From: Bdellovibrionales bacterium
GTDB lineage: Bacteria; Bdellovibrionota_G; JALEGL01; JAGRMV01
Assembly: GCA_020434345.1 (NCBI GenBank)
Contig: JAGRAZ010000016.1
Span: forward strand, 1-32,142
Direction of reading: 5' to 3'
Length of the DNA: 32,142 nucleotides
Of this stretch, positions 1 to 32,142 are shown piece after piece. Both the position numbers and the translations under genes were made by a program. The notes under the pieces were generated by a model. It saw nothing but the letters and a program-made list of their open reading frames with translations. It did not search any database and was not told the DNA's origin. The stretch's first letter is position 1. Every line of letters begins with the position of its first letter.

Positions 1-225
1 AGGTTCGTCCAATCTCTTGCAAATCTAGCGTTTGCATCGCCCTCTTTCCGCCAGTTCTCTACACTAATCAAAATTCAAATATATCTGTTAATCAGTGTTT
101 AAATATACCGATCAAAAAGGATTCGAACAGGTTCGTCCAATCTCTTGCAAATCTAGCGTTTGCATCGCCCTCTTTCCGCCAGTTCTCTACACTAATCAAA
201 ATTCAGATATCTCTGTGAACTGGTT
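1..225. repeat. Tandem direct duplication with a 128-bp period. Copy 1 is 1-97 and is cut by the window edge; copy 2 is 129-225. The first 77 nt of each copy are identical, and each contains the T-loop-like motif GGATTCGAAC (= GTTCGAATCC on the minus strand) and a CGAAC-AGG-GTTCG hairpin.
   Basis: Direct comparison of 1-77 with 129-205 shows identity, and 78-97 versus 206-225 match at about 13 of 20 positions. GGATTCGAAC at 119-128 precedes copy 2, so copy 1 probably extends upstream of the window. Confidence 0.8.
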
Positions 226-250
226 ATAAATTTAAATTTATTAGAACTAA

Positions 251-1231
251 TTACGCGACGGGATAAAAACAACTGACAAGGTGATCCTTGCCTTGGCTTT
301 CAAGCGCTGGCCATTTCTCTGCACACTGCTCTTTTTTGTTAAAACAGCGTGTGTGGAAATGACAGCCAGAAGGCGGATTGATTGGATTGGGAACATCTCC
401 TTGCAATACAATGTGCTTTCGCTGTTTTTCTACCACAGGGTTTGGAACTGGAATGGCTGAAATAAGTGCGTTTGTATAGGGATGCTTTGGTTGCTTGATA
501 ATTGTTTTTGCATCCGACAGCTCAACAATTTTTCCCAAATACATCACAGCAATACGATCAGAGATATGTTTAACCGCCGCAAGATCATGTGCAATAAAAA
601 TATAAGTTAATCCCAATTCTTTTTGCAATTTTTTCAATAGATTTAAAATTTGTGCTTGAATAGACACATCCAATGCACTGATGGGTTCATCCGCTATGAT
701 TAACTTTGGATTCAGTGCCAATGCTCTAGCAATCCCGATACGTTGACATTGACCACCTGAAAATTCATGGGGGTATCTTCGAATATACCGCGGATTCATG
801 CCCACAATTTCCAAAAGCTCTTGTACACGTTTTCGTAGTTCTAAACCACTAAGCTTTTTATACGTACGAAGTGGTTCTGCTACAATGGACTCAACTGTCA
901 TACGAGGATTTAAACTTGAATACGGATCTTGAAAAATCATCTGCATATCTTGTCTAACAAGATCAACATGTTTGCATTTACCTTCTTCAAAAATCGTCTT
1001 TCCTTCAAAAACAATTTTTCCAGAAGTAGGTTTATAAAGCTGAATGATACTTCGTCCAAGTGTCGACTTTCCGCAACCACTTTCACCAACAAGACCCAAT
1101 GTTTCACCTTTAAACACATCCAAACTAACACCTTCAACCGCGCGCAAAATTCTTTCTTGTGCAAAAGGATGTGGTTTCTTCAGTGGAAAATGTTTTCGCA
1201 AATTTTCTATTTTCAACAATACTTCGCTCAT
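251..1231 (-). CDS. oppF: Oligopeptide/dipeptide ABC transporter ATP-binding protein, OppF-like.
   Basis: Walker A GESGCGKST, the ABC signature LSGGQ-like FSGGQCQRI, a Walker B/D-loop IIADEPISALD, and the C-terminal Cys/His-rich oligopeptide-transporter extension. The ORF-track start at 1249 is TTG. ATG at 1231 has a GGAAGG RBS and abuts oppD. Confidence 0.85.
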   Translation of the reverse strand: MSEVLLKIENLRKHFPLKKPHPFAQERILRAVEGVSLDVFKGETLGLVGESGCGKSTLGRSIIQLYKPTSGKIVFEGKTIFEEGKCKHVDLVRQDMQMIFQDPYSSLNPRMTVESIVAEPLRTYKKLSGLELRKRVQELLEIVGMNPRYIRRYPHEFSGGQCQRIGIARALALNPKLIIADEPISALDVSIQAQILNLLKKLQKELGLTYIFIAHDLAAVKHISDRIAVMYLGKIVELSDAKTIIKQPKHPYTNALISAIPVPNPVVEKQRKHIVLQGDVPNPINPPSGCHFHTRCFNKKEQCAEKWPALESQGKDHLVSCFYPVA

Positions 1232-2196
1232 ACATTTACCTTCCAACAAGCAGCCATTCGATCTTTTGAAAGTTCAATACGATCTGGATAGGCCGCCTTA
1301 CATTGATCATCTGCAAACTTACATCGAGGATGAAACGAACAACCCGAAGGCAAATCAGACAAATCAGGAGGAAGACCTGGAATTGGTGTTAGGCTCCCTT
1401 GGTCATCAATATCAAGGCGTGGAATGCTCGACAAAAGTGCGTTGGTATATGGATGCTTGGGCGTTTCAAAAAGATCGCTGGTTGAAGCTTTCTCTACCAT
1501 TTTACCGGCATACATCACCACGATTCGGTCCGTCATACCTGCTACCACACCCATGTTATGTGTAATAAAAATAATGCTTGTACCAAAATCGCGATTCAGA
1601 TCTTTCATGAGTTCTAAAATTTGCGCTTGAATAGTTACGTCCAGTGCCGTTGTGGGTTCATCTGCAATAAGAAGTTCGGGACGACACAAAAGTGCCATTG
1701 CAATCATTACACGCTGTCTCATGCCACCTGAAAATTCATGTGGAAATTGTTTGATACGTCTGGGGGCATTGGCAATTCCAACACGCTCTAAAATATCAAT
1801 CGCAATTTTTTGTGCTTCTTTTCTGGTTTTATTCTGGTGAATCTCAAGAACTTCTGTCAACTGCGTTTCAACCGTTAAAAACGGATTGAGTGAGCTCATA
1901 GGGTCTTGAAAAATCATCGAGATCTGATTGCCACGAATCTTAGACATTTGTTTTGTGTTGAGTTTCATGAGGTCCTTGCCCATAAACTCAATTGATCCCG
2001 TTGGATAAAAACCGGGTGGCTCTGGAATAAGTTTCATGATCGACAAACACGTAACAGACTTACCCGATCCACTCTCACCCACAATGCCAACGATCTCTCC
2101 TTTTTCAAGCTCGAAGTCAACGCCATCCACAGCTTTGACAACATTGCCTTCCATTTTAAAATACGTGCGCAAATCGGAGATTTTAAGCAAACTCAT
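1228..2196 (-). CDS. oppD: Oligopeptide ABC transporter ATP-binding protein, OppD-like.
   Basis: GESGSGKSV Walker A, FSGGMRQR signature, LLIADEPTTALD, and an AAGGAG RBS upstream of ATG at 2196. The start overlaps the oppC stop (ATGA). Confidence 0.85.
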   Translation of the reverse strand: MSLLKISDLRTYFKMEGNVVKAVDGVDFELEKGEIVGIVGESGSGKSVTCLSIMKLIPEPPGFYPTGSIEFMGKDLMKLNTKQMSKIRGNQISMIFQDPMSSLNPFLTVETQLTEVLEIHQNKTRKEAQKIAIDILERVGIANAPRRIKQFPHEFSGGMRQRVMIAMALLCRPELLIADEPTTALDVTIQAQILELMKDLNRDFGTSIIFITHNMGVVAGMTDRIVVMYAGKMVEKASTSDLFETPKHPYTNALLSSIPRLDIDDQGSLTPIPGLPPDLSDLPSGCSFHPRCKFADDQCKAAYPDRIELSKDRMAACWKVNV

Positions 2197-3188
2197 TCTT
2201 TTCTCTCCTTTGGATCAAGTGCATCCCGTAGGCCGTCACCCACAAAGTTTAAACAATACAATAAAATTGCTAAAAATATGGCGGGAAACACGAGCGTCCA
2301 CCAATACAGTTGCATTTGCTTTGCACCATCACTGATAAGTGATCCCAAACTTGGATTGGGTGGTTGAATACCTAATCCGATGAAAGACAAAAACGCTTCT
2401 TGCATGATCATGGAAGGCACTGTGAGTGTGAAGTATACAATAATTGTACCCAACGCATTTGGAATCAAATGTCGGAAAATGATTGCTGTATTGCTCACAC
2501 CAATACTTCTTGCAGCTTGAACAAACTCCTGCTCTTTAATACTTAACACTTGTCCGCGCACAATCCTTGCTGTGGTTAACCAGCCAACAAGACCAAGTGC
2601 AATAAAAAGTAAAATAAGTCTTCCTTCAAAAATTTTAAGTCCCATCAACACTTCAGACACAGTATTAAACGGATCAAAGATGCTTCCAACATTAACTCTC
2701 TCAATAACTGTAACAAGAATGATGACCAAAAATAAATATGGAACCGCATAAAGCACATCTACAAAGCGCATCATCAAGTTATCCACGCGCCCACCAAAAA
2801 AACCAGACACAGAACCAAAAATTGTACCCACAATCGCCGCAACCGTTGCTGCGATAAGGCCCACCATAAGACTAATACTTCCACCAACAAGCGTACGCGT
2901 TAAAAGATCACGACCGAAATAATCTGTTCCAAAAGGGTGTTTCAGCGTCGGAGGTTTTGCGCCATAGGCAAGGTCTTGTGTGCTAAAATCATATCCAAAA
3001 AATTTATTCAAAATGAAAGGGCCAAAGAAACATACAATGACTAAAAATAGAACGCAGTATGCAGAAATCATCGCGGCTTTGTTTTTCTTCAGTCGCTTCC
3101 ATGCGTCCTGCCAAAAAGATACACCTTCAACAATTGTGTTTTGATTGGTTTGAACTTGCGTTTCTTTTAGTTGTGTTGCTTGTTGCAT
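2193..3188 (-). CDS. oppC: Oligopeptide ABC transporter permease, OppC-like.
   Basis: Polytopic membrane protein with an N-terminal extension plus the EAA-like loop region typical of OppC/DppC. It sits between oppB and oppD. Confidence 0.85.
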   Translation of the reverse strand: MQQATQLKETQVQTNQNTIVEGVSFWQDAWKRLKKNKAAMISAYCVLFLVIVCFFGPFILNKFFGYDFSTQDLAYGAKPPTLKHPFGTDYFGRDLLTRTLVGGSISLMVGLIAATVAAIVGTIFGSVSGFFGGRVDNLMMRFVDVLYAVPYLFLVIILVTVIERVNVGSIFDPFNTVSEVLMGLKIFEGRLILLFIALGLVGWLTTARIVRGQVLSIKEQEFVQAARSIGVSNTAIIFRHLIPNALGTIIVYFTLTVPSMIMQEAFLSFIGLGIQPPNPSLGSLISDGAKQMQLYWWTLVFPAIFLAILLYCLNFVGDGLRDALDPKERKE

Positions 3189-3202
3189 ATTACCCTTTGC
3201 GC

Positions 3203-4120
3203 CTATTCAAAACGAATCCTTGGATCAATGAATCCATATGCAATATCAACAAGTAAGTTGAGCAATAATAAAAAGACGGCGTACACAATCACAACGCCCA
3301 TTAACAAAAAGTAATCACGGTTAAATGCGGCATCCACAAAATAAGGCCCCATGCCGGGTGTATTAAAAATCTTTTCCACCACAACAGATCCAACCATAAT
3401 GCTTGCTACCGCAGGACCTAAAAATGTTACAACGGGCAAGATACCACCCTTTAATGCGTGCTTAACAACCACCGCTTTCTCACTCAAGCCTTTTGCACGT
3501 GCAGTACGAATGTAATTAGAACGAATCACTTCAAGCATGCCACCACGTGTAAGTCTTGCGATATATGCTGCATACACACTTCCGAGTGAAATCGAAGGAA
3601 GTACAACATGTTTCCACGATCCCCAACCACTGGTTGGAAACCAAGGAAGTGCCAATGCAAAAACAAGGATCAACAATGGGCCTGAAACAAGTGGAGGAAT
3701 GCTAATGCCACACATCGCTATAGACATGAGTCCATAGTCCCACTTGGTATTTTGTTTTACTGCAGCAATCGCACCCCCAACAAAACCAACCAAAATCGCC
3801 CAAATCAACGCCAAAAAGCCGATTTGCATGGTTTTGGGAAGACTGATTTTGATGATCTCGTTCACGGTTCGGTTGGAATACTTGATGGATAGGCCTAAAT
3901 CACCTTTGACAACGTTTCCGATGTACTGAAAATATTGCTTATGTAGTGGTTTATCAAAGCCATACTTGGCTTTAAGCGCTTCCAAAACCTCAACAGGCAC
4001 ATCTCTTTCTTGAGAAAAGGGTGATCCGGGCGTAATACGAATAATCAGAAATGAGAGTGTTATAATAACAAAAAGAGTAATGACGACGCCAACTAGTCTT
4101 TTTGCAATAAAAAATAACAT
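3203..4120 (-). CDS. oppB: Oligopeptide ABC transporter permease, OppB-like.
   Basis: N-terminus MLFFIAKRLVGVVITLFVIITLSFLIIRITPGSPF is the classic OppB/DppB start. The protein has six TM segments. Confidence 0.85.
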   Translation of the reverse strand: MLFFIAKRLVGVVITLFVIITLSFLIIRITPGSPFSQERDVPVEVLEALKAKYGFDKPLHKQYFQYIGNVVKGDLGLSIKYSNRTVNEIIKISLPKTMQIGFLALIWAILVGFVGGAIAAVKQNTKWDYGLMSIAMCGISIPPLVSGPLLILVFALALPWFPTSGWGSWKHVVLPSISLGSVYAAYIARLTRGGMLEVIRSNYIRTARAKGLSEKAVVVKHALKGGILPVVTFLGPAVASIMVGSVVVEKIFNTPGMGPYFVDAAFNRDYFLLMGVVIVYAVFLLLLNLLVDIAYGFIDPRIRFE

Positions 4121-4217
4121 TCCACTCCCCCTAACGAATATTACAGCGCTTTACAAGAATTTTATACGTTATTTATGCCCCTAACACTTGCCAAGTTGCT
4201 GTAAATCATTGGCTTTT

Positions 4218-6104
4218 TTACTTTTCTTCAACCCACATGTGTTTCCACAAATGATGGTCTTGATAGTCCTTATAAAAACCTTTGATAAACGGCTTAAGCA
4301 TATAGGTTTTGGTATACAAATAGATAGGAATCATCGCTTGGTCTTCCATCGCAATTTTTTCTGCATCGTGCAGCATTTGCATACGAAGTGAAAGATCAGA
4401 CTCCTGATTACTTTTCTCTACCAACGCATCGAACTCGGCATTTTTCCAGTTGCTGTGATTATTACCACTATTGGAAAGATTAAGTTCAATAAACGTATAT
4501 GGATCTAAAAAATCTCCGATCCATCCTTGTCGTGCAATTTCAAAGTTATGTTTTTGTAGGTCGTCCAAATATACTTTCCACTCAACATTCACCATATCTA
4601 CATCAATGTTGAGATTTTTCTTCCACATTTGTTGCACAGCTTGAATGATTAAACGGTGAATATCTTTAGTATCGTACTTAAATTTAAATTTAGGAAATCC
4701 CTTACCTTCAGGATACCCTGCTTCCGCTAAAAGTTGTTTTGCTTTTTCAGGATTATAAAGCTCTTGTTGGTAGCTTTTATAACCAGCCAAACCATCCGGT
4801 ACCAATCCACCGTAAGGAATATAACTTCCTGCCAACACATTTTTTGTAATGGTTTCACGATCAATCGAAAGACTCAAAGCCTTACGAACACGCACATCGT
4901 TAAGCACCGGCAGATCATGGTTAATAATATAGTAATACACACCTAGGTAAGGATCATTGTGAAAGTCTTTAAAGTTTTGCACTTGATTGAGTTGTTCTGC
5001 AGGCACTTCATGCGGACCTGTCCAGTCAATTTCACCTACTTTATAAGCATTCATCGCAGCTGTTTCAGTTTCAATCATGAGTACACGAATGCGTGGTGTT
5101 TTTACATTTGCAGCGTCCCAGTAAAATGGATTTTTCTCGTACACTTTATCAATTTTGAAATTCTCTTTTACCAATTTGTACGCACCACTGACCACGATGT
5201 TTTCTAAGCGAACCCAAGAAGATTCATCTCCGTTATTCTCTTTTGCGATTCTTTCAATGACATGTTTTGGAACAGCAGCAAAACAAGTAAACTCGGATAA
5301 CAAAATAAAATAAGGAAGCGGGCCCACCAATCGCACTTCAAGTTGACGATCGTCCAACGCACGAAGCTCTACAACGCTTTCATCGGCCATCTTTGCCGAT
5401 ATGCCTTGGCCTAACGCGTTTGATTTTGTAATCGCATTGATCAACTTTGTCCTTTGATCATCCGCATCTTTTCCTTCACCATTTACAAAGACAAATAGAT
5501 CGGTACTTTGAAATTTTGGTTTGATTTTTTCAATAGACACGCCTTTGGCTTCCAATGTTTTTTGAACTGTATCAATAGCAGCCTCTTTAGAAAAACCAGA
5601 AATAACAACAGCACGTCTTCCAAAAGCTTCGCCACCTTCAACAATGGTGTATCCAAGTGCTGTATACTGTGCACCTGTTTTTGGGTTCATCAAACGCTTC
5701 CATGAGTATTCAAAATCATGCGCTGTCAAAGGTTGCCCATCGGACCATTTTAAACCTTCACGTAGATGAAAAATATATCGATATCCTTCATCGAGCACAT
5801 CCCAGCGCTCTGCTAAATCAGGTACAGGCTGACTTGTTTCAGGATTAATCTGTACAAGTCTTGCAAAAGCATTCATCGCAAGATTTCCATCAGGCACGCC
5901 GGCTGCTAAAATAGGATCCATGTACTGAGGCTCTTCGCGATTGTTGATCCAAATTTCATCTTTTCCATGTTTTGGCGCTGTTGTACCAAAAAATTGTTCT
6001 GCAGAACTTTCAGAACCATTGGGCGTGGGGGCGTTTTCTTCTTTCTTTGTACAAGCAAAAACCAACGATAACGCAACAAACAAACAAATATTTTTAATTT
6101 TCAT
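4218..6104 (-). CDS. oppA: Oligopeptide-binding lipoprotein, family-5 substrate-binding protein (OppA paralog 1).
   Basis: Lipobox LVFAC, 628 aa, SBP_bac_5-like sequence, strong GGGGGAGAA RBS. It is first in gene order after the second oppA. Confidence 0.8.
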   Translation of the reverse strand: MKIKNICLFVALSLVFACTKKEENAPTPNGSESSAEQFFGTTAPKHGKDEIWINNREEPQYMDPILAAGVPDGNLAMNAFARLVQINPETSQPVPDLAERWDVLDEGYRYIFHLREGLKWSDGQPLTAHDFEYSWKRLMNPKTGAQYTALGYTIVEGGEAFGRRAVVISGFSKEAAIDTVQKTLEAKGVSIEKIKPKFQSTDLFVFVNGEGKDADDQRTKLINAITKSNALGQGISAKMADESVVELRALDDRQLEVRLVGPLPYFILLSEFTCFAAVPKHVIERIAKENNGDESSWVRLENIVVSGAYKLVKENFKIDKVYEKNPFYWDAANVKTPRIRVLMIETETAAMNAYKVGEIDWTGPHEVPAEQLNQVQNFKDFHNDPYLGVYYYIINHDLPVLNDVRVRKALSLSIDRETITKNVLAGSYIPYGGLVPDGLAGYKSYQQELYNPEKAKQLLAEAGYPEGKGFPKFKFKYDTKDIHRLIIQAVQQMWKKNLNIDVDMVNVEWKVYLDDLQKHNFEIARQGWIGDFLDPYTFIELNLSNSGNNHSNWKNAEFDALVEKSNQESDLSLRMQMLHDAEKIAMEDQAMIPIYLYTKTYMLKPFIKGFYKDYQDHHLWKHMWVEEK

Positions 6105-6140
6105 TTTTCTCCCCCTATTTCTCTTTCAAAAAAAAATCAG

Positions 6141-6206
6141 CTATTCCCATGGAACGTTTGGCACTGCATCTGGATTTTCAGGAACGCCTTTGTACCAGCA
6201 CTCGTC
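6141..6206 (-). pseudogene. Fossil copy of the last ~22 codons plus stop of the upstream oppA paralog (..DECWYKGVPENPDAVPNVPWE*). It is followed on the minus strand by a T9 run.
   Basis: 66 bp at 6141-6206 is about 91% identical to 6310-6375, the 3' end of the oppA at 6310-8205. The stop codon is conserved. It lies in the oppA-oppA intergenic region. Confidence 0.7.
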
Positions 6207-6309
6207 ATTACCTGCGTATTGCCCCTCGGCAATACTTGCAAGGGAAAAACGCTTTTCCCCTCTTTGCACAAAATAAATTTGTGCAAATTCACCCCTTTGC
6301 GACCTATCA

Positions 6310-8205
6310 CTATTCCCATGGAACGTTTGGAACTGCATCTGGATTTTCTGGTACACCTTTGTACCAACGCTCGTCTATCCACATGTATTTCCAGTTGTAC
6401 TTGTCTTGTAAGCTTGGAAAAATTCCTTTGACGTAAGGTTTGACTTGTTTTGTTCCAGAGTACCAATAAATTGGCATGATCGGTTGCTCATCCGCTAAAA
6501 TATGCTCTGCTTCTTGGAACAAGGACAAACGTGCCTCAGGATCACGCATGTAATCCGACTGATCCATCAATTCATCAAATTTCGCATTTTTCCAACCAGT
6601 ATGATTGTTGGTGCTGTGAGACAAAAACACACTTAAGAACGTATGCGGATCGAGATAGTCTGCAACCCACGCCATTCTCATGATATCAAAATTATGCACG
6701 TTTTGATCTTCAATCAAAGTGCGCCACTCCATGTTTGTAATTTCAACATGAATGTTTAAATTATTTTTCCACATTTCCTGCACAGCCTCAGCAATTTTTC
6801 TGTGACCTTCAAGTGTATTGAATTTAACCAAAATTTTGGGGAAGTCTTTTCCGTTTGGATATCCAGCTTCAGAAAGCAACTGCTTTGCCTTTGCTGGATT
6901 GTAAACTTCGCTCTGTATACTTTTATATCCGCCAAGACCTTCCATCACCAAATCTCTAGATGGAATTTGACCAAGCTTTAAAATATTATCGACAATAGAT
7001 TTTCTATCAACCGCGAGTGATAGCGCTTGACGAACACGTTTGTCATTGAGCGGCTTTCTTTCAACGTTGAATTGATAGTAATAGACTGCTGTTTTAGGAT
7101 AAAACCATGTGTCTTTATATTTTCTCATTTCATCAACATACTCACTTGGGTAACTCTCGCTTGAGCTCCAATCATGCTGACCCACTTTGTATGCGTTCAT
7201 CGTAGGTTGCGCATTTTCGATCATGATTGCTTTGACTTTATTTAAGCGAACTTTGTCAGCATGAAAATACAAAGGATTTTTTTGATATATTTTGTATTGT
7301 TTAAATTCTTCTTCAACAAGCTTGAATGCGCCACTGACAACAATGTTCTCAGCACGCGTCCAAAGTTCTGGACGGCCTTGCGCCTCAAACTTCTCAATGA
7401 CATGTTTTGGTACTGGTGCAAAAACCATGTACGAAATCATGCCCACAAAATAGGGTGCTGGAGAAACTAGCTGAACCCAAAGTGTATAGTCATCTTTGGC
7501 TTGAACTTGAACAACATTCGCAGTTGTTGGTTCTGCTTTAATGTCTGAACCTAGAATGCCTTTGTTAATTTCTTCAATCAGTTGATCTTTTTTATCTTTC
7601 TTTGCTTGCGCATCTTCGTCTTTAACAAAAAGAAAGTAGTTCTTCGTTCTTGCATCAGAAGTAATTTCAACATCTTTGAGCTGTGCAGGTAATTTATCTT
7701 GAATCATTTTACTTTCAGCAGCATCAAAATTTTTCAAACCTGTTACTGTAACGCTTCCTTCGCGAAATGCGCGGCCATTTTGAATGATGTCCGCCATTTG
7801 TGAATACGTTGAAACTGTTTTAGGATTGAGAAGTCTTTTCCACGAATACTCAACATCATGCGCCGTCATGGGTTTACCATCAGACCACTTTGCATCCTCA
7901 CGCAGGTGAAATGTATACTCACGACCATCTTGTGAAAGATCCCAACTGGTTGCAAAATCACCGATAGGCTTTTGCGTGATAGGATGAACTTCCGTTAAAC
8001 GAACAAACATCGCATCAGTAAGGGCTTGAGAAACTGAGTCTGAAACTTGTGCAGGATCCATGTACTGTGGCTCACCACCAGCATCGGTCCACATCTCATC
8101 TGCAGGGTGTTTTGGAATAACCGTTCCGTAATAATCTGGATGCGTGTCTTTTTTCGTACACGCAATTGTTAGACTAAGTAGTAATAGAGGTAGGATTTTT
8201 TTCAT
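6310..8205 (-). CDS. oppA: Oligopeptide-binding lipoprotein, family-5 SBP (OppA paralog 2), with a C-terminal WYKGVPENPDAVPNVPWE tail that paralog 1 lacks.
   Basis: Lipobox LTIAC, 631 aa, similar throughout to the 4218-6104 product. It is first gene of the minus-strand operon. Confidence 0.8.
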   Translation of the reverse strand: MKKILPLLLLSLTIACTKKDTHPDYYGTVIPKHPADEMWTDAGGEPQYMDPAQVSDSVSQALTDAMFVRLTEVHPITQKPIGDFATSWDLSQDGREYTFHLREDAKWSDGKPMTAHDVEYSWKRLLNPKTVSTYSQMADIIQNGRAFREGSVTVTGLKNFDAAESKMIQDKLPAQLKDVEITSDARTKNYFLFVKDEDAQAKKDKKDQLIEEINKGILGSDIKAEPTTANVVQVQAKDDYTLWVQLVSPAPYFVGMISYMVFAPVPKHVIEKFEAQGRPELWTRAENIVVSGAFKLVEEEFKQYKIYQKNPLYFHADKVRLNKVKAIMIENAQPTMNAYKVGQHDWSSSESYPSEYVDEMRKYKDTWFYPKTAVYYYQFNVERKPLNDKRVRQALSLAVDRKSIVDNILKLGQIPSRDLVMEGLGGYKSIQSEVYNPAKAKQLLSEAGYPNGKDFPKILVKFNTLEGHRKIAEAVQEMWKNNLNIHVEITNMEWRTLIEDQNVHNFDIMRMAWVADYLDPHTFLSVFLSHSTNNHTGWKNAKFDELMDQSDYMRDPEARLSLFQEAEHILADEQPIMPIYWYSGTKQVKPYVKGIFPSLQDKYNWKYMWIDERWYKGVPENPDAVPNVPWE

Positions 8206-8267
8206 AGGAAACCCTATAAACCTTCTTCGTTAAGAGATGTCAAAGGGTTTTGGCAAAAATTTGAGGT

Positions 8268-8732
8268 TTACCAACGATTGTAGGCGGGGTGATCTTCTTT
8301 GACTGCAACAAACAACCCTTCACAGGTTGCCGTTTTGAGATCGCCCACATACGCGTGCGCTTCCACCCAGGCTTTGTTACCCTGAACCTTTGTGGGATAG
8401 GCCTTTAAGACAATATCACGATCAGAAGGGGTGGGATGCAAGAGTCTAACATGATATTCAGCCGTGACCGTCCATGGAATGGTATCGTCCATTCTTTCTT
8501 GCATGATGGCGTACGCTGCAGTCCAATTGGAATGGCAATCCAATATTGCACCCAATATTCCTCCATTGACCACATTTTCAAAGGCTTCATGATGTTTTTG
8601 TGGCTGAAACTGGCATAAAACCATGCCGTCCTTTTGCGGAAAGCTTTTGATTTGAAGCCCTTTATCGTTCTTAGGACCACACCCGAAACAACGTCCATTG
8701 GGACCAAACTGATCTTGTAAGCTTAGTGACAT
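8268..8732 (-). CDS. Hotdog-fold PaaI/4HBT-family thioesterase (putative).
   Basis: 154 aa with a GGILGAILD..H.N motif region typical of PaaI-like thioesterases. There is no signal peptide. Confidence 0.55.
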   Translation of the reverse strand: MSLSLQDQFGPNGRCFGCGPKNDKGLQIKSFPQKDGMVLCQFQPQKHHEAFENVVNGGILGAILDCHSNWTAAYAIMQERMDDTIPWTVTAEYHVRLLHPTPSDRDIVLKAYPTKVQGNKAWVEAHAYVGDLKTATCEGLFVAVKEDHPAYNRW

Positions 8733-8884
8733 ATCTGGTGATTACTCTAGTCTTGCCTTGAAAAGAAAATCAACAAAAATACATCTTCGCTTCTTTTTTG
8801 GGTTTTCAATTATATCAACATGTTATATAAGAATACACATTGAGGGTACGTATTAGACGTACGAGTTCGTCAAGGAGTTATAAA

Positions 8885-9208
8885 ATGGCATATGTAGTGA
8901 CTGAAGCGTGTATCAAATGCAAATACACCGATTGTGTTGAAGTTTGTCCTGTAGAGTGCTTTCATGAAGGCGCAAACATGTTAGCAATTGATCCAAATGA
9001 ATGTATCGATTGCGGTGCGTGCGACCCTGTCTGCCCTACACAGGCGATCTTTCCTGAAGAAGAAGTTCCAGCAGAACAACAAGAATTTATTGAACTTAAC
9101 AAAAAGTTCTCAGAAAGCTGGCCACTCATCACCGAGAAAAAAGACCCTCTGCCAGAAGCAGATGATTTTGCTGAAAAAACTGGCAAAAGAAGCATGCTAC
9201 AAGCGTAA
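8885..9208 (+). CDS. fdxA: 7Fe ferredoxin (FdxA-type, [3Fe-4S][4Fe-4S]).
   Basis: [29 protein letters not shown]...[12 protein letters not shown] Cys pattern, 107 aa, AAGGAG RBS 7 nt upstream. The ORF-track N-terminal extension from 8840 is rejected. Confidence 0.8.
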
Positions 9209-9240
9209 CATAGCGTCTTTTCTTCTTTAAAGAATTAACC

Positions 9241-9272
9241 AAAGCCCCACTTTTATAAGTGGGGCTTTTTTT
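9241..9272 (+). terminator. Rho-independent terminator downstream of fdxA.
   Basis: AAAGCCCCACTT-TTAT-AAGTGGGGCTTT forms a 12-bp stem, followed by a T7 run. Confidence 0.75.
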
Positions 9273-9334
9273 ATGGACAAATCGCTGGCCCATACCTTAT
9301 GTTGCAGTCTTATTTCAAACCAAGGAATCCATCA

Positions 9335-12003
9335 TGAAAAAATACATTGCTATCACTTGTTTATCTGTTTTGACCTTTGTTTCTTCAGGTTGCAAAAAGC
9401 CGTCTGAAACAATGGACTCCTCTTCATGGCAAAGACCTGCAGAACAATCGATTTCTGAAAGTTATGCATTTTATCGATCTTCACACGTTCAAAACACTGC
9501 TTACACCATGCACTTTTCCTTTACACCTGATGGAGACACTTTTACTGCCAAAAATACAATTGAATTTACACTGGATCGTCCTTCTGAAAATCTCACGATT
9601 GATTACAGCGATGGTGTAGTTAAAAAATTTCTTGTAAACGGTGTTGAAGCAAACACTACCTTTAATGGTTATTACCTTTTGTTACCCATTGAACATCTAA
9701 AAACCGGAAAAAATATAGTTACCATTGAATACGTAGGCAATTTTAGCAAGGATGGTTCAGGCCTGTACCGCTTTATTGACCCTGAAGATGGACTTCGATA
9801 CCACTATTCCGACTTTGAACCGTACGATGCGCACCGTTTATTTCCTTGCTTTGATCAACCAGATATCAAAGCAACATACACAGTTACTGTTGATGCACCA
9901 AAAGATTGGGTGGTCATCAGTGCGCAAAGAGAAACAAGTAGAAACACACAAAATAAAAAATTTGATACTTGGACTTTTCCAACCACAAAACCGTTTAGTA
10001 CATACATCTTCTCTTTACATACTGGACCCTATGCAGAAATTGCAATCCAAGATTACAAAGATATTGAGCTTCGTCTTTTTGTTCGTAAATCTTTGGCAAA
10101 ATACGTGAATGCAAAAGATTGGGAATCTTTCACACAGCATGGCTTTGAATTCTTTCAAGCTTATTTTGACTATCCCTACCCTTTTACAAAATATGATCAA
10201 ATTATCGTGCCCGACTTTAACGCTGGCGCCATGGAAAACGTAGGCGCTGTAACTTTTTCAGAGCGTTTTATTTCTCGAGGCAAAAAAACGCACAAAGAAA
10301 GATTCAGACTTGCCAATGTTATTTTGCATGAAATGGCGCATATGTGGTTTGGCAATTTGGTCACCATGAAATGGTGGAACGATCTTTGGCTTAACGAGAG
10401 TTTTGCCACATTTGCAGCCTACGTTGCAAGTGAGAAGCACCCTGATTTCAAAGATGCGTGGAAGCAATTTGCTGGAACAAAAAGTTGGGCCTATGAAACT
10501 GACGACCAAGTCACAACGCACCCCATTGAAGCGCATATCGAGTCAAGTGCTGTAGCCATGACCAATTTTGATGGCATCACGTATGGCAAGGGCGCATCTT
10601 CCCTTCAACAAGTATCTTATCTTATCGGTGATACAGCTTTTCGGGATGGTGTACGTGTGTATTTCAAAAAACATGCGTGGAAAAATACCATCCGCAAAGA
10701 TTTTACCTCAGCACTCGATGAGCAATCCCAACAAAATTTAGACGCGTGGTCAAAAGAGTGGCTACAAACTTCCGGCACAAATACACTTTCAACAACTTAC
10801 ACTTGTGAAAACAATCAAATCGCCACATTTAAGGTGATTCAGTCTGCGCCGAAAGACCACACAACACTACGTTTGCATCGCAATCAAATTGCTTTGCTGG
10901 ATGCAAAATTACAAAATTATAAAACAATCGACACATTTATTGATGGCAAAACCACTTCAATTGAGGCATTGGTTGGACAACCTTGTCCATCACTTGTTCT
11001 TTTGAATGCAAATGACAAGGACTTTGTCAAAGTAGCGCTCGATGAAAAAAGCATAGACTTTTTAGCTATCCATATTTCTGACATTGCTTCAGAAACAACA
11101 CGCGGAAACCTTTGGTTCACATTGTGGGATATGGTGAAAAAGAACCAACTATCCATCGAAAAATATACGTCCATTGTTACAAATCACATTGAAAAAGAAA
11201 AAGACATCAATGTTGCCACGTTCATAGAGGACACTCTTACCGGCGGCGTATACTCTGTTTACTTCCTTCTTCCCCATGAAACTGAAGATCAACAAAATAG
11301 CCGTGATAAAACCATGGCAACACTGAACCAACAGATCTATAAACTTTTTACAACTGCAACACCTTCATCAGATTTTCAAAAACTCTGGTTCAATGGATTT
11401 ATCAACACAAGCCAGACAGTTGAAAACCAAAAGCAAATGGTTGGTTGGCTTCAAGGTAAAGTAAAACTACCTCAAGGGTTTACACTTGATCAAGATCAAC
11501 GTTGGACACTTGTGCAAAAGTTACAAGAACTTGATCACAAACAATATGCAAGTCTCACCGCAAATGAAATCAAACGCGACCCTTCTAGCAAAGGCCAAGA
11601 AGCACTCATTGCTGCAAATGCGAGTGCGGATGACATGAAGAGCAAGAAAGACCTTATTGCAAAATTACTTCAAGACAAACCACTTGATTCGGTTGCCAAA
11701 AAACGTGCGGCAATCAAAGCACTTTTTCCTGCTTCGCAAATTGATTTATTGGGATCGCTTGAGGATGATCTTTATAATTTGATTGTTACAGTTTCAAACA
11801 CACCCGGGCAGGAAATTCTACTAAGTGATGTTACAAGATACATCATTCCACTTACATGCAACAAAGAGGGAGTACATAAGATGGGTCGCTTTATCAATGA
11901 GCATAAAGACCTGCACCCGATTGCGGTGAAGAACTTACGTATTCAGTATCAGGAAAATCAGGATTGTGTTGCAATCAAGGAAACGCAAGAAGCTGCAAAA
12001 TAA
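9335..12003 (+). CDS. pepN: Aminopeptidase N (M1-family zinc metallopeptidase), a lipoprotein.
   Basis: GAMEN motif and HEMAHMWFGN...NESFA (HEXXH-18-E). Lipobox LTFVSSGC, AAGGA RBS. The ORF-track start at 9259 has no RBS and is rejected in favour of ATG at 9335. Confidence 0.9.
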
Positions 12004-12181
12004 CTTCTTTTGAAATATAATTTATTTTACTCGTGATAAAAACCCGATGATTTTTGTGATTTTCAAGGCCGCAGTTTTCGAGGCGTGAAGCGTACTCAAG
12101 TTACGTGAGCAAGCCGAGAAAGCGAGAACGCAGAAAATTGCAAAAAGGGCGGGTTTAAGTTCTAGATACTTATTTATGCAT

Positions 12182-15100
12182 CTACTCTACTCGAGAAATG
12201 CCAATGGTTACATCGAACTGATCAAGCTTCTCTTGTACTATTTTCATGGAAGAAGCTGGTTTTTCAAAACGCAGATGAGATAGCGTTTCACTTTCAATCA
12301 ATCCTTGGTACTTTTCAAACGCCTGTCGCAGATCATCTTGCGTCTGCACATGTAGATGAATATGGTTTTCAACTTCAAGCTCACAATCTTTACGAAATCG
12401 TTGAACACGATTGATAAGCTCACGTGTGAGTCCTTCATTCTGAAGGTCTTCTGTAATTTGATCATCCAATGCAACAACCAAACTTCCAGCGCTGTGACAT
12501 GGATATGAAAAAGACGTAATTGCCTTAAGCTCAACAGTAAAGTCATCTGCCCCAAATGCTTGGTCCATGAGTGTTATTTCTTGGTCATTGATGATTCCTT
12601 CTACTTGTTCCTTTGTAAGATTTGCAACAAGAGATTGAAATTCTTTCATTTTTGATCCAACTTTTTTTCCTACCGATTTGAAATTGGGTTTGACCACCCA
12701 CGACCCAATCTTTTCAGAAGGCAAGAATACAACATCGTGAACATTTAACTCTTCCTGTACGATATGCTTCATAGATTGAAGTGCTTTTTCGTCCTCTTGA
12801 TGAACAACACCAATGTACATTGTAGAAAGTGGTTGCCTGTTTTTTATTTTGAGTTTTTCTCGAAGCTCTCGGCCCAAACCAACTGCCCTTCGAATGATAT
12901 CCATTGCCTGTTCAAGTTCGCTTTCACTCTGGCTAAGGGCCTTTGCTTGAGGATACACTTCAAGGTGCACAGAATCCTTTTGGGTAAACTCATGTTCTGA
13001 TGACAATGACTGGTAAATAAACTCACTGATAAAAGGGATAAATGGTGCTGCAAGCTTTGAAAAAGTAACCAGCACATGAAAAAGGGTTGAATAGGCTTGG
13101 TGTTTGGCAGTATCATTTTCTGATTTCCAAAAGCGTCTTCTTGATCTTCGAATGTACCAATTTGTTAGATCATCAATAAAACTCAAAAGTGGTGGAATGA
13201 CTTTTGAGAGATGAAATCGGTCCATCTCAATACAAATTTCTTGTGTTAGTTTTGCAAGCTTAATCTCAATCCATTGGTCTAATTCATGACTTCTTTCGGA
13301 TGTATAATCCTTTTGAGGATCCCAGCCATCAACACTGGCGTAGGTCGCAAAAAAGGAATATGCATTGTAAAAGGGAAGCAACACTTTTCGTGTCATTTCT
13401 TTCAAGCCCTCTTCGCTAAAACGCAGATCTTCCCCCTGAACAGCACCTGATTGAAGTAGATAGATCCGCAACGTATCAGCGCCATACTGATTTAGAACTT
13501 CAATTGGGTCAGGGTAATTTTGAAGTCGCTTGGACATTTTACGGCCGTCTTCAGCAAGCACGATACCATTGACCACGACATTTTTAAATGCAGGCCCCTT
13601 ATCAAGGGCTGTTGAAAGCACCATCAGTGTATAAAACCAGCCACGTGTTTGATCTAATCCTTCAGCAATAAACTCGGCGGGAAATTTTTTTCCAAAGTCT
13701 TCTTCCGATACTGAAAATGGATAGTGATTTTGTGCATATGGCATAGAACCAGATTCAAACCAGCAATCTAAAATCTCAGGAATGCGTGTAAGCGTGTCGC
13801 CTGTCTTCGGCGAAGTGATTTCTATTTGATCTACAAAATGCTTATGCAAATCGTTAACATCTTTGCCGGATAATTTTTTAAGTTCATCTACGCTTCCAAT
13901 ACAAATGGTTTCACCTGTATCTGCATTTCTCCAAATTGGAAGTGGATTGCCCCAAAAGCGATTTCTAGAAATAGCCCAATCACGGGCATTCTCAAGCCAT
14001 TTGCCAAATCGACCATCGCGCAAGTGTTCTGGAACCCAATGTGTTTGTTGATTGTTTTTAATCAATTGTTCTTTAATTTTGGTCACAGCCACAAACCATG
14101 TGGACACAGGCTTATAGATGAGTGGTGTATCGGATCGGTAACAAAAAGGATAACTGTGTTGAATGGTTTCTTGTTTAAAAAGAAGCTTGTTTTGCTTTAA
14201 ATAATCAATGATAATTTTGTCTGCATCTTTGAAGTATAAACCTTGCGCAATACTACATTCATCTGTGAAGATTCCTTCTTGATCCAAGTGCTCAAGGGGA
14301 TCAATGCCAACTCGTTTAAAAACCTCGAAGTCTTCTTCTCCATAGGGTGCTAAATGAACAATACCTGTACCTGAATCTTCTGTGACATAATCAGCCGCAT
14401 ACACTTGCAATGTTTTTTCAGGCATTTTTCCAATAAAACTTGGAATCATCTGTTTATATTTCAACCCGACAAGTTCTGCGCCTTGAAATGTTTGCACAGT
14501 TTCAATTTTAGATTTTCCAAAAACCTGTGCGACCAAATTTTTAGCAACAATAAAGAACTCATGACTGCCTTCTGGCTTTACTTTTACATACGTAATTTCA
14601 GGATTAACAGCAGCCGCATGGTTTGCAGGTAAAGTCCAAGGTGTAGTTGTCCAAACTAGGAGAGAAACAGTTGGATCACTCTCAAGAGTAAGTTTCACAG
14701 TCACCGCTGGATCCTGCACATCTTGATAGTTTAGATTGGCTTCAAAATTAGAAAGTGGTGTTGTGATTCTTGTTGAATAAGGAAGTACTTTCTTATCCTC
14801 ATAAATAAGCCCTTTATCCCATAACTTTTTAAAGACAGACCAGACTGATTCCATGAACGATACATCCATGGTTTTGTAATCATTTTCAAAATCAATCCAA
14901 CGGCCCATGCGCTCAACAGTTTTTTCCCACTCTTGGGTGTAACGAAGCACAATCGACCTACATTCTTCATTGAATCGATCAACACCAAAGGCCAAAATAT
15001 CTTTGCGACCTTTCAGCTCTAGTCGTTTTTCAGTTTCAAATTCGATTGGAAGCCCATGACAATCCCATCCGAATCTTCTTTGAATTTTTTTACCTCGCAT

Positions 15101-15322
15101 GGTCCAATAGCGCGGGACAACGTCCTTAATTGTTCCAGCAAGCAAATGTCCATAGTGAGGAAGTCCGGTTGCAAATGGAGGTCCATCATAAAATGACCAA
15201 GTTTGATCGTCTGACTTTTCAGATACTGATCTTTGAAAAACTTTTTCCTTTTTCCAAAATTGAAGAAGCTCTTCTTCCATCGTAGGGAAAGATAGCTCGG
15301 TCTTGGGTTTGGTGATTTTCAT
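12182..15322 (-). CDS. ileS: Isoleucyl-tRNA synthetase, type 2 (eukaryote/archaeal-like).
   Basis: 1046 aa with the class-I HIGH variant PHYGHLLAG and KMSKR (RKMSKRLQNYPDP). The type-2 C-terminus lacks the bacterial Zn-finger tail. Confidence 0.95.
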   Translation of the reverse strand: MKITKPKTELSFPTMEEELLQFWKKEKVFQRSVSEKSDDQTWSFYDGPPFATGLPHYGHLLAGTIKDVVPRYWTMRGKKIQRRFGWDCHGLPIEFETEKRLELKGRKDILAFGVDRFNEECRSIVLRYTQEWEKTVERMGRWIDFENDYKTMDVSFMESVWSVFKKLWDKGLIYEDKKVLPYSTRITTPLSNFEANLNYQDVQDPAVTVKLTLESDPTVSLLVWTTTPWTLPANHAAAVNPEITYVKVKPEGSHEFFIVAKNLVAQVFGKSKIETVQTFQGAELVGLKYKQMIPSFIGKMPEKTLQVYAADYVTEDSGTGIVHLAPYGEEDFEVFKRVGIDPLEHLDQEGIFTDECSIAQGLYFKDADKIIIDYLKQNKLLFKQETIQHSYPFCYRSDTPLIYKPVSTWFVAVTKIKEQLIKNNQQTHWVPEHLRDGRFGKWLENARDWAISRNRFWGNPLPIWRNADTGETICIGSVDELKKLSGKDVNDLHKHFVDQIEITSPKTGDTLTRIPEILDCWFESGSMPYAQNHYPFSVSEEDFGKKFPAEFIAEGLDQTRGWFYTLMVLSTALDKGPAFKNVVVNGIVLAEDGRKMSKRLQNYPDPIEVLNQYGADTLRIYLLQSGAVQGEDLRFSEEGLKEMTRKVLLPFYNAYSFFATYASVDGWDPQKDYTSERSHELDQWIEIKLAKLTQEICIEMDRFHLSKVIPPLLSFIDDLTNWYIRRSRRRFWKSENDTAKHQAYSTLFHVLVTFSKLAAPFIPFISEFIYQSLSSEHEFTQKDSVHLEVYPQAKALSQSESELEQAMDIIRRAVGLGRELREKLKIKNRQPLSTMYIGVVHQEDEKALQSMKHIVQEELNVHDVVFLPSEKIGSWVVKPNFKSVGKKVGSKMKEFQSLVANLTKEQVEGIINDQEITLMDQAFGADDFTVELKAITSFSYPCHSAGSLVVALDDQITEDLQNEGLTRELINRVQRFRKDCELEVENHIHLHVQTQDDLRQAFEKYQGLIESETLSHLRFEKPASSMKIVQEKLDQFDVTIGISRVE

Positions 15323-15420
15323 AATATATCTACTTCATATATGTCTGTTCCACCAAAAACACAACCTTCGGGAAGCTTTACGCCATAGCCAGATACGCTT
15401 TTTTTTGCTATACGCATCCC

Positions 15421-15705
15421 ATGATCAAAAAAACACTTTTACTTTTTTTACTCCTTTTGATTCCACAAATAACACTGGCCAAGAGTTTTACTTTTTATGT
15501 AAAAATGGCATGTGGAAACTGCTCCCAAGCCATCACAAGCATGATGGAAAAAAAGCACAGTGGACAATACACCAACCTTGTTGCTGATTTTGAAAAGGAT
15601 GTTGTGACACTTGATTCTGATACGTTAACCGAAAAGCAGATTGTAAAAGCGATTGAAAAGGCCGGATTTACTGTTTCAGAGACCCCGATTGCTTCAACAA
15701 AATAA
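15421..15705 (+). CDS. Secreted heavy-metal-associated (HMA) domain protein, a CopZ-like copper chaperone with a signal peptide.
   Basis: Signal peptide LLLFLLLLIPQITLA, then the MACGNC (MxCxxC) metal-binding motif and a ferredoxin-like fold length. Confidence 0.7.
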   Translation: MIKKTLLLFLLLLIPQITLAKSFTFYVKMACGNCSQAITSMMEKKHSGQYTNLVADFEKDVVTLDSDTLTEKQIVKAIEKAGFTVSETPIASTK

Positions 15706-15707
15706 AC

Positions 15708-16553
15708 TTATTTTAAACCTAATTCTTCAAGACGCTGGTTTAGATACTGACTTGCAGTGTATCTTTTCGAAAGTCGAACCTCAGATCGCGGATGCAGAAA
15801 AAGCGGCATAGATAGTCGCGATTCCCCCTTCTTCTCACCCTCTGGATTGATCACCCTATGTGTTGTAGAAGGATAATATCCTCCGCTTGCCTCTTTGAGC
15901 ATGTCTCCGGAATTGACGACAATTGTTCCTGGATCACAAGGAACATCATGCCAATAACCTGATAAATCTAAGACCTGCAATCCCGGATTGGTTGCTGCAG
16001 GTAAAAGCGTGATCAGATTAATGTCCTCATGGGCTGCTGCTCGAACCGCGCCCTGTTCTTCGGATCCAGTCAGCGGTGGATAATGTATAGCTCGAAACAA
16101 AGTTTCTGGACTGTCTTGAATCATGGATGAGAGTGGACAGGAAAAAAGCGATCGCACGTCTGTTGGTGTGTTTTGCTCAATCCAATGAAGCAGCGTTGAA
16201 GCAAGACTTGTAATCGATTCTTGATACCGAGGTGTTACATGCATAATTGAATCTGGATTATCCCACCACGTATAGAAATGATAAAACTCCTTAAGGTCTT
16301 TGACTTGAGAGTCTTTGGCATTTTCAGATCGAAACGGAAAATACCCCGCCTGTTTGGTAGGATCAAATGTATAAGATAGCTTTTCATTGGATGAAAAAAA
16401 GCTGTTCCACTCCTGATAAAGCTCATCAATTAATTGGTGTGGGATGGGATGATGGGTGAGTACACCAAAACCAGTATCCAGAATAGATTGTGTAAACTTT
16501 TCAGGGGCTTGCGGATCTCGATAATCTACGGGTGTAATGTGCTTCATGATCAT
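15708..16553 (-). CDS. 2-oxoglutarate/Fe(II)-dependent oxygenase (isopenicillin-N-synthase-like family).
   Basis: HEDINLITLL (HxD) ... HRV facial triad and a 281-aa cytosolic protein. It converges on and almost abuts the HMA gene. Confidence 0.65.
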   Translation of the reverse strand: MIMKHITPVDYRDPQAPEKFTQSILDTGFGVLTHHPIPHQLIDELYQEWNSFFSSNEKLSYTFDPTKQAGYFPFRSENAKDSQVKDLKEFYHFYTWWDNPDSIMHVTPRYQESITSLASTLLHWIEQNTPTDVRSLFSCPLSSMIQDSPETLFRAIHYPPLTGSEEQGAVRAAAHEDINLITLLPAATNPGLQVLDLSGYWHDVPCDPGTIVVNSGDMLKEASGGYYPSTTHRVINPEGEKKGESRLSMPLFLHPRSEVRLSKRYTASQYLNQRLEELGLK

Positions 16554-16652
16554 TTTTTTAGCATGCTAGGCAAAAAGAAAAAGTTTTTTTGATCTTCATT
16601 TATGGCCTATACTACCAGTCAGGAAAAGACCTAAAAACAAGGATAACAACCC

Positions 16653-18164
16653 ATGAAAAAAATCATACTACTTCAAATACTTGCGCTGTCACTTCTGCAA
16701 TGCTCATCGAGTAATTCTGAATTTTCATCCAGCATCTACCCTGCAGGGCTCTCTATTACTTCACCAACAGTTGGACAGGCGTCAAACAGCAACAATAACC
16801 AACTTATACAATTGGGTAATTTTGATTCAACACAAAGTTTTACTGCAAAAAGAGATGCTTTGGAAAGCCTTGCTTCAGGAGATTCAACTTGCACATTCGT
16901 TTTTCCAAGTTTTGTTGCGCCCTTTCCAACACCTGAATGTTATGGCCCTAAACTCTATTATAAAAACCATCCGGACGGTGCAGATGAGGCAGTTGAAATG
17001 GGGGAAACTTTTCCCTATGTCCCCTCTGGCGATGTTGGCATATGGGAAGAAAATGAAAACGATCAAGCTTGCGCGGCAGCAAAAATGAACCAAGAAATAG
17101 GCAATGTTGGCCAAAAAGTAGATGCCTCTCTTTTGTTCATCGCTGGAATTTCCTGTTTGATTGAAACCGATGGCGATCTTGAACTCCCAGAAGCTGGCGA
17201 TGATTTAGACCTTACTGAAACACTTGCATCTGCAATTGAAGAAAACAATCCAAACATCACCATTGACAGTGCAACTCTTGAGCGCTTAAGTGATGCTTCA
17301 GACGGTTTTGCTGTGTATCAATACAACATAGAAGCAACCGATACATCAGGTCGTGAATTTATGATTTATCTTACACACCACCCTGTCAACGATGATGGTT
17401 CAAACTATCAGGGTAAACTCTGGTCCTCTTATGAAACAGGCAACCCAACGGAATTTGGTACTGCGAATTCATATGCATTTTCGCTTTCGTATGAACGCAA
17501 TGAGCAAAACTTACTTTATCGTATGCTATCTACAACCTACTCTCGCGCCACTGTAACAGGGTCCGATATGTTTGATACCAGTTTTGATGTTGATCCAACT
17601 GGATGTGCAGGTGCAAACTGTTGGGAAAATTTTGCACAAACCATTGGCAACATTGATACCGATACTGGCCTTGGAGCCTTGTCCTACGGTTGGCAAGCTG
17701 GCACTGATGACGCTGATGGGTCTACCAAGCTGGCACGTATTTTTAACGTTTATACTGAAGAGGTAGAGGACGAAACACGTGGATATGCATTCTTTGGGTT
17801 TGGTAGAGGTTTTAACAAAACAACAGGTGATATTGGAACCAATTCCATCAATCGATTTATCTGTAACTGGGCAGGTCCGGGCAATTCCCATACAGGCACT
17901 GAGGATCGCGCACAAAAACAAACCATGCTTTTTAATGAAAGTACTGGCAAATTTGAATCTGATGCCACAAACCTAGAGTATGCTCCAAAAAACTCTTGTA
18001 ACTACGACGGAAGCGGCACATTTGGATTTACCACAGATAGCAGTGTAAACCTCAACGATGTTGGAAACCAGTCTGGTATGATCACCAACAACTTAATAAA
18101 CCTTGATACGGACGAAGATTTCGCAAACTATACAGCACCTACACTTCCCTCTGAAAATTTTTAA
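16653..18164 (+). CDS. Acidic, Thr/Gly/Asp-rich secreted lipoprotein of unknown function with several paired Cys.
   Basis: Lipobox LLQCSSS, 503 aa, no recognisable catalytic motif. It lies 24 nt upstream of the dapA-family gene and is probably co-transcribed. Confidence 0.5.
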   Translation: MKKIILLQILALSLLQCSSSNSEFSSSIYPAGLSITSPTVGQASNSNNNQLIQLGNFDSTQSFTAKRDALESLASGDSTCTFVFPSFVAPFPTPECYGPKLYYKNHPDGADEAVEMGETFPYVPSGDVGIWEENENDQACAAAKMNQEIGNVGQKVDASLLFIAGISCLIETDGDLELPEAGDDLDLTETLASAIEENNPNITIDSATLERLSDASDGFAVYQYNIEATDTSGREFMIYLTHHPVNDDGSNYQGKLWSSYETGNPTEFGTANSYAFSLSYERNEQNLLYRMLSTTYSRATVTGSDMFDTSFDVDPTGCAGANCWENFAQTIGNIDTDTGLGALSYGWQAGTDDADGSTKLARIFNVYTEEVEDETRGYAFFGFGRGFNKTTGDIGTNSINRFICNWAGPGNSHTGTEDRAQKQTMLFNESTGKFESDATNLEYAPKNSCNYDGSGTFGFTTDSSVNLNDVGNQSGMITNNLINLDTDEDFANYTAPTLPSENF

Positions 18165-18188
18165 AGACTTGTAAGGTGATACGCTTCC

Positions 18189-19076
18189 ATGTACAAAACT
18201 CGCATGGATAAAAACCAAATTCCAATTGTGTGGACAGCAATTATTACGCCTTTTTTAGAAAATGGCGCGATTGATTTTACGTCTCTTGAGCACCTTGTTC
18301 GAATGCAGGAAAAGTTCGGAAACGGAATTTTATTTTTAGGATCAACGGGTGAATCTTTAAACCTCACCAACCTTGAAAAAAAACAAGTTATAGACTGGGT
18401 ACAAAATAGAGAATTTACAGTTCCAACCATGTGCGGAGTTGGTGGTTTTTGTTTGGACTCTACACTTTCATGGATCAAAGCCATCAATGAATACAAATTT
18501 GATGCCTACCTTTTGGTTACACCCCCCTATGCAAAACCCGGTGCGCAAGGACAGCTTGCGTGGTTTACAAAACTCATGGACGTATCCCAAAAACCATGCG
18601 TTCTTTATAACGTTCCCGGCAGAACTGCTTGTAGCCTGCACAGAACAGCCTTGCGAGAACTTGCCAAACATAAAAATCTACTCGGTATTAAAGAATCAAG
18701 TGGTTCCATAGACGAATTTATTGCATACAAACAAACGCTTCCCAATCACGCTGTTTATTGTGGCGATGACATTATGATGCCTCATTTTGCCAAAGAAGGG
18801 GCTTGTGGATTGGTTTCTGTTGCGAGCAATGCGTGGCCCGAACAAGTACAAAACTATACACAAAAATGTCTCAACCAGACTTTTGATGATTTTGATCTTT
18901 GGAAACAAGCATGTGAAAATTTATTTACTACGAGTAATCCCGTTCCTATCAAACACCTTCTTCACAAACGAGGCTTGATCAAAACATCTCTTGTCAAAGC
19001 CCCCTTAAGTCATTTAGACATGGGTGATGATACAGACCTTATCAAATACGACCAAAAAATTGTTCTGTGGGTTTAG
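18189..19076 (+). CDS. dapA: DapA/NAL-family class I aldolase (4-hydroxy-tetrahydrodipicolinate synthase-like).
   Basis: TPF..G..D, GSTGE, YNVPGRT and the Schiff-base Lys in GIKESSG. An alternative start is MDKNQ at 18204. Confidence 0.75.
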   Translation: MYKTRMDKNQIPIVWTAIITPFLENGAIDFTSLEHLVRMQEKFGNGILFLGSTGESLNLTNLEKKQVIDWVQNREFTVPTMCGVGGFCLDSTLSWIKAINEYKFDAYLLVTPPYAKPGAQGQLAWFTKLMDVSQKPCVLYNVPGRTACSLHRTALRELAKHKNLLGIKESSGSIDEFIAYKQTLPNHAVYCGDDIMMPHFAKEGACGLVSVASNAWPEQVQNYTQKCLNQTFDDFDLWKQACENLFTTSNPVPIKHLLHKRGLIKTSLVKAPLSHLDMGDDTDLIKYDQKIVLWV

Positions 19077-20233
19077 TTAAGCCACGGTTGATCAATATTT
19101 AATTTCTTTCGATAGCTTTTGAGTTTTTTCTCAAGGTCTATGGGCAGATGAATGCCTGACGAGCCCGAAAACCCTATCACCCACTGATCTTCCAAAGCAT
19201 GGTAGCATTTGTGTGATATCAAGGTAGGACTATAATCTTCTATACAATGTTGAAGGAATTTCTCACCCATCAATGAAGACTCAAATTTATCCAACGAAAG
19301 ATTGGAAACACCAAGCCAAAATAGCATTGCTTGCGTTTTGTCTTGAGGTCGGTTGTTTATAAATTCAAACATAAGGCCTGAAGCATATTCCATCACGACT
19401 TTTGGCGATCGTCCTTGTTTCGGAAATGGATACACTGCTCGATATAAATCATCGATATATTGATCGAACTCTGAAGGTTTTTTACTTAAATACTGGTAGC
19501 CGTTTTCTTTTTCAACATTGGTTAGCTCAGAAATCCAAAGTTGAATTTGATTTTGAAAATAGACGGGCATCAAATCACGATTGGGAAGCTTTTGTAAAAA
19601 TTCACGAAATTTTGCAGGATTTCTCTGAACACGAAGTGCAATAATCAAAAGGCGACCAAGTGAATCATTGAGCTGGCTATCGTTTTTTTGCTTTTTTCCA
19701 TAGCTTGATACAACACCTGAAAACAACTCCCATGCTTGATCATAGCCTCGTACAGTATAATAAAAATTTGCACGATCAAAATCATCCTTAGGCAGTGAAA
19801 AATCTGAAAAGTTCCAACTCATTGAGCTCGTGCTACTTTCTTGCGTATGGCAATTGCTGCAGGCATGGAGCGTGGAACGAAATAAACGAAATGCGTAGTG
19901 CTTTTTCTTGGATGAAAATGCATCATAAACTTCGTTGATATTATTAATAAAGTAATTGGCCGTGATCTCGTACCCGGGCGTCATGAGTCGCTCATGATGT
20001 TTTAGATCCTGCGATAGTTTTTTTAGCTCAAGTAAGTTTTTCGCAATGAGTTTATCATTTTTATCTGCATTGAACTGATCTTCATTGTACATGTATGGGC
20101 TGATAGAAACGAGTTTACTTAAAAATTGGTACATGACCGGCGGAACAGCTTTTGCCCCCCATCCCATAGATGAAAAGCCAATCACAAGTAACAAACAACT
20201 GATCCCGATAAAAAGTGAAAGTTTTTTATGCAT
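19073..20233 (-). CDS. Secreted hypothetical protein with a single CXXCH haem-c-type motif (HACSNCHTQ).
   Basis: Signal peptide MHKKLSLFIGISCLLLVIGF, 386 aa, one CSNCH. Its stop overlaps the dapA stop convergently. Confidence 0.45.
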   Translation of the reverse strand: MHKKLSLFIGISCLLLVIGFSSMGWGAKAVPPVMYQFLSKLVSISPYMYNEDQFNADKNDKLIAKNLLELKKLSQDLKHHERLMTPGYEITANYFINNINEVYDAFSSKKKHYAFRLFRSTLHACSNCHTQESSTSSMSWNFSDFSLPKDDFDRANFYYTVRGYDQAWELFSGVVSSYGKKQKNDSQLNDSLGRLLIIALRVQRNPAKFREFLQKLPNRDLMPVYFQNQIQLWISELTNVEKENGYQYLSKKPSEFDQYIDDLYRAVYPFPKQGRSPKVVMEYASGLMFEFINNRPQDKTQAMLFWLGVSNLSLDKFESSLMGEKFLQHCIEDYSPTLISHKCYHALEDQWVIGFSGSSGIHLPIDLEKKLKSYRKKLNIDQPWLN

Positions 20234-20421
20234 GCCCGTATTCAAACATAATGAAAAAAAATTTGCATGATATTTATCATGAATTATTCACAGGTTCCAT
20301 GCGCATTGCTCAATGCGGCATTTTGCTGTCCTTTTTTCACGCTCATGCTTGTAAATAACTTGTTCTTCATCGTGGATTTCTCTACAATGGCGCTGGTATC
20401 ACACATTCTTAGGAGAAAATT

Positions 20422-21312
20422 ATGGGTTTTGTAGAAATCGTCTTAATCATTGCAGCCATCGTTCTTTTTTTTGACACGGTCTTTATTGTTCGACAACAAT
20501 CCGCCATTATCATTGAGCGATTTGGGAAGTTTCAATCTGTAAAATTTGAAGGATTGAACGTGAAGCTTCCCTTCATTGATAGCAAAGTAAAGCGCCAAAA
20601 CTTACGTATTCTTGAACACAATGTTGATGTTGAAACCAAAACGCTTGATAACGTTTTTGTGAATATTCAGGTTTCTGTTCAGTACAGAATCAAAAAAAAT
20701 AAAGTTGCAGAGTCCTACTATGAACTCGAAGATCCCTATCAACAAATTCGTTCTTATGTTTTTGATACGATTCGATCTGAAATTCCTAAAATGAAGCTTG
20801 ATGATGTGTTTTCTAACAAGGACGCGCTCGCTGTATCTATACGTGAAAGTCTTACAGACGTAATGGAACAGTTCGGATACCAAATCATCAACTCTCTGGT
20901 TACAGACATTCAACCTGAAATGTCTGTTAAAAATGCCATGAACAAAATCAACGCAACAGAGCGAGAAAAAATTGCTGCTGCCAACGAAGCGGAAGCGGAT
21001 AAGATCAAATTGGTTAAAGTGGCAGAAGCAGAGGCAGAAAGCAAAAGACTACAAGGTTTGGGCCTTGCCAACCAACGTATGGAGATTGCACGAGGAATTA
21101 AAGAATCCATCCAAACTATAAAACAAACGGGTGTGGATGAGTCTGAAGTCATGACACTTTTATTGGTCACACAACATTATGATGCAATCCAAGATTTTGC
21201 CAAGCACACCAACGCGAACTCCGTACTTATGAACTATAGCCCCGGAGGCATATCGGATGTTGCGACACAAATACGTGAAGCCGTATTATCGCTAAAAATG
21301 CCTACGAAATAA
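20422..21312 (+). CDS. SPFH/band-7 (stomatin/prohibitin-like) membrane protein.
   Basis: N-terminal TM helix, an SPFH core (FVNIQVSVQYRI...), a C-terminal Ala/Glu-rich coiled coil, and an AGGAG RBS. Confidence 0.8.
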   Translation: MGFVEIVLIIAAIVLFFDTVFIVRQQSAIIIERFGKFQSVKFEGLNVKLPFIDSKVKRQNLRILEHNVDVETKTLDNVFVNIQVSVQYRIKKNKVAESYYELEDPYQQIRSYVFDTIRSEIPKMKLDDVFSNKDALAVSIRESLTDVMEQFGYQIINSLVTDIQPEMSVKNAMNKINATEREKIAAANEAEADKIKLVKVAEAEAESKRLQGLGLANQRMEIARGIKESIQTIKQTGVDESEVMTLLLVTQHYDAIQDFAKHTNANSVLMNYSPGGISDVATQIREAVLSLKMPTK

Positions 21313-21332
21313 ATGTAGCGCGCATGCGCATT

Positions 21333-21791
21333 TTACAAACCAATATCTTCGTTCCATAAATCAGGATGCTTTGAGATAAAGTCTCGCATCAGGCTTTTGC
21401 ATTCTTCATCATCAAGGTTAAGTAACTTGGTTCCTTTATGTTCAAACCAATCTTCTTCCCCCATAAATGTTTCATTTTCGCCAATCACAACCAAGGGGAT
21501 TTGGAACAAAAGTGAAGTTCCCGTACACATTGCACAAGGGCTCAATGTAGAGACCAAAATCAGCTCATTCCAATCACGACGCCGACCTGCTGCTCGAATA
21601 CATTGTGTTTCAGCATGGGCCGTTGGGTCATTATGTTGGACACGTTGATTATGCCCCCTTGCGATGACTTCTCCGTTGGGCCTAACCAGCACGGATCCGA
21701 TGGGAATACCCCCCTCGGATAAACTTTTTTTGGCCTGCTCAACAGCAAGCAGTAGCCAAGGATAGGCTTGCTTTTTTGTGATTTTTTGCAT
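21333..21791 (-). CDS. CDA-fold zinc deaminase resembling yeast Fcy1-type cytosine deaminase (a guanine deaminase is the alternative).
   Basis: HAETQCI ... SPCAMCTG zinc ligands. The C-terminus ECKSLMRDFISKHPDLWNEDIGL closely parallels the Fcy1 C-terminus. The ORF-track extension to 21959 would read through the tRNA gene and is rejected. Confidence 0.7.
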   Translation of the reverse strand: MQKITKKQAYPWLLLAVEQAKKSLSEGGIPIGSVLVRPNGEVIARGHNQRVQHNDPTAHAETQCIRAAGRRRDWNELILVSTLSPCAMCTGTSLLFQIPLVVIGENETFMGEEDWFEHKGTKLLNLDDEECKSLMRDFISKHPDLWNEDIGL

Positions 21792-21856
21792 GGCTCTCAC
21801 GATTATACAAAAACATAGAATTTTAGGCATTCTTTTGTTATAGATCGCCCCTAGCA

Positions 21857-21946
21857 GGAGGATTGGCCGAGTGGTTGATGGCGGCGGTCTTGAAAACCGT
21901 TGTACCTTAACGGGTACCGGGGGTTCGAATCCCTCATCCTCCGCCA
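21857..21946 (+). tRNA. tRNA-Ser(UGA), 90 nt, long variable arm, encoded CCA.
   Basis: Acceptor GGAGGAT/ATCCTCC, D-arm GCCGAGTGGTTGATGGC, anticodon loop CTTGAAA, long variable arm, T-arm CCGGGGGTTCGAATCCC, discriminator G and CCA. Confidence 0.9.
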
Positions 21947-22058
21947 TCTTCTCATCCAAGCAAATCCAAAAAACTCCAAAAACAAAAATAAATCCAAAGA
22001 TTTAAGCTATTTAGTTGTCCATACACGACCTAGAAAAACCCATTGCATCCAGGTTCAT

Positions 22059-22116
22059 ATACGGGTAACTCTAAGGGTAACTTATGAAATCACCCATTCT
22101 ACCAAGAAAGTTACCC
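22059..22116. repeat. Cluster of GGGTAAC motifs: two direct (ATACGGGTAACT-CTAA-GGGTAAC) plus one inverted (GTTACCCGC), immediately upstream of the int fragment. It is a candidate integrase arm-type or terminal-repeat site.
   Basis: Seen directly. The 12-mer ATACGGGTAACT and GCGGGTAAC recur at 31788-31810. Confidence 0.5.
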
Positions 22117-22121
22117 GCACA

Positions 22122-22307
22122 ATGCCCTTAACCGCCCTACAGGTAAAGTCTGCCAAACCCAAAGCCAAAAACTACAAGCTCACCGATGAAAAAGGGTTGC
22201 TATTGGAAGTAACATCCCCGCCATTTCTTCGTAACTTATTCTTAGCTTACACTTGGTTTCTTCTTCGATTCTCGCGTATGGGGATTCGAACTTTGTTCGT
22301 CTGTTGA
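22122..22307 (+). pseudogene. int: N-terminal fragment of a P4-like tyrosine integrase (DUF4102 arm-binding domain), decayed after ~33 codons.
   Basis: MPLTALQVKSAKPKAKNYKLTDEKGLLLEVTSP matches the LTDxxIKxAKPxxKxYKLxDGxGLxLxV N-terminus of P4-family integrases. The downstream sequence is non-homologous, with a stop at 22307. Confidence 0.7.
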
Positions 22308-22740
22308 TTGTGCGCTTACGCGCATGGCTCATCCTCCGCCATCTACTAACACTTAAGACTTCGGGCTTAAGGGTTAACCTTTAAACCAACCGTCAAACCC
22401 TAAGCCCTAATAGTAATCCTTTTTATTCCTAAAGCTGGTCCTGCCCGGACAGATAGTTTACAGTTTTTACCGGAGGCATGGTTTACAGTTTCAAAACAAA
22501 CGGTTCTTCTGCCGATTTTGTCGCTTTCGCTCCATGGCGCATCCACCTGGGTTTCGAATAATCTCGGACCGGAAAACAAGGAAATTAAATGTAAAAGTTA
22601 GAACTTGATCTGATAATAATAAACTTTCCCCGCTGGATAACTTGTCAGATTTAGTTCATGCTTTTACAAGTAATTTCTAACTTTACTTAAAATCGAATGT
22701 GATCCTTTGTAACGATGCAATACTTCGCTGATATACATCT

Positions 22741-23010
22741 TTATGAGATGGATCGTCTATCAGTATTTGTATATGGTTTCGAATATCTTGATGTTGTTGG
22801 CAGAACATCTTCACAATTTTTTTTATCATGATTTGGATTTTGTTGGTAGGGTGGTATCAATATGGTTTCTTCAATTTCAAAATGTGGTTGCATCACTTCT
22901 GCCCATTCTTTCATGAAAGCAATGAGTTCAGTTTCTAAGTCAAGGTTCTCATCCAATGCCTTGAAAATACGTTTTACTTGAACCAGCCCATGGTGATGTT
23001 CAACAGACAA
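22741..23010 (-). CDS. Hemerythrin-like (HHE cation-binding, RIC/DnrN-like) small protein. It is probably frameshifted at an A8 tract; the +1 frame continues a hemerythrin-like C-terminus (..QQHQDIRNHIQILIDDPSHKDVYQ..).
   Basis: MKEWAEVMQPHFEIEETILIP resembles the H..EE..L.P hemerythrin motif. A T8/A8 homopolymer lies at 22817-22824, and the downstream alternative frame has a His-rich helix-like sequence. Confidence 0.4.
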   Translation of the reverse strand: MSVEHHHGLVQVKRIFKALDENLDLETELIAFMKEWAEVMQPHFEIEETILIPPYQQNPNHDKKNCEDVLPTTSRYSKPYTNTDRRSIS

Positions 23011-23033
23011 AGACCTTAAAGCGTCTGAGCGCT

Positions 23034-23315
23034 TTATTTTACTAAACTATAAAATTCAATGTAAAATTCAACCTCGCCAAGAGGCTTGATTTTATGTTCT
23101 TGCTCAGGTGCTACTATTCCCTTTTTCGTTGGTGTTAATACATAAGACTGGTTGCTTTCAAGGATGGTATATTCTAATTTCCCTTGTTGAACGCAAATGA
23201 CCGCCCAAGTATTTGCTTTGGTATCATGCATTTTTAACAAGCGATCTGGCACTGTCTTTTCGTTAAAAAGGTCGGATTGATGATATTTTTTCACATCTGC
23301 TGGTAATGTCCTCAT
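23034..23315 (-). CDS. YeaR-like DUF1971 protein (small cupin-like protein of NsrR/nitrate regulons).
   Basis: YHQSDLFNEKTVPDRLLKMHDTKANTWAVICVQQGKLEY and the C-terminal VEFYIEFY parallel the E. coli YeaR pattern. Its start ATGA-overlaps the upstream gene. Confidence 0.55.
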   Translation of the reverse strand: MRTLPADVKKYHQSDLFNEKTVPDRLLKMHDTKANTWAVICVQQGKLEYTILESNQSYVLTPTKKGIVAPEQEHKIKPLGEVEFYIEFYSLVK

Positions 23316-23701
23316 TGTCGCTCCTTTTGTCCTATTTCAACACTTAATTTTAAACTGGATGCAATCATTTCACTTCGTTCAATATACATTGTTGCCACTT
23401 CTTCTGTATGTATTTCTCTGACCGTTTGCGCAAATAAACTAAGCCATCGGTCAAATAGTTGAAGATCAAACGTTGGTAGGTCTTTGTGTTTTTGGTGCGG
23501 ATTGCCTTTATATTTCCTACTGCGCAACATCAATGAGGACCAAAAAGCATACATTCTTTGCAAATGTGTCTTCCACGCTTCGGAAGTCGTTCCAATCACA
23601 CCATCGAAAACAGGACCAAGTGCATGGTCTTGTCTCACCTTTATATAAAAGGCATCCACCAGTTCTTTGATGCTGCTTTCTGTGATTTGATTTCTTTTCA
23701 T
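23312..23701 (-). CDS. Truncated (2/2) haemoglobin.
   Basis: F.G......W..H...MY.FW......YKGNP...H..L.....F..WL.LF pattern of trHb groups II/III. 129 aa from MKRNQITE. Confidence 0.7.
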   Translation of the reverse strand: MKRNQITESSIKELVDAFYIKVRQDHALGPVFDGVIGTTSEAWKTHLQRMYAFWSSLMLRSRKYKGNPHQKHKDLPTFDLQLFDRWLSLFAQTVREIHTEEVATMYIERSEMIASSLKLSVEIGQKERQ

Positions 23702-24117
23702 ACAAGCCTTCTTTGGAGGTAAAAAGCTGCACAAGCGATGATCATTACTTTGGATATTTCTAGGGCAACATAGTATTTATGAAGCATACTTGGTGTGGGC
23801 TTCTGCCCTTGCGCAATCAAAGCAATTCGGTGATCAAGTTTGGGAAGAAGACCGAAGGTATCCACGCAAAGAATAACCAATAGGACAATAGCTACAACAA
23901 AAATCCACGGCACTCTAAGAAACATGGCACTTCCCAAAAAAAACAAAACAAACCCCCACTCCACCTTATTAAAAAAATGAAAGGTCGCTTGTCCAATTTC
24001 TAACGCTACAGGAAGTGTTAAGCCAGGTGCTTTGAATTTTATTGGAGTAGCAAGAAACGACACCCCCAATATAAATCCCATATACAACCAGTACATATTT
24101 AATACATATAGTTTCAT
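23698..24117 (-). CDS. Small 4-TM membrane protein, DUF4149-like (tentative).
   Basis: Hydrophobic segments and an F.ATP..F.APGL..P.A...GQ..F pattern. It lies directly downstream of qNor. Confidence 0.35.
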   Translation of the reverse strand: MKLYVLNMYWLYMGFILGVSFLATPIKFKAPGLTLPVALEIGQATFHFFNKVEWGFVLFFLGSAMFLRVPWIFVVAIVLLVILCVDTFGLLPKLDHRIALIAQGQKPTPSMLHKYYVALEISKVMIIACAAFYLQRRLV

Positions 24118-24232
24118 TGCTACTCCAAAGATGCATAATATGCATATACAATACATATTAAAACTGCAAGCTTTACTCATTCAAAATCTGCGATATTTAA
24201 AACGTAAACATGTACCAAAACGGTATCATTTT

Positions 24233-26515
24233 TTATTGAACCTTAGGGTAATCTGCGTCAGATAAATCTTGATTGGGCTTCAAAGAAAACCCTGTTTTTA
24301 AACCAACAACAAAAATGGCAAGTGTTACCGTTCCCACAGCAAATATGGTGTCTCCTACCACGCGTAACCAACGAAAGAGCTCCATGATGTCGGTCTGGTT
24401 AAATTCTGCCGATCTTGCATACCACATGCCATGCTCCACACTTGCAAGCGTTTGGAGCAAACCCACGGGAAGAAGGCTCAAAAGTGCCATCGCTGCAAGC
24501 CCAATATTGATAGACCAAAAGGAAAAGCCTATCATGCCGTCTTTCCACTGTCTCTTGGCTGCCAAACCTTTGAGGCAAAATAACATTAGACCAATACCCA
24601 AGTTTCCATAGACCCCAAACAGCGCTGTGTGCCCATGAAGAGGCGTGGTATTAAGACCCTGCATATAGTACAGCGCAATCGGTGGATTGATCAAGAATCC
24701 AAATATACCAGCACCAACCAAATTCCAGAAAGCTACCGCAATAAAGAAGTAGATCGGCCACTTATACGCTTTCACCCAACTGACAGCGCGACTTAAGGTG
24801 AGGTTATGGTAAGCCTCAAAACCAATGAGAACAAGTGGAACAACTTCTAGTGCGCTAAATGATGCTCCCAATGCCAATACTGCTGTTGGTGTTCCTGTAA
24901 AATAAAGGTGATGAAAGGTACCAATGATTCCTCCACTTAAAAAGATAACGGTCGAGAAAAGTACTGCGGCAGTTGCAACGGCAGTTCGTATCAGGCCCAT
25001 ACGCACAAAAAGAAAGGCAATGACTACAGTGGCAAATACTTCAAAGAAACCTTCTACCCATAAATGAACAACCCACCATCTCCAATATTCTGCAATGGCC
25101 AAATTGGTTTGACGACCCCACATAAGACCCGCTGCATAGAAAAGTGCAATGGCAGCAGAAGAAATCATGAAAACGGTCAGCAAATGACGGCTTTCTTTTT
25201 GCTGTTTGAACGCAGGAAGTATAGCGCGGGTCATCAAGCCTAACCATAGGAAAAGCCCTACCAAAAGAAATATTTGCCAGAATCTGCCAAGCTCGACATA
25301 TTCATATCCTTGGTGTCCAAACCAAAAATTTTCTGCCAGCCCGAGCTTCTGCATCACGCCAAACCATTGACCAGCCAGAGATCCCACAACGATAATAAGG
25401 AGGGCAATAAAAAGAAAGTTGACGCCCGCACGTTGAAATTTGGGTTCGTATCCAGAAACGGCTGGCGCAATAAAGAGCCCTGTCGCCAACCATGAGGTCG
25501 CAATCCAGAAAATAGCAAGTTGAATATGCCATGTTCTGCTTACAGAATAAGGTAGCCATTCAGCCAGAGGAAAACCATAAAACCCATTTCCTTCCACACC
25601 ATAATGTGCCGTTACGACTCCAAGAAGAACTTGAACAAGAATCAATGCTGCAACCACCCAAAAGTATTTTAACGTTGCAGCCATAGATGGCGTAGGGTTG
25701 AGTGCCAAGAGCGGATCTTTGTCAGGAAGTTCCTCTTCAGAGACCTCTTCTTCTTTTCGTGATGCATAATAAAAAGCAAGAAGTCCAATGCCTCCAATAA
25801 GTAAGATTACACTAAAACCTGTCCAAATTAGAAGCGCACCTGTTGGTTTATTGTCTACAAGTTCTTCTGGAGGCCAATTGTTGGTATAAGTTACGTCACT
25901 TCCAGGTCGATTGGTTACACACGCCCATGATGTCCAAAAAAAGAATTGATTGAGTTTTTCCATACGAGTTGGATCTTTGATGGTATCTTGAGGTATGGCA
26001 TAGGCTTCTCTTAATTCCTCCATGGCCGGATCATTCATGAATAGAGACTGATAATGCTTACCAACCTCTTTAATGGCCTCGGCTCGAATAGCTGAAATGG
26101 TAAGAGTTTGGGTCTCAGAGTTGTAGGTGTTGGTACGAAGTTCTTTTTTTAGACGAATTTTTAACGCAGCCTGTTGTTCTTCTCCGAGTGCGTCAAAGCT
26201 CAAGGCATATTCCTGTTGGCTCCAGGTATTTAAAATATACTCAGCTTCGCGGTGCAACCAGTCTGCTGACCAGTCGGGAGCAATATAGGCACCATGTCCC
26301 CAAACAGAACCAATGTTATGTCCCCCCATCGACTGCCAAATATTTTGACCATCTTTGATATCCTGCCCTTCAAACAAAACATTGCCATCTAAGACAACTT
26401 GTTTTGGAACAGGAGGAGCAGATCGATAAATTTCCAATCCATAGTATCCAAGGACTGCAAACGAGCCCACCATAACAAAGAGGAAAGAAAACCATAATTT
26501 TCTGTATTGCTTCAC
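24233..26515 (-). CDS. norB: Quinol-dependent nitric oxide reductase (qNor, single-subunit NorB/NorZ).
   Basis: 760 aa. It combines an N-terminal periplasmic extension with the 12-TM haem-copper-oxidase core carrying multiple conserved His (HHLYF, HG H). The length matches qNor rather than cNorB. Confidence 0.9.
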   Translation of the reverse strand: MKQYRKLWFSFLFVMVGSFAVLGYYGLEIYRSAPPVPKQVVLDGNVLFEGQDIKDGQNIWQSMGGHNIGSVWGHGAYIAPDWSADWLHREAEYILNTWSQQEYALSFDALGEEQQAALKIRLKKELRTNTYNSETQTLTISAIRAEAIKEVGKHYQSLFMNDPAMEELREAYAIPQDTIKDPTRMEKLNQFFFWTSWACVTNRPGSDVTYTNNWPPEELVDNKPTGALLIWTGFSVILLIGGIGLLAFYYASRKEEEVSEEELPDKDPLLALNPTPSMAATLKYFWVVAALILVQVLLGVVTAHYGVEGNGFYGFPLAEWLPYSVSRTWHIQLAIFWIATSWLATGLFIAPAVSGYEPKFQRAGVNFLFIALLIIVVGSLAGQWFGVMQKLGLAENFWFGHQGYEYVELGRFWQIFLLVGLFLWLGLMTRAILPAFKQQKESRHLLTVFMISSAAIALFYAAGLMWGRQTNLAIAEYWRWWVVHLWVEGFFEVFATVVIAFLFVRMGLIRTAVATAAVLFSTVIFLSGGIIGTFHHLYFTGTPTAVLALGASFSALEVVPLVLIGFEAYHNLTLSRAVSWVKAYKWPIYFFIAVAFWNLVGAGIFGFLINPPIALYYMQGLNTTPLHGHTALFGVYGNLGIGLMLFCLKGLAAKRQWKDGMIGFSFWSINIGLAAMALLSLLPVGLLQTLASVEHGMWYARSAEFNQTDIMELFRWLRVVGDTIFAVGTVTLAIFVVGLKTGFSLKPNQDLSDADYPKVQ

Positions 26516-26574
26516 GACACTCCACCTACCTATTGCAATGCATTTGGTTCATTAAATACACGACATATATTTTG

Positions 26575-26597
26575 AATGCATATTTTGAATATGCAAT
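26575..26597. promoter_or_regulatory. Candidate Rrf2/NsrR operator, the imperfect palindrome AATGCATATT-TTG-AATATGCAAT, in the norB/nsrR divergent promoter region. Further ATGCA-type half-sites flank it (TTGCAATGCATTT at 26533-26545).
   Basis: The 10-3-10 inverted repeat has 1 mismatch and is AT-rich with ATGCAT cores like known NsrR boxes. It does not fit the E. coli 11-1-11 spacing exactly. Confidence 0.35.
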
Positions 26598-26652
26598 ATA
26601 TATACTTATTTACAGATTTGTATATATTAATTCATTGTCGAATCAAGGATTT

Positions 26653-27060
26653 ATGAAAATTACCAAATTTACAGATTATGCTTTACGAACACTTATGTTT
26701 CTTGCATCCAATCAAAACACAACCAAACTCCATACATCCAAACAAATTGCAGCTTTTCATCATATCTCCTATCACCACATGGGCAAAATCGTACACAAGC
26801 TCTCTACTCTTGGATATATAGAAAGCATCAAAGGGAAAAATGGAGGTATTCTCCTCAAAAAACACCCAGCCGATATTGATCTAAAAACTCTGTTTTTGGT
26901 TTTAGAAAATGACTTAAATATTGTGGAATGTTTTGATGCGAAAACAAACACCTGCAAAATATACAAAAACTGTGGTCTAAAAAAGATTTTGAATGAATCT
27001 TTGGGTGCATTCATAAACACATTGGGAAAATATACACTGAAGGACACTTTGCTGAAGTAA
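26653..27060 (+). CDS. nsrR: Rrf2-family [Fe-S] transcriptional repressor, NsrR-like NO sensor.
   Basis: N-terminal wHTH MKITKFTDYALRTLMFLA and a C-x7-C-x5-C cluster (CFDAKTNTCKIYKNC). It lies between qNor and nirK. Confidence 0.8.
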   Translation: MKITKFTDYALRTLMFLASNQNTTKLHTSKQIAAFHHISYHHMGKIVHKLSTLGYIESIKGKNGGILLKKHPADIDLKTLFLVLENDLNIVECFDAKTNTCKIYKNCGLKKILNESLGAFINTLGKYTLKDTLLK

Positions 27061-27114
27061 AAAGTGCCTCATGCGTCTACTATATCCCAACTGTACAAAA
27101 AAGAGAGGGAGACA

Positions 27115-28536
27115 ATGAAAAAATTATTTTGTTTAATGTTGGGGCTGTCAATGGTTGGTTGTACACAGAGCAACCAAAACAATCAAAGTCAAAAAGAAGC
27201 TGTGATTAAAGGAGAGGAGGTTGCTATTTTAACCGATGCGCCTCAGGTTCCTCCTGCAATCACACGTAAACACGCCACCAAAGTAATTGTCAATTTAGAA
27301 ACCTCTGAGCTGAAAATGTCTCTTGCAGATGGTGTTGAATATACTTTTTGGACCTTTGGTGGAAAGGTGCCAGGGAAATTTATCCGGGTTCGTGAAGGTG
27401 ATTTGGTAGAATTTCATCTCCACAACCATCCAGACAGTAAAATGCCTCATAATATTGATCTGCACGCGGTGACCGGTCCAGGTGGTGGTGCTGTATCTTC
27501 TTTCACTGCGCCAGGACATAGCTCCACGTTTTCATTTCGTGCGTTAAATCCAGGCTTGTATGTTTATCATTGTGCAACAGCACCTGTAGGTATGCATATT
27601 GCGAACGGAATGTATGGGCTCATTCTGGTCGAGCCAAAAGAGGGTTTGCCGAAAGTAGATCGAGAGTATTATGTCATGCAAAGTGAGTTTTATACCAAGG
27701 GTGCCTTTGGTGACCAAGGGCACCAGCCTTTCAGTATGGAAAAAGCTTTAGAAGAAAATCCAGATTATGTTGTGTTTAACGGTGCAGTTGATGCCATTTC
27801 TGGTGAAAAATCACTTCCAGCACAAACTGGCGAAACAATTCGTTTGTATGTTGGTAACGGTGGTCCGAATCTTATATCTTCGTTTCACGTTATTGGTGAG
27901 ATCTTTGACAAAGTTCACCCAGAAGGAAGCCTAAGTACGACGAACAAGGATGTTCAAACGACACTCGTTCCAGCAGGTGGGTCAGCTGTGGTGGAATTTG
28001 AAGTGGATACTTCAGGTACTTATATTCTTGTAGATCACTCTATTTTTCGTGCGTTCAATAAAGGTGCTTTGGGTATGATCGAAGTTACTGGAAAAGATGA
28101 TAAAAACGTTTTTTCAGGCAAACTTGAAGACAAGGTATATCATCCTGAGGGCAGCACCATCCAAAATATCGACGAAGATCCAGCTCCAAAAGTTGTTGCG
28201 CAAAACAGAGCAGAACGTTTGGAGTTTGGGAAGCGAATCTATGACCAAAACTGTAAAGCTTGTCACCAGGCAGAAGGTAAAGGCTTGGCAACTGCGTTTC
28301 CTCCTCTTGCATCGTCAGACTACTTGAATGCTGATAAACAAAGAGCCATCAAAGTGATTCTGGAGGGTTTGGAAGGCCCTATCACCGTCAACGGTAAAGT
28401 ATTTGACAGTGTGATGCCAGCCCAACGACTTACAGATGAAGACATCGCAAACGTATTAACCTATGTATATAACAACTGGGGCAATTCTGGCCAAAATGTA
28501 AGCCCAGAGGATGTTAAGGCAGTGCGAGAAAAATGA
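27115..28536 (+). CDS. nirK: Copper-containing nitrite reductase NirK with a fused C-terminal cytochrome c domain (class III), a lipoprotein.
   Basis: [13 protein letters not shown] (T2Cu/T1Cu His), [20 protein letters not shown] (T1Cu Cys-His-Met), and a C-terminal CKACH haem-c motif. Lipobox LSMVGC, GAGAGGGAG RBS. The ORF-track start at 27064 is rejected. Confidence 0.9.
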
Positions 28537-29312
28537 GAAACCTGTTGATTGTCTTTTTACTTATGATTTGGGGTGTTTGTTTTGCAACAAGCACCCCATT
28601 ATCGGTGATGCTTCCTCCAGGTCAATATCGACCACTGTTAAAAGTTACAGAAGATTCATCAAAGCGAATAAAGGTAGAATCGTTTAAGATGGATAAGTAT
28701 CCAGTTACCAATAAAGATTTTGTATCGTTTGTAAAAAATAATCCAAAATGGAAAAAATCAAATGTTCCAAGTTTATTTGCGGGCAGTGAGTATCTCAAAT
28801 TATGGAAAGACGACGTAACCCTTGGTAAAAAGGCACCTGAAGATGCTCCTGTTGTTTTTATTTCGTGGTTTGCAGCCAAAGCTTATTGCGAATCAAAAGG
28901 AAAAACACTTCCCACAGAAGCGCAGTGGGAATATGCTGCCGCAGCCAGCCCAACAAAAAAATTTGCCGCTTATGAAGATGCCTCTTTTCAAAAGAAAATT
29001 TTAGAGTGGTATGGAAACCCCACCAGTCACCCTTTAGGTGCTGTCGGTAAAAATGATGCAAATATATATGGCATATATGATTTGCACGAACGTGTTTGGG
29101 AATGGGTTTTAGATTTCAACAATGGTTTGGTCACAGGTGAATCTAGGGGAGATCGAACCTTAGATCAAAAAATGTTCTGTGGTTCTGGTGCGTCTGGTTC
29201 TGTGGATCCTGGCGATTATGCTACATTTATGCGCTATGCTTTTCGGAGCAGTTTAAAAGCAAATTATACCGTATCTAATCTTGGTTTCCGGTGTGCAAAG
29301 GAGTTAGAATGA
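28533..29312 (+). CDS. nirV: NirV, a formylglycine-generating-enzyme (SUMF1/FGE) domain protein commonly encoded downstream of nirK.
   Basis: Signal peptide, [11 protein letters not shown] and W/G-rich FGE-sulfatase-domain blocks. Its start ATGA-overlaps the nirK stop. Confidence 0.75.
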
Positions 29313-29875
29313 ATTACTACATATTTGGTTTTTTTTTGGTTTTATTTGTTACAGGAGGAATTGCGACTGCAGAAACGCATAAACTCCCTGAAAATTCCAT
29401 GTATCACCTTGATTCCAAATGGAAAACCGAAGATGGAAACGTAATATCTCTGTCGGACTTGCAAGGTGATACGCATATAATGACAATGGTTTTTACCAGT
29501 TGTGAGTACGCATGCCCTATGATTATCAGTGACATTCATAAGATTACCAAAGGACTTCCTAAAAAAATCCAAAAAAAAGTACGCATTTCTCTTTTTTCTT
29601 TTGATCCGGAAAAAGACACACCAGGTGTCCTTAAAAAATTTAGTACCAAGCATATGCTAGGCAGCAACTGGAACATGTACACCAGTGACGAAAGTACAGT
29701 AAGGGAGCTGGCAGCTGTTCTTGGGGTGAAATATAAAAAAATGGAAAATGGCATGTTTGGCCATTCCAATGTGATCAGTATAGTAGATTCCAATGGTGTT
29801 ATTGTGCACCAACAAAATGGGCTATATGCAGATCCTGCACCGGCCATTCATAAAATAAAAGAGCAATTTGAATGA
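29309..29875 (+). CDS. SCO1/SenC-family copper chaperone (thioredoxin fold).
   Basis: CEYACP (CxxxCP) plus a downstream conserved His (FGHSNVISIVD) and an N-terminal TM anchor. AAGGAG RBS, start overlapping the nirV stop. Confidence 0.75.
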   Translation: MNYYIFGFFLVLFVTGGIATAETHKLPENSMYHLDSKWKTEDGNVISLSDLQGDTHIMTMVFTSCEYACPMIISDIHKITKGLPKKIQKKVRISLFSFDPEKDTPGVLKKFSTKHMLGSNWNMYTSDESTVRELAAVLGVKYKKMENGMFGHSNVISIVDSNGVIVHQQNGLYADPAPAIHKIKEQFE

Positions 29876-31044
29876 TCCAAAGAAAAACACATCCGTTTTG
29901 GTCAGTAGGCTTTAGACCTTTCTTCTTTCTTGCGATAGTACAAACCCTTGTCGCTAGCTGTTGTTGGACACTGCACTATCTTGGGTGGCTTGATATTGAG
30001 ATACCCGTAGGTTCAAACTTTGTGTGGCATGCGGCAACCATGTTGTATGGGTTTGTAATCAGTGTTTTTATAGGCTTTTTACTAACAGCCACCGCAAAAT
30101 GGACAAATACACCCCCGCTTTCAGGAAACAAACTTAAAGCTTTTTTCATATTCTTTGCAATTGCCCAGGTGATGTGGTTTTTTCCGATGGTTTTTCCTAA
30201 ATTTGTTTACCAAGCATTTTTTTTGGCTGTGTATATATTTTTACCCTTATTTTTAATCAGGTTATTTCTACGAACGAAACACTATCGAAATATGTTTATC
30301 GTTATTCCCGTTGGATTGATGTGCATTGGTGCAGTGTTTATGTTTGCTCAAAACGTTGCTACAGCTAATCTATGGGTAGGGCTTACGCTGGGCGCTATGC
30401 GTGCCATGCTAGTGGTCATTTCAGGGAGGGTATTGCCCTTTTTCTCTAAAATGGCATTGGACATCAATGTACAAGCGGTGAACCCGAAAGCGGAAGTTTT
30501 TCTTTTACTGACAATGATGGCGCTTATCTTTGAGCCACTGTACCAGTATTTGGATCCATATGGATCTGCGTTATGGCTTGTGCTTACCACATTTGCATTG
30601 GTATTAAACTTATATAGACTATGGAAATGGCCCATACGTAAGTCTTTTTCCATTCCTATCTTGTCCATTCTTTTTATCGGATACCTATGGATACCAATAC
30701 ATTTCGCACTAAATATCGCATCACACTTACATTTCGTATCACAGCTGGGACAACCTTCAGTGCATGCGCTTACTTATGGTGCAATGGGCATTATGATTGT
30801 CGCAATGATAAGTCGAGTATCCCTTGGACACACAGGCAGAAAAATTCAAGCAACAACCATGATGAAAACGGCATATGGTATCATCGTTTTTGGCGCATTT
30901 TCCCGTGTGTTTGGTCCCATCTTATTTCCTGCAGGTTATATCAGCTGGATAGGTCTTACTGGACTTATGTGGTTTGTTTCTTTTGCACTACTTGCAATCG
31001 AAATATTCCCAATGCTACTTAAACCAAGACCAGACGAAATGTAG
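29872..31044 (+). CDS. nnrS: NnrS-family haem-copper membrane protein (NO-stress response).
   Basis: 390 aa, ~12 TM segments and conserved His-rich helices. The position after nirK-nirV-sco is typical for nnrS. Confidence 0.8.
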   Translation: MIQRKTHPFWSVGFRPFFFLAIVQTLVASCCWTLHYLGWLDIEIPVGSNFVWHAATMLYGFVISVFIGFLLTATAKWTNTPPLSGNKLKAFFIFFAIAQVMWFFPMVFPKFVYQAFFLAVYIFLPLFLIRLFLRTKHYRNMFIVIPVGLMCIGAVFMFAQNVATANLWVGLTLGAMRAMLVVISGRVLPFFSKMALDINVQAVNPKAEVFLLLTMMALIFEPLYQYLDPYGSALWLVLTTFALVLNLYRLWKWPIRKSFSIPILSILFIGYLWIPIHFALNIASHLHFVSQLGQPSVHALTYGAMGIMIVAMISRVSLGHTGRKIQATTMMKTAYGIIVFGAFSRVFGPILFPAGYISWIGLTGLMWFVSFALLAIEIFPMLLKPRPDEM

Positions 31045-31172
31045 GTCAGTCAAAGGTATAACTCAAAAGGGAAATTTAACCAAATTCTAGGGTTTTTACT
31101 AGAAATTCATATGTTTCCAACAAACGACCTTCTACATTCCTACTATCTTCAGCAGATAGTAAAAAAACCAAG

Positions 31173-31213
31173 AAAAACCCTGCATACATATCTATGCGTT
31201 ATGCAGGTTTTGG
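31173..31213. terminator. Bidirectional intrinsic terminator between convergent nnrS and the HiPIP gene.
   Basis: AAAAA-CCTGCATA-(13-nt loop)-TATGCAGG-TTTT forms an 8-bp stem with A-run and T-run flanks. It overlaps the HiPIP stop codon. Confidence 0.5.
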
Positions 31214-31573
31214 TGCCCAAGATTTACACCAGCCATCTGCGTGAACCATCCCTTTTTTGGGTAGCAATTGACAAGGTCCGTACGATTTTCCATCTTCCGC
31301 GATATAAAACATACAATTATGGCAATATTGGTCCATACCTTTGACACCACTTTTTTCAACGCGCATTTCTGAAGATGCAGAAGAAGCATCTGCTACATAT
31401 GCCAAATTCTTGGCCATCGGATCATCTTCAGACACGAAAGTAACGCTGCTAGATGTATCTGGTTCCTTTGGTTTTTCCTCTACTTCAGGGTGTTTTTTAT
31501 CATTGGTACACGCTGCAATTGCAACGATTGGCAGCGCGATAAAGGTTTTTTGTAAAAATTCTCTTCTATTCAT
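31199..31573 (-). CDS. High-potential iron-sulfur protein (HiPIP) with a Tat signal.
   Basis: RREFLQK twin-arginine motif, then CHNC..Y ... GPCQLL ... GWCKSW four-Cys HiPIP signature. 124 aa. Confidence 0.8.
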   Translation of the reverse strand: MNRREFLQKTFIALPIVAIAACTNDKKHPEVEEKPKEPDTSSSVTFVSEDDPMAKNLAYVADASSASSEMRVEKSGVKGMDQYCHNCMFYIAEDGKSYGPCQLLPKKGMVHADGWCKSWAPKPA

Positions 31574-31632
31574 TTGTCTACTCCCAAAATCTTTATAAGG
31601 TTAATCTATCCAAGGATCAATCAATATCTGTT

Positions 31633-31683
31633 TTTGGAGCTGTACCAGATAACATATTTCTTGTTATCTGGTACAGCTCCAAA
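31633..31683. repeat. Perfect inverted repeat with 22-bp arms and a 7-nt loop (TTTGGAGCTGTACCAGATAACA-TATTTCT-TGTTATCTGGTACAGCTCCAAA), upstream of the HiPIP gene.
   Basis: Seen directly. It has no T-run on either side in terminator orientation and lies inside a 515-bp non-coding region. Confidence 0.6.
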
Positions 31684-31787
31684 CTTATACTCTTACACCT
31701 TTATTCTTACTACCCTTGAGATTTCATCTTTTCCTCAATCTGGTATGATGGGCTTCAACAGGTTGGGGCAGATCGAGGATCTAAGAG

Positions 31788-31810
31788 ATACGGGTAACTT
31801 TGCGGGTAAC
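31788..31810. repeat. Second GGGTAAC cluster (ATACGGGTAACT-TTG-CGGGTAAC), partner of the 22059-22116 cluster.
   Basis: It shares the exact 12-mer ATACGGGTAACT and the GCGGGTAAC motif with the cluster next to the int fragment. A CTAAG motif is also shared. Confidence 0.5.
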
Positions 31811-32088
31811 CTGTTTTAAGCGAAGTCTATATATCAATAATAACAAATAGATATATACCGAGTTAGAAAGCCTCATCCCGCCAGTCTTCGCTTCTTCAAA
31901 GCTACGACTGGCAGGCCTATGATCTACTGTTCAATTTTCTACATAACGTGTTCATTCTATTCTACGAAGACTAGTCCGGCATAGCCCTTAAGGCGACGAC
32001 GGACATGAACTCAACCCAGTATTCATGTATACCGGTCGCCTTGTCTACAAGAATTCCGATGAAGACCAAAATCTGATACATAAAACCC

Positions 32089-32142
32089 CATGACAACCCA
32101 ACCCATAACGCTCATTACCGGTGCTTCCAGTGGCATCGGGGT
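32089..32142 (+). CDS. Short-chain dehydrogenase/reductase (SDR), 5' end only, truncated by the window edge.
   Basis: MTTQPITLITGASSGIG is the canonical SDR TGxxxGIG N-terminus. Confidence 0.6.

Follow-up and report, generated by a model that had tools for sequence, protein, structure and literature searches.

A tRNA-Ser(UGA) integration hotspot with eroded integrase-element remnants beside nitrite- and NO-reductase genes in a Bdellovibrionales genome

Islands placed at tRNA genes by integrases are a well-known route by which bacteria acquire genes such as those for nitrite and NO reduction. Described islands and prophages of this kind, with P4-like or lambda-type tyrosine integrases, include KplE1 at argW (PMC2951348) and the E. 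coli pheV islands (PMC11537424). The locus presented here resembles them in having an integrase gene that follows the tRNA 3′ end directly, predicted P′ arm-type sites that lie between core and integrase start and overlap the expected integrase promoter region, and direct repeats of the tRNA end, as well as in strain-variable occupancy, tandem stacking and decay. It differs in its arm motif, GGGTAAC, and its target, tRNA-Ser(UGA) in Bdellovibrionota, both predicted from sequence, and in having an integrase cut to 33 codons and neither excisionase nor transfer genes.

Denitrification islands have been described in Methylophaga nitratireducenticrescens (66.5 kb; PMC11526790) and, as a nitrate-respiration/denitrification element, in Thermus thermophilus (PMC7694296). 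As in those elements, respiratory N-oxide reductase genes, regulators and NnrS are clustered here in a strain-variable segment, but the block is far smaller (~9 kb), has nirK and qNor only, without nar or nos, and carries no conjugation genes, its mobility being read from att-type junctions alone. Clusters of nirK(cytochrome c)-nirV-sco with adjacent nor occur in Bdellovibrio (PMC4770552) and were found on many Bacteroidota contigs; those compared here are at loci L083, L095, L123, L131, L133 and L290, and no tRNA was detected in the surrounding DNA examined at any of the six. Gene order, nirK-nirV-sco(-nnrS), is the same as in our locus. At L083 nirK-nirV-sco and qNor also lie on opposite strands, and qNor is 75% identical, whereas in a sister MAG (L290) the nir operon is paired with cNorCBQD.

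The stretch analysed, here called the window, is one complete MAG contig of 32142 bp from an uncultured, Bdellovibrio-like member of the Bdellovibrionales. Its features are as follows (window coordinates, strand, description).

21857..21946, +, intact tRNA-Ser(UGA) (ARAGORN; Rfam tRNA, 58.3 bits)
21950..22121, +, predicted P′ arm belonging to scar A, the newest element, directly 5′ of the integrase start; GGGTAAC direct at 22063 and 22075, inverted at 22110
22122..22220, +, P4-like (Arm-DNA-bind_3) tyrosine integrase pseudogene, first ~33 codons only (Pfam; tblastn)
22213..22223, +, displaced original tRNA 3′ end (CATCC-CCGCCA), the attR core of scar A; alignment with the tRNA 3′ ends of relatives L003 and L004 starts here
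22224..22344, +, native-like tRNA-downstream flank (unit x and unit S), holding a perfect 17-bp core copy at 22328-22344; colinear with L003 12712-12833 and the tRNA-downstream flank of L004
22445..22491, +, pair of 22-nt direct repeats separated by 25 bp (CCGGAsrsATrGTTTACAGTTT; repeat search)
22503..22547, +, another copy of unit S, more degenerate than the first, containing core-like CATCCACC at ~22525 (sequence comparison)
22741..26515, −, NO-reductase operon (Pfam and NCBIfam; agrees with the gene calls of identical contig L163), comprising the next five genes
22741-23010, −, hemerythrin-like (just under Pfam cut-off)
23034-23315, −, DUF1971/YeaR-like (Pfam DUF1971)
23312-23701, −, globin-like (just under Pfam cut-off)
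23698-24117, −, membrane protein, family unassigned
24233-26515, −, qNor (NorB_cytochrome_c-like and COX1)
26653..31044, +, nitrite-reductase operon: Rrf2 (NsrR-like) regulator, NirK, NirV, Sco, NnrS (Pfam and NCBIfam)
27064-28536 (ORF; probable start 27116), +, NirK with fused C-terminal cytochrome c (TIGR02376)
31199..31573, −, HiPIP (Pfam HIPIP, E 1.4e-17)
31788..31810, +, predicted P-arm-type GGGTAAC pair, ATACGGGTAACTTTGCGGGTAAC (motif and repeat searches)
31871..31889, +, degenerate copy of the att core, CCTCATCC--CGCCAGTCTTC, where the variable segment ends on the right (Smith-Waterman)
32090..32142, +, start of an SDR gene, conserved chromosomal flank (blastn to L004 12367-12394; L003 and L004 show SDR-SerRS synteny)

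The tRNA-Ser(UGA) 3′ end (21933-21949, including three bases downstream) provides the att core of the hotspot, and element DNA begins at 21947, directly after the end of the tRNA at 21946. The 17-mer CTCATCCTCCGCCATCT recurs exactly at 22328-22344, as the sequence-only reading had it; two matches arose in none of 100 shuffles. Two independent assemblies break off at window position 22330, within this perfect copy, the sole hint of excision or a circular form. Besides the tRNA itself, four repeats derive from its end (the perfect 17-mer at 22328, CATCC-CCGCCA at 22213, and degenerate copies at ~22525 and 31871), and they become increasingly degenerate with distance from the tRNA, which is what tandem accretion predicts.

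The ORF starting at 22122 translates as MPLTALQVKSAKPKAKNYKLTDEKGLLLEVTSP. Its Arm-DNA-bind_3 match is weak (E 0.0013; 19.3 bits against a Pfam cut-off of 27, over 31 residues), and in tblastn residues 1 to 26-30 share 54-60% identity with full-length P4-like integrases at their N-termini. A decayed P4-type integrase had been placed at 22122-22307; its P4-like N-terminus stands, while its extent shrinks to ~33 codons, the remainder of the ORF up to 22307 not being integrase. Neither tblastn nor Pfam found a further integrase trace or a catalytic domain in the window. By its sequence the remnant is a pseudogene of the Arm-DNA-bind_3/DUF4102 family whose other domains have been deleted. Because only these N-terminal codons are left, with no catalytic domain in the window, the locus is a remnant lacking a functional integrase and not an active island.

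Over its full length, the segment 22213-22344 can be aligned with sequence of relatives that comprises the tRNA 3′ end and the native flank following it (score 82; the null reached at most 43). The displaced tRNA end within it is joined by a deletion to integrase codons ~31-33. Scar A therefore spans ~275 bp (21947-22223), and the earlier proposal of a scar of ~400 bp bounded by the perfect copy at 22328 is not upheld. The perfect copy is part of a conserved unit close to the tRNA, which the relatives have in degenerate form, so on this alignment the integrase fragment came separately and later, and did not belong to the nir/nor block, to which it had been linked. Further out, the offset of the 22-nt repeats (22445-22491) from the 22328 core resembles the arm-site offset in scar A; no homology between these repeats and the scar A P′ arm was found.

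The left-flank synteny (IleRS, 2OG oxygenase, DHDPS, SPFH) and tRNA-Ser are common to five relatives, and in each the DNA immediately 3′ of the tRNA differs. None of the five (L003, L004, L379 and L380 among them) carries nir/nor after tRNA-Ser, which places the block in a segment that varies between relatives, as anticipated; these are MAG contigs of other species or genera, where loss of nir/nor and misjoins at the tRNA are both possible. The distance from tRNA to SDR gene is 313 bp in L004, where the tRNA-x-S block is inverted, and 2.6 kb in L003. Across 12.7 kb the near-identical strains L379 and L003 match at 98.6%, and their homology stops exactly at the tRNA CCA end. Past that point L379 has a P′ arm and an integrase start that match those of the window at 89.6% identity, beyond which lies unrelated cargo exceeding 8 kb. 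Between the hosts, coding DNA reaches just 65-75% identity; the element family is therefore more closely related than its hosts. No second, mobile or intact copy of the island was found anywhere searched, nor did the searches return a close full-length integrase. The housekeeping flanks called earlier are as described, with deaminase and SPFH on the left and the SDR start on the right, 200 bp beyond the third core copy (31871-31889); the contig terminates at 32142, inside the SDR gene.

GGGTAAC occurs eight times in the window against 2.1 expected, and five of the eight copies lie just inside the two ends, where direct repeats had been noted. The pair motif ACGGGTAACTN4GGGTAAC is found in the window only at 22061-22081 and 31790-31810, and never in shuffles; ATACGGGTAACT is common to the left and right arms, whose sites are of one type. 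Related integrases have GGGTAAC repeats just upstream of their start codons (L299/L247, L338/L191, L349, L353, L306/L307), in a recurrent arrangement: the tRNA end is followed, after ~115-130 bp, by between one and three direct copies of GGGTAAC and a single inverted copy, and then by the integrase ATG. The related integrases sit at tRNA-Met, tRNA-Val and tmRNA-like cores. The motif's positions and its conservation at six independent integrase loci, and at one attP-like locus, fit such a role, and the repeats are probably integrase arm-type sites, a prediction from sequence.

The right end has an attR-type layout of arm-site pair, 62 bp and core copy. Its 13-mer GGGTAACTTTGCG recurs before the core in the attP-like locus L299/L247; in L299 CGGGTAACTTTGCG stands 82 nt before the core end, and at the right end of the window the same 13-mer stands 79-91 nt before the end of the core there. 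The degenerate third copy is present as first described, with a Smith-Waterman score of 24, the top non-trivial match in the window. By itself the copy is borderline, since one of 30 shuffled 32-kb sequences attained the same score; it is credible because it lies 62 bp beyond the right-hand GGGTAAC pair.

All ORFs between 22345 and 31894 belong to nir/nor-related families or to no family, and none encodes a relaxase, coupling protein, type IV secretion or other transfer function. Most of the gene content first listed is confirmed: qNor, a single 760-aa ORF with PF22085 (E 3e-73) and PF00115 (E 2e-60); NirK, which scores 359 bits with TIGR02376 against an equivalog cut-off of 296 and has its cytochrome c domain at 389-470; a NirV-like protein matching the FGE-sulfatase family; Sco, NnrS, HiPIP, DUF1971 and an Rrf2 regulator. 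The DUF4149 assignment falls, as the putative membrane protein at 23698-24117 has no Pfam match. The calls of trHb and a hemerythrin-like protein stay just below Pfam cut-offs, and that of nsrR is kept as Rrf2 only: the regulator passes the Rrf2 superfamily cut-off and scores 97.5 bits with the NsrR model NF008240 (cut-off 182), level with RirA. It may function in the way NsrR does. The HiPIP is a possible electron carrier.

The locus is an ordinary decayed tRNA-linked island. We give somewhat better than even credence to a tRNA-Ser(UGA) hotspot with stacked, eroded P4-like integrase islands, in which nir/nor occupies the cargo position of the oldest; tandem integration, raised earlier, is the best reading of the structure. 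The tRNA 3′ end would serve as an attachment site reused by islands with P4-like tyrosine integrases and GGGTAAC arm-type sites, successive integrations piling up and each being eroded afterwards. Outward from the tRNA, the order we infer would be the newest element, a ~275-bp scar of P′ arm and 33 integrase codons in which a deletion fused the integrase to its own attR core; the older tRNA end, now displaced, together with one or two mini-scars of earlier date (units x-S); the operons for nor and nir, followed by HiPIP; and, abutting the conserved SDR gene, a junction of attR type in which 62 bp separate a GGGTAAC pair from a degenerate core. The oldest island now has no integrase, and the nir/nor block would therefore no longer be self-mobile. 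Its left boundary lies somewhere within 22224-22740. The left end of its element (P′ arm, integrase) is wholly missing, so that we infer arrival as cargo from position. Among the points against this scheme, the perfect right-hand arm sites beside a degenerate core (31871-31889) are not explained by simple age-related decay, and if x-S is orthologous in the three genomes the nir/nor element would predate their split and the relatives would need to have lost it.

It is also conceivable, though we hold it rather unlikely, that the nor/nir cluster is an old resident or arrived without an integrase, that the att-like junctions are footprints of passing elements, perhaps displaced by inversion, and that the relatives lost or relocated the cluster. 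The compositional break expected of an island did not materialize: GC is 0.402 in the island and 0.4005 in the flank, GC3 0.352 and 0.341, the island RSCU distance of 0.166 falls inside the range of same-size flank blocks (0.139-0.193), and tetranucleotide deviation is slight only, so that between island and flanks of the window there is no break in GC, codon usage or tetranucleotides. The sister MAG carries a nirK-nirV-sco-nnrS operon of ortholog-level similarity (68.7% nucleotide identity); NirK (73%) and NirV (70%) are as similar to it as core proteins (57-90%), so any transfer was old or within the clade, and by sequence this similarity fits vertical descent equally well. The nearest NnrS homologues are in Bdellovibrionota-type MAGs, NirK with fused cytochrome c is already known in Bdellovibrio (PMC4770552), a native-like flank (x-S) lies between tRNA and cluster, and L004 shows that the tRNA-x-S block can invert. 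Residence is harder to reconcile with the attR-type junction at the end of the cluster away from the tRNA, which implies a spanning element barring further rearrangements, with the cluster's absence from the locus in all five relatives, and with the sister MAG, whose nir operon stands at another locus and adjoins cNorCBQD, not qNor.

A single 10-kb element (21947-31889) that unites the nir/nor genes with the integrase fragment and the two GGGTAAC arms, its integrase truncated later, would account for the matching arms and for a geometry of one attL and one attR of the family; we consider it improbable. It is disfavoured by the alignment of 22213-22344, as a displaced tRNA end, ~120 bp of native flank and a second S unit would be internal to it, which tRNA integration cannot yield. 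That the third copy and right GGGTAAC pair are coincidental, with only a ~400-bp integrase scar real and nir/nor unconnected, is very improbable. The third-copy score does recur among shuffled windows; yet the 21-nt pair motif never does, the right pair shares its 13-mer and spacing with an independent attP-like locus, and the window's best core-like match follows it by 62 bp, so a chance origin of the right end is unlikely. Of the tRNA-anchored integrase-island reading as a whole, the hotspot and the integrase-element remnants endure; the compositional break and the integrase fragment as the block's own do not.

As for likely function, the appearance of NO would cause an Rrf2/NsrR-like repressor to release both divergent operons. 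NirK with its fused cytochrome c would reduce nitrite to NO and qNor would reduce NO to N2O, with NirV and Sco helping to mature the copper site and NnrS, globin-like, DUF1971 and hemerythrin-like proteins buffering NO stress. More tentatively, and with considerable doubt, small GGGTAAC-marked islands with P4-like integrases specific for tRNA-Ser(UGA) may move respiratory and NO-defence modules (nirK with qNor) and other cargo among predatory Bdellovibrionota; arrivals would use the tRNA and relic att copies, so that modules accumulate and become fixed once their integrases decay.

The locus belongs with the tRNA-linked genomic islands or hotspots of the classic P4-like integrase type; it is decayed and holds a small denitrification/NO module. 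Three island hallmarks are present: it adjoins a tRNA, has repeats derived from that tRNA, and is missing from this site in relatives. Two others tested, an intact integrase and atypical composition, are absent. The features at its left end are:

21857-21946, tRNA-Ser(UGA)
22122 (ATG), start of an ORF with integrase-like first 33 residues
22503-22547, a second, more degenerate copy of unit S, a segment of the tRNA-downstream flank

The N-terminus of the integrase fragment, MPLTALQVKSAKPK, shares 60% identity over 30 residues with one full-length integrase and 54% over 26 residues with another, and the ORF has a weak Pfam match to Arm-DNA-bind_3. The decayed P4-type integrase proposed from sequence alone thus stands, in that the first 33 residues resemble a P4-like integrase N-terminus. 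Against a large protein database the 33-aa query was too short and the 61-aa ORF gave no match; neither that database nor IMG/VR yielded a close full-length integrase. An exact 17-mer from the integrase start had two matches in IMG/VR, both within unrelated phage genes.

The tRNA 3′ end recurs as claimed in a perfect 17-bp copy at 22328-22344 (two matches in 0 of 100 shuffles). The degenerate third copy (core 3) also held up: it is gapped, lies at 31871-31889 and outscores every other non-trivial local alignment in the window, although 1 of 30 shuffles equalled its score. Two independently assembled contigs (ERZ28656119 and ERZ27309356), 100% identical to the window, both end at 22330, 2 nt into the perfect core copy. 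They could represent a population variant diverging at the core, e.g. by loss of the 395 bp between perfect copies; a search for same-strain contigs via exact proteins returned only short ones, with no alternative junctions.

GGGTAAC clusters at both ends had been noted, and the pair motif ACGGGTAACTN4GGGTAAC indeed has just two occurrences in the window, at 22061 and 31790, and none in shuffles. Scanning the viral contigs of IMG/VR for GGGTAAC-N5-GGGTAAC gave chiefly chance matches, but two lay directly upstream of integrases with fragment-like N-termini and led to a related integrase family. Its loci (L299/L247, L338/L191, L349, L353 at tRNA-Met and L306/L307 at tRNA-Val) have a common layout: a tRNA or tmRNA-like 3′ end, a spacer of ~115-130 bp, one to three direct GGGTAAC copies, then one inverted copy 8-40 bp before the integrase ATG. 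In the window the tRNA end (21946) is likewise followed by direct GGGTAAC copies at 22063 and 22075, an inverted copy at 22110 and the ATG at 22122. L299 resembles an attP: its tmRNA-like core has no complete gene around it, and a further site, CGGGTAACTTTGCG, lies 82 nt before the end of that core. Its 13-mer GGGTAACTTTGCG is also found at the right end of the window, 79-91 nt before the end of the core copy. We therefore read the GGGTAAC repeats as putative arm-type sites for the integrase, those on the left forming the P′ arm and those on the right the P arm, by analogy with KplE1, where the IntS P′ sites overlap the intS promoter beside argW (PMC2951348). Integrase and arm sites together form a recognizable signature.

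Two other repeat structures lie between the GGGTAAC clusters. Two 22-nt direct repeats at 22445-22491, 25 bp apart and containing GTTTACAGTTT, sit 101-147 bp past the 22328-22344 core, an offset similar to that of the GGGTAAC sites past the tRNA core. A role as arm sites for some other integrase is possible, though no homology was found to back it. Between the HiPIP start and the right GGGTAAC pair, two 22-nt arms around a 7-nt loop form a perfect inverted repeat (TTTGGAGCTGTACCAGATAACA / TGTTATCTGGTACAGCTCCAAA; 31633-31683) with no T-run after it; it could serve as an operator, as a terminator or as an accessory site for recombination.

Five related loci have the left-flank synteny (IleRS, 2OG oxygenase, DHDPS, SPFH) and tRNA-Ser(UGA) in common, and the DNA downstream of the tRNA differs in each. 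None of the related loci examined, among them L003, L004, L380 and L379, has nir or nor genes at the tRNA-Ser locus. In L003 (MAG HKST-UBA01) the tRNA is followed by a short scar, then C13 peptidase, PIG-L, SDR and SerRS; in L380 MscS comes next. The final 28 bases of the window, which spans an entire 32,142-bp MAG contig, match the SDR start of L004, so SDR-SerRS is the conserved right flank. L379 and L003 are 98.6% identical over 12.7 kb, and all homology ends exactly at the tRNA CCA. Past this point L379 has a P′ arm with an integrase start; together they match window 22025-22170 at 89.6% identity, against only 65-75% for host coding DNA, and >8 kb of unrelated genes follow. Its element start is decayed too, with one repeat deleted and the integrase frameshifted and cut after ~17 codons. 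L379 and L003 are thus an occupied/empty pair for the window's element family, and show the tRNA-Ser site to be a live hotspot in this clade.

The L379 island (12706-20891 of the L379 locus, on contig JAWKOA010000003.1, its right end lying beyond the sequence examined) carries GTP cyclohydrolase II, a thymidylate-kinase-like protein, OMP decarboxylase, NTP_transf_5 and an MFS transporter. The DNA left of the tRNA is also variable (window 21333-21791, L003 10901-12290, L004 10883-11608, L380 10929-11663). A Tag-like adenine glycosylase lies between SPFH and the tRNA in all four relatives, with an NTase toxin-antitoxin-like pair added in L003 and L379; what the window has there is a cytidine/deoxycytidylate-type deaminase, encoded on the other strand. 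In L004 (11936-12230) the tRNA-Ser gene is inverted relative to SPFH and SDR, with 313 bp between SDR and tRNA, and ~50 bp comprising the tRNA 5′ part and upstream DNA are duplicated in direct orientation (~11990-12050 and ~12180-12230), which suggests rearrangement at the same hotspot.

Comparison with the relatives changes the reading of the left end. Over its full length, window segment 22213-22344 aligns to the 3′ end of the tRNA and the flank beyond it, with a score of 82 in L003 (null maximum 43) and 60 in L004 (null maximum 51). The alignment starts at CATCC-CCGCCA, overlapping integrase codons 31-33, and passes through unit x (~70 bp) into unit S (~50 bp), which ends in the perfect copy; L003 and L004 have a degenerate form of that copy. 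The newest element after the tRNA (scar A, its P′ arm and integrase start) is accordingly only about 275 bp long, not the ~400-bp scar bounded by the 22328 copy that had been proposed. On the sequence, a deletion appears to have fused the integrase to the element's own attR core, removing all its cargo, perhaps through the CATCC..CCG microhomology. An Rfam scan of the window found the tRNA alone; the x-S unit thus has no counterpart among known RNA families.

With distance from the tRNA the core copies pass from perfect to degenerate, as would be expected if each new element inserts at the tRNA and displaces the earlier ones outward. The nor-nir-HiPIP block would then be the oldest layer: the P-arm pair and core 3 close it on the right, and it has lost its own P′ arm and integrase. 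Alternatively, the nor-nir element may have integrated into the relic core at 22328 instead of the tRNA; that core has CCA-TCT in common with the tRNA end that derives from the element, which the native flanks of relatives do not. No P′-arm-like sequence was found after 22344 or 22547, nor homology to the scar A P′ arm after the 22328 or 22525 cores, so the oldest-layer and relic-core readings are not separable. The right flank of core 3 has no homology to the relatives' flanks.

Pfam and NCBIfam confirmed qNor, NirK with fused cytochrome c, the NirV-like protein, Sco, NnrS, HiPIP and DUF1971. The gene called nsrR encodes an Rrf2 regulator that does not reach the NsrR equivalog cut-off, trHb and the hemerythrin-like protein score just under threshold, and the 139/160-aa membrane protein has no support as DUF4149. 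A candidate operator for this NsrR-like Rrf2 regulator lies in the control region between the divergent qNor and Rrf2-nirK operons: a 9-bp inverted repeat, AATGCATAT-N5-ATATGCAAT (26575-26597, 8/9 positions complementary). A direct repeat of related sequence, ATTTTGAATG(C/A)AT, occurs at 26569 and 26986.

The compositional break sought over 22345-31894 is missing: GC (0.402 island, 0.4005 flank), GC3 (0.352, 0.341) and RSCU (distance 0.166, against 0.139-0.193 for equal-size flank blocks) are like the flank, with only a small tetranucleotide shift. The sister MAG, which contains L003, has nirK-nirV-sco-nnrS on another contig beside cNorCBQD, not qNor; identity to this copy is 73% for NirK, 70% for NirV, 53% for Sco and 42% for NnrS. 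Over nirK-sco the nucleotide identity is 68.7%, with core genes at 65-75% (57-90% at the protein level). The nearest NnrS homologues (39-43% identity) come from Bdellovibrionota-type MAGs, in mostly unrelated contexts, the sister MAG's nir operon excepted, and Bdellovibrio is already known to have a NirK that carries a C-terminal cytochrome c (PMC4770552). Together with the native-like composition, these similarities indicate that the module belongs to the clade's gene pool; if it ever moved, it therefore did so long ago or between relatives. In JGI metagenomes the best qNor match is 75% identical; no tRNA lies beside the qNor/nirK clusters checked among the matches, and JGI metagenome qNor, integrase and IMG/VR searches found no second or intact copy of the island.

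In the sister MAG (L290, 4653-10878) the nir operon is paired with cytochrome-c-dependent NorCB and NorQ/NorD, so the nitrite- and NO-reductase parts were combined independently within the clade. At L292-L294 (9417-21179; a marine Bdellovibrionaceae MAG, PAHM01000069.1, and metagenome contigs), an Rrf2 regulator and NnrS (39% identical to the window's) adjoin a tyrosine integrase, an HTH_17 excisionase-like gene, a relaxase, a NikA-like gene and TraC. In another member of the phylum, then, NO-response genes lie next to an element that is conjugative or mobilizable.

The gene families, operon layout and att anatomy are observed, and on them a course of events can be proposed. A GGGTAAC-family island would have integrated at the tRNA-Ser core, or a relic of it, bringing the two divergent operons; later arrivals and deletions would have removed its integrase, fixing the block. 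The Rrf2 repressor would probably release both operons upon NO. NirK would reduce nitrite to NO and qNor NO to N2O, NirV and Sco would mature the copper site, and NnrS and the small haem and iron proteins would limit NO damage.

Both denitrification islands and the accretion of islands at tRNAs have precedents (PMC11526790, PMC7694296, PMC11537424), and the locus leaves current understanding of genomic islands or denitrification unchanged. Of practical use are the signature of GGGTAAC arm sites and the occupied/empty strain pair L379/L003, which could help to find further islands of the same family. The locus is a concrete example of how partial denitrification (nitrite to N2O) may be distributed among uncultured Bdellovibrio-like bacteria.

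Follow-up and report, generated by a model that had tools for sequence, protein, structure and literature searches.

The stretch of DNA analysed here (the window) comprises 32,142 nucleotides of a contig from an uncultured Bdellovibrionales bacterium. It contains an intact tRNA-Ser(UGA) gene with encoded CCA at 21857-21946 on the forward strand (ARAGORN; Rfam RF00005, 58.3 bits). To the left lie housekeeping genes, namely an Opp-type ABC transporter operon and genes for an M1 peptidase, IleRS, a DHDPS-family protein, a Band-7 protein and a nucleoside deaminase. To the right, from 22741 to 31573, lies a nitric-oxide and nitrite detoxification cluster, which encodes hemerythrin-like, DUF1971 and globin-like proteins, qNor, an Rrf2/NsrR-like regulator, a copper nitrite-reductase-like multicopper oxidase with cytochrome c, an FGE-sulfatase (NirV-like), SCO1/SenC, NnrS and HiPIP.

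The 3' end of the tRNA gene is duplicated a short distance downstream. The repeated 17-mer, CTCATCCTCCGCCATCT, is found exactly at 21933-21949 (attL, core 1) and at 22328-22344 (attR, core 2; in the standard model, what was displaced from the 3' end of the tRNA gene) on the same strand, with a start-to-start spacing of 395 bp. These are its only two copies in the window on either strand, even with up to 2 mismatches allowed, and no copy was obtained in 100 dinucleotide-preserving shuffles. The 17-mer consists of the last 14 nt of the tRNA-Ser gene, including the encoded CCA, and 3 nt beyond, exactly as the first-pass annotation had described it. According to the Rfam alignment, the first base of the block is base 3 of the T stem's 3' strand, so that the last 3 nt of this stem are included, and the block continues through the acceptor 3' strand, the discriminator base, the encoded CCA and the 3 further bases. 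The position of this identity block resembles the "asymmetric 3' end" sublocation reported by Williams (2002). A sublocation class of that name is described in bioRxiv 10.1101/2020.11.02.365908. Reading the repeat as a pair of attachment cores presupposes that it is not dispersed at unrelated positions, and its dispersion was assessed within the contig and indirectly across public metagenomes. When 241 million metagenome records were scanned with a 20-nt version (the core plus WCT), we obtained 15 unrelated chance matches, apparently coding and none of them in a tRNA context, and the same version had no match in IMG/VR; within this scope, the repeat is not a dispersed one.

Between the two cores, the start of an integrase gene can be recognised on the forward strand at 22122-22217 (approximately the first 32 codons, Arm-DNA-bind_3, P4-like). 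It forms part of an ORF of 61 aa at 22122-22307, which begins MPLTALQVKSAKPKAKNYKLTDEKGLLLEVTSPP and ends with a stop codon at 22305-22307. Residues 3-33 of the ORF align to positions 1-28 of the 83 positions of the Pfam profile PF13356 (E = 0.0013, 19 bits), a score that lies under the gathering threshold because the fragment is short and truncated. A HMMER search with the first 40 residues against 1.84 billion representative proteins gave 8 matches at E <= 1e-3, and all 8 are Arm-DNA-bind_3 proteins in which query residues 1-34 fall on the start of the protein's own domain; one of them (P0125, MPLTALAAKHAKPKAKPYKLTDEDGLHLLVHPNGGKYWRF) is 77% identical to the stub. By tblastn, the stub matches residues 1-32 of phage P4 Int with 56% identity (E = 4e-3) and plasmid genes annotated as "integrase arm-type DNA-binding domain-containing protein" with 65.6% identity (E = 2e-5), so the proposed comparison with P4-type integrases came out in favour of the assignment. 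The homology ends at residue 30-34 in all comparisons, at about nucleotide 22217, and the ORF continues without it. As this end falls at residue 31-34 in every comparison, the earlier description of a 33-codon integrase N-terminus dissolving into non-homologous sequence is accurate and is borne out by Pfam, HMMER and tblastn alike. The term "P4-family" fits the N-terminal domain, which does match P4-like proteins, and its reach is limited to that domain (about 32 residues), since the catalytic domain is gone.

The remaining 29 codons of the 61-aa ORF have no credible family match, nor was a credible Pfam match found in the small ORFs or in the 10 of 12 frames scanned across 22200-22760 and 31560-32100. 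A C-terminal catalytic domain (Phage_integrase, R-H-R-Y) was likewise not found in the scanned frames of these two intervals. The lack of a family match in the rest of the ORF, the small ORFs and the scanned frames indicates that the catalytic domain is absent rather than frameshifted. Judged from its sequence, the integrase fragment is therefore a pseudogene stub and not a member enzyme; there is no functional gene between the cores, and apart from the stub neither the interval nor the flanking sequence shows a coding signal.

The region between core 1 and the stub (21950-22121, forward strand) presumably corresponds to the left arm (P') and the int promoter region. By a motif scan and an inverted-repeat search, it carries three copies of the heptamer GGGTAAC, of which two are direct and 12 nt apart (22063-22069 and 22075-22081) and the third is inverted (22110-22116). 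With 8 copies in the window, the heptamer is more frequent than expected (2.95); two pairs have the 12-nt spacing, and none of 300 shuffles contained such a pair. This repetition makes the motifs candidate arm-type integrase binding sites that would overlap the int promoter. An att/arm region overlapping the int promoter has been described for KplE1 IntS, and the "STI" layout, in which tRNA and integrase genes share the same orientation and attL overlaps the int promoter, for IntS-like integrases including those at tRNA-Ser (PMC2951348).

On the other side of the stub, 22218-22327 (forward strand) is non-homologous filler without a Pfam match in the frames scanned, presumably the arm of the right end. 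The 110 bp to the left of attR contain no GGGTAAC motif, so this segment is not obviously the partner of the left arm. A 33-nt block at its end (22295-22327) abuts core 2 and is repeated at 22503-22535. The segment also contains a T-loop-like 12-mer, GGGGATTCGAAC, 37 nt upstream of core 2. The first-pass annotation had reported this as an inverted T-loop fragment, which is real, with an exact inverted match of 11 nt (GGGATTCGAAC) between 22281-22291 and 21923-21933 of the tRNA gene; its coordinates had been given one base low, 22280-22291 being correct. The match is probably not due to chance, as the probability that the shuffled 378-bp interval contains an 11-mer from either strand of the tRNA is 0.008. 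The further suggestion that part of the tRNA had been copied in reverse is not required by this inverted match, because the palindrome TTCGAA lets the 12-mer match the T arm in direct orientation too, at 10 of 12 positions. The 12-mer sits within a small hairpin, CGAAC-TTT-GTTCG, at 22287-22299. The possibility of a minus-strand tRNA or pseudo-tRNA at this fragment was considered and rejected, as Rfam returned no tRNA-like feature there on either strand at E <= 10.

Further attachment-site relics, decayed and not previously noted, appear to lie downstream of the 378-bp interval. The segment 22503-22547 (forward strand) is a degenerate copy of the right-end junction, comprising the 33 nt to the left of core 2 and the first 10 nt of the core, with 35 of 45 positions identical. 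Its local alignment to 22295-22337 scores 36, whereas the best of 200 whole-window shuffles scored 28 (0/200), and it is probably an older attR-type relic. About 9.5 kb away, the 23-mer ATACGGGTAACTTTGCGGGTAAC at 31788-31810 (forward strand) is a near-copy (20/23) of the GGGTAAC pair at 22059-22081 and its best match in the window, as found by a repeat search, with a score of 31 compared with 27 for the best of 200 shuffles; it is a candidate for the arm sites of the right end of an older related element. On the same strand and 52 bp further downstream, there is a gapped, degenerate copy of the attL region (GTTAGAAAGCCTCATC--CCGCCAGTCTTCGCTTCTTCAAAGC, 31862-31902, forward strand) that reaches from the T loop into the beginning of the left arm. 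No other sequence outside the scar matches the attL 39-mer as well; its score of 28 was reached by 2 of 200 shuffles, and it is a candidate for the oldest attR; arm sites followed by a core, the order seen at 31788-31902, is what would be expected for an attR. Same-orientation tDNA fragments thus comprise the exact one at 22328-22344 and two degenerate candidates at 22538-22547 and 31872-31889, which are statistically supported yet decayed. This series suggests that related elements used tRNA-Ser repeatedly and that older relics are stacked beyond the 378-bp interval, which lies nearest to the tRNA. In their upstream parts, the two junction copies are not significantly similar to each other, and a resemblance between 22235-22265 and 31701-31731 that appeared significant as a pair was dropped, as 37 of 200 shuffles equalled it at the level of the window.

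We consider it likely that the 378 bp between the cores are the relic of a P4/CP4-57-type tRNA-targeting integrative element of which nearly the whole interior has been lost. The retained layout, with the tRNA gene followed by the core, an arm region with three GGGTAAC motifs and int in the same orientation, is canonical for this integrase family, and the intact tRNA gene, the exact repeats and the int N-terminus in this layout support the earlier proposal of a nearly fully deleted integrative element. Under the established model for tyrosine-integrase islands, from which the integration and deletion steps are taken, a tyrosine integrase would have recombined attP with the 3' end of tRNA-Ser(UGA), the exchange occurring within the 17-bp identity block. 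The last 14 nt of the tRNA would have been supplied anew by the element, which kept the tRNA gene intact, while the original 3' end would have moved to the far side of the element, giving the two 17-bp direct repeats, attL and attR. A later deletion, starting near int codon 33 and stopping some 110 bp short of the right end, would then have left 378 bp. The older att relics at 22503-22547 and 31788-31902 would have been pushed outward as related elements used the tRNA gene again (accretion). As no catalytic domain is left, the relic cannot excise itself, and it could at most serve as a passive substrate for a related integrase acting in trans.

Other readings of the locus have to be weighed against this one. 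The window represents an entire contig from a metagenome-assembled genome, and the arrangement might in principle be a repeat that arose by chance or a product of misassembly, for instance a chimeric join at a short repeat. This reading has been refuted by the shuffles, none of the 100 containing any copy of the 17-mer, and by independent assemblies. Exact-protein look-ups retrieved nine contigs from other samples and assemblers (Logan, ENA, JGI), 98.8-100% identical to the window. Independent assemblies span the junctions, and the metagenome contigs L001, L002 and L003 cross core 2, with the same junction at attR. L003, from a strain with 98.8% overall identity, covers the whole region from the tRNA gene to the relic; the relic is identical, and the aligned stretch differs at one position only, by a G-to-A change at 21922 in the T stem of the tRNA. 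Because independent metagenome assemblies carry the same structure, it is not an artefact, and we give this explanation practically no probability. It is also very improbable, and already disfavoured by our data, that core 2 is the remnant of a decayed tandem partial duplication of tRNA-Ser, with the integrase-like ORF a coincidence. The T-loop-like 12-mer 37 nt upstream of core 2, with its direct fit to the T arm, would agree with such an origin, as would the 7 nt preceding core 2, which share 4 of 7 bases with the tRNA; however, the tRNA search at E <= 10 found nothing on either strand, nothing there resembles the 5' two-thirds of the tRNA, and chance would hardly place an integrase N-terminus at the canonical site and in the canonical orientation.

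Two further readings were weighed. The first-pass annotation had offered an internal boundary of a composite island as an alternative to deletion; this part gains some support from the decayed att relics downstream, and it is compatible with the deletion reading, so that the two are not mutually exclusive. In the fullest form of this alternative, a composite island of about 9.9 kb (21947-31889), built up by tandem accretion of related elements and with the nitric-oxide cluster as its surviving cargo, would have the scar as no more than its left edge and the exact core at 22328 as an internal junction; it would extend the main explanation rather than exclude it. We regard this as a real possibility that falls somewhat short of even chances. 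The arm-like 23-mer (0/200 shuffles) and the attL-like copy (2/200), each the best of its kind in the window, stand 52 bp apart in arm-then-core order, the additional junction relic at 22503-22547 fits such an array, and the genes between the sites form a coherent accessory module. The closest homologues of qNor lie in quite different contexts in other genomes (neither a tRNA-Ser gene nor an integrase was found in the contexts checked), and there are published examples of accretion or tandem arrays at tRNA or tmRNA genes (PMC4383910, PMC5704250, PMC3146451). Against this stand the degeneracy of the distal core, which contains two indels, the composition of the cluster (GC and GC3 of 0.408 and 0.353, compared with 0.402 and 0.342 for the housekeeping genes on the left, and a tetranucleotide correlation that is just slightly lower), the absence of any integrase, mobility gene or fragment thereof in 22345-31900, and a sequence to the right of core 2 that has no similarity to the left arm. 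Compositional foreignness of the cluster was rejected as a claim, since its GC and GC3 are indistinguishable from those of the flank. The att relics possibly bracket the nitric-oxide detoxification cluster, which falls within the 9.5 kb that separate core 2 from 31862. The other reading, which we consider quite improbable, is that the relic is a still-recombinogenic, CIME-like mini-element whose functional attL and attR would make it excisable in trans or a landing site. Like a CIME, it has retained both att sites (the two exact cores) without any integration or transfer genes, there being no functional gene between them, and the concept is established (PMC5704250). Both 17-bp cores are perfectly conserved while the older relics have decayed, and the left-arm motifs have been kept. 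In addition, two contigs from different samples and assemblies, L004 and L005, both end at exactly 22330, inside core 2, a pattern expected from population variants diverging there. Contig ends may have other causes, however, and 22330 lies 2 nt inside the repeat and not at its edge; moreover, no variant allele was recovered, the right arm has no recognisable arm-type sites, and no helper integrase is known in the metagenome-assembled genome. Exact-protein look-ups of the small ORFs near core 2 showed no allelic variants on record, and those with HiPIP, NnrS and the deaminase recovered none either. That the cluster is the surviving cargo of one or more ancient P4-type islands that accreted at tRNA-Ser in a lineage of predatory bacteria and that, at the same time, the cores of the relic are still used in the population, the breaks at 22330 being allelic variation, is in our estimate a rather unlikely combination.

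Neither an intact relative of the element nor an empty-site allele was found in the genome, metagenome and viral collections scanned. The genome collection contained no close relative of the metagenome-assembled genome and no synteny at tRNA-Ser; a scan of it anchored on the deaminase gave matches of at most 69% identity, mostly from Phycisphaerales, with no adjacent tRNA-Ser gene, and the closest deaminase homologues in metagenomes have different neighbours. A word-indexed protein search with the 61-aa ORF returned nothing, and IMG/VR, scanned for the core, for the arm motif and for the ORF, yielded nothing relevant, the arm-motif matches being apparently coding repeats, by eye Gly-Asn-Tyr/Phe.

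The relic is an ordinary genomic fossil, an instance of a well-known phenomenon in a poorly sampled lineage, and its relations to described systems can be traced feature by feature. It resembles P4/CP4-57/KplE1-type integrases and their islands at tRNA or tmRNA genes in three respects: residues 1-32 of the stub match both P4 Int and the beginning of the arm-binding domain, int lies directly downstream of the tRNA gene in the same orientation, giving the "STI" shape (PMC2951348), and the element is flanked by direct repeats of a tRNA 3' end. Unlike P4 Int (440 aa), of which it would correspond to about 7% (32 codons), it has kept no catalytic domain, and it has no cargo; compared with these systems, its 17-bp block begins in the 3' strand of the T stem and not in the T loop, and its host is an uncultured Bdellovibrionales known from a metagenome-assembled genome. 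As in CIMEs, attL and attR have been kept and the integration genes lost, and as in the accretion arrays related to ICESt1 (PMC5704250), it sits at the target-gene-proximal end of further att relics. In contrast to described CIMEs, it is far smaller (378 bp) and shows no sign of mobilisation. The relic fits the scheme of integration, decay and accretion put forward in PMC5704250 and is comparable to the Dehalococcoides islands with their multiple direct repeats of ssrA (PMC3146451); the enzyme of those islands is a serine recombinase, whereas that of the relic is a tyrosine integrase. The degeneracy of the more distal repeats here suggests that the array is old.

The Islander principle holds that an intact tRNA gene and a displaced fragment mark the ends of an island (PMC4383910), and the relic shares with Islander-type tDNA islands an intact tDNA, here tRNA-Ser, and a same-orientation displaced 3' tDNA fragment downstream. 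The integrase gene that Islander expects inside the interval is represented by the stub of about 32 codons, and because only this pseudogene stub remains, the relic would probably fail the integrase requirement and perhaps also the length filter. Tandem islands are called when each member has its own integrase (PMC4383910), and downstream of 22344 there is neither an integrase nor a fragment of one.

The practical value of the relic is modest, and it has no bearing on open mechanistic questions. It identifies tRNA-Ser(UGA) as a hotspot of integration in an uncultured lineage of Bdellovibrionales, supplies a 17-bp att core and a candidate arm-site motif (the GGGTAAC pairs) for a P4-like integrase in Bdellovibrionales, and suggests that the adjacent nitric-oxide detoxification cluster may have been acquired horizontally. 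In annotations, the 61-aa ORF (or the 135-aa one) is better labelled as an integrase pseudogene than as a hypothetical protein.

Two metagenome contigs that match the window, L004 and L005, originate from different samples and different assemblies and both end exactly at position 22330, 2 bases inside the second att core (22328-22344) of the decayed integrase relic. This core is crossed by three further metagenome contigs, and the end shared by L004 and L005 might stem from variation among strains whose sequences part at this junction. In the T stem of tRNA-Ser, the 98.8%-identical strain represented by contig L003 has a G-to-A substitution at 21922, on the 5' strand, which gives rise to an A-C mismatch; apart from this, the strain is identical to the window throughout the relic. 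Among the proteins that carry the N-terminal domain of the integrase stub (Arm-DNA-bind_3), an 839-aa member of the representative library, P0121, has five tandem copies of this domain and no Pfam integrase catalytic domain, which is an unusual architecture among Arm-DNA-bind_3 carriers.

The degenerate junction copy (22503-22547) is closely preceded by two 22-nt direct repeats (CCGGACAGATAGTTTACAGTTT and CCGGAGGCATGGTTTACAGTTT; 22445-22491), which are located 25 nt apart and could be binding sites, either of the arm type or for a regulator. They show no significant similarity to the corresponding part of the relic. An AT-rich, imperfect inverted repeat of 36 nt (22581-22677; 78% complementary, 25-nt spacer) follows just downstream of the hemerythrin-like gene, which is encoded on the minus strand, and probably acts as terminator for the qNor operon.

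The region from 22741 to 31573 is occupied by a compact gene cluster for NO and nitrite stress, comprising genes for a hemerythrin-like protein, DUF1971, a globin-like protein, qNor, an Rrf2 regulator, a multicopper oxidase with cytochrome c, an FGE-sulfatase (NirV-like) protein, SCO1/SenC, NnrS and HiPIP. Of the qNor homologues for which an organism is named, those from Cytophagales are closest, with up to 77% identity, and identity to Bdellovibrio is slightly lower at 72-74%. The intergenic region that holds the distal att-like relic (31788-31810 and 31862-31902) also contains a perfect inverted repeat of 22 bp with a 7-nt spacer (TTTGGAGCTGTACCAGATAACA / TGTTATCTGGTACAGCTCCAAA; 31633-31683). 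This repeat lies upstream of the start codon of HiPIP, at a distance of 60 bp, and could be an operator or a terminator, or mark the end of an element.

At the left end, the contig starts with two 91-nt direct repeats (1-219) that are 97% identical and spaced 128 nt apart; this pair is absent from the Tandem Repeats Finder output, and a repeat of this kind may have caused the assembly break at the contig start. Further along, an Opp-type transporter operon contains two tandem paralogous genes for family-5 solute-binding proteins of 628 and 631 aa (4218-8205), which have repeated DNA segments in common, at offsets of 2140 bp within the genes and 169 bp across their junction.
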